From positions 982-64,981 of the forward strand of contig JBBEBM010000062.1 of assembly GCA_040882355.1 (NCBI GenBank): a DNA stretch of 64,000 bases, written 5' to 3'. Positions 1 through 64,000 of the stretch are shown in pieces. This stretch comes from Dehalococcoidia bacterium. GTDB taxonomy: Bacteria; Chloroflexota; Dehalococcoidia; DSTF01; RBG-16-68-14. The translations under genes were made by a program, and so were the position numbers. A model generated the notes under the pieces. The model was not told the origin of the DNA, made no database searches, and worked only from the letters and a program-made list of their open reading frames with translations. Numbering within the stretch: position 1 is the first letter of the stretch; the number at the start of each line of letters is the position of its first letter.

Positions 1-213
1 TCGGCGCTGCTGTTCCTAGGGATCCAGATGCTCATCGCGGGGCTGCTCGCTTCGGCCGTGGGCTGGAACCGCCGCCTCATCGAGGACGTGCTCTACCGGT
101 TGAAGGTGGAGGAGAGCCGTGGCCACGCGACGAACGGGGCGCTGGCGGCGAACGGCACGGCGGTGACAAATGGCAAGGACGCTACGAAGAGGAGGACTCT
201 GCATGCTGCTTAG
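1..213 (+). CDS. C-terminal fragment of a membrane-anchored GT2-type glycosyltransferase (5' end lies outside the window)
   Basis: Open frame from base 1 to TAG at 211-213. Hydrophobic C-terminal segment (LLFLGIQMLIAGLLASAVGW) followed by a basic tail, typical of DPM1/GtrB-like GT2 C-termini. Family assignment is by resemblance only. Confidence 0.4.
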   Translation, partial: SALLFLGIQMLIAGLLASAVGWNRRLIEDVLYRLKVEESRGHATNGALAANGTAVTNGKDATKRRTLHAA

Positions 214-1084
214 CAAAAACGGCAAGAGCGTCGTCGGTGTCGTCGGCCTGGGTGTTGTCGGCGATGCGGTCCATCACTACTTCGAACGGTCAGGTTACTC
301 GATGCGCGTCTACGACCCGTACAAGGGCCTGGGCTCCGAAGATGCGATCAACGAGTCGGACCTCGTCTTCGTTTGCGTGCCGACGCCGTACGAGCCCGGG
401 ACCGGCCTGGATGACAGGGCGCTCGAAGACGCTGTCAGCAGGCTCAGCGGCTCGAAGGTCGTCGTCGTCAAGTCAACGGTGCTGCCAGGGACCACGGAGG
501 GCTACCAGACGCGCTACTCGCAGCACTGCTTCCTGTTCAACCCGGAGTTCTTGCGCGAAGACTTCGCCCGCATCGACTTCCTCCGCCCGGACCGGCAGCT
601 CGTCGGCTTCACGGCCCAGAGCCGACACCTCGCCGAGCCGCTGCTCTCGATGCTGCCCGCCGCGCCCTACACGAGCGCGATGGTGGCTCGCGAGGCGGAG
701 CTGGTGAAGTACATGACCAACGCGTTCCTGGCGACCAAGGTGGTCTTCGCCAATGAGCTGTTCGACCTGGCGACGGCGCTCGAGGTCGACTACAACACCG
801 TCCGCGACGCCGTCAGCGCTGACCCGCGCATCGGCTCATCTCACTTCGACGTGCTGGGCGGCGGCTATCGCGGGTACGGCGGCAAGTGCCTGCCCAAGGA
901 CGTGCGCGCGCTGCTGGCGCTCGCCGACCGGCTGGGCGTGCCGCTGCGCCTACTGCTCACCGCCGACCGCGTGAACGCCTCGCTGTTGCCGCCGACGGAA
1001 CGGCCGCCGGCCATGCTCCACCCGCTGCCGCGCATCGGCCCGGTCGAGGACGGCCCGCTCACGGCGGACGAGCGAGCGGCCTGA
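203..1084 (+). CDS. UDP-glucose/GDP-mannose dehydrogenase family protein, unusually short (about 294 aa)
   Basis: N-terminal Rossmann motif VGVVGLGVVG and catalytic-Cys motif GGKCLPKD (compare GGSCFPKD in UDP-glucose 6-dehydrogenases). ATG at 203 preceded by GGAGG at 191-195. Only about 65 aa follow the catalytic Cys, so the usual UDP-binding C-terminal domain appears absent. Confidence 0.7.
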   Translation: MLLSKNGKSVVGVVGLGVVGDAVHHYFERSGYSMRVYDPYKGLGSEDAINESDLVFVCVPTPYEPGTGLDDRALEDAVSRLSGSKVVVVKSTVLPGTTEGYQTRYSQHCFLFNPEFLREDFARIDFLRPDRQLVGFTAQSRHLAEPLLSMLPAAPYTSAMVAREAELVKYMTNAFLATKVVFANELFDLATALEVDYNTVRDAVSADPRIGSSHFDVLGGGYRGYGGKCLPKDVRALLALADRLGVPLRLLLTADRVNASLLPPTERPPAMLHPLPRIGPVEDGPLTADERAA

Positions 1085-1101
1085 CCGCTCGATCGACGCA
1101 G

Positions 1102-2310
1102 ATGAAGACGTCAACCGCGCACGAGCGGCCACGACTCCTGACGCTGACCAGCACGTTCCCGCGCTGGGAGGGAGACACGTGTCCCATGTTCGTTGCCGAC
1201 CTGTGCCAGGGTCTCGCGGAACGTTTCGACGTGACCGTGCTCGCGCCCGGGTCGAAAGGCGCGGCGCGACAGGAGCAATGGGGCGCCGTGACGGTCAGGC
1301 GCTACCGCTACGGCTGGCCCGACGGATCGCAGCGCCTGGCTGACGGCGCGATCCTGCCGAACCTGAAGCGGAACCGCCTCCTGGTCGGGCAGGTGCCCGT
1401 GTTCGTGCTGGCGCAGCTCTTCTCTGTCTGGCGCCTGGTGCGGAGCGGCGGCTTCGACGCGATCCACGCCCACTGGGTGCTTCCTCAGGGCTGGGTCGCG
1501 GCGCTGGTGGGACCGCGGGGGCGCCTACCGGTGCTCACGACGGCCCACGGCGGAGACTTCCACGCACTGCGGTCGACCGCGCCGCTGGCACTGAAACGCT
1601 GGGCGCTCCAGCGCAGCGACCGCGTTACGGCCGTCAGTTCGTGGCTGAAGCGAGAGGTGACCGCGCTAGGCGTTGAGGAGGAGCGCGTGCGCGTCTTGCC
1701 GATGGGCATCGACACCACGCGCTTCACGCCGGAGGCTGCGACGCAGGCTGGAGGCGGCCATGCTGGCCCGAAGCTGCTCTTCGTGGGGAGGCTGGTAGAG
1801 AAAAAGGGAGCGGGTTACGCGATCGAGGCCATGCAGGTGATCGCGTGCGAAGAGCCGGAAGCTCAACTGCTTATCGTCGGCGACGGACCGGAGCGCGCGG
1901 CGCTGGAGCGCTTGAGCGCTCGCCTCGGCATCCAGGACCGCGTCTCGTTTGCCGGCGCCGTCCCCAACGACAAGCTGCCCGCGCTGTACGCGTCCGCGGA
2001 CCTCTTCGTCGGGCCGACCGCCGAGGAGGGATTAGGTGTCGTGTTTGCCGAGGCGATGGCGAGCGGCTGTCCGGTCATCGCGACCGACGTGGGAGGAGTG
2101 GCAGACCTTGTGATCGACGGCGAGACAGGCGTGCTGGTACCGGAGCGTGACGCAACAGCGATCGCGGGCGCAGCCATCGGGCTCCTCCGTGACCAGGGCC
2201 GCCGCCGGCAGCTAGGACGGAACGGCGTCGCCTGGGTGCGCGAGCGCTTCGACGCGCGGCAGACGGCGACGGGCTACGCCGACTTGATTGAGGAGGTGCT
2301 CGCGGCGTGA
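1102..2310 (+). CDS. Glycosyltransferase family 4 (GT-B, RfaG-like)
   Basis: GT4 C-terminal core present: GRLVEKKG, FVGPTAEEGLGVVFAEAMASGCPVIATDVGG, E-x7-E region. ATG at 1102. The longer listed ORF start at 886 is a high-GC frame artefact overlapping the upstream gene. Confidence 0.85.
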   Translation: MKTSTAHERPRLLTLTSTFPRWEGDTCPMFVADLCQGLAERFDVTVLAPGSKGAARQEQWGAVTVRRYRYGWPDGSQRLADGAILPNLKRNRLLVGQVPVFVLAQLFSVWRLVRSGGFDAIHAHWVLPQGWVAALVGPRGRLPVLTTAHGGDFHALRSTAPLALKRWALQRSDRVTAVSSWLKREVTALGVEEERVRVLPMGIDTTRFTPEAATQAGGGHAGPKLLFVGRLVEKKGAGYAIEAMQVIACEEPEAQLLIVGDGPERAALERLSARLGIQDRVSFAGAVPNDKLPALYASADLFVGPTAEEGLGVVFAEAMASGCPVIATDVGGVADLVIDGETGVLVPERDATAIAGAAIGLLRDQGRRRQLGRNGVAWVRERFDARQTATGYADLIEEVLAA

Positions 2311-3167
2311 CGCACGAGCTTGCGACTCGACCCGCCGACAAGCTGGGGCCGGATGACCTCCAGGCCTACTGGGGACGCGTGAGCGCCGACTACCTGGCCC
2401 GCGACCCGGAAGGTCTGGCCGTCATCTGTTACGCGGGGTTGCCCCGGTGGTTCAACGCCTTCCTCGACCGCTATCAGCGGCGCGCGTTCGACAGGTTGAC
2501 AGCAAGGCTCCGCTTTGCGGGCGCCGATGTGCTGGATCTCGGCACCGGCGTTGGCCGCTGGGCGACCGTCCTTGCGCAACGAGGCGCGGCGCGCGTCGTC
2601 GGCGTCGACCTGGAGGGCGAGCGGCTGGCGCTCGCCCGGGCGCGGTCGAGCTGGGCGGTCGACTACCTGCGCATGGGCGTGGACGGGCTAGCCTTCCCGT
2701 CGCAGAGCTTCGATGTGGTGAACTCGGTCACGGTGTTGCAGCACGTCGACCGAAACGTGAAGTCGCTGGCGATAGCGGAGGCGGCGCGTGTGCTGCGACC
2801 GGGAGGGCATCTCATTCTGTTCGAACGGGCCGACCTCGCTGACCACGCGCCGCACGTCTTCCCTGAGAGTCGCGCCGCCTGGCTCGATCTGTGTGGGCGT
2901 CACGGCCTGCGACTGGTGCGGGAAGAGGGCGATCAGTACACGCCGCTGCTACGCCTCGCGAAGAGGGTGATGCGTGGCAGCTCGGGCCGGACGCGAATCG
3001 ACGAACTCAAGCGCCGCGAAAGCGGACCGGCAATGCTCGCGCTGCGGGCGCTCGTGTTGCTCAGCTATCCGCTGGAGGAGCTGTGCCAACGGCTGCTGCC
3101 GGCGCGCGCCGCAATGATCAGCGGCTACCTACTTGAGAAGCCGGGCCCGGCAACAGGAGCTGCTTGA
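2307..3167 (+). CDS. Class I SAM-dependent methyltransferase
   Basis: Motif I VLDLGTGVGRW, acidic motif II VGVDLE, motif III VLRPGGHLILFE. GTG start overlaps the upstream TGA (GTGA). Confidence 0.75.
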   Translation: MTHELATRPADKLGPDDLQAYWGRVSADYLARDPEGLAVICYAGLPRWFNAFLDRYQRRAFDRLTARLRFAGADVLDLGTGVGRWATVLAQRGAARVVGVDLEGERLALARARSSWAVDYLRMGVDGLAFPSQSFDVVNSVTVLQHVDRNVKSLAIAEAARVLRPGGHLILFERADLADHAPHVFPESRAAWLDLCGRHGLRLVREEGDQYTPLLRLAKRVMRGSSGRTRIDELKRRESGPAMLALRALVLLSYPLEELCQRLLPARAAMISGYLLEKPGPATGAA

Positions 3168-4996
3168 TCGTGGGCTACGATGATGTCGCTGGGGAACGCC
3201 GCACGTTCACGGTCGTGCCGAGGATCCGCGGGATACCGGAGCCCAGCCAAGTCAATGCGGTGACCGTCAGCGATCCGTATCGGACAAGGCTGGCCGGTCC
3301 TCCTGCCGCCGCGCGTTACGGGTCCGGTTGGGAACAGCTGGCGTTGTGGCTGACGACCAGCCGCTACGGCTGGGCGGTCCTGGCGGGCGCGGTCTGGTTC
3401 GTCCTGATGTTTGTCGGCATGCTCTGGCTCTGGCGAGACCCTGCGCCGGAGGTGTTCAGCAGCCCGGACGAGGCGATGAACAGGCTCGCGGCGGAGCAGA
3501 TCGTGAAGACGGGCGTCCCCAGTGTGGAGCTTCCGTTTGACGACCCGGAGGACGTGGCCCATCTACGTTTGCTCGTGAGCACGGGCGACGACGCGATACC
3601 CGTCCTCCCGCCGATGACACCGTACCTCTATGCGGGGCTGCTCGCGTTGCCGCTGGTCGGCGGGTACCTGATCATGCTGCTGGCCGCGGGCGGGGCCGGG
3701 GCGTTCGCCGCGTCGGTCGCGCTGCTCGGCGCGCGACGGCAGTGGGTCAGCCTGCTCGCCCCGGTCGCCGCATTTCCCGCCCTCTACTGGCTCCTGCGGC
3801 CGTGGATCAACATGTCGTTATTCCTCACGTTGGTGAGCGGCGCGTTCCTCTGCCTCGTGCTCTGGAAGCACGAACGGCGGCTGCCGTTCCTCCTTGCGAT
3901 GGGAGCGCTGCTGGCGGTCGCCGCGGCGGTCCGCCCGGACTATACGGCAGTGACCTTCCTGCTGGCGCTGTTCTTCGTCCTGCTGGAAGCGCGACCGAAC
4001 GAGGCGCCAAAAGCGGTGGCGGTGCTGATCGGCTCCGGCGTGCTCGCGGTCCTGCTCATGTTCGCGCTGAACGCAGCCGTGAGCGGCGACCCGCTGACCT
4101 TCGGCTACGAGATCAGTGACCAGCTCGGCCTCCGTCCCGGGACGACGCCAGGCAGGCAGGAGCTGCCGACGCCGCTGGCTGAGATCTATTACCTGTTCCT
4201 CCCGAATGGGGTGCCGGAGTTGGGGCAGGTTGGCACGCAGCTTTGGAAGTACTGGTTCCAGATGGGCCCGATCGCCCTGCTGACCCTGTCGCTCCCAATT
4301 GCCTTGGTGCTGCTCGCCCCTCAAGAGGCCGGCCGGCGGCTGCTCTATGGCGGCGCGATAGCATTCGCGTTCCTTTTTGTCGTTAGCAGGGTCGACGCGG
4401 GGTTCTTCGGCGCGCCGTTTGCCGAGGCGCAATTCCACCACAGCCTGCCGCGCTACTGGTCCCCGGTCTATCTCCTGGCCGTGGTGCCCCTGTGCGTGCT
4501 CGCGATGTCAGCACGCTCGCAGGCGGTGTGGCTGGGAGCGCTTCTTGTGCTGGCGGTCCTAGCCGTGAGCGGCGCGCACCTCGTCTATCTTAGCGGCGGG
4601 CCAGAGTCGATGACCGGTCTTCGCGCGCGCCTCCAGTCCTCGGAGTCCTACGTGGACCGACTTGATACCTTCTTGCCCGACGATGCCATGGTCTATTCGG
4701 CCTTCCTGGACAAGGCGCTCTGGTCGCGGTGGCACGTTGGCTACATACCGCGCAACCAGCAGGGGGTCACGACGCTGCCGGAGTTGGAGCGCGTCAGGTT
4801 GTCACTGGAGAAGGCGGCCGGGGCGCCGCGGCCGGCGTTCTTGATCAGAAAAGGCCAGCTCTCAGACGAAGATTTCCTTGCCTTGCAGGCGAGCCTGGCT
4901 GAGCGCAACCTGACGTTCCGGCCGACCGGGCCTGAGGACTTGCAGGTGTATGTGCTAGGGGCGCTCAGCCCCGCGCCAGACCCGGTCGCACCGTGA
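3164..4996 (+). CDS. Polytopic membrane protein, putative GT-C-fold glycosyltransferase, with a C-terminal soluble domain
   Basis: At least 10 predicted TM helices then an approximately 150-aa hydrophilic C-terminal domain. TTG start overlaps the upstream stop (TTGA). Operon context is with glycosyltransferases. Family assignment is inferred. Confidence 0.6.
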   Translation: MIVGYDDVAGERRTFTVVPRIRGIPEPSQVNAVTVSDPYRTRLAGPPAAARYGSGWEQLALWLTTSRYGWAVLAGAVWFVLMFVGMLWLWRDPAPEVFSSPDEAMNRLAAEQIVKTGVPSVELPFDDPEDVAHLRLLVSTGDDAIPVLPPMTPYLYAGLLALPLVGGYLIMLLAAGGAGAFAASVALLGARRQWVSLLAPVAAFPALYWLLRPWINMSLFLTLVSGAFLCLVLWKHERRLPFLLAMGALLAVAAAVRPDYTAVTFLLALFFVLLEARPNEAPKAVAVLIGSGVLAVLLMFALNAAVSGDPLTFGYEISDQLGLRPGTTPGRQELPTPLAEIYYLFLPNGVPELGQVGTQLWKYWFQMGPIALLTLSLPIALVLLAPQEAGRRLLYGGAIAFAFLFVVSRVDAGFFGAPFAEAQFHHSLPRYWSPVYLLAVVPLCVLAMSARSQAVWLGALLVLAVLAVSGAHLVYLSGGPESMTGLRARLQSSESYVDRLDTFLPDDAMVYSAFLDKALWSRWHVGYIPRNQQGVTTLPELERVRLSLEKAAGAPRPAFLIRKGQLSDEDFLALQASLAERNLTFRPTGPEDLQVYVLGALSPAPDPVAP

Positions 4997-5952
4997 CCCG
5001 CCAGCTTACCCGGGCGGTGCTGCTCGCGGGCCTCGCGCTGGCAGGGGCGTTCATCGCGCTGCGGCTGTTCGCGCTCGGTGGCGCGATAACCGAGGTACCC
5101 GACGTTCAGCAGCCGTCGCTGCTGGCCGCTGCCGGCGCCTTCTACGCGGCGGCGCTCATGGCATATGCGCTGCTCTGGCGGACGCTGGTCTGTCGTCTTG
5201 ATCGCTTCTACCCGCGGCGTATCGATTCTCTGGCGGTGTTCTTCGCCTCTTGGCTGGGCCGCTATGTGCCAACGAGCCTGCCGTACCTGGCGGGCAAGGT
5301 TGTCATGGGGATGCGGCTGGGGCACAGCAAGTCCGCGCTCGCCGCTTCGGTGCTCTACGAGAACCTGCTGATGATCGCGGTCTCGGCGCTGTGGTCGTGC
5401 GTCGCGCTGCCGCTCGCGCTGTCGGACTCGCAGCGGCCGGCGACCCTGATCGCGATCGGTCTCGGCGGCGCCGCGACGCTGGCGCTGCTGTCGCCGCCGG
5501 TGCTGGGCCGACTGATCGCGCTCGGTGCCCTTGTGGCGCGCAGGCCCGCGCCCGACGGGTTGGTGTTGCCACCGGGCGGTCTCGCGACTGCCGTAACGTT
5601 CGCGGCGCTGGCCGTCCTCGGCAGCGGGATGAGCTTTGCGCTGGTGCTCGGATCGTTTGTGTCGCTGGGCGGCAGGGAGGTGATCGCGAGCGCGGCCGTC
5701 TACAGCTTGGCGGGTGTGGCAGGCACGCTCGCTCTGCCCGTGCCGAGCGGCCTGGGTGTGCGGGAAGCGGTGATTGTGGGTCTGGTGCAGCTCTACGCCC
5801 CGCTGGAGGTGGCTGCCGCGGCGGCTGTTCTCTCCAGACTGATCTCTCTTGGTGTTGACGTGCTTTCGGGAGTCGCAGGCGCGGCTTGGTATACGTACCG
5901 GCACTCGACGCGCGCTGCCGGTCTGCCACACGAACGGGCGAGGGCGGCCTAG
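4993..5952 (+). CDS. Flippase-like / lysylphosphatidylglycerol-synthase TM-region family membrane protein (putative lipid-linked sugar flippase)
   Basis: Approximately 320 aa with about 8 TM helices and a conserved loop RLDRFYPRRIDSLAVFFASWLGRYVP. GTG start overlaps the upstream TGA. This family is commonly paired with GT2 or GT-C enzymes. The family call is by resemblance. Confidence 0.5.
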   Translation: MTRQLTRAVLLAGLALAGAFIALRLFALGGAITEVPDVQQPSLLAAAGAFYAAALMAYALLWRTLVCRLDRFYPRRIDSLAVFFASWLGRYVPTSLPYLAGKVVMGMRLGHSKSALAASVLYENLLMIAVSALWSCVALPLALSDSQRPATLIAIGLGGAATLALLSPPVLGRLIALGALVARRPAPDGLVLPPGGLATAVTFAALAVLGSGMSFALVLGSFVSLGGREVIASAAVYSLAGVAGTLALPVPSGLGVREAVIVGLVQLYAPLEVAAAAAVLSRLISLGVDVLSGVAGAAWYTYRHSTRAAGLPHERARAA

Positions 5953-5958
5953 CCCGGC

Positions 5959-7926
5959 CTACGGCCTGACGTTGATCCCGTCCGGGTCGATGGCGTCGAT
6001 CACGTCTTCGCGGGATGCCCCGTCCCAGCCGTCCATGAGGCCGTTCAGGGTCGCGGGGCTGACGGCCGCGCGATACGGGCGCTGTTGCAGCAGCGCGCGG
6101 TCGACGCGAAAGACGTAGACGGCGCTGGCGTCCGAACGGACGTCCTCGTGCACGAGCGTGAACGCGCGGTTCTCGCGGAAGTAGTCGAGGTACGTGAGCG
6201 AGCTGTAGGCGGCGTCCTGGCCCGAGAGCACCAGGTAGTCGATCGCGCGTTCGCGCAGGTCGCGCAGCAGGTCGTGTTCCGACAGGGCGACGTAGTAGCC
6301 CTTGAGCGGGTAGCGCCGCACGTAGAGCCAGCGCTCGTCCGGCTGCGACGGGCCCAGGCGGTGGTCCTCCCAGCGGAACATCGTCGAGGCGCGCTCCAGG
6401 AAGGGCGTTTCGCCTGCCCGCGGCTCGACGCGCACGGTCGGGAGCTGGTAGACCGGGTGCCTGGCCTCGTCGAGCACGTAGAGCTGTGAGTAGTAGAGCC
6501 GGCTCGACATAATGGGCAAGCCCGCCGGTACCTCCTCGTCGATCCAGCGGGCTGTGTCGCGGACGAGCGGGTTATCCCAGTTGGCCTGCGTGACGGCAGC
6601 CTCGTTGTAGGGGAGCCAGTCATCGACCAGCTCCTGGGTCTGCAGGACACCCAAGAGCGTCAGTCCTGCGACGAGGGCGCCGGCGGCGGCAAACCGGCCC
6701 GCGCGTTCCGCGATCCATCGATAGCAGAGCGCGCCGAGACCGCCCGCCGCGACATACGCGATGTAGAGCATCGGCAAAAGGTCGCGGTAGGCGAGAGACC
6801 GCTCGGCGACGAGCACGGCGAACGGCAGGAACAGTGCGAAGGCGATGAAGAGCAGACGCGGCGGGCCTCCGGCTCGCGCCCTCACGCAGAGCCAGGCGAG
6901 AGCGAGTGCCAGGAACGGCCACGGCTGGCTGTTGGGCGCGGCGATCTCCCACAGGTACTGCGGCACGGCGCGCCAGTACGCGTCTTGCGTCGGCCAGCTT
7001 GTCAGCTTGATCACGAGGAAGGTTGCGCCTGCCCAGCCGGCCACGACGGCCAGACCGGCGTGGCGCGCCAGCTCCGGCAGCCGGCGCGGCGCGAACCTGG
7101 TCAGGAAGAGCCACGAAAGGGCGATGCCGAGCGCCCCGGCGATCGCGACCTCCGTGAGCGCGATCAGCCGCGCGTCAGGCTCGCCCCAGAAGTAGATGCG
7201 GCCGGTCGCCAGGTAGACCCAGAGCCACCAGAGACCGAGGACAGCGCCGGCGGTTGCCGTGTACGCACCGAGCCCGCGCGCGATCGCGCCGTTTCGGTGC
7301 TCCGCCGAGAGTAGCGCAAAGGCGATGGGCAGCGGTAGCCACTGGATCGCGGCCTCCTTCGTCAGAAACGCCGCGCCGAAGAGCGCGCCCGCGGCCACGA
7401 ACCAGGCGGTCGATTCGCTCTGAAAGGCGCGCCAGGAGGCAGCCAGGAAGAGCAGCAGGAGGAGTGTTTCCGCGCCATCGAGGTATAGCGTGGTGCCCAG
7501 CCAGCGCAGGAAGGCGTTGCTCGCCACCAATAGCGCCGCCAGCACTCCGGCGAGCGCGCCGAAGAGCTGCTGCGTGAGCAGGAACGTCGCCCCGATTAGG
7601 GCGACGACGACGAACTTCGAAATCCAGTAGGCGCTCTCGCTCTCGCCGGTGAGGCGTATCGGCAGCGAGAGCAGCGCCGAGAAGAGGGGCGCGCGGTGGT
7701 TGGCGATCTCGCCCGATGTGTACGTGGGGCCGTTGCCCTCAGCGACGTTGTAGCCCTCGGCGAGATAGAGCGACTCGTCCGAGGTGAGCGGCGCGGGCCC
7801 GCTCTGCAGCATCGGCACGGCGAGGACGAGCACTGCCAGCGCAACTACGAGCGCCGGCAGCGCGCGCTGGAGCCAGGCCTGGTCGAGCAGGGCGACGGTG
7901 CGCGGGGCGAGAACGTCCGAGACCAA
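5959..7926 (-). CDS. GT39/ArnT-like (PMT_2-type) membrane glycosyltransferase with C-terminal periplasmic domain
   Basis: 655 aa. N-terminal polytopic domain with the loop SDESLYLAEGYNVAEGNG, then an approximately 250-aa soluble C-terminal domain. Convergent with the upstream operon. Confidence 0.65.
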   Translation of the reverse strand: MVSDVLAPRTVALLDQAWLQRALPALVVALAVLVLAVPMLQSGPAPLTSDESLYLAEGYNVAEGNGPTYTSGEIANHRAPLFSALLSLPIRLTGESESAYWISKFVVVALIGATFLLTQQLFGALAGVLAALLVASNAFLRWLGTTLYLDGAETLLLLLFLAASWRAFQSESTAWFVAAGALFGAAFLTKEAAIQWLPLPIAFALLSAEHRNGAIARGLGAYTATAGAVLGLWWLWVYLATGRIYFWGEPDARLIALTEVAIAGALGIALSWLFLTRFAPRRLPELARHAGLAVVAGWAGATFLVIKLTSWPTQDAYWRAVPQYLWEIAAPNSQPWPFLALALAWLCVRARAGGPPRLLFIAFALFLPFAVLVAERSLAYRDLLPMLYIAYVAAGGLGALCYRWIAERAGRFAAAGALVAGLTLLGVLQTQELVDDWLPYNEAAVTQANWDNPLVRDTARWIDEEVPAGLPIMSSRLYYSQLYVLDEARHPVYQLPTVRVEPRAGETPFLERASTMFRWEDHRLGPSQPDERWLYVRRYPLKGYYVALSEHDLLRDLRERAIDYLVLSGQDAAYSSLTYLDYFRENRAFTLVHEDVRSDASAVYVFRVDRALLQQRPYRAAVSPATLNGLMDGWDGASREDVIDAIDPDGINVRP

Positions 7927-8261
7927 GTTCAGGCTCCCACGCGCGCGGGCCCGCGACCGTCCCGGCGATGGTCCTCGGGCGCGCTTCCTTCAGAGACGCG
8001 GGTGATGGAGCTAGGGTGCACCGATAGGAGCGCCTCCTGCACTCCGAGAGGGCGCTGACGCCCTCGAGTACGTACTCACACCAGGATCGGCGCTATCAGG
8101 GAGGAGCTTAGCCCTCGGGCGTAGGGGATTACCCGCACTTGTAGGGGACAGACCTCCATGTCTGTCGCGCCTTTCGATAGGGCCGTTCGCGAGCGGGCGA
8201 CGGTCGCGGAAGGCCCCATACGAGCGCCGGCGCCCTACCTCGCCAAGGCCAGCGCGGCAGG

Positions 8262-8300
8262 AGAGAGGCAGGCCCACCACGAGCCTGCCTCTCTCCAGAC
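8262..8300 (-). terminator. Perfect 14-bp stem hairpin (GGAGAGAGGCAGGC/GCCTGCCTCTCTCC, 10-nt loop) immediately downstream of the DUF4349-like gene stop
   Basis: Read directly from sequence. No U-tract, which is common in high-GC genomes. Confidence 0.45.
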
Positions 8301-8309
8301 GAGGCGTCG

Positions 8310-9272
8310 CTAGGCGATCGGTGGCGCCACCGGCGGCTGAGGGCGCCTGTTCCACCAGCGAGCGCCTATCGCCAGGGCGACGAACACGGGCACGAGCCAC
8401 CACGAGAAGACGGCCACCACGACGACCGCGGTCGTCACGCCGCGCAACGCGTCGAGCGAGGCGTCCCAGGCGGCTTGGGCGGCCCGCAGCGGGTGCGCGC
8501 CGCCGCCGCCCGAGCTGGCGCCGGCCTCGGGCAGGCGCAGGTGCACGGTGATCGTCGACATGTCGGTGAGGCCGTTGAGCAGGTTGACGCGGCCCTGCAC
8601 CTGCTCGATCTGGCCGCGCACGCCGTCGAGGCGGTCCTGCACCATCAAGATCTCTTCGATGCCGTTCGCCGCGGCGAGCAGGTCCAGATAGCGCTGCTCG
8701 GTCGCCCCCAGGGTGCGCAGTCGCGCCTGAAGGTCCGTGAACTCCTCGGTGACGTCGTTGCCCTCCGATGTCTCCGTGACAACGTCGCCCATCAGCCGGA
8801 TGCTGGCCAGCACGCCCTGGTAGCGGTCGTGGGGCACGCGGATCGTGACGTCGCCCGCCTGTTCGTCGTCGACGTTGGTCAGGGACGAGCTGACGATGTG
8901 GCCCGCCTCCGCGTCCGCGATGCGGAGAACCTCCTGAAAGTTGCGCGCCACGTCTTCCACCCCAACGTCCACCGACGTGCTCTGGATGATCTTGCGGTCG
9001 ATCACCTGCAGGCCGGGATCGGCCGCCGGCGCCTCACCCAACGGAGCGCCGCCGGATGCGACGACCGATGCTCCGCCTTCGGCCTGGGCGCGGTCTTCCG
9101 CCGGCTTTTCACTGTCGTCGACGCCAGGCGATGCGACGCCTACTGAGGGAGCGCTGTCGCTCGTCGATTCGTTGTCGTCCGTGCAGCCGGCCAGCGCGAG
9201 CGCGAAGGACGTCAGGAGCGCGACGGCCCCAATGATTCCCAAGGGGAGCGTTCGTCTTCGGGTTCGTTGCAT
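8310..9272 (-). CDS. DUF4349-like lipoprotein with coiled-coil region and C-terminal TM anchor
   Basis: Signal peptide plus lipobox (LALAGC), a Ser/Asp/Gly-rich linker, a heptad-rich middle section, and a C-terminal TM (VVVVAVFSWWLVPVFVALAIG) followed by R/P. Confidence 0.55.
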   Translation of the reverse strand: MQRTRRRTLPLGIIGAVALLTSFALALAGCTDDNESTSDSAPSVGVASPGVDDSEKPAEDRAQAEGGASVVASGGAPLGEAPAADPGLQVIDRKIIQSTSVDVGVEDVARNFQEVLRIADAEAGHIVSSSLTNVDDEQAGDVTIRVPHDRYQGVLASIRLMGDVVTETSEGNDVTEEFTDLQARLRTLGATEQRYLDLLAAANGIEEILMVQDRLDGVRGQIEQVQGRVNLLNGLTDMSTITVHLRLPEAGASSGGGGAHPLRAAQAAWDASLDALRGVTTAVVVVAVFSWWLVPVFVALAIGARWWNRRPQPPVAPPIA

Positions 9273-9381
9273 CCGTCCACCTCCATCGAGCGTGGTGACC
9301 CTCTTGCTGCTCTAGACGCTCAACGCAAGCGGTTTGTTCCGCCCCAGGTTGCTAGAATGGCGCGGGGCGAGAGTCCCGCCT

Positions 9382-10011
9382 ATGACGGAGCCCTTCGACG
9401 AAGCCGATCTGATCGAGCGCAGCCGCCGGGGCGACCTGGATGCGTTCAACGCGCTCGTGCTCGCGCATCAGGATCGCGTCTACAACCTCTGCCTGCGCAT
9501 GCTCGGTTCGCCTCAAGCAGCGGAGGACGCGGCGCAGGAGACGTTCATCTCGGCCTACCGCCACGTGGAACGGCTTCGCGGGCCCAGCCTGAGCTCCTGG
9601 CTGCTACGCATCGCCAGCAACGCCTGCGTCGACGAGCTGCGCCGGCTCAAGCGCCGGCCGCAGGTCCCGCTCGGGGCGCCGGATGCGGACGATGACGCTC
9701 CGGCGTACGAGATCGCTGACCCGGTCGAAGGGCCGGAGGGGCTCGCTCTGCGCGGTGAGGTGTGCGACGCCCTCCAGCGCGAGCTGCTGCGGCTGCCGCC
9801 CGACCAGCGCCTGGCGATCATCCTCAGCGACGTCGAGGGCCTGAGCTACGAGGAGGTCGCTGCGAGCATGAGCAGCTCGATCGGCACAGTGAAGTCGCGC
9901 ATCAGCCGCGGCCGCGCCCGGCTGCGCGAGGCGCTCAGGACGCAGTCGGAACTCTTTGGCGATCAGATTCGTCCTACTACTAAGGGCCGGACCGCCGGCG
10001 AGGAGGACTAG
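9382..10011 (+). CDS. ECF (sigma-70 family group IV) RNA polymerase sigma factor
   Basis: Region 2 (DLIERSRRGDLDAFNALVLAHQDRVYNLCLRMLG ... AEDAAQETFISAYR) and region 4 (EGLSYEEVAASMSSSIGTVKSRISRGRARL). ATG at 9382. The listed TTG at 9334 is probably upstream extension. A TAGAAT -10-like hexamer lies at 9353-9358. Confidence 0.85.
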   Translation: MTEPFDEADLIERSRRGDLDAFNALVLAHQDRVYNLCLRMLGSPQAAEDAAQETFISAYRHVERLRGPSLSSWLLRIASNACVDELRRLKRRPQVPLGAPDADDDAPAYEIADPVEGPEGLALRGEVCDALQRELLRLPPDQRLAIILSDVEGLSYEEVAASMSSSIGTVKSRISRGRARLREALRTQSELFGDQIRPTTKGRTAGEED

Positions 10012-10015
10012 CATC

Positions 10016-10804
10016 TTGTTCTGGCGACAGCGCCACCAGGTTGACGACGCGACGCTCAACGCCTTCGTCGATGGCGAGCTCGGCGAGGCGGAGCGTGTCC
10101 GCGTCGATGCGCACATTGAAACGTGCGCCGCCTGCGCCGCCACGGTCGATGAGCTGCGCTCGCTCGGCGCGACGCTGAGCGAGCTGCCCCGCGCCCGCGC
10201 GCCGCGATCGTTCGCCCTGCGGGAGGGCGACGTTCGCCAGCAGCCCGCGCCGAGGTGGGAGGTCGTCTGGCGGCGCTGGCAGCCGGCGCTCAGCGGCGTC
10301 GCTGTGACCGCCTTCGCCGCCTTCTTCTTGCTAGTGGGCGTCGATGTCTTCGGTGCGCCTTCGAGGTCCGGCGGCGATCTGCTGACCGCCGGGGAAGACG
10401 CTGAGGCGCCGGCAGCGGAGGCGACAGGCGTCGCGGGCGAGCTCCAGGAGCCAGACACCGCGAGCGGCGCGGAAGCCGATGACGCCGCCAACGATCGTGA
10501 GGTACCCGATACGCAGTACAATGACGGGCTCTCCCCAGCAGCGCCGACGTCGCTGGCGCCGGATGGCAATGATTCGGCTCCGGATGGTGAAGCCGACGAT
10601 AGAGGCCCCTCCGGTTTCATCGCGCAGCCCGGTTCCTCACCCGAGGGGCCAGTGCCGAGCCCCGAGTCGTCACCGACTACTGACAGCAACGGGGGCGGCG
10701 GCGGCGACGTGGGTCTTCGCGTGGCGGAGGGCGTGACCGCGGCGGTCGCTCTGACTGCGGGCGGCTCGCTCGCGTTCGTCTGGTGGCGGCGACGCACCGA
10801 CTAG
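10016..10804 (+). CDS. Membrane anti-sigma factor (zinc-finger type, HxxxCxxC) with acidic/Pro-rich extracytoplasmic tail and C-terminal hydrophobic segment
   Basis: TTG at 10016, 9 nt after AGGAGGA, 4 nt after the sigma stop. HIETCAACA zinc motif, one central TM, a D/E/P/S/G-rich low-complexity C-terminal region and a terminal hydrophobic stretch. Confidence 0.7.
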   Translation: MFWRQRHQVDDATLNAFVDGELGEAERVRVDAHIETCAACAATVDELRSLGATLSELPRARAPRSFALREGDVRQQPAPRWEVVWRRWQPALSGVAVTAFAAFFLLVGVDVFGAPSRSGGDLLTAGEDAEAPAAEATGVAGELQEPDTASGAEADDAANDREVPDTQYNDGLSPAAPTSLAPDGNDSAPDGEADDRGPSGFIAQPGSSPEGPVPSPESSPTTDSNGGGGGDVGLRVAEGVTAAVALTAGGSLAFVWWRRRTD

Positions 10805-10858
10805 CCTGCTCCACGGTCGAGTGCTAGCCTGAGCGAGGCGGGAGACCGCCGCCTGCAC

Positions 10859-12076
10859 ATGCGCTCGCTCATCGCTCGCTGGGGAGCCTGGCTCCTGCTC
10901 GTGACCATCGTGTCCATCTGCCTGGCGGGCGCCTGGGCGCTCTCGCTCGCCACTCCGCTGCCCGCCGGCGACGAGTTCAACGTGCTCCGCTGGGAGCTGG
11001 AGCACGTCCCGAACAAGTGGCTCTACCTCACGGACCGCTTCTTCACCGGCCGGCTCTCTTCGCGGGAAGAAGACGAGCGCCTGGGGCGCTATCTCCTCCT
11101 CACGGCCCGGATCCAGCAGACCGAGCGCGCGCTGGCGGACGAAGCCGCACCCTCCGACGACCCTCGGCGCGATGAAGTCGCGCGCCTTCGCAGCGAGCGC
11201 GATTCGCTTGAGAACGATGTGGAGGCGGCGATCGAGGGACGGCTCACGGCCGTGCTTGAGGACGAGGGCCTGGAGTCGTCCTTTCCGTTGTTCCCCGACT
11301 TCCGCTGGGCCTTTCCTCCGGTCGATTTCGAGCTCGACCAGCCGCTCCTCACGCTTGTCCTGTCGCACCGAGATCGCGTCGAGCTGATCGACCAGCGGCC
11401 GCTTCAGCAAGGCCTGTCGCTTGAGCAGGTCGTGGACATCGAAGGGGCGGAAGAGGCGGACGGCGCGCGCTCGGCGCTCGTGCTAGGCGTGGCGGGCGCG
11501 GCGACGTATCCGAGCATCGTCGCGCCGCGGGCCGGCTATCAGGACCTTGCCGAGACCGTAGCCCACGAGTGGGTGCACCACTATCTCGCCTTCCAACCGC
11601 TCGGCCAACGCTACTTCGCCAGCCTGGAGCTGAAGACGCTGAACGAAACGGTCGCCAACATCGCGGGTAAGGAGCTCGGCGCGCTCCTGGTCGGGCGCTA
11701 TCCGCTGCCGGGCGACGTCGCAGCCGAGCTGGCGCTGCTCAATCCGGAGCCGTCCGTCGATCCGAGTCCCGTCCTGCGTCAGCTCCGCCTGGATGTCGAG
11801 GCGCTGCTGGGGGAGGGTCTGGTCGACGAGGCCGAGGGGCTGATGGAGCGCCGCCGCCTCGAGCTGGAGGATGGAGGCGTGAGGTTCCGCCGGATCAACC
11901 AGGCGTTCTTCGCCTTTCGTGATGTGTACGCGGACGACCCGTCGTCCATCGACCCGATCGGGCTGAAACTGCTCACGCTGCGTCAGCGCGAAGGGTCGGC
12001 AGAAGGCTTCCTGCGCGAGGCGGCGCGACTCACGAGCGGCGGCGAGCTGGACGAGCTGCTCTCGGGCGGGGACTAG
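10859..12076 (+). CDS. Membrane-anchored protein with HExxH motif (HEWVH), putative zinc metallopeptidase of unassigned family
   Basis: N-terminal TM (WLLLVTIVSICLAGAWALSL), a coiled/charged region, and ETVAHEWVHHY. No named family recognised. Confidence 0.55.
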   Translation: MRSLIARWGAWLLLVTIVSICLAGAWALSLATPLPAGDEFNVLRWELEHVPNKWLYLTDRFFTGRLSSREEDERLGRYLLLTARIQQTERALADEAAPSDDPRRDEVARLRSERDSLENDVEAAIEGRLTAVLEDEGLESSFPLFPDFRWAFPPVDFELDQPLLTLVLSHRDRVELIDQRPLQQGLSLEQVVDIEGAEEADGARSALVLGVAGAATYPSIVAPRAGYQDLAETVAHEWVHHYLAFQPLGQRYFASLELKTLNETVANIAGKELGALLVGRYPLPGDVAAELALLNPEPSVDPSPVLRQLRLDVEALLGEGLVDEAEGLMERRRLELEDGGVRFRRINQAFFAFRDVYADDPSSIDPIGLKLLTLRQREGSAEGFLREAARLTSGGELDELLSGGD

Positions 12077-14178
12077 GCGTGGAGGTGGTAGGGCACGTCG
12101 ATGACGATGGTGTTCGGCCGGTGCATGAGCTCCTTCTTCAGCCGGATCGCCGACTGGTTGTGGAGCAGCCCTTCCCAGAAGTGAGCCGGGACGAATTCCG
12201 GGATGACGACCGTGATGTACGCGCCAGGATCGACGCGGTCCAGCGCGTCGATGTAGGTGAGCATCGGCGCGATGAACGACCGGTAGGGCGACTCGATCAC
12301 GACCAACGCCGCCTCGGGCACGAGCTCTTCCCAGCGCTCGCGGAAGCGCTCGCCCTCCTCGCGGTCGTCGGTGATGTGGACGGCCGTCACGTTGTCGGAG
12401 ATCGTGCGGGCGTACTCGACCGTGCGCAGCACCGCCCGGTTCACCTCGTCCACGGGGACGAGCACCGGCCGCTCGCGGTAGCGGTCGGTCTGCGGCGCGA
12501 ACGGCGCCCGGGCTGCGCCGTCCACAACCCGGAGTTGCTCCGCGACGTCCTGATAGTGACGGGATACGCGGCTGAACAAGAAGGCGAAGGCCGCGATGGC
12601 GGCGATCGTGAGCCACGCGCCGTCCACGAACTTGGTCGCGGCGATGATGATCGTAACGACACCCGTGGCGATCGCGCCTACCGCGTTGATCGCCAGGCTC
12701 ACCTTCGAACCCGGCGACGGTTCGCGCAGCCAGTGCACGATCATGCCAGTCTGGGAGAGCGTGAAGCCGGTGAACACGCCGACGGCGTACAGCGGGATTA
12801 GCCGGTGCGTATCGGCGCCGAACGCGACGAGCAGCGCCATCGATCCCAGCCCGAGGACGACGATGCCATACGAGAACGCGAGCCGGTCGCCACGAAACGC
12901 GAACTGGCGCGGCAGGAACCGGTCTCGCGCCATCACGGAGCCGAGCGCAGGCAGTCCGGCGAAGCTCGTGTTCGCGGCGAGGATCAGGATCATCGTCGTG
13001 GTTACCTGGACGATGTAGAAGAACACGGTCTCGCCGAAGACCCCGTCCGCCACCTGCGCCACGATCGTCCTGCCGTCTGCCGGCCTCGCGTCCAGCTCGT
13101 GCGCGAGTACGGTCAGACCGAGGAAGAAGAACGCCAGGATGGCGGCCATCCAGGCCAGCGTGATGTTGGCGTTGCGCGCCTCAGGGGGCTTGAACGAGGG
13201 CACGCCGTTCGAGATCGCCTCGATTCCGGTGAGCGCTGCGGAGCCGGATGAGAACGCGCGCAAGATGAGGAAGAGCCCCATCGCTTGAGTGCCCTCCGCA
13301 ATCGGCTCAGATGGCGTCCCCGCTGAGAGGTCGTGTCCCAGCGCGAGCCGGACTAGCCCGGTGAGGATCAGCGCTGTAATGCTGACGATGAAGGCGTACG
13401 CCGGCAACGCGAAGATCGTGCCCGATTCACGGATGCCGCGCAGGTTGGCCAGCGTGAGCACCGCCACGCAGCCGACGGCCAGCTCGATGCGCAGGTCGTG
13501 CAGCTCAGGGAACGCGGAAATGATCGCGGCCACGCCTGCCGCCGTGCTCACCGCAACGGTTAGCGTGTAGTCGACGACGAGCGAGGCCCCCGCGATGAGA
13601 CCGGGCACTACGCCGAGGTTCTCTTGCGCCACCGCGTACGAGCCGCCGCCGTTTGGGTAGCCCCGAATCACCTGGCTGTACGACAGGGCCACAACGACCA
13701 CAAGCAGTGAAATGGTCAACGCGATGGGCACTGAGAGGTAGAAGTACGAGGTGCCGACAAGGAGGAGGACCAGCAGGATCTCTTCCGTGGCGTATGCGCT
13801 GGAGGAGAGCATGTCGGACGAGAAGATGGCCAGGGCCTTGAGCTTGCTCAGCCGCTCTTCGATGAGCCGAGCTGTCGAAAGCGGAGCGCCCACGACCAGG
13901 CGCTTGAAGCTCCGCCAGACCGCCTCCGTCGCGCTACGCGGGCGGGTGGCGACTTCGGTGGCGCGGTAGCCGCCCTCCTCAGTCCGTTCGAAGGCTCGTT
14001 CGCGGCGGGGCGTCAGCCGGACGTAGCGGGAGCCGGGCTTGGTGCCCTTCCGGATCTCGCGCAGCTCAAGGTCGGGGGCCGTCGCGTCCGCACGCGGCAC
14101 GCGAAAGCGACCGTACTGCTCCAGGTCCTCGTCTGGGCGCTGCTCCCCTTCCGGCTGCTCGTCGTCGGTCGTCATCAC
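12073..14178 (-). CDS. APC-superfamily amino acid permease with about 230-aa C-terminal cytoplasmic domain
   Basis: Hydrophilic N-terminus of about 110 aa, a 12-TM core with an APC-like signature (GGSYAVAQENLG, GIRESG) and a long C-terminal soluble domain. Confidence 0.8.
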   Translation of the reverse strand: MMTTDDEQPEGEQRPDEDLEQYGRFRVPRADATAPDLELREIRKGTKPGSRYVRLTPRRERAFERTEEGGYRATEVATRPRSATEAVWRSFKRLVVGAPLSTARLIEERLSKLKALAIFSSDMLSSSAYATEEILLVLLLVGTSYFYLSVPIALTISLLVVVVALSYSQVIRGYPNGGGSYAVAQENLGVVPGLIAGASLVVDYTLTVAVSTAAGVAAIISAFPELHDLRIELAVGCVAVLTLANLRGIRESGTIFALPAYAFIVSITALILTGLVRLALGHDLSAGTPSEPIAEGTQAMGLFLILRAFSSGSAALTGIEAISNGVPSFKPPEARNANITLAWMAAILAFFFLGLTVLAHELDARPADGRTIVAQVADGVFGETVFFYIVQVTTTMILILAANTSFAGLPALGSVMARDRFLPRQFAFRGDRLAFSYGIVVLGLGSMALLVAFGADTHRLIPLYAVGVFTGFTLSQTGMIVHWLREPSPGSKVSLAINAVGAIATGVVTIIIAATKFVDGAWLTIAAIAAFAFLFSRVSRHYQDVAEQLRVVDGAARAPFAPQTDRYRERPVLVPVDEVNRAVLRTVEYARTISDNVTAVHITDDREEGERFRERWEELVPEAALVVIESPYRSFIAPMLTYIDALDRVDPGAYITVVIPEFVPAHFWEGLLHNQSAIRLKKELMHRPNTIVIDVPYHLHA

Positions 14179-14259
14179 ACGGGCGAGCCGTCAGGCTAGC
14201 ACGGGCACATTATCGCGCACGGGGCGCGCTCGATCATCAGGGAACGCGCTCGAATGTTG

Positions 14260-17085
14260 CTAGTCGAATGGGCCGCCTCGCGGGCGGCCGGGCCCATTCC
14301 CAGGTGGCGTGGCGATGGGTGTCGGATTGGGCTTGGGGTCGGGCGGGTCAGGAACGCCGGCGACCACGCCCACGCTTACCTGCGTGCCGATCTCACCCCG
14401 GTCCCGGTCAACGATGATCAGGCGAATGATGTAGAAGCCCGCGTCAAGGTTGCGCGTGTCCCAGGTGCCGAGCAGGCCGTCGGCGACGGGCTGGTTGCTG
14501 CTCGCGATCGGCCACCAGCGGTCCGGATCGGCCAGGTTCGAATACTCCAGCCGGTACGAGTCGAAGTTCGACGAGCGCGCCCGCCCGAAGATGTCGACCT
14601 GGCCCACGACTTGCGTGCCGTTCGCCGGCGAGGTGATCGCGATCGGGATGTCGGCGTCCGTGGTGCGCTCCGTCGGCGCCGCGCCGACGGAGCCCCCGAC
14701 GATCTGCGCCCACTCCTCCGCCTGCTGCCGCTGGAACGGCGGCGTGTCCGCGGGCAGCGTCAGGAAGAAGCGGTACTGCAGCTCCTCCGGGGGCGTGATC
14801 TCGCTTGCCAGCTTGTTGCTGCGCCGGTCGATGGCGACGCGCTCCCACATCGGGTCGTCGCCGCCCTGCTTCTGGCCTGGCTGCTGGCCTTCGGGCGTGG
14901 GCGCCGCTGTCGGGGTCGGGCCGCCCTGCAGCTCCGGCGGTAGCGCCGACTTCGCGAAGTAGTCCTCCGGCGTGAGCCGCGGGCAGTCGGACGTGGGCTT
15001 GTAGTTGGAGACGACGCAAAGCTGCGCCTTGACGAGGCCCTCAGGCTGCTGGAACTGCTCGACGGGCAGCTCTTTGTGGAACTCCGTCATGAACGCGCGC
15101 ACGATCGGCCACGAAACAGTCGTGCTGAATGCCTGCACCACCAGAGGGCTGTTGTCAGCGTTGCCGAACCAGTTGCCGACGACGATCTGGGGCGTGAAGG
15201 CGAACGTCCACGTGTCGCCGGTGGCGCTGCTGTTCGCGTAGGGGGCGCTGGTGCCGGTTTTGGCGGCGAGCGGCCGGTTGTCCGGGATGCTCAGCGTGCC
15301 GCAGCCGAACACCATGCATTCGGCCTGCGGGTCGGCGAGGATGTCTGAGACGAAGTACGCCGCCTCCGGCGAGAGGACCGGCTCCTCCTGCACGACCGGG
15401 CCGTCCAGCTTCGGCTGCCCGTCCGCGATCGGGTAGAGCACGTTACCCTTGTTGTCCTCGACCTTCAGCACGGCGATCGGGTCGAGCGTGCGGTTGCCCG
15501 GCGGCAGATCGAGCGTCGTCGGCACGCCCTTCAGCTTACCGAGGTTGGGGAAGACGGTGTAGGCGTAGGCGAGGTCGATCAGCCGCACGTCGCCGCCGCC
15601 GGTGGTGAAGGCGGGCCCGATCCGCTTGTTGTCCAGGTTCGTCAGGCCCATCTTCTTTGCCTGGGTCCTGACCTCCTCGACCCCGGCGTACATCATCGCC
15701 TTGACGGCCGTAGCGTTGATCGAGTTACCGAGCGCCTCGCGGATCGTCATCGGCCCCGTATTGTCGCGAGGGCCTCGCGGCCGGAAGGGCGTGCCGCTGC
15801 CGTCGTCGATCGAGATCGACGTGTTCAGGATCATGCTGCCCGGACCCCAGCCCAGGTTGTTCATGGCCGTGGCATACGTCACCGGCTTGAAGGCGGAGCC
15901 TGGCGAGTTCTCCGCCTTGGCCATGTCGTTGCGGCCCTGGATCTCGTCGTTGAAGTAGTCGCGGCTGCCGACGTAGACGAGGATCTGCTCGGTCTTCGGG
16001 TCGATCGCGACAAGCGCGCCGTTGCGGCCCTGGGTGTAGGCCGCGGCGCTGATCTCCTCCTCCAGGATCGCCTGGGCGCGGTCCTGCCAGTCGAGGTCGA
16101 GCGTCGTCGTGACGCGCAGGCCATCTCGCACCACGGCTTCCGCGCCGAACGTCTGCTCGAGCCAGGGCTCGACGTAGTTGAAGACGAAGTGGGGCGCGCT
16201 GACGTCGAGCTCCTTCGGGTTGAGCACGATACCCGGGATCGCCGCGTCGAAGAGCTGCTCCGGAGTGAGGTATCCCTCCTCGAACATCCGGCGGAGGACG
16301 ATGTTGCGTTGGTTTTGCGCGGCCGCCTCGTTGTTGATCGGGTCGTAGCAGCTCGGGCAGCGCGGGATGGCGGCAAGCAGCGCCGCCTCGCCCAGCGTCA
16401 AGTTCCACGCGTCCTTGCTGAAGTAGCCCTGGCTGGCGGCCTGCGCGCCGACGTAGACGTTCCCGTATGAGATCTGGTTCAGGTACCACTCCATGATCTG
16501 GTTCTTGTCGTAGCGCTTCGTCAGCTCCAGCGCGTAGACCGTCTCCTTCAGCTTGCGGGTGATGCTTCGCTCGGAACGCTCCTCCTGCGTGAAGTAGATG
16601 TTCTTGACGAGCTGCTGCGTGATCGAGCTGCCGCCGCGCCCCTCGAGGAAGCCCGGCCGGTCGCTCCAAGGCGAGAAGTTGTCCCAGGCGGCGGCGGACA
16701 ACCCCTTGTAGTTGATGCCCGGGTTGTCGAAGAAGGTCGTGTCCTCCATCGCCACGGTGGCGAGCACGAGGTACAGGGAGATCTGGTCGAGCGGGACGGG
16801 GTCGCGCAGGCCGGAATCGCCAAGGTACTGATAGAGCGGCTTGCCGTTGCGGTCGAGGACCAGCGCGCCGCCCTGCGATTGCTTCGCCAGCGCCTCGTCG
16901 GGCGGGATCAGGTCGTTCGCGTAGCTCTGGTAGACGCCGAAGCCCACGCCGGCCATGATCGCCAGCGACAGCACGAAGAGTCCGCCGAGCGCGGCGAGCG
17001 CGATCAGCCAGCGCGGCGTGCGCCTGGCGTCGCGCCGGCGACGCCGACCGGCCGCGAACTTGTGGTACGCGCCGTTCTTAGCCAT
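14260..17085 (-). CDS. Class A penicillin-binding protein (PBP1A-type transglycosylase/transpeptidase) with C-terminal Pro-rich/Ig-like extension
   Basis: N-terminal TM. GT51 motifs (EDTTFFDNPGINYKG, RGGSSITQQLVKN), transpeptidase motifs SAFKP and KTG, and an approximately 200-aa C-terminal extension. Confidence 0.9.
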   Translation of the reverse strand: MAKNGAYHKFAAGRRRRRDARRTPRWLIALAALGGLFVLSLAIMAGVGFGVYQSYANDLIPPDEALAKQSQGGALVLDRNGKPLYQYLGDSGLRDPVPLDQISLYLVLATVAMEDTTFFDNPGINYKGLSAAAWDNFSPWSDRPGFLEGRGGSSITQQLVKNIYFTQEERSERSITRKLKETVYALELTKRYDKNQIMEWYLNQISYGNVYVGAQAASQGYFSKDAWNLTLGEAALLAAIPRCPSCYDPINNEAAAQNQRNIVLRRMFEEGYLTPEQLFDAAIPGIVLNPKELDVSAPHFVFNYVEPWLEQTFGAEAVVRDGLRVTTTLDLDWQDRAQAILEEEISAAAYTQGRNGALVAIDPKTEQILVYVGSRDYFNDEIQGRNDMAKAENSPGSAFKPVTYATAMNNLGWGPGSMILNTSISIDDGSGTPFRPRGPRDNTGPMTIREALGNSINATAVKAMMYAGVEEVRTQAKKMGLTNLDNKRIGPAFTTGGGDVRLIDLAYAYTVFPNLGKLKGVPTTLDLPPGNRTLDPIAVLKVEDNKGNVLYPIADGQPKLDGPVVQEEPVLSPEAAYFVSDILADPQAECMVFGCGTLSIPDNRPLAAKTGTSAPYANSSATGDTWTFAFTPQIVVGNWFGNADNSPLVVQAFSTTVSWPIVRAFMTEFHKELPVEQFQQPEGLVKAQLCVVSNYKPTSDCPRLTPEDYFAKSALPPELQGGPTPTAAPTPEGQQPGQKQGGDDPMWERVAIDRRSNKLASEITPPEELQYRFFLTLPADTPPFQRQQAEEWAQIVGGSVGAAPTERTTDADIPIAITSPANGTQVVGQVDIFGRARSSNFDSYRLEYSNLADPDRWWPIASSNQPVADGLLGTWDTRNLDAGFYIIRLIIVDRDRGEIGTQVSVGVVAGVPDPPDPKPNPTPIATPPGNGPGRPRGGPFD

Positions 17086-17183
17086 GGCTAGACCTGAGGG
17101 CTCCAGGCACAGCTTCGCCGCCCACCCTGCTCGCGTTGCTCGCCTGCGTGTGCCTTATGCAAGTCGTTGGTTTGAGAAGTCCT

Positions 17184-17396
17184 CTATCCCGCCGCTTTGA
17201 GCTGGCTGCGCAGACACCGGGTGCAGAGCCGCATTCGCACCGACCGGCCGTCGCGCCAGACCGCCTGCCGGTGCAGGTTTGGGCGGTAGGTGCGGTTGGT
17301 GCGGGGGGCCTTGCGCTGCCAACGGCCGGAGTGCTTGTGGCGGATGTTCCGGCCGAAGGTGGTGCCCTTCTTACAGATGTCGCACTGCGCTGGCAT
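17184..17396 (-). CDS. rpmB: 50S ribosomal protein L28
   Basis: 70 aa, MPAQCDICKKGTTFGRNIRHKHSGRWQRKAPRTNRTYRPNL, canonical L28 N-terminus and length. Confidence 0.9.
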   Translation of the reverse strand: MPAQCDICKKGTTFGRNIRHKHSGRWQRKAPRTNRTYRPNLHRQAVWRDGRSVRMRLCTRCLRSQLKAAG

Positions 17397-17574
17397 CGAA
17401 TCTCCTGCCTCGCTCGGATGCTTGCTCCCCTGGGCGAACGAGGGTTAGAATTCGATACCAATAGTAGCAAGGCTGGGAGCAGGGAACAACCCACGCATGT
17501 TCGATGGGCGCAGCACCTGACGACCTCACCCGAAGGGCCCAGCAGGGCGGGTGGCGTCGGGGGAGCGTGACCGG

Positions 17575-19185
17575 ATGACTGCTCTGGATGGCCGAACGCT
17601 GCGTCTGCTCTTCTCGGACGCCCTCAAGCTCCTCCAGCGCCACATCGAGGCGCTCAACGCCATCAACGTCTTCCCGGTACCTGACGGCGATACCGGCACG
17701 AACATGCATCTCACGCTGCGCGCCGGCATCGAAGAGCTCGATCGTGCGCCCGGCGACGATCTCCCTACCGTGGCGCATGCGTTAGCGCACGGGACGCTGA
17801 TGGGGGCGCGGGGCAACTCGGGCGTCATCCTTTCGCAGGTGCTGCGCGGCTTCGCCGAAGGGCTGGACGGCGAACACGAAGCGGACGGCCGGGCGCTCAG
17901 CCGAGCCTTCGGTGAGGCGGCCGAAGCGGCTTACGGCGCGCTCTCCGAGCCCCGCGAAGGCACGATCCTCACCGTCGTCCGCCAAACGGCGGAGGCGGTG
18001 GCGTCGGCGGCGCCGGCGACGGCGGAAGAGGCGCTCACGCTGGCTGCGTCGTCCGCGCGGGAGGCCGTCGAGCGGACGCCGGAGCTGCTACCGGTGCTGA
18101 AGGAGGCCGGCGTGGTCGACGCCGGTGGACTGGGGCTGGCGATCGTCCTCGAAGGGCTGCGCCGCTCGCTCGCCGGCGAGCCGCTGGACGTCGATCTCGC
18201 GCCGCAGTCCGCCGTCGAGGCAGGGTGGCGGAGCGAGGCCGCGTCGCTTCACCGGGACGATCACGGTGAAGGTGGCTACTGCACCGAGTTCATGGTGAGC
18301 GCGCCGGACATCGACCTGACGCCGGTCCGCGAGCGCCTGGGCGCGCTCGGCACGTCGCTGCTTGTCGTTGGACGCGGCGATCTGCTGCGCGTGCACGTGC
18401 ACACCAGCGAGCCGGACGACGTGCTGGCCTACGGTCGCTCGCTCGGTGAGATCTCGCAGGTCAAGGTGGACAACCTGGAGGCGCAGATCACGGAGTTCTT
18501 CGCGCTCGAGCCGGCGCCGCCCGTCAGCTCGAGCATCGATGTCGTGGCGGTTGCGGCGGGCGAAGGGATCGACGCGACGTTTCGCAGCGTCGGCGTGACG
18601 CACCTGGTGGAGGGCGGCCAGACGATGAACCCCAGCGCCGGCGAGATCCTGGCGGCGATCGACGCGTGTCCTGCCGGGCAGGTCGTCGTGCTGCCGAACA
18701 ACAAGAACATCGTCGCCGCCGCGCGTCAGGCTGCCGAACGCTCGTCGAAGCGCGTCGCCGTCGTGCCGACGCGCTCGGTGCCGCAGGGCATCGCCGCTGT
18801 GCTCGCCCTCAGCCCGGACCTGCCGTTCGAGAGCACGGTCGAGGCGATGGAGCGCGCGCTGACGTCGGTGCGTTCCGCGGAAGTGACGCGCGCCGTCCGC
18901 GCAACGACGCTCGATGGTCGGCGCGTCGCCATGGGGCAAGCGATCGCCATCGTCGATGGCAAGCTGGAGGTTGTTGCCGATGACCTCGACTCCGCCGTCC
19001 AGGCCTGCGTCGAAGCGATGCGCTCGCCGGAGTCGAGCCTGCTGACGATCTACGCCGGCCGCGACGTGCGCGAGGAGGACGCCGAAGCGCTGGCCGTGTC
19101 GCTGCGCGAGCGGTACCCTGACCTGGAGGTCGACTTGGTGCGCGGCGAGCAGCCCCACTACCCGTATCTCCTTTCGCTGGAATGA
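17575..19185 (+). CDS. DAK2-domain protein (YloV-like, dihydroxyacetone-kinase L-subunit fold)
   Basis: DAK2 N-terminal motifs (PVPDGDTGTNM, GARGNSGVILSQ) and a C-terminal DegV-like/YloV domain. ATG at 17575. Confidence 0.85.
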   Translation: MTALDGRTLRLLFSDALKLLQRHIEALNAINVFPVPDGDTGTNMHLTLRAGIEELDRAPGDDLPTVAHALAHGTLMGARGNSGVILSQVLRGFAEGLDGEHEADGRALSRAFGEAAEAAYGALSEPREGTILTVVRQTAEAVASAAPATAEEALTLAASSAREAVERTPELLPVLKEAGVVDAGGLGLAIVLEGLRRSLAGEPLDVDLAPQSAVEAGWRSEAASLHRDDHGEGGYCTEFMVSAPDIDLTPVRERLGALGTSLLVVGRGDLLRVHVHTSEPDDVLAYGRSLGEISQVKVDNLEAQITEFFALEPAPPVSSSIDVVAVAAGEGIDATFRSVGVTHLVEGGQTMNPSAGEILAAIDACPAGQVVVLPNNKNIVAAARQAAERSSKRVAVVPTRSVPQGIAAVLALSPDLPFESTVEAMERALTSVRSAEVTRAVRATTLDGRRVAMGQAIAIVDGKLEVVADDLDSAVQACVEAMRSPESSLLTIYAGRDVREEDAEALAVSLRERYPDLEVDLVRGEQPHYPYLLSLE

Positions 19186-20135
19186 GCATCTTCCAACGCC
19201 TGCGTCGCATCTTCCCAGGGCAGGAGGCCCGGCCAACCGAAGCGCAGCCTCCGTCTCCCGTCCGACCCGTGCTCGTCGTTACCGACAGCACGGCGGACCT
19301 CCCGCCGGAGCTGGCGCAGGAACTGGGCATCACGGTCGTACCGCTGCAGGTGATCTTCGGTGACGAGAGCTTTCGCGACGGCATCGACCTGACCAGCGAG
19401 CAGTTCTTCCAGCGGCTGAGTGAGTCGCGCGACCTGCCCAGCACCTCGCAGCCTTCGGTCGGCGAGTTCCAGCGTGCTTATGAGGAGCTGGCGACGCGGA
19501 CGGACCGCATCCTCTCGATCCACCTCTCGTCTCGATTCTCCGGCACAGTAGAAACGGCGCGCCAGGCGGCGCAGACGCTCGCCGGTCGCTGCCAGATTGA
19601 AGTGATCGACTCGGGCACAGTCTCGATGGCGATGGGCCTCGCGGTGGTCGCCGCGGCGCGCGCCGGGCGCTGGGGCGCCGAGCTGGACTTCTGCGCGGAG
19701 CGCGCCCGCTCGGTGCTGCGCCGTCAGCGTCTCGCCATCGCGCTCGACACGCTGGAGTACCTGCGGCGCGGCGGCCGCATCGGGCGGGCGCAGGCGTTCG
19801 TCGGCGGGCTGCTCCGCCTCAAGCCGATCCTGACGATCCGCGACGGCGAGGCCTTCCCGCTCACGCGCGTGCGCGCGCACAAGAAGGCCCTTGAAGAGGT
19901 GCTACGCATCTGCCTCAGCGAGGGTGATGTGGCGGAAGCGGCGGTCATGTACACGACGAAGCCGGACGACGCCCAGTACCTCGCCGATGAAGTCGCCCGG
20001 CGCTGCCCGGGCATCCCGATCCACGTCGGACGCATCGGGCCGGTGATCGGCGTTCACGGCGGCCCGGGTCTCGTCGCCGTCTGCGCCGTGCTGGCCGACG
20101 AGCCGGCTGCGCCCGCCACGGAAGCAGGGTCATGA
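19182..20135 (+). CDS. DegV family fatty-acid-binding protein
   Basis: DegV hallmarks (VVTDSTADLP, IHLSSRFSGT). ATGA overlap with the upstream gene. Confidence 0.85.
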   Translation: MSIFQRLRRIFPGQEARPTEAQPPSPVRPVLVVTDSTADLPPELAQELGITVVPLQVIFGDESFRDGIDLTSEQFFQRLSESRDLPSTSQPSVGEFQRAYEELATRTDRILSIHLSSRFSGTVETARQAAQTLAGRCQIEVIDSGTVSMAMGLAVVAAARAGRWGAELDFCAERARSVLRRQRLAIALDTLEYLRRGGRIGRAQAFVGGLLRLKPILTIRDGEAFPLTRVRAHKKALEEVLRICLSEGDVAEAAVMYTTKPDDAQYLADEVARRCPGIPIHVGRIGPVIGVHGGPGLVAVCAVLADEPAAPATEAGS

Positions 20136-22582
20136 GCCCGCCCGCCCGCCGCGCCGCGGCCGCAACTCCGCCCGTCGAGGCGCTGCGCAAAGTGCTGGCG
20201 CTGGAGCGCCAGCGCGGCTGCAACAACAGCGCCGTCTACGGTGGCCTGGACGGCTTCCTACACAACCTGCTGGGCGCGGACGGCTTCCCGCCCGACTCGC
20301 CCGTCGGGCAGGCGATCGGCTCGCTGCCGGAGGGCGGTTACGCGCGCCTCTCCGTCGCCGACCGGCAGGCATGGCTCGATGGCGCGTTGGCCGCCGCCGC
20401 TGGGCGCGCCGCTCCTGCCGCTCCGGTAGCCAAGCCGGCCCCTCGCGCGCGCCCCGCAGCGACGGAGGAGCGCCAGGCGCCCGTGGACGCGCCGGTGACG
20501 GTGCTCAAGGGAGTGAAGGATGCGCTGGCGGCGCGCTTCGAAAAGCTGGACGTGCGCACCGTTCGCGATCTGCTCTACCTCTTCCCGCGCCGCCACAGCG
20601 ACTTCGGGCGGCTGCGGCAGATTGCCGAGCTGACGCCGGGCTCCGAGGAGACCGTGCGGGCGCGCATCTGGAGCGCCCACGAGACGCAGCTCGGCCGTCG
20701 CAAAGGCACGGAGGCGACGGTGGGCGACGAGTCGGGCATGATGCGCGTCGTCTGGTTCAACAACCCCTACGTCGCGCGCCAGCTCCGCACCAACGAAGAG
20801 ATCGTCCTTGCCGGCCGCGTTGCTCTCCACCAGGGCCGGCCGACCTTCGAGAACCCGGAGTGGGAGCTGTGGGAGGCGAACGAGGAGCTGACGCACACCG
20901 GACGCCTGGTGCCCGTCTACCCGCTCACCAGCGGGCTCTCCGGTCGCACTGTGCGGCGCGTCGCCCGCCAGGCGCTCGACGGCTACGCGGACGCGCTCGC
21001 CGACCCGCTGCCTCAGTCGCTCCGCAAGCGGCTCAACCTGCTCGACCTGCCGGACGCGGTGCGCCAGGCGCACTACCCGGAGAGCCAGGAAGCCGTCGAA
21101 GAGGCGCGACGCCGCCTGGCGCTGGATGAGCTGCTGCCGCTTCAACTCTCGGTGCTGCTCCGCCGCCGTCAGTGGCAGCAGCCGGGCGCCGCCGACGCGA
21201 TCCGCATCGAGCCGGAGACGCTCGACTCGTTCCTGGCGACCCTGCCGTACGCGCTCACGGGCGCGCAAGAGAAGGCGCTACGTCAGCTCGTGGACGACCT
21301 GTCGCGCGACGTGCCGATGAGCCGCCTGCTCCAGGGCGACGTGGGCAGCGGCAAGACAGTGGTGGGCGCGTGCGGCCTCCTCGCGGCCGTGGTCAGCGGG
21401 CATCAGGCCGTCTTTATGGCGCCGACCGAGATCCTCGCCGAACAGCACTTTCGCACGCTCCGCGAGATCTTCGGCGCAGGGGAGAGTGAGGACACCGTCG
21501 TCGAAGCGACGCCGGCGTACCTCGATCGTCCGCTGCGCATCGCACTGCTCACAGGCAGCGTTCGCGCGAAGCAGAAGGCCGAGCTGTACGAACGCATCGA
21601 GCGAGGCGAGATCGACATCGCCGTCGGCACACACGCGCTGATCCAGCAGGGCGTTACGTTCGAGCGGCTCGGCTTCGTCATTGTCGACGAGCAGCACCGC
21701 TTCGGCGTCATGCAACGCGCGGCGCTCCGCAGCAAGGCCGCGCGTTCGGCGCACATGCTGGTGATGACCGCGACGCCGATCCCGCGTTCCCTCTACCTCA
21801 CGCTCTACGGCGACCTCGACGTCTCCGTAATCGATGAGATGCCGCCCGGCCGCAAGCCTGTCGTCACGCGTTGGTGGCCGCCCGAGCGCCGCCAGGACGC
21901 CTACGACTTCCTCCGCGAGCAGGTGGAGGCGGGTCGCCAGGCGTTCGTGATCTGCCCGCTGGTCGAGGAGTCGGAGTCGCTCCAGGTGAAAGCGGCGGTG
22001 CAGGAGTACGAGCGGCTCCGCTCGGACGTGTACCCGGACCTCGAGCTGGAGCTGGTGCACGGGCGCATGTCCGGCCGCGACAAGGACGCGGCGATGCGCC
22101 GCTTCCGCGAAGGCGCGGCGCAAGTGCTCGTGTCGACCGCGGTGGTGGAGGTGGGGATCGACGTGCCGAACGCGAGCGTCATGCTCATCGAGGGCGCCGA
22201 TCGCTTCGGGCTGGCGCAGCTCCACCAGTTCCGCGGCCGCGTCGGGCGGGGCGGCGACCAATCGTATTGCCTGCTGCTTGCCGAGAGCCCGTCGTCGGAG
22301 GCGCAGCAGCGGCTGCGGCTGATGGAGGAGACGACGGACGGCTTCCGCCTGGCGGAGGCGGACCTCCGCATGCGCGGGCCCGGCGAGTTCTTCGGCACGC
22401 GTCAGTCCGGACTGCCGGACTTCCGCGTCGCCAGCCTGCTCGACACGCGGCTCATCGAGCTGGCCCGCGAGGAGGCGGCGCGCTTGTTGGAGGAAGACCC
22501 GCATCTCGATAAACCGGAGCACGCGGCCCTTGCGCGCGACGTGACTCGCCTGTTTCAGCAGGTGACCGGTGAAGTACACTAA
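20132..22582 (+). CDS. recG: ATP-dependent DNA helicase RecG
   Basis: 816 aa. Wedge domain plus SF2 helicase motifs GDVGSGKT, DEQHRFGV, TATPIPR, QFRGRVGRG. ATGA overlap with degV. Confidence 0.9.
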   Translation: MSPPARRAAAATPPVEALRKVLALERQRGCNNSAVYGGLDGFLHNLLGADGFPPDSPVGQAIGSLPEGGYARLSVADRQAWLDGALAAAAGRAAPAAPVAKPAPRARPAATEERQAPVDAPVTVLKGVKDALAARFEKLDVRTVRDLLYLFPRRHSDFGRLRQIAELTPGSEETVRARIWSAHETQLGRRKGTEATVGDESGMMRVVWFNNPYVARQLRTNEEIVLAGRVALHQGRPTFENPEWELWEANEELTHTGRLVPVYPLTSGLSGRTVRRVARQALDGYADALADPLPQSLRKRLNLLDLPDAVRQAHYPESQEAVEEARRRLALDELLPLQLSVLLRRRQWQQPGAADAIRIEPETLDSFLATLPYALTGAQEKALRQLVDDLSRDVPMSRLLQGDVGSGKTVVGACGLLAAVVSGHQAVFMAPTEILAEQHFRTLREIFGAGESEDTVVEATPAYLDRPLRIALLTGSVRAKQKAELYERIERGEIDIAVGTHALIQQGVTFERLGFVIVDEQHRFGVMQRAALRSKAARSAHMLVMTATPIPRSLYLTLYGDLDVSVIDEMPPGRKPVVTRWWPPERRQDAYDFLREQVEAGRQAFVICPLVEESESLQVKAAVQEYERLRSDVYPDLELELVHGRMSGRDKDAAMRRFREGAAQVLVSTAVVEVGIDVPNASVMLIEGADRFGLAQLHQFRGRVGRGGDQSYCLLLAESPSSEAQQRLRLMEETTDGFRLAEADLRMRGPGEFFGTRQSGLPDFRVASLLDTRLIELAREEAARLLEEDPHLDKPEHAALARDVTRLFQQVTGEVH

Positions 22583-22588
22583 CGCCGC

Positions 22589-24133
22589 ATGCGTGAGCTG
22601 ATGCGCGCCGGCGAGAGCCCGGCGGATGGTCCGCCTCCCCACCTCACCCAACAGGCCCCAATCGTTGTAGAGGCTCCTCCTGGTGAGCCGCTGCAGGCGC
22701 GCAGGCGGTGGCCGAGCGCGAACGCGCGCTGGCTCCTGCTCGTGCTCGCCGTCGCCCTGCTGGTGCGAGTCGCCTGGGTGGCGACGGTTCAACCTGACCC
22801 TCGCGACGGCCGCTTCGACGATAGCGTCTGGTATTACAGCACCGGGCGGCTCCTCGCCGACGGCGAGGGATACGTCTATCCGCTCGATGCGCTCTGCGAT
22901 CTAGGGCAGAGGCGAGACCCAGGTATCGACTGCGCCGCCGACCCGCCGCCGACGGCGCTATGGGCGCCTGGCTACCCCCTTGTCCTATCCGCGCTCTTTC
23001 ATCTGCCCGGCGACGATGTGGCGTGGGGCCGCGCCCTCAACGTCGCGGCGGGGCTGGCGCTGGTCTGCGCCGTCTACTACCTGGGCTCGCGCCTCTGGAG
23101 CCCTCGCGCCGGCTTGCTGGCAGCGGCGATCGTCGCGCTCTTCCCAAGCCACATCTTCTTCTCCAGCCTGCTCATGACCGAACCGCTCTTCGCTGCCATG
23201 CTGGCGGGTGCGCTCTGCCTGGCGCTGGCATGGACGATGGAGCGCGACGCTCCGAAATGGAAGCTCATTGGGCTGGGGTTGGCGATCGGAACGCTGGCGA
23301 TGGTGCGCCCCGAAGCCGGCATATTGGTGGCGGTGTTCGCCGCGGTCTGGTTCATGCTCCACCCCTCATGGCGGTGGCTCGGGCAGCGGCTCGCGCTGCT
23401 GGCGCTCGGGATGGCGGTGCTGCTCGTGCCCTGGACGGCGCGCAACTGGGCGGAGATGGGCTCGCCCATCGTCGGCACGACCGGGTTGGGCCAGGTGTTG
23501 CTGCAGGCGCACCACCCGCGGGCGGGCGGCCAGCCAAACATAGGCATCGTGGACAACCTCTGGGACCAGTACAAAGGCACCGCCCTCCCCGAACGGGAGG
23601 TGCGCATGAACAGCTTCGGGGTGCGCGAGTCGATCGCGTATGCCGTGAAGCATCCCTGGAGCGACCTCAGCCGGGTCCCGGACCGGTTTGCCGCCTTCTA
23701 CAGAGGTGACCGCGGAGCGATCCAGTGGAACCAGGTGAGCGATGGAGACGGCAAGCAACTCCTCGCGTCCTCAGCGGACGGGTGGGGGCTCCTCTCCGAC
23801 ATCTACTACTACACGATCATCGGCTGCGCGGTTGTCTGCCTTCCTTTCTGGCTGCGTCGCGCCCGCGCCCAACACGGGCTCATCTTTGGCCCCTTCGCGA
23901 TCTACAGCCTGCTCTGGGCCTTCGTGTTCGTCGGCGAGGCGCGCTACCACTTCCCGCTCGTGCCGGTCTTTGCCGTGACCGCCGGCATCGGTCTGGCAGC
24001 ACTCACGGAGCGCTCGTTCGGCGGTCGGCGCGCGGCAGAGCGAGCGAGCCCTGCACTCCCCGCGCCGGTGCCTGTGCCGGAAGGCGTGTATACTCTCCTG
24101 CGAGGGCAAGAGCATGATGCTGACGGTCGGTAG
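22589..24133 (+). CDS. GT39/ArnT-like polytopic membrane glycosyltransferase (paralog of 31321-32715)
   Basis: Same loop motif as its paralog (VQPDPRDGRFDDSVWYYSTG ... ALWAPGYP ... ALFPSHIFFSSLLMTEPLFA). Confidence 0.7.
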   Translation: MRELMRAGESPADGPPPHLTQQAPIVVEAPPGEPLQARRRWPSANARWLLLVLAVALLVRVAWVATVQPDPRDGRFDDSVWYYSTGRLLADGEGYVYPLDALCDLGQRRDPGIDCAADPPPTALWAPGYPLVLSALFHLPGDDVAWGRALNVAAGLALVCAVYYLGSRLWSPRAGLLAAAIVALFPSHIFFSSLLMTEPLFAAMLAGALCLALAWTMERDAPKWKLIGLGLAIGTLAMVRPEAGILVAVFAAVWFMLHPSWRWLGQRLALLALGMAVLLVPWTARNWAEMGSPIVGTTGLGQVLLQAHHPRAGGQPNIGIVDNLWDQYKGTALPEREVRMNSFGVRESIAYAVKHPWSDLSRVPDRFAAFYRGDRGAIQWNQVSDGDGKQLLASSADGWGLLSDIYYYTIIGCAVVCLPFWLRRARAQHGLIFGPFAIYSLLWAFVFVGEARYHFPLVPVFAVTAGIGLAALTERSFGGRRAAERASPALPAPVPVPEGVYTLLRGQEHDADGR

Positions 24134-24148
24134 GCGAGGCGCGGCGAG

Positions 24149-24838
24149 GTGGTGATGGCAGCAGCCGTCGTTCGCGTGGAGCGCCAGCGATTGGAGGGCC
24201 TCGTCGCCCGTCTGGGCCACGACGACACGCCCCGCGTGTACACCGATCGAAACGTGCTCGTGCGCGAGCTGTTCTGGCGACGGCTGGGCGCGCTGCTCTC
24301 GCTCTCGCGAGCGCCTTCGCGGGCCAGAGTGCTGGACTTCGGTGGGGGCAACGGCGTGCTGATGCCCACCCTCTCCCGCCTCTACGACGAGGTGGTCTGT
24401 GTGGACCTGCGGACCGAGATGGCGGAGGAGCTCGCCCGCGCCGATGGCATCGCCAACGCGAAGATACAAGCAGGGGAGCTAAGCTCTCTTGGTCTACCCG
24501 GCGATTCCTGCGACACGATCATCGCAGCCGATGTGCTGGAGCACATCGTGGACCTGAAGGCGTTGATCGCCGAGTTCCGGCGGCTGCTGAAGCCAGGTGG
24601 CGAGCTGCTGGTGAGTGCGCCGTCTGAGAACGCCTTCTACGAGCTTGGCCGCAAGGTGTTTCGCTACGTCAAGCCGGACGACCACTATCACACCGCTGCG
24701 TTCATCGAGCGGACGATTACGGACGACCTGCGCCTGGCTTCACGACGGTACTTTCCTTTCAACCTGTCGCCGCTCGCGGTGTTCTCGCTCGCTCGCTTCG
24801 TGAAGCCGGACTCAGGCGCGGGGGTGCGGGAAACGTGA
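24149..24838 (+). CDS. Class I SAM-dependent methyltransferase
   Basis: VLDFGGGNG motif I, DVLEH, LLKPGGELLVSAP. GTG start. Confidence 0.7.
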   Translation: MVMAAAVVRVERQRLEGLVARLGHDDTPRVYTDRNVLVRELFWRRLGALLSLSRAPSRARVLDFGGGNGVLMPTLSRLYDEVVCVDLRTEMAEELARADGIANAKIQAGELSSLGLPGDSCDTIIAADVLEHIVDLKALIAEFRRLLKPGGELLVSAPSENAFYELGRKVFRYVKPDDHYHTAAFIERTITDDLRLASRRYFPFNLSPLAVFSLARFVKPDSGAGVRET

Positions 24839-25572
24839 CAGGCCGGAGCGGACCCCGCCGGAGGGCGGAAGCCCTGGTGCTGATACCCGTCTACAACGAA
24901 GCGGAAGCGCTGCCCGGGCTGCTGGAGGAGCTGCGCGAGCAGGCGCCGTCGTGCGACGTGCTGGTGATAAACGACGCGTCGACCGATGACAGCGCCGCTG
25001 TCGCCCGTGCCGCCGGCTTTCCAGTGCTGGACCTCTGCCTGAACCTCGGCATTGGGGGTGCGGTGCAGGCCGGCTTCAGGTACGCCCTGGAGCACGGCTA
25101 CGAGATCGCCGTCCAGGTCGACGGCGATGGCCAGCACCCTCCGAGCGCGATCGAGCAGATCGTGGCGCCGGTCCGAGCCGGCGCTTGCGAGATGACGATC
25201 GGCTCGCGCTTTCTGGATGCTGAGCACGACGGGGACTTTCTTCGCCGGCAGGGCACGCGCCTGCTCTCCTGGCTCTGCACGCTCTTCACCGGCCAGCGCA
25301 TCACAGACGCGACGTCGGGCTTCCGCGCATACGGCCACCAGGCGCTCCGCTATCTGGCCGCGTACTACCCGGCCGACTACCCCGAACCGGAGGCGATCGT
25401 CTTGTTGCGCCGGCGCGGCCTTACCATTCAGGAGGTGCCCGTGCGCATGCGACCCAGACAGGGGGGGCGGTCCTCCATCAAGGGCCTTCAGGCCGTCTAC
25501 TACATGGCCAAGGTGAGTCTGGCCCTGTTGCTGGCGGTCTTCAAACAGGGAACGGCCCGCCAGCCAGTCTAG
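24835..25572 (+). CDS. GT2 glycosyltransferase, Dpm1/GtrB-like polyprenol-phosphate sugar synthase
   Basis: LVLIPVYNEAEAL, VINDASTDDS, QVDGDGQHPP (DxD region). GTG start overlaps the upstream TGA. Confidence 0.85.
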   Translation: MTGRSGPRRRAEALVLIPVYNEAEALPGLLEELREQAPSCDVLVINDASTDDSAAVARAAGFPVLDLCLNLGIGGAVQAGFRYALEHGYEIAVQVDGDGQHPPSAIEQIVAPVRAGACEMTIGSRFLDAEHDGDFLRRQGTRLLSWLCTLFTGQRITDATSGFRAYGHQALRYLAAYYPADYPEPEAIVLLRRRGLTIQEVPVRMRPRQGGRSSIKGLQAVYYMAKVSLALLLAVFKQGTARQPV

Positions 25573-25584
25573 GGAGGTGGTGGT

Positions 25585-25986
25585 GTGCGTCCCATCAACC
25601 TGCTCATCATCATTGTCGCGGTGGGCGTCGCCGCCACCGTCGTGTTCTACGTGCGCCGGTGGCGGCTGAAGGAGCAGTACTCGCTGCTCTGGCTGATCCT
25701 GGCGGTGGGGATGGTCGTGCTGGCGGCGGCCCCGGAGCTTGTTGAGTGGTTTGCCGCCAAGCTGGACGTCTACTACGCGCCGTCCATCCTCTTCTTCCTG
25801 GGCCTCGCCTTCGTCGCGGTCATGCTCTTCCACTACTCCCTGGAGATATCACGCCTGTCCGACCAGAACCGAGAACTGGCGCAAGAACTCGGCCTGCTCA
25901 GGGCCCGGCTCGAAGAGACGGCGGCGGCGGCGCCTCCGTTCAAAGACGAGCCGTTGACCGAGGGGCCCGCAGGTGGCGCAGGTTGA
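25585..25986 (+). CDS. DUF2304-family small membrane protein (usual partner of Dpm1-like GT2)
   Basis: 133 aa, 3-4 TM, signature RRWRLKEQYSLLWL ... YYAPSILFFLGLAF ... LEISRLSDQNRELAQEL. Confidence 0.7.
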   Translation: MRPINLLIIIVAVGVAATVVFYVRRWRLKEQYSLLWLILAVGMVVLAAAPELVEWFAAKLDVYYAPSILFFLGLAFVAVMLFHYSLEISRLSDQNRELAQELGLLRARLEETAAAAPPFKDEPLTEGPAGGAG

Positions 25987-26027
25987 GGTGGACGGCGCCG
26001 GGTGCCAGGCCCCGCTACTGATCGCGC

Positions 26028-27680
26028 ATGTCCTTCCCGATCTACGTCCTGACCAGCCTCCTCATCTCCGCAGCGACCATGGGTCTCGTCCTGCTCGCGC
26101 GCAAGCGCTGGATGGCGGTCGCCGCCGCGCTCGTTGGCGCGACCGGGCTGCTCCTCCTGCACGGGCCAGCCTACTTCCACTTCTTCGCTGACGACTCGTA
26201 CATCAGCCTGCGCTATGCGCGCCACCTCGCGGACGGTCTCGGCCCGAACTGGAACAGCGAGGGCCGCGTCGAGGGTTACACGAACTTCCTCTGGATGGCG
26301 ACGCTCGCCGGCGTCGCGAAGCTCGGCGGCGACCTCGTCGACTCGGCGCGCGCCTTCGGCTTCCTGTCGCTGCTCGCCACGATCGTGGCCGTCTACCTGA
26401 TCTGGCAGCTCTGGGCGGACGACGATCCGGAGAGCGGTGTCGCGAGCCCGGTAGTGCTCGCCGCGGCGCTGATCGGGATCGCTCTCACGGATGGTGTCGT
26501 GTTCTGGGGCTTCTCTGGCATGGAGACGCCGCTCTTCATGGCGCTGATCACCGGCGGCGCGTATTGCTACCTGCGCGAGCGGCGCGGGGCGGGCCTCGTT
26601 CCCTGGTCGGCCGTCGTCTTCGCCGCCGCCGCGATGACGCGCCCGGAAGGCGTGCTGGCGGCCGCCGTTACCGGCGCGTTCGTGCTGGGCGAGGCGCTGT
26701 CGGGCGGCGACCGGCGGGCGCGCGCGCGCGTCTTGTTCTGGGCCGCCGTCTTCGCGGCCCTATACGGTTCGTACTTCCTCTGGCGCTACAGCTATTACGG
26801 GTACCTCTTCCCAAACACGTTTTACGCCAAGGCCGGCGCCACCAGCGCTGTCTTCGATCGCGGCCTCAACTACGTCTGGGTCTACGGGCTCCGCTATCAG
26901 CTCCTGGCGCTGGCCGCGGGCGTGACCGCGCTCCTGCTGAGGGCGCGCCTGCGCGTGGATGCGGCGTACGTGCTGGCGCTAACCGCCGTGTTGCTCGCCG
27001 AAATCGTCTACGAAGGCGGCGACGGCTTCGGGCACGGGCGGTTCATCGTGCCGCTGCTCCCGCTTCTCTACCTGGGCGGCATCGCCGGAGGGGCGGTGGT
27101 GCTCAGGCGGCTGGCGCTCGCCCCTGTGCCGGCCGCGGCGTTGGCGACGGCTGTCCTGACGCTCGGCGCGATGTCCCTCACGCGCGCGTCCATCGACCCG
27201 AGCTTATCGCTTGAGGAGCGCTCCCAAGCCGATGGCAAGGAACTCTCGATCTGGCTTAGCGAACACACGCCGGAGGACTACACGATAGCCGCGTACGCCG
27301 TAGGCATCGTTGGCTACTACAGCGATCGTGACATCCTGGACCTGCTCGGCATCAACGACGCCACGATCGCGCACACGGATGTTTCCAATCTGGGCGCAGG
27401 CCTCGCCGGGCACGAGAAGTACAACACTGACTACGTGCTGGAGCGCGCGCGGCCCGAGCTGATCATTGCGGGCCTGGGCGAGCCCAGGAGGCTGACCGAA
27501 GAGCAGCTTCGTGCCAGGCTCAGCTCGCTGGCAGACGCTGATGTCCGATCACACCTCTTCACCTCGCCCAGGGTCTGGCAGCTCTACGACGTGCGCGCTG
27601 TGCAGATCGGCAACCGCTGGTTCCACCTGCTCCAGCGCGCGGACACGGTATCGGAGTGGCAGGCGCCGGACCTGTTCTAG
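26028..27680 (+). CDS. 550-aa polytopic membrane protein, putative GT-C-fold glycosyltransferase; paralog A
   Basis: About 11 TM. First-loop acidic motif FADDSYISLRYARHLADGLGPNWNSEGRVEGYTNFLW. C-terminal soluble domain. Highly similar to 29096-30748. Confidence 0.7.
   Translation: MSFPIYVLTSLLISAATMGLVLLARKRWMAVAAALVGATGLLLLHGPAYFHFFADDSYISLRYARHLADGLGPNWNSEGRVEGYTNFLWMATLAGVAKLGGDLVDSARAFGFLSLLATIVAVYLIWQLWADDDPESGVASPVVLAAALIGIALTDGVVFWGFSGMETPLFMALITGGAYCYLRERRGAGLVPWSAVVFAAAAMTRPEGVLAAAVTGAFVLGEALSGGDRRARARVLFWAAVFAALYGSYFLWRYSYYGYLFPNTFYAKAGATSAVFDRGLNYVWVYGLRYQLLALAAGVTALLLRARLRVDAAYVLALTAVLLAEIVYEGGDGFGHGRFIVPLLPLLYLGGIAGGAVVLRRLALAPVPAAALATAVLTLGAMSLTRASIDPSLSLEERSQADGKELSIWLSEHTPEDYTIAAYAVGIVGYYSDRDILDLLGINDATIAHTDVSNLGAGLAGHEKYNTDYVLERARPELIIAGLGEPRRLTEEQLRARLSSLADADVRSHLFTSPRVWQLYDVRAVQIGNRWFHLLQRADTVSEWQAPDLF
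26241..26755. repeat. 515-bp tract 100% identical to 29315-29829 (inside paralog A)
   Basis: Base-by-base comparison of the two copies. The flanking sequence is only about 85-93% identical. Confidence 0.85.
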
Positions 27681-27709
27681 GCTCCGGGGCGCCCTCAGTC
27701 ACGACGCCG

Positions 27710-28177
27710 CTAGCAAAACGTACCGAAGGCGGTTACGCTCACGAACCCATCGCCGTCCACGTCGGTATTCGGGTTGGCCGCCGGGGCCGCCAGCGGTGCG
27801 GCGCCGAAGTCCATCACCACCTCTCCAATGTCGCTCACGGAGACGATCCCGTTCTTGTTGACGTCGGATGCGGGGCAACCATTGCGTGGGATCGAGACCG
27901 TCGGCGGCAGGCAGAAGCCCGGGCCACCCACCATGGATACGATGATCCCAAGATCGCCCGAATTCACGAGACCGTCCTTGATCGCGGGAAAGCCTGCGAG
28001 CATGTCCACCTCAGGCGGGGCTGGGGGAATCGTCTGCCCGAAATACGATAGCTCGATGGCGACATCGTTGCCATCGACCTCGCCGTCGTTGTCCAGGTCG
28101 GGACAGCCTGGGCCCGCGGCCTGGGCGACACCTCGCGCCGGGTCTCGACTAGGGCTCCACAGCCTCCTATGTCCGGG
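27710..28177 (-). pseudogene. Second copy of the small dockerin-type repeat protein; no in-frame start or signal peptide found (possible truncated duplicate)
   Basis: Frame encodes ...CPDLDNDGEVDGNDVAIELSYFGQ ... DVNKNGIVSVSDIGEVVMDFG ... NPNTDVDGDGFVSVTAFGTFC*, about 90% nt identical to the copy at 28180-28689. Upstream in frame there is no ATG/GTG/TTG for about 50 codons. The listed 373-aa ORF extension overlaps the other copy out of frame and is judged spurious. Confidence 0.35.
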
Positions 28178-28179
28178 CC

Positions 28180-28689
28180 CTAGCAGGTGGTGCCAAACAT
28201 GACTACGGCCATGCCGATGTCTCCGACGCTGACGAATCCATCGCCCGAGATGTCGGTATTCGGGTTGGACACCGGGGCCGCCGGCGGTGCGGCGCCGAAG
28301 TCGGTCACCACTTCTCCAATGTCGCTCACGGAGACGATCCCGTCCTTGTTGACATCGGCTGCGGGGCAACCCTTGCGTGGGATCGACACAGTTGGCGGCA
28401 GGCAGAAGCCCGGGCCACCTCCGGCCGCGACAGCGGCCGAGATGTCCGAGACGGCGATAAACCCGTCCTTGATCAGATCGACCTCGGGTGGCGCCGGAGG
28501 AACGGACTGGCCAAGATACGTTGTTACGATACTGATGTCGTTCGTATCGACGTCGCCGTCGTTGTCGAGGTCGGCGCAGGGGGTGCCCGTGGCCCGAGCG
28601 ACACCTCCGCCGGCCGGCGCGACCAGACCGAGAAACGCCAGCGCAACGCCTGTCAGAATGAGAAAACATGCCGTCTTCATGACGACCAT
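28180..28689 (-). CDS. Small secreted protein with three dockerin-type (EF-hand-like Ca-binding) repeats
   Basis: ATG at 28689 preceded by GGAGA. Signal peptide MVVMKTACFLILTGVALAFLGLVAPAGGGVARA. Repeats DLDNDGDVDTNDISIVTTYLGQ, DVNKDGIVSVSDIGEVVTDFG, NPNTDISGDGFVSVGDIGMAVVMFG. Confidence 0.65.
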   Translation of the reverse strand: MVVMKTACFLILTGVALAFLGLVAPAGGGVARATGTPCADLDNDGDVDTNDISIVTTYLGQSVPPAPPEVDLIKDGFIAVSDISAAVAAGGGPGFCLPPTVSIPRKGCPAADVNKDGIVSVSDIGEVVTDFGAAPPAAPVSNPNTDISGDGFVSVGDIGMAVVMFGTTC

Positions 28690-29095
28690 TCCCTTTCTCC
28701 GCTCGCGCGCGCGAGCGGAACTTCCCACCAGGGGGCTTGGCAGGGCTATGGGAGCTGTGCAGAGGTGAGGGAAGGGGGTTGGCGCATGCGTACCTCCCTG
28801 CTGCGCGACCGTGGCCTGCCTGCGGACGCACAGATAGTAGTCCTCCGCGCCCGCGTTGTCAACCGCGACTCGCGCTACCGAATGCCTGTGCCCATCGATA
28901 CACTGCCGGTGTGAGGGTCGGCGCTTTCACATCTGCTCCACCAGGGACGATGTCCCCTGTCGCGGGCGTTCGACTGCCGGCGAACGCAGACAACGCGGTT
29001 AGGCCGCCCGCCAAATCCATGCGCCATGGAGCGGGCGTCCGCATGCGGCGCTCGTCGAGGCGACCGGCCGGCTCGAATGATGAGACTCTAGTCTG

Positions 29096-30748
29096 ATGTT
29101 GCAGTCCTTCCCTGTCCTCGTCCTGGCGAGCCTCCTCGTATCCGCTGCGACTATGGGCGCCGTCCTGCTCGCGCGCAAGCGTTGGATGGCGGTCGCCGCC
29201 GCGCTTGCGGGCGCGACAGGCTTGCTGCTCCTGCAGGGCCTTGGTTATTTCGACTTCGCCAACGATGACTCGTACATCAGCCTGCGCTACGCGCGCCATC
29301 TCGCCGACGGTCTTGGCCCGAACTGGAACAGCGAGGGCCGCGTCGAGGGTTACACGAACTTCCTCTGGATGGCGACGCTCGCCGGCGTCGCGAAGCTCGG
29401 CGGCGACCTCGTCGACTCGGCGCGCGCCTTCGGCTTCCTGTCGCTGCTCGCCACGATCGTGGCCGTCTACCTGATCTGGCAGCTCTGGGCGGACGACGAT
29501 CCGGAGAGCGGTGTCGCGAGCCCGGTAGTGCTCGCCGCGGCGCTGATCGGGATCGCTCTCACGGATGGTGTCGTGTTCTGGGGCTTCTCTGGCATGGAGA
29601 CGCCGCTCTTCATGGCGCTGATCACCGGCGGCGCGTATTGCTACCTGCGCGAGCGGCGCGGGGCGGGCCTCGTTCCCTGGTCGGCCGTCGTCTTCGCCGC
29701 CGCCGCGATGACGCGCCCGGAAGGCGTGCTGGCGGCCGCCGTTACCGGCGCGTTCGTGCTGGGCGAGGCGCTGTCGGGCGGCGACCGGCGGGCGCGCGCG
29801 CGCGTCTTGTTCTGGGCCGCCGTCTTCGCCGCCCTGTACGGTTCGTACTTCCTCTGGCGCTACAGCTACTACGGGTACCTCTTCCCGAACACGTTTTACG
29901 CCAAGACGGGGACGACGAACGACCTCTTCAACCGGGGCCTGGAGTACGTCTGGTTCTACGGGCTCCGCTATCAGCTCCTGGCGCTGGCCGCGGGCGTGAG
30001 CGCGCTCCTGCTGAGGGCGCGCCTGCGCGTGGACGCGGCGTACGTCCTGACTCTTTGCGGCGTTCTGCTCGCGGGGGTGGTCTATGAGGGCGCGGACAGC
30101 TTTCCGCACGGGCGGTTCATCGCGCCATTGGTGCCGCTCCTTTACCTGGCAGGCATCGCCGGAGGGGCGGTGGTGCTCAAGCGGCTGGCGCTCCCTGCCA
30201 GACCCGCGGCTGTCGTTGCGACAGTGCTGCTGACGCTCGCTGCCCTGTCGCTCGCCCGCACTTCCCTCCATCCTGGGCTCGCCGCAGAGAAGCAGCTCCA
30301 GAGGGACGGCATAGACCTATCTGTCTGGCTGAACGAGAACGCGCCTGAGGACTACACCATCGGCGCGTACGGCGTGGGAGTGGTCGGCTACTACATCGAC
30401 CGCGATATCCTGGACCTGCTCGGCCTCAACGACGTCAAGATCGCGCACACGGATGTTTCCAATCTGGGCGCAGGCCTCGCCGGCCACGAGAAGTCCAATC
30501 CGGACTACGTGCTGGAGGAAGCGCAGCCGGAGCTGATCATCCCCACCTTGGGCGATTTCGTCAGGCGCACCGAAGATCAGCTGCGAGAAGGCTTTGAGGG
30601 GCTGGCTGATGCGCGACGGTTGCTGCTGGCGGACGAGCGCCTTTGGGAGCGTTACGACGTCCGCGCTGTGAAGATCGGCAACCGCTGGTTCCACCTGCTC
30701 CAGCGCGCGGACACGGTCTCGGAGTGGCAGGCGCCCGGCCTCTTCTAG
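29096..30748 (+). CDS. 550-aa polytopic membrane protein, putative GT-C-fold glycosyltransferase; paralog B
   Basis: Same architecture and motifs as 26028-27680. The C-terminal third is more diverged and the last approximately 75 nt are near-identical again. Confidence 0.7.
   Translation: MLQSFPVLVLASLLVSAATMGAVLLARKRWMAVAAALAGATGLLLLQGLGYFDFANDDSYISLRYARHLADGLGPNWNSEGRVEGYTNFLWMATLAGVAKLGGDLVDSARAFGFLSLLATIVAVYLIWQLWADDDPESGVASPVVLAAALIGIALTDGVVFWGFSGMETPLFMALITGGAYCYLRERRGAGLVPWSAVVFAAAAMTRPEGVLAAAVTGAFVLGEALSGGDRRARARVLFWAAVFAALYGSYFLWRYSYYGYLFPNTFYAKTGTTNDLFNRGLEYVWFYGLRYQLLALAAGVSALLLRARLRVDAAYVLTLCGVLLAGVVYEGADSFPHGRFIAPLVPLLYLAGIAGGAVVLKRLALPARPAAVVATVLLTLAALSLARTSLHPGLAAEKQLQRDGIDLSVWLNENAPEDYTIGAYGVGVVGYYIDRDILDLLGLNDVKIAHTDVSNLGAGLAGHEKSNPDYVLEEAQPELIIPTLGDFVRRTEDQLREGFEGLADARRLLLADERLWERYDVRAVKIGNRWFHLLQRADTVSEWQAPGLF
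29315..29829. repeat. 515-bp tract 100% identical to 26241-26755 (inside paralog B)
   Basis: Direct comparison; see 26241-26755. Confidence 0.85.
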
Positions 30749-30793
30749 CCTCGTCCGCGACGGGCTGTCAACCCCCGGCGGAACGCTCGAGAC

Positions 30794-31324
30794 GTGGTCA
30801 TGCCATTCACGTTCCCAGCGGTTGCTGAGTATACTACCGGTGTGACCGGCCGCCGCGTTCATGTCTGCTCCACCAAGTACGACGGCTCCCCGCACTGGGA
30901 GTTCGACTCCTGGCTTGTGCATGAGGAAGGGGCGCTCCTCGTCACACATAACTTCGCCGGGCAGGAGCTGCAGACCTCGGACGGGCCATGGACCACACCC
31001 TACGACACCCGGAACCACTTCTGGGCCGACCGCTGGTACAACGTCATGCGCATGGACCTGCCCCAGGGCGGCGGGTTGTACGGCTGGTACTGCAACGTCA
31101 CCACCCCCGCCGTCTACGACGGCGAGTGCGTGCGCTACGCCGACCTTGACCTCGACCTGTTCGTGCCCGCTGAGGGCGAGCCACAGGTGCTGGACGAGGA
31201 CGAGTTCCTGGAGAATGGCGCGCGCATGGGGTACCCGCCGGATGTCGTCGACCAGGCGAGGCTCGCGCTCGACCGATTGGTCGCCCTGGCGGTCGGCGGC
31301 CGGTTTCCCTTCGATCGACGATGA
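30794..31324 (+). CDS. Conserved hypothetical protein, possibly DUF402/FomD-like nucleoside-diphosphate-compound hydrolase
   Basis: 176 aa with an acidic cluster (YADLDLDLFVP, LDEDEF) and WYxNV-like segment (GWYCNVTTP). The family call is a recollection, not verified. Confidence 0.45.
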   Translation: MVMPFTFPAVAEYTTGVTGRRVHVCSTKYDGSPHWEFDSWLVHEEGALLVTHNFAGQELQTSDGPWTTPYDTRNHFWADRWYNVMRMDLPQGGGLYGWYCNVTTPAVYDGECVRYADLDLDLFVPAEGEPQVLDEDEFLENGARMGYPPDVVDQARLALDRLVALAVGGRFPFDRR

Positions 31325-32715
31325 CCGCCCCAGGCGAGGCCGGCGCTTCGATAGGCGCCTTCGCGAACGGCGAGACCGCCCGCGCCGCACCCTGGGCGCC
31401 GGCCAGATGGTGGTCGCGGGAGATGGCGATGGTTGCCGCGATCGTCCTGCTCGGCGTGGCGCTGCGGGTGCTCTGGATCTCGTACGCGCAGCCCGATCCT
31501 AGCGACGGCCGTTTCGATGACTCGCGCTTCTATGACAACTTCGCTTCCAGGATTGCGAACTGGGAGGGCTATATCATGCCCGACGAGCCCGCCGAGCTGC
31601 AGTGGGCACCCGGGTACGCGGGCGGCTACCCTACGGCGGTCTGGCCGCCCGGCTACCCGGCCCTGCTGGCCGTCCCCTACAAGCTGTTCGGCCACGATCC
31701 TGCGTACGGACGCTTCATCAACGTCGCTGCGGCAGGCGTGAGCATCGCCCTCGTCTACGCGATCGGACAGCGCCTCTTTAGCAGGCAGGTCGGCCTGATC
31801 GCGGCGGCCTTGCTGGCGGTGTTCCCCGGTCAGATCTTCTTCGCGAGTCTCATCGTCACGGAGTCCGTGTTCACGACGTTGTTGCTGGCGCTCGTCTGGG
31901 TCCTGGTCGTGCTTAACGATGGTCCGCGCCCGCCTCCCGTGCTCGCCGCCGCGGGCGTGGGCCTCCTGCTCGGCGCGATGGCTCTCGTGCGCTCCGAAGG
32001 AGTCATGCTGGTGCTCGTCGCCCTGGCCTTCTGGCGCCTGCTGGTGCCGAGCTGGCGCGCGATGGCGCCGCACGCCGGGCTGCTCCTCCTGGGCACGGCG
32101 CTCGTCGTCGCGCCGTGGACCGTGCGAAACTACGTCACAATGGACGGCTTCGTGCTCACCTCCTCAGGTGGGTCGCATACCTTCTGGGCCGGCCATCACG
32201 CGGACATCTACGCCGATGGGGGTCTGGCAGACATCCGCGCTGCGCTCGAACGGGAACGCGAGTACGAGGAGCTGCCCTACCCCGAGCGCGAGCTCAGGTT
32301 CGAGCAAGACCTGCTGGAGGAAGCGCTCCGATACGCGGTTTCGCATCCGGGGATCGAGCTGAGGAACCTGGGCCTCAAGGCGTACTACCTGTTTCGTGAC
32401 GACGCCAGCGCCCTCGACTGGGTCCAGATCAAGCCCGTCATCCCGAAAGACGACGTGACCGTCCTCGCGGGCGTCGCCAACGGCGTCTACTACGTGGTGC
32501 TGCTGCTCGCTGTGTTGGGCCTGGCGCTTGACCGCCGGTGGCGCGACCGGCGACACGTCCTGTTGCTCCTCACGATGGCTGTTTGGGTGGCGACGCACCT
32601 GCTCTTCCTCCCCAACCCGCGCTACCACGCGCCCCTCATCCCAATCATCAGCCTCGCTGCCGCATGTGGAGCCGTGGCGATGTACGAGCGGCTCAGGTCA
32701 TCAAGCCGGCCGTAG
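31321..32715 (+). CDS. GT39/ArnT-like polytopic membrane glycosyltransferase (paralog of 22589-24133)
   Basis: ATG overlaps the upstream TGA (ATGA). Motifs AQPDPSDGRFDDSRFYDNF ... LQWAPGYAGGYP ... AVFPGQIFFASLIVTESVF parallel the paralog. Confidence 0.65.
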   Translation: MTAPGEAGASIGAFANGETARAAPWAPARWWSREMAMVAAIVLLGVALRVLWISYAQPDPSDGRFDDSRFYDNFASRIANWEGYIMPDEPAELQWAPGYAGGYPTAVWPPGYPALLAVPYKLFGHDPAYGRFINVAAAGVSIALVYAIGQRLFSRQVGLIAAALLAVFPGQIFFASLIVTESVFTTLLLALVWVLVVLNDGPRPPPVLAAAGVGLLLGAMALVRSEGVMLVLVALAFWRLLVPSWRAMAPHAGLLLLGTALVVAPWTVRNYVTMDGFVLTSSGGSHTFWAGHHADIYADGGLADIRAALEREREYEELPYPERELRFEQDLLEEALRYAVSHPGIELRNLGLKAYYLFRDDASALDWVQIKPVIPKDDVTVLAGVANGVYYVVLLLAVLGLALDRRWRDRRHVLLLLTMAVWVATHLLFLPNPRYHAPLIPIISLAAACGAVAMYERLRSSSRP

Positions 32716-32821
32716 CCTGGCCAGGCACGCAACACGCAGGCTGGAGAGAAGCCAGCGGATTGGGTATGCTCCCCGCGTAGCTCAGGCGACAGGCCGCGCT
32801 CGAAATGCGAGGACGATACGT

Positions 32822-33586
32822 ATGACTGAGAAGCAAACGCCACTCGCCGGGATCCCCAGCGACTGGAACTCGAACGTCCCATCGACCACCGAGTTTCAGG
32901 CAGGCGTTAACTGGGCGCACGACCGGCTCGTCGAGGAGCCGTGGGTGATCTCGAAGGTGCGTCCGGGCGAGCGAATCCTCGACATCGGCTCGGCCACGAG
33001 CCGCTATCTGGTCAAGTTCCCGTCCGACTGCGAGATCTACGGCATCGACATCCGGCCCGGGCCGCCGCAGCCCGGCGTCGCCCTCATGCGCGGCGATATC
33101 ATGCAGGCGCCGTTCCGGCCCGGCACGTTCGACACGATCACCTGCATCTCGACCATCGAGCACATGGGCTGCTTCGTCTACGGGCAGCACGTCGACCGCT
33201 TCGGCGACGAGGTTACGATGCGTCACATGCGGCTGCTGCTGCGACCCGGCGGGCGGCTCCTGCTGACGACCCCCTACGGCAAGGGCGCCGCCTACTCCTG
33301 GATCCGCATCTACAGTCCACGGATGTTCCAGCGGCTCATTGCCGGCTATCGAACGCGCTCGGTGGAGTACTATCGGCGCGATGGCGAGCGGTACGTCCCA
33401 TGCTCTCCCAGGGAGCTGCGCAACGCAGACATCGACATGCAAAAGCTGCGCTCTGACGGGATCATACTCACCGAGCTGACGCCTAGCGGCGGCCTCTCGT
33501 TCTTGCTCGGCCGCATCTCACTGCGCATCCGGCGCTTCTTGCATGAGCGCGCCGGCCGGCCCAAGTTCTGGATCGATCCGGCATGA
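32822..33586 (+). CDS. SAM-dependent methyltransferase-fold protein
   Basis: ILDIGSATSRY (motif I-like), IYGIDI, LLRPGGRLLLTTP. ATG at 32822 after GAGGA. The listed longer ORF start is upstream extension. Confidence 0.6.
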   Translation: MTEKQTPLAGIPSDWNSNVPSTTEFQAGVNWAHDRLVEEPWVISKVRPGERILDIGSATSRYLVKFPSDCEIYGIDIRPGPPQPGVALMRGDIMQAPFRPGTFDTITCISTIEHMGCFVYGQHVDRFGDEVTMRHMRLLLRPGGRLLLTTPYGKGAAYSWIRIYSPRMFQRLIAGYRTRSVEYYRRDGERYVPCSPRELRNADIDMQKLRSDGIILTELTPSGGLSFLLGRISLRIRRFLHERAGRPKFWIDPA

Positions 33587-35244
33587 TCAAGCACGAGATC
33601 GCCCTCCTGGTCGATGAGGCCGTGCAGCGCGCGCGTGACGCGGGCGCCCTGCCTGGCGTCGCGATGCCCGAGACCGTGATCGAACGGCCGCAGCGCCCGG
33701 AGCACGGCGATTACGCTACCAGCTTGCCTCTGCGCCTCGCCCGCGCCGCCCGCGCGAACCCGATGGAGCTGGGCCAACGACTGGCGGGCCACGTTCCGGC
33801 TTCCGATGCCGTCGACCGCGTCGAGGTGGCGCCGCCCGGCTTCATCAACTTCCACCTCAACGAAGCGTGGCTCGCCCGCCAGGTCGAGACGATCATCGCT
33901 GCCGGCGCAGACTTCGCGCGGGCACCCGTTGGCCAGGGCCAGTTGGTGCAGGTGGAGTTCGTCAGCGCCAACCCCACGGGTCCCCTTCACGCCGGCAATG
34001 GACGCTGGGCGGCGATGGGCGGCGCGCTCGCCCGCGTGTTGCGCGTCGCCGGCTACAACGTTGAGACGGAGTACTACTTCAACGACGCCGGCAACCAGGT
34101 CGATGCCTTCGGGCGCACGCTCTACGCCCGCTACCAGCAGCTCTTCGGTCGCGAGGCGCCGGTGCCCGAGGACGGCTACGTCGGCCACTACATGGTCGAA
34201 CTGGCCGAGCAGGCGCGCGAGCGCTTCGGCGAGGACATGCTGCGGCCGCCAGGCGAACCGCCGCCCGACGAGCTGGCGCGCTTTGGCATCGAAGAGGTGA
34301 TGGCCTGGATCCGCCGCGACCTGGGAGACCTGGGCGTCCACTACGACCACTGGTACCAGGAGCAGACCGTGTTCGAGGCGGGCCACTTCGACAAGGTGAT
34401 GTCGCTCTTGCGCGAGAAGGGCCTCGTCGTCGAACGCGAGGGCGCCGTCTGGTTCGCCGCGACGCAGCTCGGCGCCGACAAGGACGAGGTGCTCGTGCGC
34501 TCCACCGGCGTGCCGACCTATCTCGCGACCGACATCGGCTACCACTACGACAAGTTCCTCGTGCGCGGCTTCGACCGCGTCGTCGACATCTGGGGCGCCG
34601 ACCACCAGGGCCACGTGCGGCCGCTCCAGCTCGCCGCTGAGGCGATGGGCCTCGAGCCCGAACGGCTGACGATCATCATCGGCCAGCTCGTCACCCTGCG
34701 CCGGGGCGACGAAGTGCTCAAGCTCTCGAAGCGCAGCGGCGACATCGTCACCCTGCGCGAGGTGATGGAGGAGGTGGGGAAGGACGCCTGCCTCTACTTC
34801 TTCCTCTCTCGGTCCGCCGACGTGTCGATCGACTTCGACCTGGAGCTGGCGAAGACGCAGAGCGCGGAGAACCCTGTCTACTACGTCCAGTACGCGCACG
34901 CGCGCATCGCCGGCATCCTGGAGAAGGCCGGCGAGAAGCTTGGCGACGCCGGCGGCGGTGACGTATCGCTGCTCACCCATCCGGCGGAGCTGGCGTTGGT
35001 GCGCAAGATGCTCGTGCTGCCGGAGCTGGTCGAGGCGATCGCGCGCACGCTGGAGCCGCACCACCTGCCCCACTACGCCCAGGACCTGGCGACCGCCTTC
35101 CACGATTTCTACGAGAAGTGCAAGGTCGTCGATGACGAGCAGCCGGAGCTCTCGAGGGCGCGGCTGAAGCTCGTCGCGGCAGCGAAGGCCGTGCTCGCCA
35201 CCACCCTCGACCTCATGGGCATGTCCGCTCCCGACAAGATGTAG
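33583..35244 (+). CDS. argS: Arginine--tRNA ligase
   Basis: 553 aa. Class I HIGH-region variant (SANPTGPLHAGNGR), anticodon-binding C-terminal DALR domain, ends ...PDKM. ATGA overlap with the upstream gene. Confidence 0.9.
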   Translation: MIKHEIALLVDEAVQRARDAGALPGVAMPETVIERPQRPEHGDYATSLPLRLARAARANPMELGQRLAGHVPASDAVDRVEVAPPGFINFHLNEAWLARQVETIIAAGADFARAPVGQGQLVQVEFVSANPTGPLHAGNGRWAAMGGALARVLRVAGYNVETEYYFNDAGNQVDAFGRTLYARYQQLFGREAPVPEDGYVGHYMVELAEQARERFGEDMLRPPGEPPPDELARFGIEEVMAWIRRDLGDLGVHYDHWYQEQTVFEAGHFDKVMSLLREKGLVVEREGAVWFAATQLGADKDEVLVRSTGVPTYLATDIGYHYDKFLVRGFDRVVDIWGADHQGHVRPLQLAAEAMGLEPERLTIIIGQLVTLRRGDEVLKLSKRSGDIVTLREVMEEVGKDACLYFFLSRSADVSIDFDLELAKTQSAENPVYYVQYAHARIAGILEKAGEKLGDAGGGDVSLLTHPAELALVRKMLVLPELVEAIARTLEPHHLPHYAQDLATAFHDFYEKCKVVDDEQPELSRARLKLVAAAKAVLATTLDLMGMSAPDKM

Positions 35245-35356
35245 CGGCTGGGAGCTTGAAGCTTGAGGCTGGAGCCTGGAGGCGGGGCGCAGGCCTCTTG
35301 ACAGAAGGGCTATACTGGGGGCGTCGCTCCAAGCGCGGTGAGAAAGGTAGCGCATT

Positions 35357-36232
35357 ATGGTGGCACGGCCTCCGTCCATCGGCGCGACCGGGTTGACCCT
35401 GCTCGTGCTGTTCGGCGTGGCGGCCGTAATGGTTCTCCTGATCTCCGCGTCCCGCGAGCGCGCGTTCGCTGAGGGCAATCCCAATCCTTCGCCCGATCTC
35501 TCGATTCAGATCGACGCCGACGGCAACACCGTGCCTGACTGCGACACACGAGGGTCGCCGCCGGAGGGCACGTGCCTGGTGCGGGAGGGCGCCCCCTTCA
35601 CTGTGCAGGTCAGCGTGGACAGCATTCAAGGTGTCTACGACGGCGACAGCGACGGCACCGCCGGGTACACAGGCTATCGAATCGTGCTGCTGCACCCTGA
35701 GACCCTCGCCTTCCAGGACCGTGCTAATGACGGAGAGTTCCGCGACCAAGACGGCCAGCCGTTCTGGTCCTACCCGGGATCGTATACCTGCGTTGGCAGC
35801 GATGGCACGAGCGTCTATGTACATGAACTCCACTTCAGCGGCTATTGCGACGGTGACTATAAGAACGGCTTCGACTCGATTGAGTCCACGCACACCGGAG
35901 CGCTCCTGGAAGTGGACTTCACCTGCACTGCCCAGCCAATCGCCGATGCCGTATCGATGCCGCTCGGCTTTGACAGCTACCTCCAGGACGAGTACGGGAA
36001 GCCGTTCGGGGTTGATGAGAACGACAAGGGCGCGCCCGAGCTGCTTACGATCGACTGCACCCCGCCGTGGGACGTAAACGGAGACAGCGCCATCTCCGTG
36101 ACCGATATCGGCCTCGTAGTCTCCTCCTTCGGCCAAGTGTCGCCGCCTGTTCCGCCTGAGGTCGACGTCGATGGTAACGGCACTGTTTCGATTGGCGATC
36201 TAGGGTTGGTCGTAAGTCACTTCGGAGACTAG
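35357..36232 (+). CDS. Secreted/membrane-anchored protein with C-terminal dockerin-type repeat pair
   Basis: N-terminal signal anchor (LTLLVLFGVAAVMVLLISA), a Cys-containing beta-rich middle, and a C-terminus DVNGDSAISVTDIGLVVSSFGQ ... DVDGNGTVSIGDLGLVVSHFGD. Confidence 0.6.
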   Translation: MVARPPSIGATGLTLLVLFGVAAVMVLLISASRERAFAEGNPNPSPDLSIQIDADGNTVPDCDTRGSPPEGTCLVREGAPFTVQVSVDSIQGVYDGDSDGTAGYTGYRIVLLHPETLAFQDRANDGEFRDQDGQPFWSYPGSYTCVGSDGTSVYVHELHFSGYCDGDYKNGFDSIESTHTGALLEVDFTCTAQPIADAVSMPLGFDSYLQDEYGKPFGVDENDKGAPELLTIDCTPPWDVNGDSAISVTDIGLVVSSFGQVSPPVPPEVDVDGNGTVSIGDLGLVVSHFGD

Positions 36233-36339
36233 GTGTCCGCCGAATCTCGCGAGCGGGCGATTCCAGCCTCGAGCAGCCAGTCTCCAGCCTTCCGCAGCCA
36301 GCTTGACCCGTTCTCCCGCCACCCCCTACCCTCAAGTCG

Positions 36340-37176
36340 ATGGCCACCCCGCAGACCATCCCCGTCGCCGTGTCCGGGCGCAGCGCGCTCGACGTGGCGC
36401 GTCGCTGCGCGCAGGAGGCGGGCGAAGTCGCGCTCGCCGCGTTCCGGCGGCCGAAGGAGGTCTCGGTCAAGGGGCGCGGCAACCTCGTCACGCAGACCGA
36501 CTTCGAGATCGAAGCGCTGCTGCACGAGGCGCTTGCGGGCGAGTTCCCCGAGCACGGGCTGCTCTCCGAGGAGACGGCGACCGACACCGACCGCGCCGGC
36601 TGGGTCTGGGTGCTCGACCCGATCGACGGCACCCACAACTTCGTGAGCGGCATCCCGTTCTTCTGCGTCAACATCGCGCTCTGCCACGACGGCGAGCCCG
36701 TTGTCGCCGTCACGCACGACCCGATCCACGGCGAGACGTTCTGGGCCGAGCGCGACGGCGGCGCCTGGCTGAACGAGAGGCGCATCCACGTATCGGAGGC
36801 GCCGTCGCTCGAGGCGTCGGTGCTCGGCATCGACCTCGGCTACGACGACCAGCGGGCGCATGTCGCGCTGGAGATCGTCTACCGCCTCTTTCCGGGCGTA
36901 CAGAAGGTGCGCATCCCCGGCAGCGCCGCGCTCGGCCTCGCCTACGCCGCCTGCGGCCGCTACGACCTCTTCGTCCACCACTACCTCTTCCCGTGGGACG
37001 TCGCCGCGGGCATCCTGCTCGCCCGTGAGGCGGGCGGCGTGATCACCGAGACGGACGGCGGCCCGGTCACCCTCGAGTCGCAGACGGTGATCGCGGGCGG
37101 CGCTGAGGCGCACGGCGGCCTGCTGCGCTGGCTGCGAGCCCACGCGTCGGAGATCGAGCCGCTCGCTGAGGCTTGA
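36340..37176 (+). CDS. Inositol monophosphatase family protein
   Basis: IMPase motifs (LLSEETATD; WVLDPIDGTHNFVSG; FPWDVAAGILLAREAGG). Confidence 0.85.
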   Translation: MATPQTIPVAVSGRSALDVARRCAQEAGEVALAAFRRPKEVSVKGRGNLVTQTDFEIEALLHEALAGEFPEHGLLSEETATDTDRAGWVWVLDPIDGTHNFVSGIPFFCVNIALCHDGEPVVAVTHDPIHGETFWAERDGGAWLNERRIHVSEAPSLEASVLGIDLGYDDQRAHVALEIVYRLFPGVQKVRIPGSAALGLAYAACGRYDLFVHHYLFPWDVAAGILLAREAGGVITETDGGPVTLESQTVIAGGAEAHGGLLRWLRAHASEIEPLAEA

Positions 37177-37177
37177 G

Positions 37178-37855
37178 ATGGGCGCGAATCGACGGAGACC
37201 CGGACTGGCGCTGGCGGTGACGCTCGCCGGTCTTTGCGCGCTGCTCGTCGCCTGCGATGCGTTCGGCGGCGACGATGGGGGCGCGCCGGGCCCGGCGACT
37301 GCCACGCCAGGCGCCAACGCGCCTTCGACCTCACCCGAGCAGGCGCTGGAGCTGTACGTGCAACGCCGCCTCAGTCAGGGCTTCGTCGCCGACTGCGACG
37401 ACGCCGAGCGGCCGCAAGACACGGGCAAGCAGTGCGCCCGCTTCCGCGCCGAGCGCGACGGCCTGCGCGCCTACGAGCTGGGCCCCACGTTTGGCGAGTA
37501 CACGCGCCTGATCATCCTCCAGCCCGCGAACGACACCTGGACGATCGCCGTCCTCGAGAACCGCGACCCGAACGGCCCGCCCGTGCCCGGCGTGCCCTGG
37601 CCGCTGCGCATCGGCGCGACGGTGGTCGTGGCGGGCGTCAGCGACTGCCTGCGCGTGCGCGATCATGCGGGCACGCTGGCGACCGAAGTCGCTTGTCTGG
37701 ACAACGGCGCGACCGTGACGATCAGCAACGGCCCTGTGCAGATCGATGACCTGGAGTGGTGGGAGCTGGAGGGCTACGGCTGGTCTGCGAGCAACTGGCT
37801 GCGCTACCCGGACGAGGCGTCGAATGCGGCGCCGACGGTGACGCCGGAAGAGTAG
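37178..37855 (+). CDS. Lipoprotein with C-terminal bacterial SH3-like domain
   Basis: Signal plus lipobox LLVACD. C-terminal segment VRDHAGTLATEVACLDNGATVTISNGPVQIDDLEWWELEGYGWSASNWL is SH3b-like. Confidence 0.5.
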   Translation: MGANRRRPGLALAVTLAGLCALLVACDAFGGDDGGAPGPATATPGANAPSTSPEQALELYVQRRLSQGFVADCDDAERPQDTGKQCARFRAERDGLRAYELGPTFGEYTRLIILQPANDTWTIAVLENRDPNGPPVPGVPWPLRIGATVVVAGVSDCLRVRDHAGTLATEVACLDNGATVTISNGPVQIDDLEWWELEGYGWSASNWLRYPDEASNAAPTVTPEE

Positions 37856-38003
37856 GGAGACGGAACGGGGGAGAGCCGCCGGTCCCGGTGAAGGTCACAA
37901 ACACCTGGTTGGGCGACAGCACTCCCCGTGTTGAAAGGTTCGGCCACGCGATTCGCAGACTGAAGGGCGAAACACAGGCCGCGAAACAGTGCTGGGAGGA
38001 CGA

Positions 38004-38930
38004 ATGCGCTACGGCGTTCACCTGCCGCTGATCTCCTTCGATGGCGAACCGCACTCGCTGGCGCGGCTCACCGCGTTCGCCGACACCGCGCGACGTCTCG
38101 GCTATAGCGCCGTCTCCGTCAACGATCACTTCCTGTTCCCGCGCCCGTGGCTCGACGGGCCGTCCGCGCTCGCGGCGGTGCTCGGTCACACCGAAGGCAT
38201 GACCCTCGCCACCACCGTCTGTGTGCCCGCGATACGCGGGCCGATCGCCGTCGCGAAGACGCTGGGCGCGATCGACGTGCTGTCGGGCGGCCGGCTCACC
38301 GTCGGCGTCGGGCCGGGCTCGTCTCAGCGCGACTACGACGCGGTCGGCATCCCGTTCGAGGAGCGCTGGAAGCGGCTGGATGAGTCGGTGCTCGCGTTGC
38401 GTGCCCTCTGGGGACGGGACGGCGCTCCGTTCAAAGGGCGCTTCTATTCGACGGAAGGCATCACCCTGGAGCCGCGCCCCGCCCAGGACGGCGGCCCGCC
38501 GATCTGGATCGGGAGCTGGGGCTCGGAAGCGGGGCTGAAGCGCACGGCGCGCCTCGCCGACGGCTGGCTGGCGTCGGCGTACAACACGACGCCGCCCGTC
38601 TTCGCCACGGCTTGGCAGCGGCTCAAGGAGCTGCTGCCGGAGCGCGGCAAGGACCCCGACACCTTCCCGAACGCCCTCGCTACGATGTGGCTCTACATCG
38701 ACGACGATCGGGCCTCGACCGAGCGCGTCTTTCGCGACATCCTCTGCCCGATGCTCAACCGCCCCGAGGAAGAGCTGCGCGAGAAGCTGCTCGTCGGCCC
38801 GGCGGAGGCGTGCCGCGAGAAGCTGACGGCTTACCGCGACGCCGGCCTGCAGGGCGTGTTCCTCTGGCCGGTGAAGGACGAGCTTCGCCAGCTCGAGCGC
38901 TTCATGGAGCGTGTCGCGCTACCCCAGTAG
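38004..38930 (+). CDS. Luciferase-like monooxygenase (LLM) family oxidoreductase, probably F420-dependent
   Basis: TIM-barrel LLM pattern (MRYGVHLP ... VSVNDHF ... VLSGGRLTVGVG). F420 dependence is inferred from the family, not seen directly. Confidence 0.75.
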   Translation: MRYGVHLPLISFDGEPHSLARLTAFADTARRLGYSAVSVNDHFLFPRPWLDGPSALAAVLGHTEGMTLATTVCVPAIRGPIAVAKTLGAIDVLSGGRLTVGVGPGSSQRDYDAVGIPFEERWKRLDESVLALRALWGRDGAPFKGRFYSTEGITLEPRPAQDGGPPIWIGSWGSEAGLKRTARLADGWLASAYNTTPPVFATAWQRLKELLPERGKDPDTFPNALATMWLYIDDDRASTERVFRDILCPMLNRPEEELREKLLVGPAEACREKLTAYRDAGLQGVFLWPVKDELRQLERFMERVALPQ

Positions 38931-38983
38931 CAGCGCCATCGGCCCTCACCCGCGCTCATATGCTGATGCCATGTCCCCCTTAA

Positions 38984-39012
38984 GTCGCCCCTCTCCCATA
39001 GGGAGAGGCGAC
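38984..39012. terminator. Hairpin (GTCGCCCCTCTCCC / GGGAGAGGCGAC) between convergent genes
   Basis: Read directly from sequence. A second hairpin GGCACTC...GAGTGCC lies at 39030-39051. Confidence 0.4.
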
Positions 39013-39077
39013 GGGAGTGAGGGTGGGACGGCACTCACCACGACGAGTGCCGCTACCGCCATCCGGTTATCCGTCTC

Positions 39078-39776
39078 CTATCCGCTGACTACCTCGGCCA
39101 ACCATGCCAGCAGCAGCTCGTCGAGCTCGTCGCGGCACTGCATGAGGCCGTGGTCGGCGCCGTCGTACAGGACGAGGCGCTTCGGTTCGAGGGCGCGGTC
39201 GTGGATGTCCTGGCTGGCGGCGCAGTCGAGGACGCCGTCGGCGGTACCGTGGACGAGCAGCAGCGATCTGGGCGCGAGGCGCTGGACGCTGCGGGTGCCG
39301 TAGAGCTGCGGTGAGAGCGCCGCAACGCCCGCGACAAGCTCCGACAGCTCGCCCGCCTTGATCACGACCGCTGCGCCGAAGCTGTGCCCGATCAACGCGA
39401 CCCGCCGCGCGCCGATGCCTTTCAAGAACGAGAGGCCCGCAAGCACGTCGAGGACGCATTCCTGGAATTCGCCGGGCTGGCGATAGTGGAGGCGGAGGCT
39501 GGTGAGGCCGGTGCCGTCTTCGGCCGAAGCGAGCGCCTGTGCGAGGCGTGGGTAGAGGCCGCCCGCCGGTCCGTCGAGGCCGCCCAGCGCGCCGCCGACG
39601 AAGATCGCCGCGCCGGGCTCGCCCTCGCAGGGGTGGAGTGAGGCCGGCAGCTCGCCGCGCGACGTGTTGATCACGAGCCGGAAGGTGCCGTCGGGCTGTT
39701 CTTGCGCCGCGACCGCCTGGATGGCGATCTCCAGCTCGCCGGTCAGGTCCTCGGCATCGAGGGGTGTGCCGGCCAC
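39078..39776 (-). CDS. Alpha/beta hydrolase (dienelactone-hydrolase-like)
   Basis: Nucleophile elbow GHSFG, later His (VHGTADGV). 232 aa. The overlapping 540-aa RD-rich ORF on the same strand is rejected. Confidence 0.7.
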   Translation of the reverse strand: MAGTPLDAEDLTGELEIAIQAVAAQEQPDGTFRLVINTSRGELPASLHPCEGEPGAAIFVGGALGGLDGPAGGLYPRLAQALASAEDGTGLTSLRLHYRQPGEFQECVLDVLAGLSFLKGIGARRVALIGHSFGAAVVIKAGELSELVAGVAALSPQLYGTRSVQRLAPRSLLLVHGTADGVLDCAASQDIHDRALEPKRLVLYDGADHGLMQCRDELDELLLAWLAEVVSG

Positions 39777-39782
39777 CGGGCG

Positions 39783-40979
39783 CTACTTCGCCGTGGCGCG
39801 GTGACGTTCGACGAAGCGGCGCATGCGCCGGACCGCCTCTTCCAGCGTCTCGTACGTCTCCGCGTAGCACACGCGCACGTGGCCCGCGCCGCCCGCGCCG
39901 AACGCCGAGCCCGGTACCACGGCCACCTTCTCCTCCATCAGCAGCATCTCCGAGAAGACCTCGTCCGAGAGGCCGGTGACGGCAACCGAGGGGAAGCAGT
40001 AGAACGCGCCGCGCGGCTCGAAGCAGTGGAGGCCCATCGCGTTCAGCTCGCGCACCATCATCTTGCGGCGGCGGTCGTACTCGGCGACCATGCCGCGCAC
40101 GTCCTCCTCGCCGTTGCGGAGCGCCTCGAGCGCGCCGTACTGGGCGGCGGTGGGCGCGGACATCGTGATGTACTGGTGGACGCGCATCAGCGCCTCCGTA
40201 ACATCGGGACGGGCGCAGGTGTACGCGAGCCGCCAGCCGGTCATCGCGTACGCCTTCGAGAAGCCGCCCAGCAGCAGCGTCCTGTCGCGCATGTTGGGCA
40301 GCGACGCGAAGCACGTGTGCTCGACGCCGTACACCAGGCGGTCGTAGACCTCGTCCGAGACGACGAAGAGGTTGTGCCGCTCGGCGACGTCGGCGATCTC
40401 GAGCAGGTCGTCGCGCTCCATCTCCGCACCGGTCGGGTTGGCCGGGTTGCCGATCAGGATTGCCTTCGTGCGCGGCGTGATGCACTTCTCCAGGTCCTGC
40501 GCGCGCAGGCGGAAGCCGTGCTCGGCGGTCGTCCGCACGGGCACGAAGACGCCGCCCGCGAGCTGCACCGTCGGCAGGTAAGCGACGTAGGCCGGGTCGG
40601 TCGAGAGCACCTCGTCGCCCGGGTCGATCAGCGCCATCGCCGCTAGGTTGAGCGCTTCGCTCACGCCCGTCGCGACGATGATCTCGCAAGCCGGGTCGTA
40701 CTCGACGCCGTAGAGCTTGTAGAGGTGGAGCGCGATCGCCTGCCGCAGCTCCAGCAGGCCGTAGTTCGACGTGTAGTGCGTGATTCCCTCCTCGATGGAG
40801 CGGATCGCCGCCTCGCGGATGTGCCCCGGTGTGACGAAGTCCGGCTCGCCCACGCCAAGCGAGATCACGTCGTCCATGCTGGCGAGCACGTCGAAGAACT
40901 TGCGGATGCCGGAGGCGGGGATCGACTGGACGTGCTGAGAGATAGCGCCTCGGTGGGTTACGTGCTCTTCGTGGCTCAT
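39783..40979 (-). CDS. Pyridoxal-phosphate-dependent aminotransferase, class I (aspartate/aromatic type)
   Basis: SNYGLLELRQAIA; PLP-lysine region GGFSKAYAMTGWRLAY; NPANPTG. ATG at 40979 (MSHEEHV). Confidence 0.85.
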   Translation of the reverse strand: MSHEEHVTHRGAISQHVQSIPASGIRKFFDVLASMDDVISLGVGEPDFVTPGHIREAAIRSIEEGITHYTSNYGLLELRQAIALHLYKLYGVEYDPACEIIVATGVSEALNLAAMALIDPGDEVLSTDPAYVAYLPTVQLAGGVFVPVRTTAEHGFRLRAQDLEKCITPRTKAILIGNPANPTGAEMERDDLLEIADVAERHNLFVVSDEVYDRLVYGVEHTCFASLPNMRDRTLLLGGFSKAYAMTGWRLAYTCARPDVTEALMRVHQYITMSAPTAAQYGALEALRNGEEDVRGMVAEYDRRRKMMVRELNAMGLHCFEPRGAFYCFPSVAVTGLSDEVFSEMLLMEEKVAVVPGSAFGAGGAGHVRVCYAETYETLEEAVRRMRRFVERHRATAK

Positions 40980-41251
40980 CTCAGCACAACTCCGGACCAG
41001 AGATCGTCGTTGGGGACATAATACAGCAGGACGCGCCTTCCGTCGCGAAGCGCGACGAGCCAACCGAGGCGCTCCTCCTCCCGCCACTCGCTCTCCAGGG
41101 ACGCGACCTCCTCGCGCGCGCCCTCGATCTCGACCCACTGCGGCCGCTCCGGGTAGCGCTGTCCGGCGTATGCGCCGACGCGCACCTCGAAAGCCCGCAG
41201 CCCGGCGAGCTCACCGTCAGCGGTGGGCGACGAGCCGTTGTCGCTAGGCAC
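40976..41251 (-). CDS. Small hypothetical protein (91 aa)
   Basis: ORF whose stop overlaps the aminotransferase start (ATGA) and whose start is 7 nt inside the hicA 3' end. No family recognised. Confidence 0.4.
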   Translation of the reverse strand: MPSDNGSSPTADGELAGLRAFEVRVGAYAGQRYPERPQWVEIEGAREEVASLESEWREEERLGWLVALRDGRRVLLYYVPNDDLWSGVVLR

Positions 41252-41453
41252 GCTGGATGTCTTCCATGGTTAGGCCAAGGTCCTTGGCGATCTTGGCTAC
41301 TGTCCCCTTCTTGATCTCTTTCGTCGGGTGCCGCGGAACGATGGTGTAGAGCTTCTTCTCCGGGTTCCACCAGATCTCGTGGCTGCCGCTTGCCTGGCGG
41401 CGAAACTCAATGCCGAGCCGTTGGAGCCGCCTGGTCAGTTCGCGATATCTCAT
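41244..41453 (-). CDS. hicA: HicA-family toxin (mRNA interferase) of type II TA system
   Basis: 69 aa. LTRRLQRLGIEFRRQASGSHEIW ... VPRHPTKEIKKGTVAKIAKDLGL matches the HicA/YcfA dsRBD-like fold signature, including the catalytic His. Confidence 0.8.
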   Translation of the reverse strand: MRYRELTRRLQRLGIEFRRQASGSHEIWWNPEKKLYTIVPRHPTKEIKKGTVAKIAKDLGLTMEDIQRA

Positions 41454-41701
41454 TCCGGGGCAGGAACGACGAGTTTCGCCAGGATGACGGTGTCCGGCGT
41501 GAACTCCTCCAATCCCGCGGGAAGCGGCACGCCATCCTCCTTCTGAACCTCGAGCAGAACGCGAGCGACATCCTCAAGGTTCTCCAGAGCCTCGGCCACG
41601 GTCTCGCCTTCGGCGTGACAACCCTGGATGACATCGCATATCGCCAGGTAGCCACCTTCCTCTTGGGCCTCGATCTGCACTGGGATCAGCAAGCTCCTCA
41701 T
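41450..41701 (-). CDS. hicB: HicB-family antitoxin (UPF0150, short form without DNA-binding extension)
   Basis: 83 aa, IEAQEEGGYLAICDVIQGCHAEGETVAEALENLEDV. The 4-nt overlap means its stop overlaps the hicA start. Confidence 0.7.
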   Translation of the reverse strand: MRSLLIPVQIEAQEEGGYLAICDVIQGCHAEGETVAEALENLEDVARVLLEVQKEDGVPLPAGLEEFTPDTVILAKLVVPAPE

Positions 41702-41713
41702 CGTCGTCTCCTC

Positions 41714-43183
41714 TCACACCTCCGGGCGCTGCGTGTGCCAGTCAGTGGCCTGCTCGTAGGCGTGGGCGGCGCGCAGCAGCGACGGCTCGTCGAACGGGCG
41801 GGCCATGAGCTGGATGCCGACCGGCAGGCCTTGCACGAACCCCGCCGGCACCGAGATCGCCGGGATGCCGGCGATGTTGATCGGCAGAGTGAAGACGTCG
41901 CTCAGGTACATCTGCATAGGATCGTCCGTCTTCTCGCCAAGCTTGAATGCGGGCGTTGGGGCCACGAGCCCGAGCAGCACGTCGTAGCGCTCGAACGCCG
42001 CCTCGAACTCGCGCCGGATCAGGGTGCGCACCTTGAGCGCCTTCAGGTAGTAGGCGTCGTAGTAGCCGGACGAGAGGGCGTAGGTGCCGACCATGATCCG
42101 CCGCTTGACCTCGTCGCCGAAGCCGTGCTGTCGGGTGCGCTCCATGTTATCCCACATGCCCTCGCCGTCCTGGTACGAGTAGCCGTACTTGACGCCGTCG
42201 TAGCGGGCGAGGTTCGCCGAGGCCTCGCTCGGCGCAATGATGTAGTAGCAGGCGAGCGCGTACGGCGTGCTCGGCAGCGACACGCCCCACTCGACGCTCG
42301 CGCCGAGCGCCTCGAGGCGGGCGACGGCCGCGTCGAGGACGCCGCGCATCTCGGGCGCGAGGTCGTCCGGGGCGTACTCGTTCACCACGCCGATGCGCAG
42401 GCCCTTGATGTCGCCGGTGAGGGCATCGGTGAAGTCGGGCGGGTCGATCGGCGCCGAAGTGGAGTCGCGCGCGTCGTGGCCGGCGATGACGTTCATCATC
42501 AGGGCGGCGTCGCGCACGTCCTTCGTCAGCGGGCCGATCTGGTCGAGCGAGCTGCCGAACGCGACGAGCCCGTAGCGGCTCACGCGCCCGTACGTCGGCT
42601 TCAGGCCGACGACCCCGCAGAGCGAGGCTGGCTGGCGGATGCTACCGCCCGTGTCCGAACCGAGCGCGGCGAACGCCTCGTCGGCGGCGACGGCGGCGGC
42701 CGAGCCGCCCGACGAGCCGCCCGGCACGCAGTCGAGCGCCCAGGGGTTGTGCGTCGGGAAGAACGCGGAGTGCTCCACCGACGAGCCCATCGCGAACTCG
42801 TCCATGTTCGTCTTGCCGGCGAGCACCGCGCCGGCCTCGCGCAGCCGCTCGATGACGTGGGCGTCGTATGGCGGCACGAAGCTCTCCAGCATGCGAGAGC
42901 CGCACGTCGTGCGGACGCCGCGCGTGCACATGTTGTCCTTGATCGCGACCGGCACGCCGGTGAGCGGCCCGCCCTCGCCCCTCGCGATGCACGCGTCCGC
43001 CTCGTCTGCCTGCTGGAGCGCGAGATCCTCGGTCACGGTGAGGTAGGCGTTGACGCGGCCATCGACGGCGCGGATGCGGTCGAGCAGCGCCTGCGTCAGC
43101 TCCCGCGAGCTCACCTCTCGCCTGGCGAGGAGGTCGCCCGCTTCGTGGGCCGTGAGCGTGTGCAGCGAGCCGTTCGCGCTCAT
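41714..43183 (-). CDS. gatA: Glutamyl-tRNA(Gln)/aspartyl-tRNA(Asn) amidotransferase subunit A
   Basis: Amidase signature ([13 protein letters not shown]; [10 protein letters not shown]) in a Ser-cisSer-Lys amidase, 489 aa. Confidence 0.9.
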
Positions 43184-43467
43184 TCGAGCACCGCCCGCAC
43201 GCGGAACGCGCCGTCTTCGACGAGCGGCGCGTTCGCGAGCACCTCCTCGACGCTCAGCGAGGGGCGCACTTCGTCGGCGCGCATCACGCTCTCGAGCGCG
43301 AGCGGGTGCGACGTGGGCGGCACGCCTTCGGTGTCGAGCTGCTTCAGCGCCTCGAAGTGGTCGAGGATGCCCGAAAGCTGCTCCTGGAACTTCGCGACGT
43401 CGTCCTCACTGAGCGCAATGCGCGCCAGGTGGGCGATATGTAGCACCTCTTCTCGGGTCAGGCTCAT
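43180..43467 (-). CDS. gatC: Glu/Asp-tRNA amidotransferase subunit C
   Basis: 95 aa, [19 protein letters not shown] ... ATGA overlap with gatA. The listed ORF start at 43584 is upstream extension. Confidence 0.8.
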
Positions 43468-43677
43468 GCGGTTCGCTCCTGGGTGGTGTATCGCGAGTAT
43501 AGCAGGATGCGCCGCCGAGAGTTCGGACCGGTAGCAGGCGATGTTGGACGGCTCACACTCTCCCAATCGTGCGTCGTGCGTCATTGTCCCGAAAGATTCT
43601 TCGCTCCGCTCAGAATGACAAGGGTGCGCCCTTCGTCCCGCGCTCGCCCTCGTGGTACGATCCTCACGAGCTGGAGG

Positions 43678-44409
43678 ATGACGACGGATACCCCCTCACG
43701 AGAGCAGGTCGCGCTGGGCAACCCCAGCTTCGTCTGGCGATCCGGGCAGGACCGGCGCCTCAACCTGATCCGCCGCTACGCGACGCTCGAAGGCGCGCGC
43801 ATCCTCGACATCGGCTGCGGCATCGGCACCTACGTCCGCAAGTTCCAGGAGTTCAGCGACCGCGTCTACGGCATCGATATCGATGCCGCGCGTGTGCGGC
43901 GGGGCGAGACCGGCAGCCTCGCGCTCGCGGTGAGCGAGCGGCTCCCGTTCACTACCGATTCACTCGACCTAGTGCTGCTGAACGAGGTGATCGAGCACGT
44001 CCGCGACGACGCGCTCACCCTGCGCGAGGCGTGCCGCGTGGTGCGGCCGGGGGGCCACGTTGTGATCTACGCGCCGAACCGCCTCTACCCGTTCGAGACG
44101 CACGGCGTCTACCTGGGCAAGCGCTACGTCTTCGGCAACATCCCGCTCGTGAACTACCTGCCCGATCCGCTGCGCAACCGCCTCGTGCCGCACGCGCGCG
44201 CCTACACGCATCGCGGCATGCAGCGCATCATCGAGGGCCTGCCGGCCGACGTGCTCGCGCACACCTACGTCTACCCCGGCTTCGACAACATCGCTGCGCG
44301 ACGACCGCGGCTCGGCTCGCTGCTCCAGGGCGTCTTCCATCGGCTAGAGGCGACGCCGCTGCGCGCGTTCGGCCTCTCGCACTTCGTGGTGCTGCGGGTA
44401 CGAGAGTAG
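43678..44409 (+). CDS. Class I SAM-dependent methyltransferase
   Basis: ILDIGCGIGTY, YGIDID, VVRPGGHVVIYAPN. The start is uncertain; ATG at 43678 or 43615 are both possible. Confidence 0.6.
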   Translation: MTTDTPSREQVALGNPSFVWRSGQDRRLNLIRRYATLEGARILDIGCGIGTYVRKFQEFSDRVYGIDIDAARVRRGETGSLALAVSERLPFTTDSLDLVLLNEVIEHVRDDALTLREACRVVRPGGHVVIYAPNRLYPFETHGVYLGKRYVFGNIPLVNYLPDPLRNRLVPHARAYTHRGMQRIIEGLPADVLAHTYVYPGFDNIAARRPRLGSLLQGVFHRLEATPLRAFGLSHFVVLRVRE

Positions 44410-44468
44410 CGCCGTCTCCAGGGCGTATCTGCTCATGCAGACGCAACCTAGACGGCGAAGCGTTCGGT

Positions 44469-45365
44469 CTAGCCGCGCTTGTGATCGGCGAGAACTTCTT
44501 CGACGGTGCGTTTCGCCAGCGCGACAAACCCTGGGTTCGTCTCGGGGTAGTACGGGATAATCATGGCCGCTTGGTGGAGTGCGAAGCCGCGTGCTCGGTT
44601 CCACGTGCCGTCGTCGACTTCGAGGGCGCCGCGAAACCTCCATCGCCCGGTATTGCCGAACACGCTCCACGCTGCGATCACGTCGGTGGCGGGATCACCG
44701 ACACCAACACCGCCGAAGTCGATGACCGCGCAGAGCCGGCCGCCGTCAACGAACAGGTTGGGCCTCAGCAGGTCGGTGTGTATCCACACCGGCGTTCCGT
44801 CCCACACCGGTGCTTCGAGTGCGCGCTCCCAGGCGGCGGTGGCCGCATCGCTGTCTATGATGTCCCGCGCCGACTCGATCGCCGCGCGCGTGATGGCGTC
44901 GAGCTCGCGGAGTGGCTTGCGCCCGCCGCGAGGCGCCATCGAATCGATATCTATTCGGCGCAGTTCGACCACGAACCGCGCAAGATCCTTAGCCGCCTGG
45001 CGTTCATCGTCGACGAGGTCATCCGCATACGGCTGGCCGTCGATCCATCGGTAGATCGCCCATGAGAAGGGGTACCCCTCGCCAGGGCTGCCCTTTGCGA
45101 GCGGCTCAGGGACCCGCAGCGGCAGGTGCGGTGCCAGCTTCGGTAGCCAGTGGTACTCCTTTTCGAGGGCGGCTGCCCACCGGTGCACGCGGGGCAGCCG
45201 GACGACCATGTCGTCGCCCAGCCGAAAGATCGCGTTGACCGTCCCAGCGGAGGGGACCGGCTCGATGGGAAGGTCTGCCCACTGCGGGAACTGCGCGGCG
45301 AGCAGCCCCCGCACGAGCGATTCATCGATGTCCACTTCGTCGCTGTGCATCTTCTTCGCAGGCAT
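44469..45365 (-). CDS. APH/Mph-family phosphotransferase (aminoglycoside/macrolide kinase fold)
   Basis: Brenner motif HTDLLRPNLFV and DFGGVGVGDPATD. 298 aa. Sits 17 nt downstream of the GTPase gene on the same strand. Confidence 0.75.
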   Translation of the reverse strand: MPAKKMHSDEVDIDESLVRGLLAAQFPQWADLPIEPVPSAGTVNAIFRLGDDMVVRLPRVHRWAAALEKEYHWLPKLAPHLPLRVPEPLAKGSPGEGYPFSWAIYRWIDGQPYADDLVDDERQAAKDLARFVVELRRIDIDSMAPRGGRKPLRELDAITRAAIESARDIIDSDAATAAWERALEAPVWDGTPVWIHTDLLRPNLFVDGGRLCAVIDFGGVGVGDPATDVIAAWSVFGNTGRWRFRGALEVDDGTWNRARGFALHQAAMIIPYYPETNPGFVALAKRTVEEVLADHKRG

Positions 45366-45381
45366 GCGCGTCTCCTTTGAC

Positions 45382-47391
45382 CTACACCCGCCGCATGACG
45401 TGCAGCAGGTACTCTTTGCGGTTAAGCGGATTGTGGTCCGAACGCGGCCGTGTCGGGACCGCGCCGCGGACCGGTTGGTAGCCGTCGAAGTCCCATTCCA
45501 GCACGCCCTCGCCGCGAGTCAGCGCCGACAGTTGTTGCTGCAGCTCCTGCACCCGGGCCGCCGGAATCTCACCCTCCAGCGTGCACGACGGACCGCGCAT
45601 GGCCGGTGTGTAGGGGACGGCGTCCAGTCGCGCAAGCGCCGACAAGATCGCTCCGAGCGTGTCTGTCGGTGCTTCGAGGTGAAATCGGTGGACCGGCTCG
45701 CATACCGCAGTGCCGGCCTCCTTCAGCGCGCTCATCAGGACGAGCGGCGTCAGGATGCGGAAGTCGGCGGCCGTGCTGCCGGGGGCACGGTAGCCGCTGT
45801 CGATCATGGTCACGGTGCAGTCGGTGACCTGCCAGCCGAAGAGGCCCTCCTGCAGCGTCTCGCGGACGTACTGCCCCATGTGGTCGACGAAGGTGTCGAC
45901 GGTCTTGTAGATGTAGATCGGCATCAGGCGAACGTCGACGTCCAGCCGGAACTCGATGCCCGAGCCGATCGGCGCAGGGTCGAGGCGCAGCCCGACCGTG
46001 GCGAGGAACGGGTTCGAGCTGATGGGCGAGCTGTTCCCGGTGACGTTCGCCTTCGTCTTGGCGTAGAGGACCTCGACGGCTTCGCCGGTGCCGGCGGGCC
46101 GTTCGATGCAGATCGTCGTTGTTTCGCGGAACTCGACGGCGATGTTGAAGTCGTTCGCCAGCGTTGCCTGGATGACCTCCTTCTGCACCTCACCGTAGAG
46201 CGAGACTGACGTCTCTTGCCGAATGTCGTCCTGTCGTACGTTGATCAGCGGGTCCTGTTCGGCGAGCTGGGCGAGCGCAATGTGGAGCGCACCTTTGTCA
46301 GCGGGGCGACGCGGAACGATGACGGATTCCAGTGTCGGCGGGGCGAAATGGTGACGCTGCGAGGTCGGGCGCGATGTGCCGAGGGTGTCGCCGATCTGGA
46401 TATCGCCGAGACCCCAGAGCTTTCCAATCCGCCCTGCGGCGACCGATGCGCACTGGGCGGCTGAGCCGCGGTCGAACACCCTGATCGCGGTGACTTTCGC
46501 CTCGTTGTCCCGGTCGAATTGCAGCCGGTCGCGCGTTCGTACTGTTCCCGAGAACATGCGCACGTACGCGACCTTCTCCCCGGCCGGACCGCGTTCGACC
46601 TTGAACACGGTGCCCGAGGCGGGGCCATCGACATCGCCTTCGGCCGCGGGCAGCAGCTCGGCGATACCGGCGATCAGCGGCTCCACGCCCGCGCCCGTGA
46701 TGGCCGAGCCGAAGAACACCGGATGCACCAGCGCCTGCCGGGTCTGCGTCGCAAGCTCGTCGCGGAGTTGATCGTGCGAAACTGCCGTCTCGTCGTCGAC
46801 GTAGGCGGCCAACACGGCATCGTTGTGTTCAGCAAGCAGACCGGCCAGGCTGGCCCCAAAAGCAACGTTGGCCGAGCTGTACGGCGCAACATCGGCGGCG
46901 CGCGTGCCGAGGTCGCGCGCCGATCCCATCGAGATGATTGCCGGCGTCAGTTTCTCGGCAATGTCCTGTAACACGCGCTCATACTGCGCCCCGCCGCGGT
47001 CGATCTTGTTCACGAAGATGAGGGAGGGAATACGCAGCCGCTGTAGCGTCCGCATCAAGACGCGGGTCTGCGGCTGCACGCCCTCCACCGCGGAGATCAC
47101 CAGCACGGCGCCGTCGAGCACGCTCAACACCCGTTCCACCTCGGCGATGAAGTCCGGGTGACCGGGCGTGTCGATCAGGTTGACCGTCACGTCATCGATA
47201 ACGAACGATACGACCGCGGACTTGATGGTAATGCCGCGTTGCCGTTCGAGCGTCAGGGAATCGGTCTGGGTAGTGCCGTCATCGACGCGGCCGATCTTGT
47301 CGATGACACCGGCGGCGTAGAGCAGCCGCTCGGTCAGGGTGGTCTTACCGGCGTCTACATGCGCCAAAATCCCCAAGTTCAAGGTTCGCAT
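45382..47391 (-). CDS. Tet(M)/Tet(O)/OtrA-like ribosomal protection protein (translational GTPase, EF-G fold)
   Basis: [25 protein letters not shown] (compare Tet(M) [25 protein letters not shown]). G3 DTPGH, G4 NKID. 669 aa with EF-G-like domains II-V. Confidence 0.75.
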   Translation of the reverse strand: [669 protein letters not shown]

Positions 47392-47455
47392 TGAGCGTCA
47401 TGTCCTCCAAGTAGGTGACGATTCGTTGCTGCGTGGACATGTACGCTCGGCGCAT
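47345..47455 (-). promoter_or_regulatory. Candidate leader-peptide uORF (36 codons) with strong SD, overlapping the RPP start out of frame
   Basis: Minus strand: AAGGAGAAGGAAC-ATG CGC CGA GCG TAC ATG TCC ... TAA. Encodes MRRAYMSTQQRIVTYLEDMTLNANLELGDFGACRRR. The main ATG at 47391 lies inside it in the +1 frame. Confidence 0.3.
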
Positions 47456-47590
47456 GTTCCTTCTCCTTGGTCGATTGGCTGTTGTCGGTAGTAAAGCAGA
47501 TGGCCACCGGGGAGGGCAACCGATATGTGGGGCATCGTCACCGATACGACAAGTACGCCCTCGCCTACCTCGGCGGCGGCATCTTCGCGG

Positions 47591-48286
47591 CTAAAGGCTC
47601 AGCTTCGCGCTGGTGAGGGCCTCGCGTAGGGCGGCGAGGTTTTCCGCCACCGACGCCACGTCGTTGAAGACGGCGGAGCCGACGACGAGCACGCGCGCGC
47701 CCGCCTCGGCGCACGAGGCGATGTTGCCCGTCTTCACGCCGCCGTCGATCTCGATGTCCGGCGAGAGGCCTCGCTTGTCGAGGAGCGTGCGCAGGCGGCG
47801 CACCTTTGGCAGCGTGCCGGTCAGCAGCGACTGGCCGCCCCAGCCGGGGTTCACGCCCATCACCATGATCTGGTCCGCCTCGCCCAGCACCTCCTCGACT
47901 GCGCTGACCGGCGTGCCCGGGTTGAGGCAGACGCCGGCGCGCCGGTCGAGCGCTTTGATCTGCTGGAGGACGCGGTTGACCTGCTTGCACGCCTCGACGT
48001 GGACGTTGATGATGTCGGCGCCCGCCGCGGCGAACGCCTCGACGTGCCGCTCGGGGCGCTCGACCATCAGGTGCACGTCGAGCGGGAGGCGTGTCGCCTT
48101 GCGTATCGCCTCGACGACGAGCGCGCCGAAGGTGATCGGCGGCACGAAGTGGCCGTCCATCACGTCGAGGTGCAGATAGTCGACGCCCGCCGCCTCGACA
48201 GCGCGCACCTCGTCGGCCAGCCGGCCGAGGTCGGCGGTGAGGAAGGACGGCGCGAGCTTGATGGCGGTCATGGATTGGGCGGCCAT
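47591..48286 (-). CDS. rpe: Ribulose-phosphate 3-epimerase
   Basis: PSFLTADLGRL ... HLDVMDGHFVP ... DGGV. The start may be the second Met at 48271. Confidence 0.85.
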   Translation of the reverse strand: MAAQSMTAIKLAPSFLTADLGRLADEVRAVEAAGVDYLHLDVMDGHFVPPITFGALVVEAIRKATRLPLDVHLMVERPERHVEAFAAAGADIINVHVEACKQVNRVLQQIKALDRRAGVCLNPGTPVSAVEEVLGEADQIMVMGVNPGWGGQSLLTGTLPKVRRLRTLLDKRGLSPDIEIDGGVKTGNIASCAEAGARVLVVGSAVFNDVASVAENLAALREALTSAKLSL

Positions 48287-48289
48287 TCG

Positions 48290-48745
48290 TCACTCGGCCA
48301 GGCCTGCGACGGGTATGACGTTCATCGAGTCGTCATCCACACTCCATGCACCGACCACGGACTCCGTCTGAGCTGGTGTTTGGCAATGCAACTCGACTCG
48401 CCAACGCCCACGCGGATCAAATGTAGCGGTCCACTCTGCTGGTACAAGTGGCGCGGACACCCTTTCCGTTCCTTGCGCGATAGTGTCAACGAACACCACG
48501 TAATCCTCCGGCGACTGGAATTTGAAACATACATAGTGTGCGATGCCCGACCAGTTGGCGTCGAAGATATTGAGTTCAGTGATATCGGTGGTGCGCTGTC
48601 CGACAATCCCAATAGCCTCCTCCTCGGTCAGGTTGGGGCGCACAACTGTCGCAGTTGGCGCCAAAGGCATCTCCGACGATCCTTCGCAACCGAGGAGTGT
48701 CAAGGCTGCGGCGAAGCCGGCACCCAGCAGCATAAGGGCTTTCAT
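48290..48745 (-). CDS. Small lipoprotein (151 aa), function unknown
   Basis: Signal plus lipobox MKALMLLGAGFAAALTLLGCEG. ATG at 48745. The listed 377-aa ORF is an out-of-frame-like upstream extension overlapping argH. Confidence 0.5.
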   Translation of the reverse strand: MKALMLLGAGFAAALTLLGCEGSSEMPLAPTATVVRPNLTEEEAIGIVGQRTTDITELNIFDANWSGIAHYVCFKFQSPEDYVVFVDTIAQGTERVSAPLVPAEWTATFDPRGRWRVELHCQTPAQTESVVGAWSVDDDSMNVIPVAGLAE

Positions 48746-50202
48746 GAGCGGGTCTCGCGAGTGTGGGATGTCGAAGTCCCCAACCTCCGGCGCCACTTTC
48801 GCAGCGCGGCGGCGACGCGGCGGGGGGCGGTGCCGCCCGGCACGTCGCGAGCGCGGAGCGAGGCGTTCAGGTCCAGCTTGAGGACGTCTTTGCCGAAGAG
48901 CGGCGAGCAGCGCGTGAACTCGTCCAGCGTGAGGCGCGAGAACGGCTTGCCTTCCGCTTCCGCGTACTGGACCAGCTTGCCGACGACCTCGTGCGCCTGC
49001 CGGAAGGGCAGCCCCTTGCGTGCGAGGTAATCGGCGTAGTCGGTCGCCAGGGCGTAGTCGGCGACTGCCGCGCGCCGGGCGCGAGCGGCGTCGAACGTGA
49101 GCTCCGGCGCCATCGCCGCGAACACTTGCAGCGTTTCGAGCAGCGTGTCCTCCGCCTCGAAGAAGCCGCGCTTGTCCTCCTGCAGGTCTCGGTTGTAGGA
49201 GAGCGGCAGCGCCTTCAGCATCGCCAGCGCGGTCGTGAGCAGGCCGTCGACGCGGGCCGTGCGCGCGCGGGCCAGCTCCGCGACGTCCGGGTTGCGCTTC
49301 TGCGGCATGATGCTCGATCCCGTCGCGAAGGCGTCCGGCAGCCGCACGAAGCCGAACTCGGCGCTCGACCAGAGCACGAGCTCCTCGGCGAGGCGCGAAA
49401 CGTGCGTCATGCAGAGCGCGCACGCGGCGATGAAGTCGACGACGAAGTCACGGTCGGACACGGCATCGAGGCTGTTCTCGCTGACGCGGGCGAAGCCCAG
49501 CTCGCGCGCGACCGACTCCCTGTCGATCGGGTAAGGCACGCCCGCGAGGGCGCCGCTGCCGAGCGGCATCACGTCGGCGCGCCGGCGAGCGTCGCCGAAG
49601 CGCTCGATGTCGCGTTCGAGCATCTCGAGGTAGGCAAGCAGGTGGTGCGCCAGCAGCACCGGCTGCGCCCGCTGCAGGTGCGTGTAGCCGGGCATGACGA
49701 CGCGCCGGTTCGCTTCGGCGAGCGAGAGCAGCGCCCGCTGGAGGGCGCGGACCGACTCGATGGCCCGATCGCAGGCGCGCTTCGCGTACAGACGGAGGTC
49801 GGTCGCGACCTGGTCGTTGCGCGAGCGCGCCGTATGGAGCCGGCCCGCGGCGTCGCCGATCTTGTCGCGCAGGCGCGCCTCGACGTTGGTGTGGATGTCC
49901 TCCAGCTCGTCGCGCCAGCGGAAGCGCCCGGCGTCGATCTCCTTCTCGATCTCCTGCAGGCCGCGCACGATGGCGCTCGCGTCGGCCCGCGCGATGATCC
50001 GCTGGCGGCCGAGCATGCGCGCGTGGGCGATCGAAGCGGCGATCTCTTCGCGCCAGAGGCGGCGGTCGATGGGCAACGAGAGCGTGTAGGCGTCGACGAG
50101 CGGGTGAGTGCTATCGCGGAAGCGGCCGCCCCAGGTCTTGCCCGACGCAGCGCGCCCGGCCGGGGCGGGACGGCGCGATGGGCGCGGCTTCTGGCTCGCC
50201 AT
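48742..50202 (-). CDS. argH: Argininosuccinate lyase
   Basis: Fumarate-lyase signature GSSIMPQKRNPD. WGGRF N-terminus. 486 aa. Confidence 0.9.
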   Translation of the reverse strand: MASQKPRPSRRPAPAGRAASGKTWGGRFRDSTHPLVDAYTLSLPIDRRLWREEIAASIAHARMLGRQRIIARADASAIVRGLQEIEKEIDAGRFRWRDELEDIHTNVEARLRDKIGDAAGRLHTARSRNDQVATDLRLYAKRACDRAIESVRALQRALLSLAEANRRVVMPGYTHLQRAQPVLLAHHLLAYLEMLERDIERFGDARRRADVMPLGSGALAGVPYPIDRESVARELGFARVSENSLDAVSDRDFVVDFIAACALCMTHVSRLAEELVLWSSAEFGFVRLPDAFATGSSIMPQKRNPDVAELARARTARVDGLLTTALAMLKALPLSYNRDLQEDKRGFFEAEDTLLETLQVFAAMAPELTFDAARARRAAVADYALATDYADYLARKGLPFRQAHEVVGKLVQYAEAEGKPFSRLTLDEFTRCSPLFGKDVLKLDLNASLRARDVPGGTAPRRVAAALRKWRRRLGTSTSHTRETRS

Positions 50203-50205
50203 CGA

Positions 50206-50955
50206 TCAGTCGGGACGGAAGCAGGGGAGGTCCGGGATCTCGCGCAGTTCGTCGATGATGAAGTCGGGCTTTATGCCGTCGACCTCTTCCTTCGTCTTGG
50301 GCAGGCGGCGCCAGACCGCAGTCATGCCCAGGGCCTGCGCCCCGCCGACGTCCGCCTTCAGCGAGTCGCCCACCATCACGACCTCCTGCGGTTCGATGGC
50401 GAGGGCGTCGAGGGCGTGCTCGAAGATCTCGGCGCGCGGCTTCATGTAGCCGAGGTCGCACGAGATAGAGATGACTTCGAAGTAGTCGGCGAGGCCCAGC
50501 TCGTCGACCTCCTCGAGGAAGCGCGGGCCGCCGAAGGTGCGGTTCGTGACCGAGCCGAGCCGGTAGCCGCGCTGCTGGAGCGTTTCCAGCATGTGTAGCG
50601 CATCGTGGAAGAGGCGGCGGTTGAGGAAGGCCCCACCCAGGTTCCAGGCGTCCCAGAGCTGATCGGCCTGCTCCTGCGAGATGGTCAGCCCCTTCGCCGC
50701 CGCGACATCGCGGGCGATGCCGGGGCAGTCCGGCTCGACGAAGTCGCCTTCGTAAGCCTGCTTGACGGCCTCCGTAACCGTGAGGCGGATGTCTCGGCCC
50801 AGGAAGCGCAGCTCGCCCTCCGGCTCGACGTCCCAGGAGCGGAGGAGGGCGTAGATGCGGCGCATCGTCTCGCCGCGGATCTCGTCGGCGGGCGGCATCT
50901 CGGGGAAGTGCCAGAGCGTGTCGCCGAGATCGAAGAGCACAGCACGAACAGCCAT
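50206..50955 (-). CDS. HAD-superfamily hydrolase (subfamily IA)
   Basis: Motif I FDLGDTL, motif II SVTN, motif III/IV K ... GDSLKADVGGA. Confidence 0.75.
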   Translation of the reverse strand: MAVRAVLFDLGDTLWHFPEMPPADEIRGETMRRIYALLRSWDVEPEGELRFLGRDIRLTVTEAVKQAYEGDFVEPDCPGIARDVAAAKGLTISQEQADQLWDAWNLGGAFLNRRLFHDALHMLETLQQRGYRLGSVTNRTFGGPRFLEEVDELGLADYFEVISISCDLGYMKPRAEIFEHALDALAIEPQEVVMVGDSLKADVGGAQALGMTAVWRRLPKTKEEVDGIKPDFIIDELREIPDLPCFRPD

Positions 50956-51001
50956 CGTGCCTCATCCTACCGAACGAACGAGCGAGGGGCTAGTGTGGTC
51001 G

Positions 51002-51676
51002 CTACCGCCGCAGTCTGCGGAGGATCACAAGCGCCATGGAGGCGGTGGCGAAGACAAACAAAGGAAAGGCCGCCACGTACGCGTCTGGGGCTCCTACCTG
51101 CGCGCCTGAGCCTGTCTCCGGCAACGTAAGTTCTGGTGCTGCCGTGGCCATTGGGGTCGAGACGTCCGTCGCCACCACCGTTGCGCCTCCCGCGATGGTG
51201 GCACTTGGGGTGGCTGTCGCGACTGAAGGCGGACAGAGACCGAACATGACGAACGTGCCCGGGGGACCATCAGTTGAGCCGCTGAGCGCCGTCACGACGA
51301 TCTCGACGTTCGGGCCAGGCGTTGGACAGCCTGGCCGGAAGTCGTCCGGTATCTGGAGCTGCTCCGTGTCAGGTCCGACCTGGAAGCTACGGGGGGTCGC
51401 GCCGAACGTCACGTCGATGCGGTAGCCGTCCTCGCCCGTGGAATTGTCCTGCCATGTGACGACGTTTGTTGGCTCCGAGTAGGACACCGGATCCGGCGCC
51501 TGAAGATCGACCGTTCCCGCGAATGCCTGCGATCCTCCACCGAGGCTCAGGACCACCACAACGGCGGCAAGCGCCACGACGGCAGGCCATACACTCCACA
51601 AGGAGGCAACGACAAAATAGGCAGCATATGCCCACCAATAGTAGCCGCCTGCTGTCGCAGGCCTTACTTCAGCCAC
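51002..51676 (-). CDS. Cell-surface protein with C-terminal LPXTG-type sorting signal (LPETG + hydrophobic + RRLRR) and Fn3-like domain
   Basis: C-terminus ...APELTLPETGSGAQVGAPDAYVAAFPLFVFATASMALVILRRLRR*. N-terminal hydrophobic signal/anchor. Central VTWQDNSTGEDGYRIDV segment is Fn3-like. Confidence 0.6.
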   Translation of the reverse strand: MAEVRPATAGGYYWWAYAAYFVVASLWSVWPAVVALAAVVVVLSLGGGSQAFAGTVDLQAPDPVSYSEPTNVVTWQDNSTGEDGYRIDVTFGATPRSFQVGPDTEQLQIPDDFRPGCPTPGPNVEIVVTALSGSTDGPPGTFVMFGLCPPSVATATPSATIAGGATVVATDVSTPMATAAPELTLPETGSGAQVGAPDAYVAAFPLFVFATASMALVILRRLRR

Positions 51677-51682
51677 ACTGCT

Positions 51683-52243
51683 TCAAACCGCATCAGCTGG
51701 CGGCTCCCAGTCCACCGTGTCCATCGCCTCCTGGCCAGCAGCCGCTAGAGCCGGCAGATCGCTGGCCTTCAGGCCGAGCGCTCGGAGCAGCTTCCTTCCT
51801 TCAGCCTCGGCTACCTTCCGCTGCTTTTCCGAGACAGCAAACAGTTCGCGAACCCTCCCAGTCGCCGGCGTCAGGCCGCGCGACAACGCCACGAAAGCGT
51901 CATGCGTCGCCTCAATCCATACCGAATAGTCTTGGTATACCAACATCCACGCGGCGTAGTCTGGCCCCGCTACGTCCGGTACGGGGGAGACAAGCGCGTG
52001 GCGTCGGATGCACTCCTTCGCGCAGAGGGCGAGCCGCAGCGACGCGTCCAGCAGTACCTGCACCGACTCCGGTCGGTCTAGGTTGTTCATGTGGATCATG
52101 AGGGCGCTGTTGTAGCGGTCTGCCTCACGCGTCTGGAGAGCGCTGATCGCAGTGCTGTTCCGGAAGTAGGCCAGTCCCAGCTCTCGCTCCTCCTCAGAGA
52201 TCCTCGGGGTTCCGATAACCAGTTTCGCAATCGCCTTAAACAA
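51683..52243 (-). CDS. Hypothetical protein (186 aa)
   Basis: Long ORF in a locally lower-GC stretch. No family recognised. Confidence 0.4.
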   Translation of the reverse strand: MFKAIAKLVIGTPRISEEERELGLAYFRNSTAISALQTREADRYNSALMIHMNNLDRPESVQVLLDASLRLALCAKECIRRHALVSPVPDVAGPDYAAWMLVYQDYSVWIEATHDAFVALSRGLTPATGRVRELFAVSEKQRKVAEAEGRKLLRALGLKASDLPALAAAGQEAMDTVDWEPPADAV

Positions 52244-52423
52244 TCGTCACCCCTTACTGCCTACATAGTTACTTCCAGAGCCGCCGCCAGACGCCCGCCC
52301 TGCCTAGCGTCCGCCCCACCAGCTTGTTCTTGGCACGACGGGCGATCTTCTTCGGGTCGCCAGAGGCTACGGCCTTGGTGTCAGCGGATAGGCGGGCGAG
52401 CCGGTAGAGCCAATTGGTGATGC

Positions 52424-52756
52424 TCATTCGTCGTCAACCGCCAAGTTCCAGGCGGTTAGGCGTGTATTCCACTCCAAGTCGATGAGGAGGCGGAGTAGGT
52501 CTGCGAAGGCAAGCAGGAAGACCCCAACGATGAGCGAGCCCAAGCTACCAAGGGCGAATATCGCGATCCCCGCGGCTACCGATGCTCCGCCGTCATCCCC
52601 AGATGCCATCGCGGCCAGCCCGCCGCCCACCGAGACGAAGATACCACCGACTATCACGGCCCATCCCAGAATCCTGTAGATGAACGAGGCGCTGTCTAGC
52701 GAGCCATACCTGGACCTAAGAACGTTCTCGTCTGGGCCCCCTTCTCTCTTAGCCAT
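52424..52756 (-). CDS. Small membrane protein (110 aa, 2 TM)
   Basis: Two Gly/Ala-rich TM segments. No family recognised. Confidence 0.4.
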
Positions 52757-53370
52757 TGCTCTCTTGCGGTAATGTCGCGGTACTCGCAGGCCGAAGCGTC
52801 ATACGCCGTATGCGGCGGTGAAGAGCAAGCTAGAACGAGGATGAGTGAGAATACGCGCGCAAAACATGGGCCGCTCCCCCTTTCCGACCAGATTTCTGGC
52901 TCCAATTCTACTCCTCTTGCCGGAAAAGTCAACAGAGAGGGGCCCCCGACCACCTCCGTGCCAGCCGCCCCTTCGCGCTCTCCCGCCCCGGCCTTACCCT
53001 AGCCCTCGATAACCCTGCGCAGGCATGTCCCGCAGGTGGGCCCGGCGCGCAGATTCGAATCGAGGAGGAGATCAGCCATGTCCCGCCGGAAAAACACGAT
53101 TTGCCGAGCCAACTGCCAGCTTCCGCACCAGAGGGCGCTCCGGAGCGCCGCCGCGGAGGTGGCCCCGCTACGCCGGGATCAATCAAACGACACGTTCAGA
53201 TTCACCGCTCGGAGGACGCCGCCTCGGGTAGCTTCGGAGGCCGTCCCGTGAGAAAAGCGTTTTTGCAAAACGGACTGGTCAATCAAACGTCGAATGGGCC
53301 TGCCCTGTCGCAGACTCGCCTGGGCGAGAGCGAAGTCGAAGGGTCGCCTGGGGCTAGTAGGGAGCGCAGA

Positions 53371-53400
53371 TTGGCGCGAAACGGGCGTCCGTACTAGAAT
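53371..53400 (+). promoter_or_regulatory. Sigma-70-type promoter candidate (-35 TTGGCG, 18-nt spacer, -10 TAGAAT) placing the TSS at or next to the GTG of the following gene (leaderless)
   Basis: Read from sequence. The -10 ends 6 nt before GTG at 53407. Confidence 0.35.
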
Positions 53401-53406
53401 CGACGT

Positions 53407-54201
53407 GTGACGACGAAGACCGTCTCCCTGGCCGAGGCCGCCGCGCGCTATCTGGAGTCGCTCTCTCCTGACGAGCTGGAGGTGCGTCGCGCGGAGGTGC
53501 AGCGCTTCGCCCGCTGGTCCGGGGCCGACCGCCCGGCCGACCAGCTCCGGGGGCAACAGGTGGCAAACTATGCAGAGACGCTCCCTGGAAGCGTCGCTGA
53601 CTCATCCGTCCGGGCGGAGACCGTGCGCGCATTCCTTGCGTTCGCCAAGAAGGCCGGCTTCACGTCGACGAATCTGGGCACGCACCTCCGCGTCCGCAAG
53701 ACCAGCACGAAGGCCTCCAGGAGCGGCAAGGTCCAGCAAGAAGTAGAGTTGAGCGTGGCGGAGCACTCCGCGCTCGCCGACGAGCTGGCGGCGCTTAAGG
53801 CCCAGCGCCCCAAGATCCTCCAGGACATCCAACGAGCGCTCTCTGACCGGGACCTGCGCGAGAACGCGCCGCTGGATGCGGCCCGCCAGCAACAGTCCTT
53901 TATGGAGAGCCGAATCCGAACCATCGAGGCCACGCTGGGGCGCGCGGTCATCGTCACGGACGAGGCCCCGACGGGCGAAAAGGTGGCGATCGGCAGCACG
54001 GTCCTGCTGCGCAACCTCTCGACCGGCTCCGAGCTGCGCTACACGCTGGTCCGGCCGGGCGAAGTGAACGCCGGCCAGGGGCGCATCTCCTATGAGTCGC
54101 CCGTCGGACAGGCGCTCCTCCAGCGCCGCAGCGGCGACGAGGTCCAGGTCAAAGCCCCTTCCGGTACGCACCGGTTCCGCGTGGAGCAGGTGGAGGCGTA
54201 G
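53407..54201 (+). CDS. GreA/GreB-family transcript-cleavage-factor homolog with about 130-aa N-terminal extension
   Basis: The C-terminal half has a Gre coiled-coil plus FKBP-like domain (IRTIEATLGRAVIV ... GSTVLLRNLSTGSELRYTLV ... ISYESPVGQALLQRRSGDEVQV). The N-terminal 130 aa has no recognised domain. GTG start. Confidence 0.7.
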   Translation: MTTKTVSLAEAAARYLESLSPDELEVRRAEVQRFARWSGADRPADQLRGQQVANYAETLPGSVADSSVRAETVRAFLAFAKKAGFTSTNLGTHLRVRKTSTKASRSGKVQQEVELSVAEHSALADELAALKAQRPKILQDIQRALSDRDLRENAPLDAARQQQSFMESRIRTIEATLGRAVIVTDEAPTGEKVAIGSTVLLRNLSTGSELRYTLVRPGEVNAGQGRISYESPVGQALLQRRSGDEVQVKAPSGTHRFRVEQVEA

Positions 54202-54394
54202 GCGAAGAGCAGAGTTCTTTTTCCCACCCGCCCGCCGCCCGCCTCCAGCCCCCAGCCTCCAGCGTCCCGGCTCCCGCTTCCTGCGCCCGTAACGTAGGTG
54301 TTCTCCCTCAAGCTTTTCGGGGAACGACCGAAAGATTCCCTAGCGCGTCTCCTGTATCGTCAGCGCATAGGTTTCGAGCATAGGGAGGTGCCAG

Positions 54395-54664
54395 ATGCAC
54401 GTCGTTGGGGATGTGAAGTGCTACCACTGCGGGCACATCAGCGGCCAGGTTGAGGGTAGCCGCACCGAGCGTCTGGTGCTGCACGCCTTCAAGCCACGCC
54501 CCGGCTATCAGGGCGAAGTGCCCGGCCCGGGCCAGCGTCTGCGCTGCGAGCGCTGCCAGGGGCCCGTCTACCTGGAAGACCTCCATCCGGCGCCGCCTCA
54601 GCAGGAGCCGATCATGCTGCCGACGAAGAAGCGCGCGCGCAGCTCTCGATCGCAGGCGGCCTGA
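54395..54664 (+). CDS. Small zinc-ribbon protein (CxxC...CxxC), 89 aa
   Basis: GGAGG 7 nt before ATG. Cysteine pairs CYHCGH ... CERCQG. Followed by a hairpin plus T-tract. Confidence 0.5.
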   Translation: MHVVGDVKCYHCGHISGQVEGSRTERLVLHAFKPRPGYQGEVPGPGQRLRCERCQGPVYLEDLHPAPPQQEPIMLPTKKRARSSRSQAA

Positions 54665-54691
54665 CCTTCGCAACCGGCGTGAGCCTGCGCG

Positions 54692-54725
54692 GGCCCGTCG
54701 ACCGACGGGCCGGAACTGTCGTTTT
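54692..54725 (+). terminator. Intrinsic-terminator-like hairpin (GGCCCGTCG..CGACGGGCC) followed by GTTTTGGG
   Basis: Read from sequence. Sits 28 nt after the zinc-ribbon gene stop. Confidence 0.4.
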
Positions 54726-54735
54726 GGGTCCTTCC

Positions 54736-54763
54736 TTGACTCTAGCTTCCGAAGTGCTAGATT
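54736..54763 (+). promoter_or_regulatory. Promoter candidate for the cta operon (-35 TTGACT, 16-nt spacer, -10 TAGATT)
   Basis: Read from sequence, about 90 nt upstream of the ctaC ATG. Confidence 0.4.
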
Positions 54764-54853
54764 GTGACCTGGAGAACAAGGAGGGAGGGAACACGCGCTT
54801 TGCAGAAGGCGCGCCCGACGGCAAACTCGCTCGTGGGAACCCGAACCGGTAGC

Positions 54854-55630
54854 ATGCGACGCCTGCTGGGAGCGGCTCTGCTCCTGGGGATCGTGGCGCT
54901 CCTCTCGGGCTGCGATGCCTTCGGCGGCCCCCAGAACACCTTTGCACCTGGTGGCGACGTGGCGGAGAAGCAAAGAAACCTGTTTCTCCTCGTGGCGGTA
55001 CTTGGCGCCATCATCGGTCTGGCCGTCTTTGCGGTGCTGCTCTACACCATGGTCCACTTCCGCCAGCGCAGTCCCGATGACCCGCCTCCGAAGCAGGTCC
55101 ACGGCAACCAGCGGGCCGAGCTGATCTGGACGATCCTCCCGGCGATCCTGATGATCGGGCTCGCCTTTCCCACTGTGGAAGGCATCATCGATCTGGGACG
55201 CGACCCTAAAGATGACGCCTTGAAAGTTGACGTAACGGCGTTGCGCTTCGCCTGGCAGTTCGAATACGCGGACTACCTAAAGGACGATGGCACGCCGCTC
55301 AAGGTCGATGCTGAGCTGCACATCCCGGTCGATCAGGAGATCTCCGTGACGCTCCACTCGGTGGACGTGATCCACAGCTTCGCGGTACCGAAGCTCGCGG
55401 GCCACCTGGACGTTGTGCCGAACCGCTCGAACAGGATGTGGTTCAACGCGACCGCTCTGGGCACGTATTCCGGACAATGCATGGAGTTCTGCGGCATCGA
55501 TCACGCCAATATGAAGTTCCAGGTGATCGCCCAGACCCCAGAGGATTTCGACGCTTGGATCCAAGAGCAGCTCGACGCGGCGAACGCCGGAGCGCCGCCG
55601 GCGCCACCCGAACAGCCCGCAGGAGAATGA
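54854..55630 (+). CDS. ctaC: Cytochrome c oxidase subunit II (CuA; no fused cytochrome c domain)
   Basis: Lipoprotein-like signal (LLSGCDA), 2 TM, CuA ligands H ... CMEFCGIDHANM. ATG at 54854. Confidence 0.9.
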   Translation: MRRLLGAALLLGIVALLSGCDAFGGPQNTFAPGGDVAEKQRNLFLLVAVLGAIIGLAVFAVLLYTMVHFRQRSPDDPPPKQVHGNQRAELIWTILPAILMIGLAFPTVEGIIDLGRDPKDDALKVDVTALRFAWQFEYADYLKDDGTPLKVDAELHIPVDQEISVTLHSVDVIHSFAVPKLAGHLDVVPNRSNRMWFNATALGTYSGQCMEFCGIDHANMKFQVIAQTPEDFDAWIQEQLDAANAGAPPAPPEQPAGE

Positions 55631-55633
55631 GCC

Positions 55634-57559
55634 ATGGCTAGCGTCACCGCGCAACCCGGATCGCCCCTGGCGCAGGCGATGCGAGACATCCGCCGCCAGG
55701 CCGGCACCTACCAGGGCGTCTGGAGCTGGATCGCGACGGTTGACCACAAGCGGATCGGCCTGATGTACGGCGTCACCGCGTTCACGTTCTTCCTCGCCGG
55801 CGGCATCGAGGCGCTCGTGATCCGGCTGCAGCTCGCGGCGCCGAACGGCAACGTCGTCGGGGCGGACCAGTTCAACCGCCTCTTCACGATGCACGGCACC
55901 ACGATGATCTTCCTGGTGGTGATGCCGCTGAGCGCCGCCTTCTTCAACCTGCTCATCCCACTCATGATCGGCGCTCGCGATGTGGCCTTCCCGCGTCTGA
56001 ATGCGTTCAGCTACTGGGTCTTCCTTGCCGGCGGGATCTTCATGAACGTCAGCTTCTTCACGGGCGGTAACATCTTCAAGGGGGAGCTGGGCGCGCCGGA
56101 CGGTGGCTGGTTCGGCTACGCGCCGCTGACGCTAAACGCCTTTTCGCCGGGACACGGCATCGACTACTGGGCGTTCGGGCTCCAGATCCTGGGCGTCGCC
56201 TCCATGGCGTCCGGTTTCAACTTCATCGTCACGATCTTGAACATGCGGGCGCCGGGCATGACGCTCTTCAAGATGCCGCTCTTTGTCTGGATGACGCTCG
56301 TCACGTCGTTTCTCATCGTCTTCGCCATGCCGGTGATTGCGGTCGCCCTGTTCGAGCTGCTGTTCGCTCGCCTTTACGATGCGACTTTCTTCACGACGGC
56401 GGCGGGCGGCACGCCGCTGCTCTGGCAGCACATGTTCTGGCTCTTCGGTCATCCGGAGGTCTACATTCTGATCCTCCCCGCGATGGGCATCGTCTCAGAG
56501 GTGCTGCCTACCTTCTCGAGGAAGCCGCTGTTCGGCTACCCGTTCGTCGTCTTCTCCGGCATCGCCATCGGCTTCATGAGCTGGGGGGTGTGGGCCCACC
56601 ACATGTACACCGTAGGCCTGGGGCCGGTGGCTAACTCCGCCTTCGGCATCTCGACGATCCTGATCGCCGTGCCCACGGGGGTGAAGATCTTCAACTGGAT
56701 GGGGACGCTCTGGGGCGGGTCGATCCGGATGAACACGTCGCTGCTCTTTTCCGTGGGCTTCATCGCCATGTTCACAATCGGCGGGCTGACCGGCGTGACC
56801 CACTCCATGGTGCCATCCGACTACCAGCAGCAGGACACCTACTATATCGTCGCCCATTTCCACCAGGTGCTGTTCGGCGGCGCGATCCTCGCCCTGTTCT
56901 CAGGGATCTATTACTGGTTCCCGAAGTTCACGGGGCGCCTGCTCAGCGAGCGTCTCGGCCAGGTCCACTTTTGGCTGACGCTCATCGGCTTTAACCTGAC
57001 GTTCCAGCCGATGATGATCCTCGGCCTGCTGGGCATGCCGCGACGCATCTACAGCTACTCGGACGGCATGGGCTGGGACGTCTGGAACATGATCGCGACG
57101 ACGGGCGCGTTCATGATCGCGGCGTCGATCCTGGTGTTCATGTACAACGTCGTTGTCAGCCTTCGCAGCAAGGAGGAGGCGGGCGCCGATCCCTGGGACG
57201 CGCGCACGCTGGAATGGACGATCCCTTCCCCGCCGCCGCCCTACAACTTCGCCGAGATACCGACGGTCCGCCACCTGGACGACTTCTGGCACCGCAAGTA
57301 TGCCGAGAACGAGGAAGGCCAGCTCGTGCCGGTCGTCGCCGGGGGCGCGAACGGCGAGCACGCCAGCGACGGTCACGGCATCCACATGCCATCGCCTTCG
57401 GTGTTCCCGCTGATCGCAGCGATCGGCTTCCCGCTCCTGGCATTCGGGTTCATCTACGATTACGCACTCGTCGCGGTAGGGGCGGTGTTCTTGCTGTTCG
57501 GCCTGTACGGCTGGGCGCTGGAGCCGGCGACGGAAGAAGGCGAGGAGGGAGCGCATTGA
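55634..57559 (+). CDS. ctaD: Cytochrome c oxidase subunit I (heme-copper oxidase, A-type) with C-terminal extension
   Basis: 641 aa. HCO motifs (WFFGHPEVYILILP, HHMY, FHQVLFGG). Extra C-terminal TM segment(s). Confidence 0.9.
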   Translation: MASVTAQPGSPLAQAMRDIRRQAGTYQGVWSWIATVDHKRIGLMYGVTAFTFFLAGGIEALVIRLQLAAPNGNVVGADQFNRLFTMHGTTMIFLVVMPLSAAFFNLLIPLMIGARDVAFPRLNAFSYWVFLAGGIFMNVSFFTGGNIFKGELGAPDGGWFGYAPLTLNAFSPGHGIDYWAFGLQILGVASMASGFNFIVTILNMRAPGMTLFKMPLFVWMTLVTSFLIVFAMPVIAVALFELLFARLYDATFFTTAAGGTPLLWQHMFWLFGHPEVYILILPAMGIVSEVLPTFSRKPLFGYPFVVFSGIAIGFMSWGVWAHHMYTVGLGPVANSAFGISTILIAVPTGVKIFNWMGTLWGGSIRMNTSLLFSVGFIAMFTIGGLTGVTHSMVPSDYQQQDTYYIVAHFHQVLFGGAILALFSGIYYWFPKFTGRLLSERLGQVHFWLTLIGFNLTFQPMMILGLLGMPRRIYSYSDGMGWDVWNMIATTGAFMIAASILVFMYNVVVSLRSKEEAGADPWDARTLEWTIPSPPPPYNFAEIPTVRHLDDFWHRKYAENEEGQLVPVVAGGANGEHASDGHGIHMPSPSVFPLIAAIGFPLLAFGFIYDYALVAVGAVFLLFGLYGWALEPATEEGEEGAH

Positions 57560-58179
57560 GCCACGTCGCCGCTGACGCGGGCCATCTCGAAACGAGCACG
57601 GGCCTCGACAACCGGAAGCTACTCATGTGGCTCTTCCTGTCTTCGGAGTGCCTGTTCTTCGGCTCGCTCATCGGCACCTACCTCCTGTATCGAGGTCGCA
57701 GCGTCGGCCCGCCGTTCCCGGTGGACACCGAGTTCAACGGCGTTCAGTACGACGGCATCTACGACATCCCGTTCACGTCCATCAGCTCCTTCGTGCTGCT
57801 CATGAGCAGCGTGACGATGGTGCTGGCGCTGGCGGCGATCCAGCGCGGCGATCTGCGTCAGCTTCGTATCTGGCTGGTGACGACGGCGCTGCTCGGCGTC
57901 ACGTTCCTGGCCGGCCAGGCGTTCGAGTTCACGGAGTTCCACAACGAGGGGCTCAGCCTGAGCACGAACCTCTTCGGCACCACATTCTTCGTGCTCACCG
58001 GCTTTCACGGGGCGCACGTGTCTGTGGGCGTGCTCATCCTGCTTTCGCTGTACGTGATGTCGGTGCGCGGCCATCTGCCGCAGGAGAAGAGCCTCAACGT
58101 GGAGCTGGCCGGCCTCTACTGGCACTTCGTCGACATCGTCTGGATCGTCATCTTCACGCTGATCTACCTTATCCAGTGA
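57556..58179 (+). CDS. ctaE: Cytochrome c oxidase subunit III
   Basis: COX3 helices (FFVLTGFHGAHVSVG; YWHFVDIVWIVIFTLIY). Proposed TTG start overlaps the ctaD stop (TTGA) after GAGGAGGG. An ATG further in is the alternative start. Confidence 0.75.
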   Translation: MSHVAADAGHLETSTGLDNRKLLMWLFLSSECLFFGSLIGTYLLYRGRSVGPPFPVDTEFNGVQYDGIYDIPFTSISSFVLLMSSVTMVLALAAIQRGDLRQLRIWLVTTALLGVTFLAGQAFEFTEFHNEGLSLSTNLFGTTFFVLTGFHGAHVSVGVLILLSLYVMSVRGHLPQEKSLNVELAGLYWHFVDIVWIVIFTLIYLIQ

Positions 58180-58189
58180 GAGCCGCCTC

Positions 58190-58618
58190 ATGGACGTAAA
58201 CAGCTTCAAGGACTTTCTCGAGACGCCGGAGTTGCTCCTGGGCATCCCCCTGATCCTGCTGGGGCTGCTGGGGCTCAGCGTGGCCCTTGCGCCATCTGGT
58301 GTCATACCACGCTACGCGGAAACGGTCGTGGGAGGGCCGGGCGGCCATCCCACGCCGCAGCAGTACATCACTGTCGGTCTGATCCTGTCGGCGATCACGA
58401 TCCTCGAAGTGGCCGTGTATTACATCGGGGCGCTCGAAGGCGCTCTGGTAGGCATCCTGATGGTTCTCTCGGCGATGAAGTTTGTGCTGGTGGCCCTCTA
58501 CTTCATGCACCTCCAGTTCGACAACCGGCTCTTTTCGACGCTCTTCACCGGCGGCCTGCTGTTGGTCATCGGGTTGTTCTTGGTCGTCCTCTCCACCATG
58601 GGCGCCTCGCTCGTCTAA
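58190..58618 (+). CDS. Prokaryotic cytochrome c oxidase subunit IV family protein
   Basis: 142 aa, 3-4 TM, position directly after ctaE. The family call is by size, topology and context. Confidence 0.55.
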   Translation: MDVNSFKDFLETPELLLGIPLILLGLLGLSVALAPSGVIPRYAETVVGGPGGHPTPQQYITVGLILSAITILEVAVYYIGALEGALVGILMVLSAMKFVLVALYFMHLQFDNRLFSTLFTGGLLLVIGLFLVVLSTMGASLV

Positions 58619-58651
58619 CCGGGAGGCCCGGTCCTCCCCGGAGGCATCATC

Positions 58652-59524
58652 GTGACACCGCTGCTGCACATCGGGGTTGGCGGGCCGGAGTGGCTGAACT
58701 GGATCATCCATCCGGACGCCATCCTCCTCGCTGCCGTGCTGGAGTGGGGTTACCTCTATGCCATTCGCGAGCTGCGCCCGCGCGCCTCAGATGCCGGACG
58801 GGTCAAGCGCAGCCAGTTGCTCTGTTTCCACCTGGGCGTCCTGACGCTGCTCGTCGCGGGTGGATCGCCGCTGCACGACCTGGGCGAGCAGTACTTGCTC
58901 AGCGCCCACATGTTCCAGCACCTGCTGCTGACGTTGGTTGCGCCGCCGCTGCTCATCGCTGGCACGCCAGCGTGGCTCTGGCAGGCGTTCCTTCGCCTGC
59001 CTGGCGTCATGGCCCCGGCTCGATTCCTCACGAAGCCGCTGATCGCGTTCTCGCTCTTCAACGCCGTCCAGTTGCTCACCCACCTGCCGCCCACCGTCGA
59101 CCTGGCGCTGAACGTGGGCGCCTTCCACTTCCTGGTGCACGCGGTGCTGGTGGTGACGGCGATGATCATGTGGTGGCCGATCCTGAGCCCAGTGCCGGAG
59201 CTGCCCCGACTCTCCTACCCCCTCCAGATGTCCTATCTCTTTCTCCAGTCGCTCCTGCCCTCGGTGATGGCGGCGTTCATCACCTTCGCCGACCACGTCG
59301 TCTACCCGTTCTACGCGGACGCGCCCAGCCTCTGGGGCATCGACCCGATGCACGATCAGCAGACGGCCGGGCTGATCATGAAGCTGCTGGGCAGCCTGAT
59401 CCTCTGGTCCTTCATGACGGTCGCGTTCTTCGAGTGGTACGGCAAGGAGGAGGCGAAGGAGAAAGGCCCGCGCTGGGACGAGATCGAGCAGGAGCTCGAT
59501 AAGCTGGGCCTCACGAAGCGCTAG
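58652..59524 (+). CDS. ctaG: Caa3-type cytochrome oxidase assembly factor CtaG-like membrane protein
   Basis: 290 aa polytopic. Conserved HMFQHLLLTLVAPPLL and WWPILSP segments. GTG start after GGAGG. Confidence 0.65.
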   Translation: MTPLLHIGVGGPEWLNWIIHPDAILLAAVLEWGYLYAIRELRPRASDAGRVKRSQLLCFHLGVLTLLVAGGSPLHDLGEQYLLSAHMFQHLLLTLVAPPLLIAGTPAWLWQAFLRLPGVMAPARFLTKPLIAFSLFNAVQLLTHLPPTVDLALNVGAFHFLVHAVLVVTAMIMWWPILSPVPELPRLSYPLQMSYLFLQSLLPSVMAAFITFADHVVYPFYADAPSLWGIDPMHDQQTAGLIMKLLGSLILWSFMTVAFFEWYGKEEAKEKGPRWDEIEQELDKLGLTKR

Positions 59525-59545
59525 GCGAGAGAGGGTCGGGCTGGG

Positions 59546-60307
59546 CTAGGGGGCGGGGGCTTCGCCCGCAGGGGACTCGCCGCCGGCAGGCGCTCCGCCA
59601 GCGGGCGGGCCAACGGTAAAGGCGGTGTGCATGCCGAGGCCGTAGTGTGTCGGTACGCTGCAGATGAGGACGTATGGACCTTCGGCCAAGTCTGTTTCGA
59701 GTGTTTCTGACATCCCCTGATTCAGGTCATCGGTCGCATCGGCGACGGTGAAGTCTTCGAGCACGACATCCCCGCCCTCCGGTGCCAGAGCATCTGGGGC
59801 GAGATCGGTCTGGATTATGGTCAGGTTGTGAAAGGACCCTTCGTTGGTGACCTCGAAGGTGACGGGACCGGCCCCTGCTGTGTCGGCCGAAAGCTCGATC
59901 GCGAAGTCGCTGAGGCTCGCCGTGATGGCTCCCGGCGGGGGCGGGGTGCCGTTGCCGTTCACGACCTCTTCGTGCTCTTCGTCCTCGATGAGGGTGGCGG
60001 CGATCGAGCCGCCCGTAAGCATGAGCGCGGCGATGACGCCGATGCCGATGTACTGCCAGACGGGCACGCTGGGCCGGCTGGCCAGGTAGATGCCGATGCC
60101 CAGGATGGCGAGCGAGACGCCGAGCGCGAGCGGCGTTGCGAGCGTGACGTCGCCGACGGAAACGCGGTTCAGTTCGAGGTAGATCCGGGAGAGCCCGTAG
60201 ATGACCAGCACTCCAAAAAGGAAGATGATCGCCGGGATCAGGATCGGCAGCCAGAGCCGCCGGTGCATTTCCTGCTGCTCGGTCTCGTGAGGCGGTTCGT
60301 CGCTCAT
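59546..60307 (-). CDS. Membrane-anchored cupredoxin (type-1 blue-copper, plastocyanin/auracyanin-like) domain protein
   Basis: 2 N-terminal TM. C-terminal cupredoxin with His ... Cys-x2-Pro-x-His-x4-Met ligands (FHNL ... CSVPTHYGLGMH). Gly/Pro/Ala-rich tail. Confidence 0.65.
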   Translation of the reverse strand: MSDEPPHETEQQEMHRRLWLPILIPAIIFLFGVLVIYGLSRIYLELNRVSVGDVTLATPLALGVSLAILGIGIYLASRPSVPVWQYIGIGVIAALMLTGGSIAATLIEDEEHEEVVNGNGTPPPPGAITASLSDFAIELSADTAGAGPVTFEVTNEGSFHNLTIIQTDLAPDALAPEGGDVVLEDFTVADATDDLNQGMSETLETDLAEGPYVLICSVPTHYGLGMHTAFTVGPPAGGAPAGGESPAGEAPAP

Positions 60308-60308
60308 A

Positions 60309-60446
60309 CCTTGTACCTCGTATCACAATCAGCGCGAACGGTCAAGATCGCGCAGGGGCAGGCAGTGGGGCGGCGCTTCCGCAGTAGGGGGCTCCCGGCG
60401 TTCGTTTCCTTGCCCGCGCGAATCGATTGTGATACACGGTACAAGG
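60309..60446. promoter_or_regulatory. Mirror-image pair of about 28-bp elements (CCTTGTACC-nn-GTATCACAATC...) abutting the starts of the divergent cupredoxin and ctaA genes
   Basis: Left arm 60309-60336 and the reverse complement of the right arm 60415-60446 match at 22 of 24 core positions. The core GTATCACAATC/GATTGTGATAC is a perfect 11-mer. Confidence 0.5.
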
Positions 60447-60455
60447 AGATTGCTC

Positions 60456-61481
60456 GTGGCCCCAATCGAACCGTCCCCAGCAGCAACCGGAGCGTCGACC
60501 GCGGCCCCAACCGCTTTCCAGTGGCTCGCGTTCGCTACCTGCGCCGTCGTCTACGGGCTGATCGTGCTGGGCGGCGTTGTGCGCGTCACCGGCTCCGGCG
60601 ACGCCTGCCCCGACTGGCCGCGCTGCCACGGCGAGCTGCTCCCGCCGCTGGAGCGCGACGTGCTGATCGAGTTCTCGCATCGCCTCGTCGCGTCCGTCGT
60701 CGGCTTCATGGTGCTGGCCGTGGCGATCAGCGGCTGGCGGCTCTCACCGGCGACGACAAACCGAAGCGTCATCCGCTGGGGCGGCGTCGCGGCGGTCGGA
60801 CTCGTGATCGTGCAGATCGGCCTGGGCGGCGCCACCGTGCTCAACGACCTGGACGCCGACCTGGTGACCGCTCACCTCGCTGCGGCCTCGGCGCTGCTTG
60901 CGACGCTCCTGGTCATCGCCCTGCTCTCGCTGCCGCGACCCGACTCTGAGCGCGCCGTGTCCCGCTCGTTTCGCAACCTGACGGTGGTCGCAGCGCTCGC
61001 CGTCCTGGCGCTGATGCTCAGCGGCTCCTACGTCACCGGTAGCGGCGCGAGCCTCGCCTTCCGGGACTGGCCGCTCTTCGATGGCCAGCTCCTGCCGGAG
61101 GGCGGCCATCGCGCGATGGCCCACGCCACGCACCGGCTGACGGCTGCCGTCGTGGGCCTGCTGCTCACCTATCTCACCTGGCGAGCGTGGCGCGACGCTT
61201 CGTTGTCGATCGCCCGCATCGCCATGCTCGCGCTCGCGCTCTACGTTGCGCAGGTCTTCGTGGGCGCGGCCAACATCTGGACGATGATCCAGCCCTCAGC
61301 GCAGGCGTCGCACCTGGCGGTGGGCGTCGCCGTCTGGGCGACGCTCGTCACGCTCGCCACGCTGGCCTGGCGAGCCACGAACGACAGCGTCGTCGCCCGG
61401 CGAACGGCTCAGCCGGCGCCCGCTCGACAGCGCGGCTCCACGGATGCCGGAGAACCGGCGCCCGTTGGGAGGGCCTCCTAG
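60456..61481 (+). CDS. ctaA: Heme A synthase (CtaA/COX15 family)
   Basis: CPDWPRCHG motif, 8 TM with conserved His pairs. GTG at 60456, 8 nt after AAGGAG. Confidence 0.8.
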   Translation: MAPIEPSPAATGASTAAPTAFQWLAFATCAVVYGLIVLGGVVRVTGSGDACPDWPRCHGELLPPLERDVLIEFSHRLVASVVGFMVLAVAISGWRLSPATTNRSVIRWGGVAAVGLVIVQIGLGGATVLNDLDADLVTAHLAAASALLATLLVIALLSLPRPDSERAVSRSFRNLTVVAALAVLALMLSGSYVTGSGASLAFRDWPLFDGQLLPEGGHRAMAHATHRLTAAVVGLLLTYLTWRAWRDASLSIARIAMLALALYVAQVFVGAANIWTMIQPSAQASHLAVGVAVWATLVTLATLAWRATNDSVVARRTAQPAPARQRGSTDAGEPAPVGRAS

Positions 61482-61483
61482 CG

Positions 61484-62419
61484 ATGGGCGTCGTTCCGCA
61501 GGAAGTCGCGCGCCGACGACTCGCTGCGCGCGCGGGCGCGGCCCCGGAGCGCGGCCTGCTCACGATTGCGAACGCGTACCTTGCCCTGACCAAGCCGCGC
61601 ATCATCGTCCTCTTGCTGATCACTACCGTGCCCGCGATGATCGTTGCGGAGGGTGGCATGCCCTCCCTGTGGTTGGTCTTGCTCACGCTGGTGGGGGGGA
61701 CGCTCGCCGCGGGCGGCGCGAACGCGATCAACTGCTACGTCGACCGCGATATCGACAGCCTGATGGCGCGCACGCGCGAGCGCCCGCTGCCAGCGGGGCT
61801 TGTCGAGCCGGAGCGCGCGCTCATGTTCGGCATCGCGCTGGGCGGTCTCTCGTTCGCCCTCCTGGCGCTCGCGGTGAACCTGGCGAGCGCGCTGCTCGCG
61901 CTGGGGGCGCTCGCTTTCTACGTCTTTGTCTACACGCTCTGGCTCAAGCGGAGCACCGCGCAGAACATCGTCATCGGTGGCGCCGCGGGAGCGATGCCCC
62001 CGCTGGTCGGCTGGGCGGCTGTGACCGGCGGGCTGGGCTGGCCCCCGCTGGTGCTCTTCGGCATCATCTTCCTCTGGACGCCTCCCCACTTCTGGGCGCT
62101 CGCATTGCGCTACCGGACCGACTACGCGCGCGCGGGCGTGCCGATGCTGCCGGTCGTGGCTGGCGAGGCGGAGACGAAGCGGCAGTCGCTCTGGTACAGC
62201 GTGGCGCTGGCCGCCTGCAGTCTGGTGCTCGTGCCGGTGGCCGGCATGGGGCCGTTCTACCTGAGCGTGGCGCTGGTGCTGGGGGCCGGCTTTCTCTGGC
62301 TGGCGTACCGCCAGTGGCGCGCCGAGTCGTTTCGCGCGAGCCGCGCGCTCTTCACCTACTCGCTGGCCTACCTGGCGCTGCTCTTCGTCGCGATGGGTCT
62401 CGACCCGTGGCTGCGATAG
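61484..62419 (+). CDS. ctaB: Protoheme IX farnesyltransferase (heme O synthase)
   Basis: UbiA-fold motifs (NCYVDRDIDSLMARTRERPLP; FLWTPPHFWALA). ATG at 61484. Confidence 0.9.
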   Translation: MGVVPQEVARRRLAARAGAAPERGLLTIANAYLALTKPRIIVLLLITTVPAMIVAEGGMPSLWLVLLTLVGGTLAAGGANAINCYVDRDIDSLMARTRERPLPAGLVEPERALMFGIALGGLSFALLALAVNLASALLALGALAFYVFVYTLWLKRSTAQNIVIGGAAGAMPPLVGWAAVTGGLGWPPLVLFGIIFLWTPPHFWALALRYRTDYARAGVPMLPVVAGEAETKRQSLWYSVALAACSLVLVPVAGMGPFYLSVALVLGAGFLWLAYRQWRAESFRASRALFTYSLAYLALLFVAMGLDPWLR

Positions 62420-62437
62420 ACGAACGCCCCTGACGCG

Positions 62438-62770
62438 ATGCGGCTCTCACCGCGGGGCGCCGCCTGCGCGCTGGCGGCGTGCGTCGCACTCGTACTCATC
62501 GTCTCGTGTGGCGGCGATAGCGAGCCCTCCGTCACCGGCGTGATCATCGACGTGCAGTCGCCTTCGCTCACCGAGGTGGACGCCTTTACGGTGCGTGACG
62601 ATGGCGGCGAGGAGTTCGTCTTCGGCGTCGCGCCGGAGGCCGCCCCCGATCTGCGCGAGGGCTTCACGCCCCAGCACCTGCGCTCGCACAGCGTCCTGGG
62701 GCAACGCGTGAGGATCTTCTACCGCTCAGACGGCGAGACGCTGCTGGCCGTGCGTCTGGAGGACCAGTAG
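62438..62770 (+). CDS. Small lipoprotein (110 aa), unknown function
   Basis: Signal plus lipobox LIVSCG. No family recognised. Confidence 0.45.
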   Translation: MRLSPRGAACALAACVALVLIVSCGGDSEPSVTGVIIDVQSPSLTEVDAFTVRDDGGEEFVFGVAPEAAPDLREGFTPQHLRSHSVLGQRVRIFYRSDGETLLAVRLEDQ

Positions 62771-62772
62771 CG

Positions 62773-63669
62773 TTAGCCGGCGGCGGCCTGGATCGCCTCG
62801 CGCAGCTCCTCGGGCGCCGCAGCTCCTTCGAATCGAGCGGTGATCAGGCCCTGACCGTCCACGACGTAGACCCACGGTTCGGTCTGCAGCTTCCACGCTT
62901 GCATCGGCGCGGTCACGACAGGCGCGTTGTTGGCGCCCGTCACCACCAGACCGCCGTCGGCGTCAAGCTCGTACGGTTCGATGTGGATAAAGTCGACTTC
63001 GTCGGCGAACTCCGGCTGGACCGCTTTCACGTTGTCCAGGATCGGTCCGCAGAAGGCCGTCTGGCAGAAGGCGGGCGTTGCGAACACGATCACCAGCGGG
63101 CGGGCCCCCTGGAGCGCCTGGGCCACGGTCTTCTGATAGAAGGCGAGGTTCGGATTCTCGTCGGTGGTTAGCCGCTTCATGTTCGGCTCGCTGCTCGCCG
63201 TGAGGTTCTCGACCGAAATCGCCTGGCCGCCGATGTTCGGGACCTGGCTCTCCTCCAGCACGTCGAGTTGGAGTTCCGCAATCGTCGCGGTCTGGTCGGA
63301 GGTGGTGAGCACGGGCTCCACGCTCCACTGATCACCGCCGCTGGGGAAGGTCACGTTGGCGACGAAGAATCCGCTCTCGCCGGGTATGGCGTAGACGAAG
63401 GTCGTCTCGTGCTCGAATATCAGGTCGTTGATGTACAGGAACCGCAGGCGCAGGCTCGTGCCTTCATCTGGGACGAACGGCTGGTTGTTCGCGTCGAGCA
63501 GGCCGAGCGAGAACCGGTTGGGGCCGACGACAACCTCCGAATTGCCTCGCACGGGTGTCAGCGCGGCGGCGTCGATCTCTGGCACGCCGCCGCCGTCTCC
63601 GTCGTCGCTGCAAGCGGCCGCGAATGCGAAAGCGGCGAGGAGGGCGGCGAAGATGAGCAGGCGTCGCAT
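62773..63669 (-). CDS. Lipoprotein with C-terminal thioredoxin-fold domain (SCO/TlpA-like candidate Cu or thiol-disulfide chaperone)
   Basis: Lipobox FAAACS. C-terminal VIVFATPAFCQTAFCGP (Cys pair in a Trx-like context). Convergent with ctaB. Confidence 0.5.
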   Translation of the reverse strand: MRRLLIFAALLAAFAFAAACSDDGDGGGVPEIDAAALTPVRGNSEVVVGPNRFSLGLLDANNQPFVPDEGTSLRLRFLYINDLIFEHETTFVYAIPGESGFFVANVTFPSGGDQWSVEPVLTTSDQTATIAELQLDVLEESQVPNIGGQAISVENLTASSEPNMKRLTTDENPNLAFYQKTVAQALQGARPLVIVFATPAFCQTAFCGPILDNVKAVQPEFADEVDFIHIEPYELDADGGLVVTGANNAPVVTAPMQAWKLQTEPWVYVVDGQGLITARFEGAAAPEELREAIQAAAG

Positions 63670-63937
63670 CGTTCGAGTGTCCTTTCTTAAGGAAGGGCGG
63701 TCGCGCCGGCCCTCGAGGCCGGGTCAGCGCTCACCTTCATATCGTTGTGGTTGTCCTATGGTAACGCGCTCCCAGCCCTGACGGCAGGGGCAGGTGCCTA
63801 GCGTCACACTTTCGGGGTACGCAGGCCGATAGTAGTGGTGTAGGCGCCGCAGGAATCCGACGCTTGGGAAGCGACCCGTTGTTGCGGCCGCGTCCCGTTA
63901 CCGGCAGGGAGCGTCAAGGCCGCGCGGTAGTGAAAAA

Positions 63938-64000
63938 GAACGCACTCGTAGCGCTCCTCCTGGCCACGCTGGCTCTCGCCGGCGGGCTCTGGGCGCTGAG
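63938..64000 (+). CDS. 5' end of a gene encoding a protein with N-terminal signal/TM segment (truncated by window end)
   Basis: GTG/ATG-less listing. VKKNALVALLLATLALAGGLWAL is open to the window end. Confidence 0.3.

Follow-up and report, generated by a model that had tools for sequence, protein, structure and literature searches.

The eleven genes that separate recG from argS in this soil- or sediment-type Chloroflexi genome (Dehalococcoidia), which mostly encode proteins that add sugars to the cell surface, are best explained as a mosaic. Based on the handful of close relatives that we inspected, we estimate a probability of about 70% that a backbone shared by the clade, fakA-degV-recG-[one or two AftB-like GT-C genes]-DUF402-argS, has acquired three inserts in this lineage. 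The inserts would be a PMT_2-MT-GT2-DUF2304 module, an oppositely oriented dockerin gene pair (a gene for a secreted protein and a truncated copy), and a second, divergent PMT_2 glycosyltransferase gene with an unrelated methyltransferase gene. With an older housekeeping backbone that took up each of the three inserts separately, the region would be an ordinary gene cluster and not one duplicated island. All data were drawn from metagenome assemblies.

Gene content and boundaries of the region

The window is the whole 64,000-nt stretch of DNA that was analyzed (GCA_040882355.1 JBBEBM010000062.1:982-64981), and positions are counted from its first letter. The upstream backbone gene, recG (20132..22582, + strand), encodes RecG_wedge, DEAD, and Helicase_C domains, and the downstream backbone gene, argS (33583..35244, + strand), encodes Arg_tRNA_synt_N, tRNA-synt_1d, and DALR_1 domains. 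A previous sequence-only reading had placed the boundaries of a single glycosylation island at these two genes, and domain searches bore out its boundaries as well as the order, coordinates, and claimed domains of all eleven genes between them. With the exception of the two dockerin genes, all lie on one strand and are spaced by 4-nt overlaps or by gaps of 6 to 106 nt, beginning with the 6 nt that separate the end of recG from the first GT-C gene. The previously reported overlaps at 24835 (GTGA) and 31321 (ATGA) are real, and a third (ATGA) occurs at 33583. Overlaps of 4 nt also join fakA to degV and degV to recG, indicating that they are not special to the glycosyltransferase region. Domain, structure, and profile comparisons gave all four of the large membrane proteins a GT-C fold, in agreement with their earlier description as glycosyltransferases; they are not transporters.

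Gene order in related genomes

The gene order is fakA-degV-recG-GTC-GTC-DUF402-argS-InositolP on the JGI 3300056388 contig and recG-GTC-GTC-DUF402-argS in RBG_16_68_14, while at locus L005, recG-GTC is followed by ~9 kb of other genes and then by DUF402-argS. In these relatives, the GT-C gene directly after recG is of the same 550-amino-acid (aa) type as two of the genes in the window. Since relatives carry recG, one or two 550-aa GT-C genes, DUF402, and argS in this order, we regard the 550-aa genes and DUF402 as resident backbone genes. DUF402 adjoins argS in L004/L006, L005, and the JGI contig, and this synteny is retained even in genomes without the glycosylation genes.

The order PMT_2-MT-GT2-DUF2304 was found at L087, L088, and L095, where GT2 is again paired with a downstream DUF2304 gene and one or two more genes of GT-C size come after the four; in L088, a Fic gene intervenes after PMT_2. 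L086 carries PMT_2-MT, an uncalled stretch in which tblastn detected a partial GT2, and then two GT-C genes, and L094 has kept the GT-Cs without MT-GT2-DUF2304. The module extends up to rodA-pbp2 in L086-L088, and its surroundings in the relatives comprise rodA-pbp2-mreD and a polysaccharide deacetylase gene, without dockerin genes. The module proteins of the relatives are 52-79% identical to those of the window. Orthologues of the first PMT_2 protein head the same module in L086-L088 (54-61% identity) and are 52% identical in L095, the methyltransferases at the same position in these four loci are 67-72% identical to that of the window, and the 4-nt MT/GT2 overlap is preserved in the relatives' modules. 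We conclude that PMT_2-MT-GT2-DUF2304 is a conserved module that adjoins rodA-pbp2 in other Chloroflexi. The GT-Cs that follow DUF2304 in the relatives belong to a different family, which has no match among the window proteins. Locus L096, from an independent metagenome sample, carries recG (95%)-PMT_2 (79%)-MT (92%)-GT2 (88%), and the recurrence of the recG|PMT_2 junction there shows that the junction is real.

The PMT_2-MT-GT2-DUF2304 module

The first gene of the module encodes a PMT_2-family GT-C glycosyltransferase (PMT_2 #1, 22589..24133, + strand) that matches PF13231 with 34.7 bits against a cut-off of 26.1. When its AF2 model (pLDDT 88) was compared to known structures with Foldseek, AglB and STT3 ranked first, ArnT 8th, Pmt4 13th (E = 5e-5), and Pmt1/2 28th or lower. 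The acidic motif expected in the first extracytoplasmic loop of a GT-C transferase is present, with D77 nearly invariant and D78 invariant across homologues, which carry the JGI label "ArnT-like." Pfam PMT (PF02366) was borderline (22.8 bits vs. 22.7) and matched only this one of the two PMT_2 proteins; the bacterial Pmt model NF058602 did not match it at all and scored the second PMT_2 protein at 16 bits (cut-off 800). The earlier label "GT39/PMT-like" therefore stands in the generic PMT_2/GT-C_A sense, but the Pmt scores and the ranking of AglB/STT3 and ArnT ahead of Pmt4 speak against a more specific meaning.

The second gene encodes a class I SAM methyltransferase (MT1, 24149..24838, + strand; Methyltransf_11, E = 4.5e-17), the stop codon of which overlaps the start of GT2 by 4 nt. 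GT2 (24835..25572, + strand; PF00535, 72 bits) is a polyprenyl-phosphate glycosyltransferase of the short Dpm1/PpgS/GacI-like form, in which hydropathy analysis shows a single hydrophobic segment, at the C terminus. In an NCBIfam search, it fell under the cut-off of every curated equivalog model, the best being AglJ (89 bits) and PpgS (77 bits, cut-off 370), and its sequence matches in the PDB included ArnC (the best, E = 5e-11) and the Pyrococcus Dol-P-Man synthase (DPMS; E = 2e-9). [quoted passage not shown] GacJ, itself a DUF2304 protein, binds GacI in a complex and stimulates it, lowering its Km for Und-P from 18.7 to 1.1 µM and increasing Vmax; PpgS is likewise stimulated by Rv3632 (bioRxiv 10.1101/180810). 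By analogy, the DUF2304 protein is assigned as a GacJ/Rv3632-type partner of GT2, and the earlier expectation that the two make a polyprenyl-phosphate sugar agrees with the documented role of this type of pair. We did not find a flippase domain (GtrA/GtcA, Wzx, or MATE) in any ORF of 22589-33586 or in the scanned ORFs of the window.

The resident AftB-like glycosyltransferases

The two resident GT-C genes, A (26028..27680, + strand) and B (29096..30748, + strand), are tandem paralogues that each encode 550 aa. Pfam missed both of these proteins, as well as seven of the nine distant family members checked, and they were assigned to GT-C by structure and profile comparison. The AF2 model of A (pLDDT 88, pTM 0.90) adopts the GT-C_A fold and carries an extracytoplasmic domain at its C terminus. 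AftB was the top Foldseek match (9dlf_C, E = 3.9e-9), with TM scores of 0.60-0.62 for 9dlf/9dlh (0.62 for 9dlh), and ArnT was also among the fold matches. When the 550-aa family profile was compared to the PDB, AftB was the sole significant sequence-profile match (E = 4e-13). In the HMM alignment, the family-invariant residues D56, R205, and R338 align to D62, R221, and R372 of AftB (the Asp of the DD motif and the arginines of RPE and HGR), all of which are essential in AftB (PMC12041299). With the AftB equivalog model NF041481, A reached 24 bits where the cut-off is 1050, and B was not matched. We conclude that A and B are remote homologues of AftB in which the catalytic Asp and both Arg residues are conserved. 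We detected no significant similarity between them and either of the PMT_2 proteins (best E = 0.025 and 0.11).

The 550-aa family is very large, comprising 7,088 clusters at 50% identity when E ≤ 1e-30 is required, and spans Chloroflexota, Myxococcota, Acidobacteriota, Ignavibacteria, and other phyla, many of them non-mycolate. No UbiA-like protein was a recurrent neighbor across 77 loci, the single UbiA in the window lies within the cytochrome oxidase (cox) cluster, and no decaprenyl-phospho-arabinose pathway genes (UbiA-type PRTase, DprE1/E2) occur beside A and B. Homologues of the family were near a GT2 gene in only 2 of 80 genome-scan loci and near a DUF2304 gene in none, which weighs against the earlier proposal that the GT2 product feeds A and B. 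Only 41 nt separate DUF2304 from the start of GT-C A, which lies on the same strand, and an operon link from the GT2 product to A is possible in this genome, though it is not the habit of the family. We consider it unlikely that A and B act like AftB, capping envelope glycans with pentofuranose or other sugars from polyprenyl-phosphate donors. If they did, many phyla would share a chemistry so far regarded as typically mycobacterial, and the source of the donor would be indicated by the new operon link to a GacI/GacJ-type synthase in this genome.

Dockerin genes and extent of duplication

Two Dockerin_1 ORFs lie on the - strand between A and B. dock2 (28180..28728; 37.2 bits vs. a cut-off of 22.9, in two stretches) corresponds to NCBI WEE64_12755 (166 aa), for which only three other homologues were found. 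It encodes a small secreted protein in which a predicted signal peptide precedes four dockerin/EF-hand-like calcium-binding loops, with Pro/Ala-rich linkers containing Ser/Thr. dock1 (27710..28210; 36.4 bits vs. 22.9) has no signal peptide in any frame and no credible start, and the homologue search returned no protein of its own. The two are direct repeats with 72-90% identity, and the truncated end of dock1 coincides exactly with its border to dock2; dock1 is a 5'-truncated copy of dock2 and probably a pseudogene. The GC3 of the dockerin genes is 0.75, compared to 0.81-0.92 in neighboring genes. A promoter-like site (TTGACA-17-TACTAT; 28834..28862, - strand) upstream of dock2 is a consensus match only, two such sites having been found vs. 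1.4 expected. No cohesin partner was identified in the scanned ORFs.

GT-C A and B share 83% aa identity overall; their N-terminal halves are 93% identical and their C-terminal halves 72%. A 515-nt tract (26241..26755, + strand), encoding aa 72-242 of both proteins, is 100% identical to 29315-29829, and the nucleotide identity outside of it is 79.2%, indels included. This tract may be either a gene-conversion tract or the result of assembler homogenization. A/B and the dockerin pair are the only recent duplicates. The two PMT_2 proteins are indeed paralogous, as previously proposed, but with 34% identity (E = 1e-59) they are old paralogues, and the two methyltransferases have no detectable pairwise similarity. 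The description of the region as internally duplicated is thus not upheld for the block as a whole.

DUF402 and the genes adjoining argS

The DUF402 protein (30794..31324, + strand; PF04167, E = 3.6e-16) had been proposed as a possible FomD-like enzyme that would fit nucleotide-sugar metabolism. In NCBIfam, it scored 74.7 bits against PRK13662 (cut-off 213), 67.8 against NtdP (280; the second-best model), and only 15.7 against FomD (320), and its PDB match was 7d8g (SA1684; E = 4e-15). Together with the synteny with argS in genomes lacking the glycosylation genes, these scores suggest that it is an NtdP-like, argS-linked backbone protein and is not FomD-like, and they lend no support to a role in nucleotide-sugar metabolism. 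Between DUF402 and argS lie PMT_2 #2 (31321..32715, + strand; PF13231, 46.2 bits), whose closest relatives found are only 42% identical, and a DUF268/Methyltransf_23-like class I methyltransferase gene, MT2 (32822..33586, + strand). MT2 lies within the ORF 32528-33586, with a likely start at ATG 32822, and its stop codon overlaps the start of argS by 4 nt.

Alternative explanations

In a single co-functional island of 11 kb, one GT2/DUF2304 lipid-linked sugar would be used by four GT-Cs and modified by two methyltransferases, and DUF402 would act in nucleotide-sugar metabolism. We regard this as rather unlikely. The relatives that have DUF402 and the 550-aa GT-Cs between recG and argS without GT2, DUF2304, or PMT_2 there, along with the occurrence of the PMT_2 module beside rodA-pbp2 elsewhere, argue against it, as does the near absence of GT2 and DUF2304 genes around the 550-aa family. 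The shared strand and close spacing of all but the dockerin genes would fit such an island, but tight spacing extends to fakA, degV, and recG, and so is a property of the genome rather than a functional signal. The short distance from DUF2304 to GT-C A is also in its favor, and the further GT-C genes directly after DUF2304 in relatives make it plausible that several GT-Cs use one donor; those GT-Cs, however, are of the family that is unmatched in the window.

A system for PMT-type O-mannosylation, with GT2 as a polyprenyl-phosphate mannose synthase and the PMT_2 enzymes mannosylating secreted proteins, the dockerin proteins among them, seems quite improbable. Both PMT_2 proteins exceed the PMT_2 cut-off, with the borderline PMT match for #1, the Pyrococcus enzyme is among the GT2 matches, dock2 has a signal peptide and Ser/Thr in its linkers, and GT2 + GT-C systems are known to glycosylate proteins in streptococci (PMC12041528). 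Yet the bacterial Pmt model rejects both proteins, the nearest folds are AglB/STT3 and ArnT, and the module is found in relatives beside rodA-pbp2-mreD and a polysaccharide deacetylase gene without dockerin genes, which here differ in codon usage and have their own promoter-like site. Misassembly of metagenome strain variants as the source of the A/B and dockerin duplications is very improbable: at least four other assemblies carry tandem pairs of 550-aa GT-C genes, the sequences of A and B diverge at ~21% of positions beyond the tract, and an independent sample shows the recG|PMT_2 junction as well, even though a 515-nt perfect tract is unusual in a short-read contig and could reflect consensus homogenization, and the dock1 truncation falls exactly at the dock2 junction. 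The earlier concern about a misassembled duplication was accordingly not borne out.

Proposed function and comparison with known systems

Under the mosaic reading, a GT2 held and stimulated by DUF2304 would load polyprenyl phosphate with the sugar of a nucleotide sugar on the cytoplasmic face, as its homology to GacI/GacJ/GacL and PpgS/Rv3632/Rv3779 suggests. The translationally coupled MT1 may, speculatively, methylate the lipid-linked sugar, which would be flipped by a flippase encoded outside of the cluster. The PMT_2 GT-C, by means of its extracytoplasmic DD motif, would then attach the sugar to a wall polymer or secreted protein. For the resident A and B, a polyprenyl-phosphate sugar is the probable donor and an extracytoplasmic glycan the probable acceptor, and DUF402 would be a housekeeping NtdP-like phosphatase. 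The DUF402 domain is shared with the nucleoside tri/diphosphatase NtdP (SA1684), although the protein falls under the NtdP equivalog cut-off.

As in GacI/GacJ/GacL of Streptococcus pyogenes, where the GT-C GacL transfers GlcNAc outside the membrane (bioRxiv 10.1101/180810), and in PpgS/Rv3632/Rv3779 of M. tuberculosis, GT2 is followed immediately by DUF2304, with a GT-C in the same operon. Unlike in either system, a SAM methyltransferase gene lies between GT-C and GT2 and is translationally coupled to GT2. The cluster also has no counterpart of the flippase gene gacK, its host is a Chloroflexi, and GT2 falls under the PpgS equivalog cut-off. ArnC/ArnT and the three-component GtrB/GtrC-type systems follow the same logic of a GT2 lipid-sugar synthase and a GT-C; however, a lipid A target is not expected in this organism, formyltransferase and deformylase genes and a GtrA flippase are absent, and GT2 has one hydrophobic segment instead of the two C-terminal transmembrane helices of ArnC and GtrB. 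Finally, GT-C A resembles AftB, the mycobacterial terminal β-(1→2)-arabinofuranosyltransferase (PDB 9dlf/9dlh), in the Asp of the DD motif, both phosphate-binding Arg residues, and a C-terminal extracytoplasmic α/β domain with a similar LGL-x-(D/N)-xxx-AHT...GH-(E/D)-K stretch, while differing in its overall sequence (only 20% identity) and in having an extra N-terminal helix.

Gene content of the recG-argS interval

The window is part of a metagenome-assembled Dehalococcoidia (Chloroflexota) genome and has a G+C content of ~68%. Between the flanking genes recG (20132-22582) and argS (33583-35244), the plus strand encodes a PMT_2-family GT-C detected by Pfam scan (PMT_2#1, 22589-24133), a class I methyltransferase (MT1, 24149-24838), a GT2 enzyme (24835-25572), a DUF2304 protein (25585-25986), two 550-aa membrane proteins (GT-C A, 26028-27680, and GT-C B, 29096-30748; NCBI records WEE64_12745 and WEE64_12760, from a contig of 68.5 kb), a DUF402 protein (30794-31324), a second PMT_2 GT-C (PMT_2#2, 31321-32715), and a second methyltransferase (MT2, 32822-33586, from its likely start). 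Two Dockerin_1 ORFs (27710-28210 and 28180-28728) lie on the minus strand between GT-C A and GT-C B. The gene list of the sequence-only reading was borne out with two corrections, which concern the dockerin genes: both are read from the minus strand, and one is truncated. The 4-nt overlaps it had pointed out are real, and similar overlaps are also found at fakA/degV and degV/recG.

Plus-strand ORFs in 27656-29096 gave no Pfam match; the dockerin genes of this stretch are encoded on the opposite strand. No tRNA and no Rfam family was found anywhere in the window, a terminator scan yielded hits at or below chance expectation, and a repeat scan did not reveal direct repeats flanking inserts.

A conserved backbone and a separate four-gene module

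The interval had been interpreted as one glycosylation island that included DUF402. Gene order in relatives contradicts this, since they keep a recG-GTC-DUF402-argS backbone without the glycosylation module. A JGI contig has the order L28-fakA-degV-recG-GTC-GTC-DUF402-argS-inositol phosphatase, and RBG_16_68_14 has recG-GTC-GTC-DUF402-argS-inositol phosphatase, with a run of N breaking the first GT-C. At another homologue-bearing locus, L005, recG-GTC is followed by ~9 kb of unrelated genes and then by DUF402-argS. We conclude from this conserved backbone that the two 550-aa GT-C genes and DUF402 are resident and that DUF402 is tied to argS. The contexts of more distant 550-aa homologues were unrelated; within 10 kb of the 550-aa GT-C at 80 genome-scan loci, we observed GT2 at two, a PMT_2 relative at one, and DUF2304 at none. 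DUF402 appears NtdP-like in score (NtdP, 67.8 bits; S. aureus SA1684 structure, E 4e-15), and the FomD assignment proposed earlier is barely reached (15.7 bits). Its position gives no ground for assigning DUF402 to glycan metabolism.

Relatives have rpe, argH, and a HAD hydrolase gene immediately ahead of fakA in the same orientation. In the window these genes occupy 47591-50955 on the minus strand, ~30 kb from fakA and opposite to it. Because this group is displaced and its strand flipped, this lineage has seen rearrangement of the backbone as well.

The four genes from PMT_2#1 to DUF2304 are probably an insertion into this backbone. In other Chloroflexi, homologues of PMT_2#1 head the module in the string aspS-polysaccharide deacetylase-<acetyltransferase-PMT_2-MT-GT2-DUF2304-GT-C-PMT_2-<rodA-<pbp2 (< marks opposite orientation), which is carried by loci L087, L088, and L095 and in part by L086 (RBG_16_68_14). 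The module proteins of these relatives are 52-79% identical to those of the window, and the 4-nt MT/GT2 overlap is present there too. The two GT-Cs encoded after DUF2304 in relatives have no counterpart in the window. One relative keeps GT-Cs beside rodA-pbp2-mreD and is missing MT-GT2-DUF2304, so that these three genes form a detachable unit. The order recG-PMT_2-MT-GT2 is found again on an independent metagenome contig of 3.7 kb (L096), at 95%, 79%, 92%, and 88% identity to the window, respectively, from which we conclude that the recG/PMT_2 junction is real and common to a close relative. The lower figure for PMT_2 suggests that the surface-facing PMT_2#1 evolves faster than its recG, MT, and GT2 neighbors.

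Proximity of GT-C genes to the cell-elongation locus is a conserved feature of related Chloroflexi. Two to three GT-C genes converge on rodA-pbp2 in L086-L088, L094, and L095 (with mreD as well in L094), and the last GT-C of the run shares ~65-80 nt with the 3' end of rodA.

Identity of the large membrane proteins

All four large membrane proteins are glycosyltransferases. PMT_2#1 and PMT_2#2 both score above the Pfam cut-off. The AlphaFold model of PMT_2#1 (pLDDT 88) matched the structures of AglB/STT3, ArnT, Pmt4, and ALG9, and the DD motif after its first transmembrane helix is kept across 37 homologues. Single-sequence PDB searches with GT-C A and PMT_2#1 gave no match, and family profiles were required instead.

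The 550-aa proteins have no Pfam match. For a structure model built from 38 homologues (pLDDT 88, pTM 0.90), the closest solved structure was that of mycobacterial AftB (9dlf, E 3.9e-9; 9dlh, TM 0.62), and AftB was also the sole sequence match of the family profile against the PDB (E 4e-13). The family-invariant residues D56, R205 (in RPE), and R338 (in HGR) align to AftB D62, R221, and R372. In AftB, D62 is the nucleophile and R221 and R372 stabilize the phosphate, and mutating any of the three abolishes activity (PMC12041299). AftB can be aligned with a short segment of the C-terminal domain as well, though HMMER does not score this segment as significant. With the AftB equivalog model, the score was 24 bits against a threshold of 1050. 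The 550-aa proteins are predicted to act in an AftB-like manner but are not AftB orthologues.

This family is very large and has members in many phyla: clustered at 50% identity, it counts 7,088 representatives at E<=1e-30, a number that rises to 21,492 at E<=1e-10. A Pfam match was absent in seven of the nine distant members tested. Neighbor clustering around 77 distant homologues returned just two recurrent neighbors, a sulfatase (11 loci) and an ABC ATPase (9 loci), and no donor-synthesis partner emerged. The two largest neighbor clusters were discarded because they consisted of antisense shadow ORFs of the GT-C gene. The sulfatase-family (PF00884) gene lies <=6 kb from the GT-C homologue at L013, L021, L024, L027, L029, L048, L054, L056, L057, L069, and L078, and is the only recurrent neighbor with a possible functional meaning.

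Duplications and dockerin genes

GT-C A and GT-C B share 83% protein identity, the N-terminal, catalytic half being better conserved (93%) than the C-terminal half (72%). A 515-nt tract (26241-26755 and 29315-29829) is perfectly identical between them, and the rest of their DNA is 79% identical; the tract reflects either gene conversion or homogenization by the assembler. Tandem GT-C pairs of relatives are 52-66% identical. In two of these assemblies, each copy is closer to its equivalent in the other (78% and 84%) than to its tandem partner (61-63%), indicating that the tandem duplication is old.

An island duplicated internally, as had been proposed, is not supported. PMT_2#1 and PMT_2#2 are old paralogues of 34% identity, and MT1 and MT2 are unrelated beyond their common fold class. 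No close orthologues of PMT_2#2 and MT2 were found; a metagenome scan with PMT_2#2 returned three short loci at 36-42% identity, without adjoining MT2, DUF402, or argS.

The two dockerin ORFs are direct repeats of 72-90% identity, and their GC3 is 0.75, compared to 0.81-0.92 in neighboring genes. Of the two, dock2 (WEE64_12755) has a signal peptide, four calcium-loop repeats, and a promoter-like site of its own upstream. Since dock1 has no signal peptide, credible start, or protein record, it is probably a 5'-truncated pseudogene. A divergent 547-aa gene beside the dock2 homologue in L092/L093 proved unrelated to the 550-aa GT-C.

A third dockerin gene, dock3 (35357-36232, plus strand), lies between argS and an inositol monophosphatase gene and encodes a signal anchor, ~200 aa of unknown domain, and then Dockerin_1 (20.9 bits). 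Relatives have argS and the inositol monophosphatase gene side by side, so dock3 represents a further dockerin insertion. The N-terminal domain of dock3 is homologous to a 270-aa protein of L092/L093 (33%, E 4e-16). That protein carries a signal peptide and a C-terminal anchor, and its gene directly follows the dock2 homologue, which hints at a small dockerin-partner pair. We considered a cohesin identity for the dock3 N-terminal domain and dropped it, having found no Pfam match and no PDB sequence match.

A second envelope gene group lies upstream (170-7926), comprising genes for a UDP-glucose/GDP-mannose dehydrogenase (170-1084), a methyltransferase (2307-3167), a 610-aa multi-pass membrane protein that has no Pfam match and is possibly another GT-C (3164-4996), an LPG_synthase_TM protein (4993-5952), and a 655-aa PMT_2 GT-C (5959-7926, minus strand).

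Significance and proposed mechanism

To our knowledge, nothing is known experimentally of the envelope glycans of non-Dehalococcoides Dehalococcoidia, and we know of no characterized member of the AftB-like GT-C family outside mycolate bacteria. A literature search turned up nothing on these loci in Chloroflexi. Two aspects are mildly interesting: the concrete, testable four-gene module (GT-C, methyltransferase, GT2, and DUF2304) that recurs by the elongasome genes rodA-pbp2-mreD in related Chloroflexi, and the large uncharacterized AftB-like family, without Pfam coverage, that this locus flags. There is also a lesson for annotation, in that tightly packed co-directional genes between recG and argS do not amount to a single functional island.

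The theme of lipid-carrier-dependent extracytoplasmic glycosylation, put forward in the sequence-only reading, is supported for the four-gene module and is plausible for the other GT-Cs. The window GT2 is of the short form (245 aa, one C-terminal hydrophobic segment); among curated models it comes closest to AglJ and PpgS, though below the cut-off of each, and among solved structures to ArnC and a Dol-P-Man synthase. By homology, GT2 and DUF2304 would make a polyprenyl-phosphate sugar, which, more speculatively, the coupled methyltransferase may modify. An unlinked flippase would move the lipid-linked sugar across the membrane, and PMT_2#1 would transfer the sugar to an extracytoplasmic acceptor; the cluster itself has no flippase gene. 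Comparable systems decorate wall polymers or Ser/Thr-rich proteins (PMC12041528), so the acceptor may be of either kind. In S. pyogenes, the GT2 enzyme GacI makes GlcNAc-P-undecaprenol, binding of the DUF2304 protein GacJ to GacI lowers its Km for Und-P ~17-fold and raises its Vmax, and the GT-C GacL adds GlcNAc to polyrhamnose outside the membrane; M. tuberculosis PpgS is likewise stimulated by Rv3632 (bioRxiv 10.1101/180810). The GT2, DUF2304, and GT-C of the window module match the parts of this GacI/GacJ/GacL system.

Follow-up and report, generated by a model that had tools for sequence, protein, structure and literature searches.

The two 550-aa membrane proteins encoded by genes A and B in a 64-kb stretch of DNA from a Dehalococcoidia bacterium probably are AftB-like GT-C glycosyltransferases of envelope glycosylation, and the small dockerin genes between them a lineage-specific addition rather than functional partners. 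The stretch, which is called the window here at its full length, stems from a contig of a metagenome-assembled genome (MAG). It offers a compact, testable module consisting of a GT2, a DUF2304 protein and an AftB-like GT-C. The dockerin side of the locus matters less than was first thought, as its adjacency to the GT-C genes comes without conservation.

The glycosylation island and its AftB-like proteins

Approximately 45 ORFs of the window were scanned with Pfam; Rfam and tRNA scans of the window gave no matches. The island contains the following features:

22589-24133, plus strand: PMT_2-type GT-C membrane glycosyltransferase, 514 aa (Pfam PMT_2 34.7 bits; PMT 22.8 bits, cut-off 22.7)
24149-24838, plus strand: class I SAM-dependent methyltransferase, 229 aa (Pfam Methyltransf_11/23/25)
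24835-25572, plus strand: GT2 of the polyprenyl-phosphate-sugar synthase type (Dpm1/GacI/PpgS/AglJ-like), 245 aa (Glycos_transf_2 72 bits)
25585-25986, plus strand: DUF2304 small membrane protein (GacJ/Rv3632 type), 133 aa (Pfam 89 bits, cut-off 25.5)
26028-27680, plus strand: gene A (WEE64_12745), predicted AftB-like GT-C membrane glycosyltransferase, 550 aa
26241-26755, identical to 29315-29829, plus strand: 515-bp run shared by A and B (longest identical run and alignment)
27710-28141, minus strand: dock2, 5'-truncated double-dockerin copy (Pfam, alignment and start-codon check)
28142-28179, no strand: spacer with a fossil of a GT-C 3' end, i.e., the last ~20 nt and the stop codon (alignment)
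28180-28689 (NCBI start 28680), minus strand: dock1 (WEE64_12755), predicted secreted protein, 166-169 aa (Pfam Dockerin_1 3.4e-9)
28834-28862, minus strand: sigma-70-like promoter candidate upstream of dock1, TTGACA-17-TACTAT (consensus match only, 10/12)
29096-30748, plus strand: gene B (WEE64_12760), predicted AftB-like GT-C paralogue, 550 aa
30794-31324, plus strand: DUF402 protein of the NtdP/PRK13662 type, 176 aa (Pfam DUF402 59.5 bits; NCBIfam)
31321-32715, plus strand: second PMT_2-type GT-C, 464 aa (Pfam PMT_2 46 bits)
32822-33586, plus strand: methyltransferase, ~254 aa, DUF268/Methyltransf_23 (Pfam)
35357-36232, plus strand: 291-aa protein carrying a hydrophobic signal or anchor at its N terminus and a dockerin module at its C terminus (own dockerin HMM 8e-26)

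An earlier note on this DNA had described two plus-strand paralogs within a glycosylation island. Both were found as exact ORFs, with 83% protein identity between their products, and the Pfam and NCBIfam matches of their neighbors bear out the island. Pfam also recovered the Dpm1-like GT2 and DUF2304 genes expected upstream of gene A, and the GT39-like gene expected downstream corresponds to the PMT_2-type gene at 31321-32715. The gene proposed to be DUF402/FomD-like does encode a DUF402 protein, but its FomD likeness did not hold (E 0.009), and it is nearer to NtdP/PRK13662 (E 1e-18 to 7e-21).

The best NCBIfam scores of the GT2 were to AglJ (2.8e-25), PpgS (1.4e-21) and dolichyl-P-hexose transferase (1.8e-14), all under the equivalog cut-offs. 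Its gene is separated by 12 nt from that of the DUF2304 protein, which in turn precedes gene A by 42 nt. All three are on one strand, with gaps of at most 42 nt, and probably constitute one operon. Within the scanned ORFs of the 19-37 kb region, Pfam detected no flippase family (GtrA, Wzx, MATE). The first PMT_2 gene starts 6 nt past the RecG stop codon, and the syntenic relatives lack such a gene at that position; likewise, the relatives have no PMT_2 gene at the position of the second one. The products of these two genes share 34% identity, and the first shows 31-35% identity to PMT_2-like neighbors of AftB-like GT-Cs in two other loci (L089 and L169) and 27% to the product of a PMT_2-like gene in a third (L170). 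The methyltransferase gene at 32822-33586 overlaps the start of ArgS by 4 nt.

The idea that the 550-aa proteins are GT-C-fold enzymes is upheld by a predicted model and by a profile match to AftB in which the catalytic DD motif is aligned. The model is of high quality (pLDDT 89.9, pTM 0.91), and its polytopic membrane core can be superposed on solved GT-C enzymes. Gene A gave no match when compared with Pfam or directly with PDB sequences; useful results came only from the family profile and from the fold search. With the family profile, AftB (9dlf/9dlh) was the sole match in the PDB (E 1.9e-13). AftB is the terminal β-(1→2)-arabinofuranosyltransferase of Mycobacterium and Corynebacterium; D62 is its catalytic residue, and E172 and R221 contact the sugar and the phosphate of the donor, respectively (PMC12041299). 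These three residues align with D56, E166 and R205, which are invariant in the family. The D55-D56 pair, which is invariant in 32 homologues and aligned with D61-D62 of AftB, is positioned in the model at the start of a helix (residues 55-68) following a transmembrane hairpin with an Arg/Lys-rich inner loop. R372 of AftB is outside the aligned stretch, and the invariant R338 is a candidate counterpart.

The relationship is distant. Identity with AftB amounts to just 20%; the NCBIfam model for AftB (NF041481) scored gene A at 24 bits (E 9e-6) against a cut-off of 1050 bits and did not match gene B. A and B also scored 35 and 33 bits with the LA_3751/LA_3752 model (NF047440), under its cut-off of 200, and some homologues have been labeled arabinofuranosyltransferase by JGI. 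Thus, A and B are predicted, from alignment and modeled fold, to be GT-C(A)-fold glycosyltransferases that are distant homologues of mycobacterial AftB. Their family, for which Pfam has no model, occurs widely in Chloroflexota and also in several further phyla, with more than 585 loci matched in each of two collections. This large family is without a studied member. Of the AftB relatives that this analysis found beyond the actinobacteria, it is the nearest to that enzyme, which acts on the cell wall of mycobacteria.

The order recG, two GT-C genes, DUF402 gene, argS and IMPase gene, without dockerin genes, was found in a JGI contig and in L002. One further locus (L006) has a single GT-C gene followed by the DUF402, argS and IMPase genes; the DUF402 gene is thus a kept neighbor of the GT-C in these three relatives. 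In L086, recG and two GT-C genes are followed by unrelated genes, and in L087 two GT-C genes are located downstream of a recG-like match. In all four RecG-side relatives with two copies (the JGI contig, L002, L086 and L087), the GT-C genes are 3-40 nt apart with nothing between them. In relatives, the GT-C pair occurs directly between recG and a DUF402 gene. The place beside recG suggests, by synteny, a core envelope function in Dehalococcoidia, a mostly uncultured and poorly understood class.

Along the comparison, the identity between A and B varies from 71 to 100%, whereas the pairs in relatives are only 44-52% identical. Orthology of A and B to the old first- and second-position paralogues of the relatives was considered and rejected, as both resemble the second-position type. 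This resemblance, together with the higher identity, points to a younger duplication or to homogenization. Within the 515-bp identical tract, dS is 0.01, as compared to 0.5-0.6 beyond it; the tract could result from gene conversion or from an assembly effect. In the best explanation, A and B are tandem paralogues held partly identical through gene conversion. The homology between them ends at the borders of the coding sequences, and the dockerin unit measures only ~480 bp; on these grounds, a single tandem duplication of a unit comprising a GT-C and a dockerin gene was rejected, despite similar dS values of the two pairs.

The dockerin genes and their relatives

Both minus-strand genes between A and B pass the Pfam cut-off for Dockerin_1 (PF00404; 22.9 bits), with 37.2 bits for a 182-aa ORF of dock1 and 37.4 bits for dock2 (27710-28141). 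They had been described in the earlier note as a tandem pair encoding ~170-aa proteins with signal peptides and three dockerin repeats each. This description fits dock1 in size and signal peptide. However, dock2 is truncated and lacks both signal peptide and start codon, and the count of three repeats was mistaken: there are four EF-hand-like segments, making up two complete modules. Each module is a duplicated segment of ~22 residues, consisting of a Ca-binding loop and a helix, and is bracketed by a conserved Cys pair; dock1 has four such segments and dock2 three and a half. As read from the sequence, dock1 carries a Sec signal peptide (MKTACFLILTGVALAFLGLVAPAGGGVARA) and a GGAG-type ribosome-binding site upstream, and it is predicted to be secreted. 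Besides the signal peptide and the two modules, it contains no catalytic or scaffold domain. Pro-rich segments that hold Ser or Thr residues (SVPPAPPEV, LPPTVSIPRK and AAPPAAPVSNPNT) join the modules. The GC3 of the dockerin genes is 0.76-0.78 vs. 0.83-0.92 for their neighbors.

The homology of dock2 to dock1 begins only at the last residues of the signal peptide, and no ATG, GTG or TTG was found in its frame after the dock1 stop codon; the NCBI call (WEE64_12750, 27710-28003, 97 aa) begins at an internal ATG. Its last repeat lacks seven residues. The GT-C fossil in the spacer between the two dockerin genes shows that dock2 arose by a head-to-tail duplication of ~480 bp. This duplication never took in the signal peptide, and dock2 has been truncated since its origin. 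Joining of dock1 and dock2 by read-through or frameshifting was discarded as the frames differ and the spacer represents a GT-C 3' end. Nevertheless, dock2 may not be dead, since its open frame has been kept and its dN/dS relative to dock1 is 0.37 (0.16 for dock1 relative to its orthologue). The dS of the dockerin pair (0.63) is similar to that of A and B (0.5-0.6).

The same module is found elsewhere. The 291-aa protein at 35357-36232, which scores 20.9 bits with Dockerin_1, just under the cut-off, has a module of the same subtype with 48% identity to the second module of dock1; its gene is located between the ArgS and inositol monophosphatase genes, which are adjacent to each other in L002 and L006. 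A word-seeded search for the small protein yielded a single full-length homologue (P0122), which is encoded beside an ABC ATPase gene on a 2.2-kb contig. The four Cys residues of dock1 are kept in this protein and in a stand-alone dockerin protein encoded on a 25-kb contig (P0126). In two other proteins, i.e., P0124, a poly-dockerin protein encoded on an 86-kb contig, and P0128, the module occurs as 4-7 repeats parted by long Pro/Thr linkers, and in the larger proteins P0125 and P0128, it constitutes a terminal tag. Thus, the Cys-bracketed dockerin is a little-known module; in organisms that have no cellulosome context, it is found by itself, in proteins with multiple copies and attached to exoenzymes.

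The proposal that GT-C and mini-dockerin genes form a conserved pair is not supported. The dockerin genes run on the strand opposite to A and B, with a promoter-like site of their own and the lower GC3 given above. The adjacency is missing in the syntenic relatives, and none of ~20 close contexts contained a small dockerin gene beside the GT-C gene. A search of 171 loci (~2.2 Mb) with an HMM built from the modules gave matches in L004, L088 and L169 only; this HMM replaced a strict dockerin-loop regular expression, which under-counted (it missed 34-2124 in L004). A 367-aa neighbor in L083 that seemed dockerin-like by eye was not counted, as neither the HMM nor Pfam gave a significant match. 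All three matching loci carry a long-form GT-C with a C-terminal carbohydrate-binding module (CBM). Dockerin-tagged secreted enzymes adjoin such long-form members in three of the five contexts examined, with two, five and one dockerin-tagged proteins (PhoD-like, RCC1, arylsulfotransferase) in L004, L088 and L169, respectively. Absence of the pairing from all relatives, which the earlier note had named as a refutation, thus applies to the small proteins but not cleanly to dockerin proteins in general, for which a weaker form of the idea survives. The long-form extension (150 aa) is predicted to adopt a CBM4/9/16/22-like jelly-roll fold. It was also considered as a cohesin that could receive the dockerins, but no cohesin was present among its structural matches.

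Proposed pathway and comparison with known systems

At the cytoplasmic face, the GT2 with its DUF2304 partner would use a nucleotide sugar to glycosylate polyprenyl phosphate. The lipid-linked sugar would then be flipped across the membrane and, at the outer face, the AftB-like GT-C would move it to a cell-envelope glycan by means of the Asp-Asp pair in its first loop and the conserved Glu and Arg. Those conserved Arg and Glu residues and the adjacent GT2 and DUF2304 genes suggest a polyprenyl-phosphate-sugar donor for A and B, and the C-terminal CBM of the long-form relatives points to a glycan as the acceptor; we infer the donor lipid, the acceptor and the direction of the pathway from such indications. 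dock1 would produce a secreted tag-only protein with two Cys-clamped modules, and dock2 would be a by-product of the ~480-bp duplication.

This scheme would follow the logic of GacI/GacJ/GacL in Streptococcus pyogenes and of PpgS/Rv3632 with a GT-C in Mycobacterium tuberculosis, which are involved in lipid-linked side-chain glycosylation of wall polysaccharides. GacJ and Rv3632 are DUF2304 proteins that activate their GT2 partners, as is known from the biochemistry of GacI/GacJ/GacL and PpgS/Rv3632 (bioRxiv 10.1101/180810). As in these systems, a GT2 synthase gene is immediately followed by a DUF2304 gene, with a GT-C gene in the same cluster. However, A and B belong to another, AftB-like GT-C family, and the ORFs scanned (19 to 37 kb) contained no flippase gene of the GacK type. 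Furthermore, in the other loci examined, no DUF2304 gene, and thus no GT2/DUF2304 pair, was found beside members of the family. A GT2 gene is located within 10 kb of only four other members, all distant; in one of these loci (L145), it is directly upstream. As GT2 and DUF2304 genes are so rarely neighbors of other members, the three-component link may be specific to this genome.

The likeness to AftB resides in the catalytic Asp of the DD motif, the sugar-contacting Glu and the phosphate-contacting Arg, all kept in the family. In contrast to AftB, A and B are present as a tandem pair in a Dehalococcoidia bacterium rather than an actinobacterium, and genes of the decaprenyl-phospho-arabinose pathway were not seen next to them. 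Also, the GT2 beside A is of the Dpm1/GacI/PpgS type, which suggests that the donor sugar is a hexose or HexNAc and not arabinofuranose. In GT136 three-component systems, side chains are added extracytoplasmically by a GT-C with a C-terminal CBM (Kelly et al. 2024, PMC11127046). The long-form relatives of A and B similarly bear such a module, but A and B themselves are short forms without it and belong to another GT-C family; moreover, the donor synthase here is a GT2 and not a PRPP-dependent polyprenyl-phosphoribose synthase, and there is no MATE flippase.

The dockerin modules resemble type I, cellulosomal dockerins and non-cellulosomal dockerin-like modules in their above-cut-off Dockerin_1 scores and their duplicated loop-helix segment. 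They differ in being bracketed by Cys pairs and in the absence of a catalytic or scaffold domain from the protein, and no cohesin was detected nearby. There is no cellulosome context, and the host is seemingly aerobic; genes for a caa3 oxidase are present in the window. Non-cellulosomal dockerin-like modules are widespread in bacteria and archaea.

Alternative explanations

Most likely, the dockerin genes are between A and B because cell-surface genes gathered in a single envelope island, and not as dedicated partners. Yet, glycosylation or dockerin genes were inserted into one conserved block at four separate places (22589-25986, 27710-28689, 31321-33586 and 35357-36232), which looks less like random accretion; together with the recurrence of dockerin-tagged enzymes near the long forms, this leaves room for a functional tie.

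One such tie, unlikely but the strongest competitor, is protein O-glycosylation. The PMT_2 and AftB-like GT-Cs, fed by the GT2, would modify Ser and Thr residues in the Pro-rich segments of the dockerin proteins, with the double-dockerin proteins and the 291-aa protein as substrates whose genes adjoin those of the enzymes. Actinobacterial Ppm1 and PMT are a pair that carries out protein O-mannosylation, to which a PMT_2 protein and a Dpm1-like GT2 are a parallel. Here, a PMT_2/PMT-like GT-C gene and the Dpm1-like GT2 gene are indeed in one same-strand gene run, and the window has three dockerin genes at no more than 8.5 kb from five GT-C genes. The Ser/Thr-holding joins between the modules, the long Pro/Thr linkers in P0124 and P0128, and the presence of dockerin proteins with PT linkers next to the long-form GT-Cs in L004, L088 and L169 are also consistent with it. 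However, the syntenic relatives lack the pairing, the promoter-like site indicates separate transcription of the dockerin genes, and the NCBIfam protein O-mannosyltransferase model gave 16 bits vs. a cut-off of 800. In addition, the CBM of the long forms points to a glycan rather than a protein acceptor, and AftB, the closest characterized homologue, works on arabinan.

Slightly less probable still is that, in one Dehalococcoidia clade, AftB- and PMT_2-like GT-Cs are tied to a non-cellulosomal display system based on the Cys-clamped dockerin. The GT-Cs may then either O-glycosylate the Pro/Thr-rich linkers of exoenzymes or make a surface glycan that binds the modules, and tag-only proteins such as dock1 may serve as adaptors or regulators. 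If true, dockerins would also function beyond cellulosomes, without the need for a cohesin.

It is more doubtful again that a wall glycan or envelope layer made or modified by the GT-Cs is what the dockerin modules bind to, directly or via an unrecognized cohesin-like receptor, and that dock1 serves dockerin-tagged exoenzymes as an adaptor or cross-linker or competes with them. The clustering of such enzymes near the long forms in L004, L088 and L169, the composition of dock1, which has just two binding-type modules and no catalytic domain, and the use of the same module as a terminal tag on P0125 and P0128 would fit. Against it, Pfam found no cohesin among the ~45 ORFs of the window, the long-form extension is a CBM rather than a cohesin, and dockerins were found in only three of the ~20 close contexts.

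Finally, it is very improbable that the duplication of A and B is wholly or partly an artefact of assembly, i.e., a repeat-induced chimera or a collapsed strain variant: although the window stems from a MAG contig and the perfect 515-bp run is flanked by sequence with a dS of ~0.5, each copy is complete and in frame and has diverged from the other on either side of the tract, the junction between dock1 and dock2 has a coherent duplication anatomy, and tandem pairs of the GT-C gene are present in at least five independent relatives, including the pairs P0054/P0062 and P0057/P0065.

An AftB-like GT-C pair

The two 550-aa open reading frames placed by the earlier note on the plus strand at 26028-27680 (gene A) and 29096-30748 (gene B) lie exactly there, and their products have the same sequences as WEE64_12745 and WEE64_12760. 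Neither a Pfam family nor a direct PDB sequence match was found for them; in NCBIfam, the LA_3751/2 putative glycosyltransferases and AftB were matched, but only below threshold. When a family profile was compared with PDB, AftB was the sole match (E 1.9e-13). In this comparison, D55-D56 of gene A align with D61-D62 of AftB, E166 with E172, and R205 with R221, and these residues of gene A are invariant across a 32-sequence alignment. In AftB, D62 is the catalytic residue and the D62A variant is inactive, whilst E172 contacts the sugar and R221 is essential (PMC12041299). Because of this profile match and the invariance of the aligned residues, the guess that the proteins are GT-C enzymes was correct. 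The family agrees with AftB in the DD motif, the Glu and the Arg but differs in its sub-threshold NCBIfam AftB score; it is an AftB-like branch, not a set of AftB orthologues.

A word-seeded search yielded 365 homologues, mainly "hypothetical" proteins of Chloroflexota or Dehalococcoidia, a few of which are named arabinofuranosyltransferase by JGI. By pattern scan, more than 585 relatives were found in each of two DNA collections, from Chloroflexota, Ignavibacteria, Zixibacteria, Myxococcota, Planctomycetota, Acidobacteriota and other phyla. Dehalococcoidia MAGs that encode the family include GCA_029262675.1 and GCA_038913795.1. The first part of the best-supported overall account is a pair of AftB-like GT-C enzymes with a putative core role in the envelope.

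Proteins A and B are 83% identical, and their genes share a 515-bp run without any DNA mismatch (26241-26755 = 29315-29829). Since synonymous divergence (dS) is 0.01 within this tract vs. 0.5-0.6 outside, the tract bears the signature of recent gene conversion between the paralogues, or may be an effect of MAG assembly. Genes A and B are 71-100% identical, whereas the tandem GT-C pairs of relatives are only 44-52% identical within a pair, and both A and B resemble the second-position type of these relatives. This points to a more recent duplication of the pair or to its homogenisation.

Neighboring genes and a putative sugar donor

The window, from a Dehalococcoidia MAG contig, has a G+C content of 68%. 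The gene order around the pair is as follows.

Genes around the GT-C pair (window numbering)
upstream of recG, +, degV
20132-22582, +, recG
22589-24133, +, PMT_2 GT-C
24149-24838, +, methyltransferase
24835-25572, +, GT2 of the Dpm1/AglJ/PpgS type (NCBIfam)
25585-25986, +, DUF2304, directly 3' of GT2
26028-27680, +, gene A, 550-aa GT-C, starting 42 nt downstream of DUF2304
27710-28141, -, dock2, above the Pfam Dockerin_1 cut-off
28180-28689, -, dock1, above the Pfam Dockerin_1 cut-off
29096-30748, +, gene B, 550-aa GT-C
30794-31324, +, DUF402
31321-32715, +, second PMT_2 GT-C
32822-33586, +, methyltransferase
33583-35244, +, argS
35357-36232, +, 291-aa protein with C-terminal dockerin
downstream of the 291-aa protein gene, +, inositol monophosphatase (IMPase)

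The intergenic gaps within the plus-strand runs are tiny or negative (<50 nt) as far as argS, which suggests that the two runs are two operons; the gaps flanking the 291-aa protein gene are ~110 nt.

GacJ and Rv3632, both DUF2304 proteins, bind to the polyprenyl-phosphate-sugar synthases GacI and PpgS and increase their activity, and the lipid-linked sugar is then consumed by an extracytoplasmic GT-C (10.1101/180810). Like GacI/GacJ and PpgS/Rv3632, the window has a GT2 gene followed directly by DUF2304 and, 42 nt on, by a GT-C gene. By analogy, the simplest reading would be that GT2, DUF2304 and gene A form a module of this type, in which GT2 and DUF2304 would make a polyprenyl-phosphate sugar that the gene A enzyme would use outside the membrane. 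Glycosylation by a GT-C with a lipid-linked sugar donor is an already known process, into which the finding falls. No flippase gene was seen among the open reading frames scanned between 19 and 37 kb. A GT2 gene was found within 10 kb of only four other family members, all distant, and directly upstream in one locus (L145); no DUF2304 gene was found adjoining any other family member in the other loci examined. The second part of the best-supported account links the GT-C pair to a donor-making GT2/DUF2304 pair in this genome.

The small dockerin genes

Both minus-strand genes between A and B encode dockerins, as had been claimed, but the three repeats reported per protein are in fact four loop-helix segments, i.e., two dockerin modules. 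Each module is flanked by a Cys pair that is kept in homologues. The description as two small signal-peptide proteins holds for dock1, which has an ATG preceded by a GGAG-type ribosome-binding site and encodes a typical Sec signal peptide followed by two dockerin modules. It fails for dock2, which lacks a signal peptide and a canonical start: no in-frame ATG, GTG or TTG was found after the dock1 stop codon, homology to dock1 begins only at the last signal-peptide residues, and seven residues of the last repeat are missing. In the NCBI annotation, dock2 starts at an internal ATG and yields a product of 97 aa. Unit alignment showed the 38-nt spacer between the two genes to be a degraded copy of the GT-C gene's final ~20 nt and stop codon. 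The spacer (28142-28179) is thus the junction of a head-to-tail duplication of ~480 bp, which gave rise to dock2. The duplicated unit begins at the very end of gene A and reaches only to about codon 27 of the dockerin gene, so that dock2 lacked a signal peptide from the outset. The dN/dS ratio is 0.37 for dock2 vs. dock1 and 0.16 for dock1 vs. its orthologue; constraint on dock2 is relaxed, though not demonstrably absent.

The dockerin genes have a promoter-like site of their own upstream. The GC3 of the three dockerin genes (27710-28689 and 35357-36232) is 0.76-0.78, vs. 0.81-0.92 in neighboring genes, which is compatible with later acquisition or different expression. No cohesin was found among ~45 open reading frames of the window that were scanned with Pfam. 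The 291-aa protein comprises an N-terminal hydrophobic segment, an unassigned domain of ~190 aa and a C-terminal dockerin of the dock1 subtype; its gene is inserted between argS and the IMPase gene, which are adjacent to each other in the related loci L002 and L006.

In the word-seeded search, one full-length homologue of the small dockerin protein was found (P0122, 65% identity), encoded next to an ABC ATPase gene on a 2.2-kb contig. An exhaustive dockerin profile search gave 703 matches, including P0126 (165 aa), again a stand-alone protein of two modules. Two others, P0124 (682 aa) and P0128 (451 aa, from a Dehalococcoidia MAG), consist almost wholly of 4-7 Cys-bracketed modules with Pro/Thr linkers between them, and P0125 (610 aa) is an enzyme with such a module at one end.

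Conservation of the arrangement and its possible meaning

In the syntenic JGI contig and L002 (RBG_16_68_14), the order is recG, GT-C, GT-C, DUF402, argS, IMPase. L086 has recG, GT-C, GT-C and then unrelated genes, and L087 has two GT-C genes downstream of a recG-like match. In all four of these two-copy relatives with RecG-side synteny, the GT-C genes are directly adjacent, and dockerin genes are absent between or beside them. L006 retains GT-C, DUF402, argS, IMPase. Relative to the JGI contig and L002, the window carries four insertions into one conserved block: (1) PMT_2, methyltransferase, GT2 and DUF2304; (2) the two dockerin genes; (3) PMT_2 and methyltransferase; and (4) the 291-aa dockerin protein gene. 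What the earlier note described is real, if inaccurate in part, but the pairing of GT-C and mini-dockerin genes is not a conserved system. The third part of the best-supported account is an insertion specific to this lineage: a presumably secreted, tag-only double dockerin and its truncated duplicate. In L002, the closest genome, the first GT-C copy (1382-3035) matches as two pieces, 1382-2161 and 2208-3035, which suggests that it is frameshifted or disrupted.

A dockerin HMM built from the modules was run on all open reading frames of the 171 fetched loci (~2.2 Mb). Dockerins were detected in only three, L004, L088 and L169, all with a long form of the AftB-like GT-C (674-690 aa) that has a C-terminal CBM4/9/22-like module.

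Long-form GT-C genes and PMT_2-like GT-C genes in related loci
L004 3136-5208, long-form GT-C
L088 8001-10025, long-form GT-C
L169 534-2603, long-form GT-C
L170 9557-11626, long-form GT-C
L171 8500-10569, long-form GT-C
L089 11722-12990, PMT_2-like GT-C, directly adjoining AftB-like GT-C
L169 2711-4042, PMT_2-like GT-C, directly adjoining AftB-like GT-C
L170 4735-6159, PMT_2-like GT-C, same cluster as AftB-like GT-C

The long forms neighbor secreted PhoD-like, RCC1-repeat and arylsulfotransferase proteins, many with a terminal dockerin: two RCC1 or PhoD-like proteins in L004, four arylsulfotransferases and one repeat protein in L088, and one RCC1-PhoD protein in L169. L170 and L171 have PhoD or RCC1 neighbors in which no dockerin was detected. 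In L083/L084, a 367-aa secreted GT-C neighbor (10188-11291) looks dockerin-like by eye at DCVVDARDAQAIAFRWG and DNDIDASDLQTVFARFG; it was not significant with the Pfam or the module-derived dockerin HMM. The PMT_2-like GT-Cs of L089, L169 and L170 are 27-35% identical to the window's two, and the proximity of both types in these loci suggests that they work together.

Two bolder, unproven readings are possible: the Pro-rich dockerin proteins may be O-glycosylated by enzymes of this locus, or a glycan produced by the GT-C enzymes may be what the dockerin modules bind. Three observations favor these readings: glycosylation and dockerin genes were inserted together into one block, L089, L169 and L170 also have PMT_2-like GT-Cs close to the AftB-like gene, and dockerin-tagged enzymes adjoin long-form relatives. 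The three dockerin-positive contexts out of ~20 are a raw count, uncorrected for how common dockerin genes are in these genomes, to which no significance can be assigned. There is a small chance that GT-C enzymes and dockerins are truly linked in this clade.

Elsewhere in the window, a second glycosylation cluster is found at 886-7926, the 655-aa PMT_2 protein of which brings the GT-C genes in the 64 kb to five.

Other genes of the window
886-2310, GT4 (second glycosylation cluster)
2307-3167, methyltransferase (same cluster)
3164-4996, 610-aa protein without Pfam family (same cluster)
4993-5952, LPG_synthase_TM protein (same cluster)
5959-7926, -, third PMT_2 GT-C, 655 aa (same cluster)
14260-17085, -, class A penicillin-binding protein (transglycosylase and transpeptidase)
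54764-62419, caa3-type cytochrome c oxidase cluster with CtaG and a UbiA-family gene

Given the penicillin-binding protein and the oxidase cluster, this Dehalococcoidia lineage, in contrast to Dehalococcoides, appears to synthesise peptidoglycan and to use oxygen for respiration.

What the first reader, a model, noticed from the sequence alone, without database searches (positions are those of the whole stretch)
44469..47455. Candidate leader-peptide uORF, then a Tet(M)-like ribosomal protection GTPase, then an APH/Mph-family kinase
A 36-codon ORF with one of the best SDs in the window (AAGGAG-N7-ATG) starts 64 nt upstream of the RPP ATG and reads through it in another frame, terminating 44 nt inside the gene. 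The RPP ATG itself has only a distant GGAGGA. Tet(M) is known to be controlled through a short leader peptide by attenuation. The kinase gene 17 nt downstream would extend a drug-responsive operon to a second ribosome-targeting antibiotic class. Alternatively the pair could be a self-resistance or ancient intrinsic-resistance module.
Basis: partly seen in the sequence, partly recalled or inferred. Interest (0 to 1): 0.65.

Follow-up and report, generated by a model that had tools for sequence, protein, structure and literature searches.

The report
Conserved leader ORF controlling tetracycline-protection gene
A short upstream reading frame and an RNA hairpin that hides the start of a tetracycline ribosome-protection gene are conserved in about 150 soil-bacterial loci from two phyla, so this looks like an undescribed drug-sensing switch of a familiar type, here followed by an uncharacterised antibiotic-kinase-like gene.

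Summary
On the minus strand there is a 36-codon uORF (47455-47345, AAGGAG-N7-ATG), a 669-aa GTPase (47391-45382) and a 298-aa APH-fold kinase (45365-44469).

The GTPase belongs with the tetracycline ribosomal protection proteins, nearest Otr(A), and not with EF-G or EF-G2. It scores just below NCBI's curated cut-offs.

It is present in about 83 of 91 genome loci (Actinomycetota and Chloroflexota, different upstream genes) and in 72 of 73 metagenomic leaders found without regard to frame.
- Loop-length variants keep the reading frame.
- The uORF stop is preserved by a coupled codon change.

uORF nt 1-20 pair with the segment holding the GTPase's Shine-Dalgarno and start codon, and the helix shows compensatory changes. 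No terminator is present.

The likely mechanism is therefore ermC/tetQ-type translational attenuation, not Tet(M)-type transcription attenuation. This is inferred, not shown.

Upstream lies a promoter resembling WblC/WhiB7 targets. S. coelicolor tetM, a presumed (unverified) family member, is a published WblC target.

The kinase is co-transcribed and recurs in the closest relatives. It fits no curated resistance-kinase family, so its substrate is unknown.

I found no published description of this leader.

The parts
47490..47528 (-). Promoter-like region: AT-rich ACATAT (47528-47523), CGG, -35 TTGCCC (47519-47514), 18-nt spacer, -10-like TTTACT (47495-47490)
   Evidence: The block AAAT-CGG-TTGCC-N18-T(G/A)(T/C)ACT is conserved about 62-65 nt upstream of the uORF ATG in 63 of 81 unique leaders. 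It resembles the published WblC motif GAAAWY-N3-TKGMNN-N16-19-TANNNT. The window copy is a degenerate version. Assigning it as a promoter is an inference; no transcription start data exist.
47463..47468 (-). Shine-Dalgarno of the uORF (AAGGAG, 7 nt before the ATG)
   Evidence: Read from the sequence. An SD-like motif sits upstream of the uORF start in 72 of 73 metagenomic leaders. It lies outside the predicted helix.
47345..47455 (-). Leader uORF, 36 codons, ending in a TAA formed by the GGT-AAG codons of the GTPase P-loop
   Evidence: Conserved in about 83 of 91 genome loci and 72 of 73 metagenomic leaders. Called as a 36-aa gene in L089, L090 and L214.
47435..47454 (-). 5' strand of the sequestering helix (uORF nt 1-20; core GCGTACATGTCC at 47446-47435)
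   Evidence: MFE fold of the window leader. Mean base-pair probabilities are 0.38-0.93 over 58 leaders. Covariation is shown.
47387..47408 (-). 3' strand of the helix (GGACATGACGC at 47405-47395, extending to 47387). It includes part of the GTPase SD (GGAGGA, 47408-47403) and the GTPase start codon (47391-47389).
   Evidence: Masking a ribosome footprint on the uORF raises the predicted unpaired probability of this segment in 58 of 58 leaders.
45382..47391 (-). Otr(A)/Tet-like ribosomal protection GTPase, 669 aa
   Evidence: NCBIfam: Otr(A) 738 bits, tet_protect 717 bits, EF-G 296 bits. Five EF-G-type Pfam domains. End-to-end alignment to TetO and TetM. Identical to an NCBI protein from a Dehalococcoidia MAG.
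47348..47367 (-). Local hairpin in GTPase codons 9-15 (TTGGCG / CGCCGG) with loop CATGTAGA, just before the uORF stop
   Evidence: 95% of cells pair, but no pair changes on both sides. Mean pair probabilities are 0.5-0.7. Its role is unknown.
44469..45365 (-). APH-fold kinase, 298 aa, with its own SD (AAGGAG, 45377-45372), 16 nt after the GTPase stop
   Evidence: Pfam APH 129 bits. The H-x-D-x4-N and D-F-G motifs are visible in the translation. Its best curated AMR family scores 44 bits and its best solved structure, APH(2'')-Id, scores 56 bits. It is found downstream of the GTPase in L082/83, L084/85, L086, L087, L018, L009 and L214.
44410..44457 (-). Long hairpin between the convergent kinase and methyltransferase stops; a possible operon end
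   Evidence: -28.8 kcal/mol, z -1.35, no U run. The evidence is weak.

Best explanation
The region is an intrinsic-resistance operon: promoter, leader uORF, Otr(A)/Tet-type ribosomal protection GTPase, APH-fold kinase. The GTPase appears to be controlled by uORF-dependent translational attenuation.

Proposed mechanism:
- In the free mRNA, uORF nt 1-20 (start codon to codon 7) pair with the stretch that carries the GTPase's Shine-Dalgarno, the spacer, the start codon and the first two bases of codon 2. The uORF's own SD stays outside the helix.
- Without drug, a ribosome on the uORF runs through the helix, covers the GTPase start as it passes, and terminates 47 nt inside the gene. The helix then re-forms and the GTPase is rarely initiated.
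- A ribosome slowed or arrested on the first uORF codons holds the 5' strand. Tetracycline blocks A-site tRNA delivery and is known to trap ribosomes at start codons. The GTPase ribosome-binding site then stays single-stranded, and a drug-free ribosome can start the GTPase and the kinase behind it.
- Transcription probably starts at a WblC/WhiB7-type promoter, which would add a first, transcriptional layer of induction by translation stress.

Shown here: the conservation of the uORF, the helix and its covariation, the family of the GTPase, and the operon layout.

Inferred: stalling, induction, promoter use, and resistance itself.
For: uORF conservation:
- The leader is conserved upstream of GTPases that are 62-86% identical to the window's, next to unrelated upstream genes.
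- 83 of 91 loci carry both leader motifs, found without regard to frame. The distance from uORF ATG to SD2 is 48 nt in 71 loci. The variants are 39, 42, 45 and 51 nt, all multiples of 3, with two exceptions.
- An independent metagenome scan using only the two helix arms gave 73 unique leaders. Of these, 72 have ATG or GTG at the expected place and 72 have an SD-like motif; 69 are followed by the GTPase motif. Loop gaps are 20, 23, 26, 29 or 32 nt in 63 leaders. In the other 10 the gap is 30 nt and the uORF ends after 16 codons at a TAA abutting SD2.
- The uORF frame has 0 stops in nt 3-63 of 57 leaders. The other two frames have 15 (beyond a conserved TGA) and 11.

uORF stop:
- Gly15 is GGT, which creates the TAA, in 73 of 80 leader-bearing loci. 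Other Gly codons in the gene are mostly GGC.
- All 7 loci without GGT use Val GTT, which creates a TGA 9 nt earlier. Fisher p = 1.5e-8, uncorrected for relatedness. These 7 loci are scattered among the GTPases and do not form a clade.

Helix:
- 88.6% of cells pair, against 28-52% in slid controls.
- 6 of 11 pairs show changes on both sides.
- There are 21 compensatory cells against 7.4 +/- 2.4 in shuffles, 0 of 500 reaching that value.
- The lower stem is fully re-coded in L047, L055 and L065.
- Predicted pairing runs from the uORF AUG to the GTPase AUG.
- A simulated ribosome footprint on the uORF raises the unpaired probability of the GTPase ribosome-binding site from 0.26 to 0.43-0.49 in 58 of 58 leaders.

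No terminator lies between the uORF and the gene.

Promoter. S. coelicolor tetM (SCO0783) is a direct WblC target, induced about 180-fold.

GTPase family.
Against: - No expression, stalling or resistance data exist for this locus or family leader.
- The helix core (CAUGUCC / GGACAUG) is nearly invariant, so most of its support is conservation rather than covariation. RNAalifold recovered only 6 pairs on the gapped alignment and none on the ungapped set.
- The GTPase SD lies 11 nt from the start codon, which is long. Only its 3' half is inside the helix.
- The loop codons show no amino-acid-level selection, so no arrest peptide is indicated.
- Every uORF translation also opens the helix. The net sign of the effect (repression or coupling) therefore cannot be decided from sequence.
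- Two Chloroflexia loci (L007, L009) carry the GTPase without the leader.
- The window's copy of the promoter motif is degenerate (ACATAT; TTTACT).
- WhiB-like proteins are not known in Chloroflexota (my own knowledge).
Confidence: 0.6

Rival explanations
1. Positive translational coupling rather than drug sensing. The helix blocks the GTPase start at all times, and translation of the well-initiated uORF is what opens it. After termination, ribosomes may re-initiate at the GTPase. Drug responsiveness would then come only from the promoter.
For: - The GTPase SD is distant (11 nt) and partly paired.
- In the 16-codon class the uORF stop (TAA) abuts SD2 and lies 14 nt before the GTPase GTG, a typical re-initiation distance.
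- The uORF has a near-optimal SD lying outside the helix.
Against: - In the majority class the uORF ends 47 nt downstream of the GTPase start. That is unfavourable for re-initiation, and a passing ribosome occludes the start.
- Known leaders of resistance genes with this geometry act as attenuators (established for ermC, cat and tetQ).
- Coupling alone does not explain why the 5' arm sits exactly within the footprint of a ribosome at codons 1-7.
Confidence: 0.2
2. The conserved element is only an RNA structure, for example an mRNA-stability or processing hairpin or a protein-binding site. The open frame would be a by-product of high G+C content and of constraints from the overlapping GTPase codons.
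For: - The loop shows no amino-acid-level selection.
- Long accidental ORFs are common in this DNA.
- The helix arms explain the conserved MRxAFMS and EDMTL residues.
Against: - The SD and the ATG/GTG are conserved at fixed spacing.
- Loop indels are in phase.
- The uORF frame has zero stops.
- The uORF stop is retained by coupled GGT/GTT codon choice in scattered lineages, and the constraint is absent in the leaderless loci L007 and L009.
Confidence: 0.1
3. Tet(M)/Tn916-type transcriptional attenuation: leader translation controls a terminator upstream of the gene.
For: There is a precedent in Tet(M) (my own knowledge; also the E. faecium tet(M) cis-RNA preprint listed). Many ARE-ABCF genes in Actinomycetes use uORF-terminator switches.
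Against: - No stem plus U-run lies between the uORF and the GTPase.
- The uORF overlaps the GTPase start, leaving no room for a terminator.
- The helix is followed by CTCAATG, not by a U tract.
Confidence: 0.04
4. The uORF and the GTPase are joined by programmed +1 frameshifting, as in prfB. The uORF is in the -1 frame relative to the GTPase.
For: The frame relation is right for a +1 shift. An SD-like GGAGGA precedes a conserved TGA in the GTPase frame.
Against: - The conserved TGA sits in the GTPase frame 9 nt upstream of its start, so a shift before the start would terminate.
- A shift at the uORF stop would replace the first 15 residues of the GTPase and destroy its G1 motif (AHVDAGKT).
- The GTPase has its own conserved ATG, GTG or TTG start.
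Confidence: 0.01

Closest known systems
ermC / cat / cmlA-type leader-peptide translational attenuation
   Same: - A short uORF with its own SD.
- One arm of a helix lies inside the uORF, and the other arm buries the ribosome-binding site of a resistance gene.
- A drug-stalled ribosome is the presumed anti-sequestor.
   Different: - There are only two pairing segments, not the four of ermC.
- In most loci the uORF does not stop before the gene. It reads across the gene's SD and start and ends 29-47 nt inside it.
- The two start codons lie in the same helix.
- No arrest-peptide signature is seen.
- The presumed inducer acts at the A site, not in the exit tunnel.
tetQ leader of Bacteroides CTnDOT (translational attenuation of a ribosomal protection gene; review listed, details from my own knowledge)
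   Same: A tetracycline ribosomal protection gene whose ribosome-binding site is hidden in leader RNA and is thought to be freed when tetracycline stalls ribosomes on a leader ORF.
   Different: The tetQ leader peptide has 3 codons and a different, unrelated RNA fold. There is no sequence similarity and the host phylum differs.
Tet(M) Tn916 leader (transcriptional attenuation)
   Same: A leader peptide ORF upstream of a ribosomal protection gene, with induction by tetracycline.
   Different: Tet(M) uses terminator structures and acts on transcription. No terminator exists here, and the leader overlaps the gene start.
S. coelicolor tetM (SCO0783) in the WblC/WhiB7 regulon
   Same: - The same kind of gene, an actinobacterial TetM/Otr(A)-like GTPase.
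- The promoter block in related loci matches the WblC motif architecture.
- A downstream gene is co-transcribed (SCO0784).
   Different: - The paper describes transcriptional control only, with no uORF or helix.
- I could not fetch SCO0783 itself, so its membership in the leader-bearing set is presumed from other Streptomyces loci.
- The window comes from a Chloroflexota MAG, where WblC homologues are not expected.
APH(2'')-IVa/Id, Mph and viomycin kinases
   Same: The kinase fold and catalytic motifs (H-x-D-x4-N, D-F-G). The gene is co-located with a ribosome-drug resistance gene.
   Different: It scores only 56 bits against the nearest solved structure and 44 bits against the nearest curated family, whose cut-off is 600. 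It forms its own well-conserved environmental family (75-92% identity). The substrate is unknown.

Membership tests
Tetracycline ribosomal protection proteins (TetM/TetO/Otr(A)) | EF-G-like five-domain translational GTPase architecture | tested here: met
   Pfam finds GTP_EFTU, EF-G_D2, EFG_III, EFG_IV and EFG_C.
Tetracycline ribosomal protection proteins (TetM/TetO/Otr(A)) | Closer to RPP models than to EF-G or EF-G2 | tested here: met
   Otr(A) 738 bits, tet_protect 717, EF-G 296, EF-G2 187. TetO 384 bits, TetM 374, EF-G about 230.
Tetracycline ribosomal protection proteins (TetM/TetO/Otr(A)) | Reaches NCBI's curated cut-off for the equivalog (775 bits) or for Otr(A) (900 bits) | tested here: not met
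   717 and 738 bits. NCBI names the identical protein 'translation factor GTPase family protein'.
Tetracycline ribosomal protection proteins (TetM/TetO/Otr(A)) | Domain IV loop III residues that contact the tetracycline site (Tyr and Pro of the YYSPVS motif in TetM/TetO; residue roles from my own knowledge of Arenz et al. 2015) | tested here: inconclusive
   YRAPGS aligns without gaps to TetO YYSPVS. The first Tyr and the Pro are kept; the second Tyr and the Ser/Val differ.
Tetracycline ribosomal protection proteins (TetM/TetO/Otr(A)) | Confers tetracycline resistance | not testable with these tools
   Needs MIC assays.
Leader-peptide translational attenuators (ermC/tetQ type) | Short uORF with its own SD upstream of the resistance gene, conserved among orthologous loci | tested here: met
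Leader-peptide translational attenuators (ermC/tetQ type) | RNA helix that sequesters the downstream ribosome-binding site, with one arm inside the uORF | tested here: met
Leader-peptide translational attenuators (ermC/tetQ type) | Alternative (anti-sequestor) hairpin, as in the four-segment ermC leader | tested here: not met
   Only one conserved long-range helix was found. The nearby segment GCGCATGTAGAC in the GTPase could pair with the 3' arm, but no support was obtained.
Leader-peptide translational attenuators (ermC/tetQ type) | Drug-dependent ribosome stalling on the leader and induction of the gene | not testable with these tools
   Needs toeprinting, Ribo-seq or reporter fusions.
Tet(M)-type transcriptional attenuators | Intrinsic terminator between the leader ORF and the gene | tested here: not met
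   No terminator-like site lies between 47455 and 47391. The uORF overlaps the gene start.
WblC/WhiB7-dependent promoters | GAAAWY motif 3 nt upstream of -35 TKGMNN, a 16-19 nt spacer, and -10 TANNNT | tested here: inconclusive
   Relatives have (G/C/T)AAAT-CGG-TTGCC-N18-TGTACT, TGCACT or TACACT in 63 of 81 leaders. The window has ACATAT-CGG-TTGCCC-N18-TTTACT. The -10 hexamers mostly lack the A at position 2.
WblC/WhiB7-dependent promoters | A WhiB7/WblC protein in the same genome | not tested
   Only the 64-kb window was available. It contains no GVWGG motif.
Curated antibiotic kinases (APH, Mph, Vph) | APH fold with the catalytic H-x-D-x4-N and D-F-G motifs | tested here: met
   Pfam APH 129 bits. 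HTDLLRPN and IDFG are present in the translation.
Curated antibiotic kinases (APH, Mph, Vph) | Reaches the curated cut-off of any named resistance-kinase family | tested here: not met
   The best match is APH(2'')-Ie/IVa at 44 bits against 600. Mph(A) scores 24 against 550 and Vph 18.5 against 400.

The most novel reading that the evidence does not exclude
This would be an undescribed regulatory module conserved across two phyla. It combines a WblC/WhiB7-type promoter with a uORF whose start codon is base-paired to the start codon of the TetM/Otr(A)-like gene. A ribosome arrested at the very beginning of the uORF would be the only anti-sequestor. The leader would then act as a generic sensor of A-site or early-elongation inhibitors for the intrinsic 'tetM' of Actinomycetota. 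It would have moved, promoter included, into Chloroflexota, where it also drives a new family of antibiotic-kinase-like enzymes.
Probability: 0.35. Interest if true: 0.7.

Novelty: new variant of a known kind. Interest (0 to 1): 0.6.

Why it matters
TetM/Otr(A)-like GTPases are among the most strongly induced genes of the actinobacterial response to translation inhibitors. Until now their control has been described only at the promoter.

A conserved uORF-helix leader would add a second, translational checkpoint. It also offers a simple, directly testable model of how an A-site drug such as tetracycline can be sensed without an arrest peptide.

The leader is a sharp sequence signature: two 11-12-nt arms at a fixed, in-phase distance. 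It finds this resistance family in metagenomes and marks which copies are probably inducible.

The tightly linked, well-conserved APH-fold kinase matches no known resistance family. It is a candidate new drug-modifying enzyme of the soil resistome.

Tried and rejected
- Rfam: no family matched, either over the whole window at gathering thresholds or over the leader at E <= 1.
- RNAalifold was weak. It found 6 pairs on the gapped alignment and no leader helix on the ungapped 58-sequence set. I therefore tested a named structure and used per-sequence pair probabilities.
- Peptide-level selection: a frame test on loop codons 8-16 showed no excess amino-acid similarity or synonymous change in the uORF frame. 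An arrest peptide or a functional micro-protein is therefore not supported.
- An extended pairing of the uORF SD with GTPase codons 5-7 appears in the window's MFE fold. It was not consistently predicted across leaders and was dropped.
- prfB-like +1 frameshifting was rejected on frame and stop positions and on loss of the G1 motif.
- A Tet(M)-like terminator was not found.
- Self-resistance inside a biosynthetic cluster is unlikely. The neighbours are rpe, argH, a HAD hydrolase, an aminotransferase and a methyltransferase.
- The convergent methyltransferase (43483-44409, + strand) is not the one linked to the GTPase in relatives.
- My first regex-based motif locator failed and one tree script timed out. 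Both were redone.
- Literature: nine searches found no description of this leader. The library covers only open-access papers and bioRxiv. The older papers on S. rimosus otrA and S. lividans tet could not be read.


Full report
**1. What is in the sequence**

All three reading frames lie on the minus strand.
- The uORF runs 47455-47345, 36 codons. AAGGAG sits at 47468-47463, 7 nt before the ATG.
- The GTPase runs 47391-45382, 669 aa. Its ATG is 64 nt downstream of the uORF ATG. GGAGGA (47408-47403) lies 11 nt before it.
- The uORF is in the -1 frame relative to the GTPase. It crosses the GTPase start and stops at a TAA (47347-47345) formed by the GGT-AAG codons of the P-loop.
- The kinase runs 45365-44469, 298 aa. 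It starts 16 nt after the GTPase stop and has its own AAGGAG-N6.

A 36-codon ORF is not remarkable by itself in 68% G+C DNA.

**2. The proteins**

The GTPase:
- It has the five EF-G-type domains.
- It scores 738 bits on NCBI's Otr(A) model and 717 on the general tetracycline ribosomal-protection model. It scores 296 on EF-G and 187 on EF-G2.
- It aligns end to end with TetO (384 bits) and TetM (374 bits), and scores about 230 bits against EF-G structures.
- In domain IV loop III, YRAPGS aligns to TetO YYSPVS, keeping the first Tyr and the Pro.
- It falls short of both curated cut-offs (775 and 900). NCBI names the identical protein, from a Dehalococcoidia MAG, only 'translation factor GTPase family protein'.

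I therefore file it as an Otr(A)/Tet-like ribosomal protection homologue whose activity has not been shown.

Relatives at 72-86% identity are abundant in soil and groundwater metagenomes. They occur in Chloroflexota, Rubrobacter, Streptosporangiales, Acidimicrobiia, Streptomyces and other groups.

The kinase:
- It has the APH fold (Pfam 129 bits) and the catalytic HxDxxxxN and DFG motifs.
- Its best curated resistance family scores 44 bits against a cut-off of 600.
- Its best solved relative, APH(2'')-Id, scores 56 bits.
- It belongs to a large, well-conserved environmental family (75-92% identity in more than 120 clusters).

**3. The uORF is conserved**

I fetched 80 genome loci and 10 loci of the closest relatives.
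- The genes upstream of the GTPase differ from locus to locus: DinB, an AMP-binding enzyme, SDR, PAP2, TMP-TENI, ankyrin, an esterase, PadR, and rpe in the window.
- The 100 nt before the GTPase start are nevertheless alignable almost everywhere.
- Gene callers had independently called a 36-aa ORF at the same place in L089, L090 and L214.
- An ORF with an SD, an ATG or GTG, and the pattern MRxAFMS...EDMTL...GACRRR is present in about 83 of 91 loci.
- Only the two Chloroflexia loci, L007 and L009, clearly lack the leader.

Locating the two conserved nucleotide blocks without regard to frame gave these distances:
- 48 nt in 71 loci;
- 39, 42, 45 or 51 nt in 10 loci, all in phase;
- out of phase in 2 loci.

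A separate metagenome scan used only the two helix arms with a free 17-32 nt gap. It returned 73 unique leaders.
- 72 have ATG or GTG at the expected position, and 72 have an SD-like motif upstream.
- 69 are followed by the GTPase motif.
- 63 have gaps of 20, 23, 26, 29 or 32 nt, all in phase.
- In the remaining 10 (gap 30) the uORF ends after 16 codons at a TAA that abuts the GTPase SD. L063 has the same arrangement.

So the frame is kept open in every class.

**4. The uORF stop is maintained**
- In 80 unique leader-bearing loci, Gly15 of the GTPase is GGT in 73. This gives the TAA. Gly34 and Gly39 are mostly GGC.
- All 7 loci that lack GGT have Val12 = GTT. In the uORF frame this creates a TGA 9 nt earlier. 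GTT never occurs together with GGT in read-through leaders.
- Fisher p is 1.5e-8, uncorrected for relatedness. Each of the 7 has a closer GTPase relative outside the group than inside it, so the coupled change probably arose more than once.
- Of the other three non-GGT loci, two (L007, L009) have no leader. In the third (L039) the uORF is out of phase and, read by eye from the sequence, ends at the TAG inside CAT-GTA-GAC.

This is the strongest sequence evidence that the uORF is translated.

**5. The peptide is probably not the point**

A frame test on the loop codons (8-16) shows no excess of conservative or synonymous change in the uORF frame. The conserved residues at both ends coincide with the two arms of an RNA helix.

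**6. The helix**
- The core arm GCG(U)UCAUGUCC (uORF nt 9-20) pairs with GGACAUGA-CGC. The second arm overlaps the 3' half of the GTPase SD and ends 3 nt before the window's GTPase start codon.
- On the 80-sequence alignment, 88.6% of cells pair, against 28-52% when the partners are slid.
- 6 of 11 pairs show changes on both sides.
- There are 21 compensatory cells against 7.4 +/- 2.4 in shuffles.
- Examples: G-C to U-A in L013, L025, L058 and L078; G-C to A-U in L036, L037, L048, L059 and L074; a fully re-coded lower stem in L047, L055 and L065.
- Gaiellales-type loci have GGGUAUGA, which keeps pairing through two G-U wobbles while changing the peptide (by eye).
- Averaged pair probabilities over 58 leaders extend the helix from uORF nt 1 to nt 20 and from nt 50 to nt 68. 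The uORF start codon and the GTPase start codon are therefore in the same helix, while the uORF SD is outside it.
- The window's own fold shows the same pattern (-48 kcal/mol, z -2.1).
- Blocking a ribosome-sized footprint on the uORF start or on codon 5 raises the predicted unpaired probability of the GTPase ribosome-binding site from 0.26 to 0.43 and 0.49, in 58 of 58 leaders.
- No terminator-like structure lies between the uORF and the gene, and no Rfam family matches.

**7. Mechanism (inferred)**

The geometry matches a leader-peptide translational attenuator. A ribosome arrested on the first uORF codons would hold the 5' arm and free the GTPase start. An unimpeded ribosome would run over the start, terminate 29-47 nt inside the gene, and let the helix re-form.

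Tetracycline blocks A-site tRNA delivery and traps ribosomes at or near start codons (established knowledge). That fits the placement of the 5' arm within the footprint of a ribosome at codons 1-7 and removes the need for an arrest peptide.

The main rival is positive coupling, in which uORF translation opens the helix. The distant SD and the 16-codon class, whose stop lies 14 nt before the GTPase start, give it some support. Sequence alone cannot decide between the two.

**8. Promoter**
- About 62-65 nt upstream of the uORF ATG, 63 of 81 unique leaders carry (G/C/T)AAAT-CGG-TTGCC. Eighteen nucleotides later comes TGTACT, TGCACT or TACACT.
- This resembles the published WblC/WhiB7 promoter architecture: GAAAWY, 3 nt, TKGMNN, 16-19 nt, TANNNT.
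- S. coelicolor tetM (SCO0783) is a direct WblC target induced about 180-fold, together with the downstream SCO0784.
- The window's version is weaker: ACATAT-CGG-TTGCCC-N18-TTTACT at 47528-47490.
- I could not retrieve SCO0783 itself. Its membership in the leader-bearing set is presumed from other Streptomyces loci in my sample.

**9. Operon and context**
- The kinase follows the GTPase in the window, L082/83 (87% identity), L087, L084/85 (after a methyltransferase), L086, L018 (Rubrobacter), L009 and L214.
- It does not follow the GTPase in most Actinomycetes loci. The same kinase family also occurs alone.
- The window's neighbours are housekeeping genes. This is an intrinsic-resistance cassette rather than self-resistance within a biosynthetic cluster.

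**10. Novelty**

Leader-peptide attenuation of resistance genes is classical, and tetQ is a precedent for a ribosomal protection gene. Several features are new in form:
- a two-segment helix joining the two start codons;
- a uORF that usually reads across the gene start, with a selectively maintained stop inside the gene;
- conservation across two phyla;
- combination with a WblC-type promoter.

Nine full-text searches found no description of it. Older subscription papers on otrA and S. lividans tet could not be checked.

I rate it a new variant of a known kind, with interest 0.6.

Noticed in passing
window 47496-47521 (-); same block in L001-L090: The promoter spacer between the -35 TTGCC and the -10-like hexamer is itself conserved (..GGGGTGGCC(A/G)TCTGC..), more than a spacer should need. 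In the window it was flagged as a terminator-like hairpin (GGTTGCC/GGTGGCC with G-T pairs). It could be an operator or a structured element.
   Followed up: partly
window 47490-47528 (-); L081-L090: A WblC/WhiB7-type promoter block is retained in Chloroflexota MAG loci, although WhiB-like proteins are regarded as actinobacterial (my own knowledge). The 64-kb window has no GVWGG (WhiB) motif. Possible explanations are horizontal transfer of the whole module, or an unknown factor reading the same motif.
   Followed up: partly
window 47344-47382 (-), GTPase codons 4-16: Codon usage in the part of the GTPase overlapped by the uORF is atypical for a high-G+C gene (TTG, ATT, CAT, GTA, GGT). It switches to standard G/C-ending codons from codon 17 on, across 80 loci. 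GTA for Val12 is used in 48 of 80 loci. Only GGT and GTT are explained by the uORF stop.
   Followed up: partly
L063, L092, L093, L111, L113, L124, L145, L148, L155, L160, L169: In a distinct leader class a 1-nt longer loop is combined with a TAA right at the GTPase SD. This gives a 16-codon uORF that does not read through the gene start.
   Followed up: yes
L007 and L009 (about 2890-3060): The Roseiflexaceae and Herpetosiphonaceae loci have the GTPase without the leader. L009 still has the APH-fold kinase directly downstream.
   Followed up: partly
L211-L213 (4001-4879), L214 (1931-4900): The kinase family is very well conserved and occurs both alone, with a 110-135 nt upstream region lacking the leader, and behind uORF plus GTPase.
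   Followed up: partly
L084/L085, L089, L082: In relatives a SAM-dependent methyltransferase (Methyltransf_11/25) sits 18 nt after the GTPase stop or after the kinase. L082 also has a GNAT acetyltransferase and L087 a MerR/GyrI-like regulator. The cassette seems to collect drug-modifying-type genes.
   Followed up: no
window 44410-44457 (-): A 48-nt hairpin lies between the convergent stops of the kinase and the methyltransferase (43483-44409, + strand). It has no U run and z is only -1.35.
   Followed up: partly
window 41390-43534 (+) and 48290-49423 (-): Long ORFs without any Pfam match. 48290-49423 overlaps the argininosuccinate lyase gene (48742-50202) in another frame and is probably spurious. 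41390-43534 was not resolved against the antisense ORF 41714-43183.
   Followed up: no
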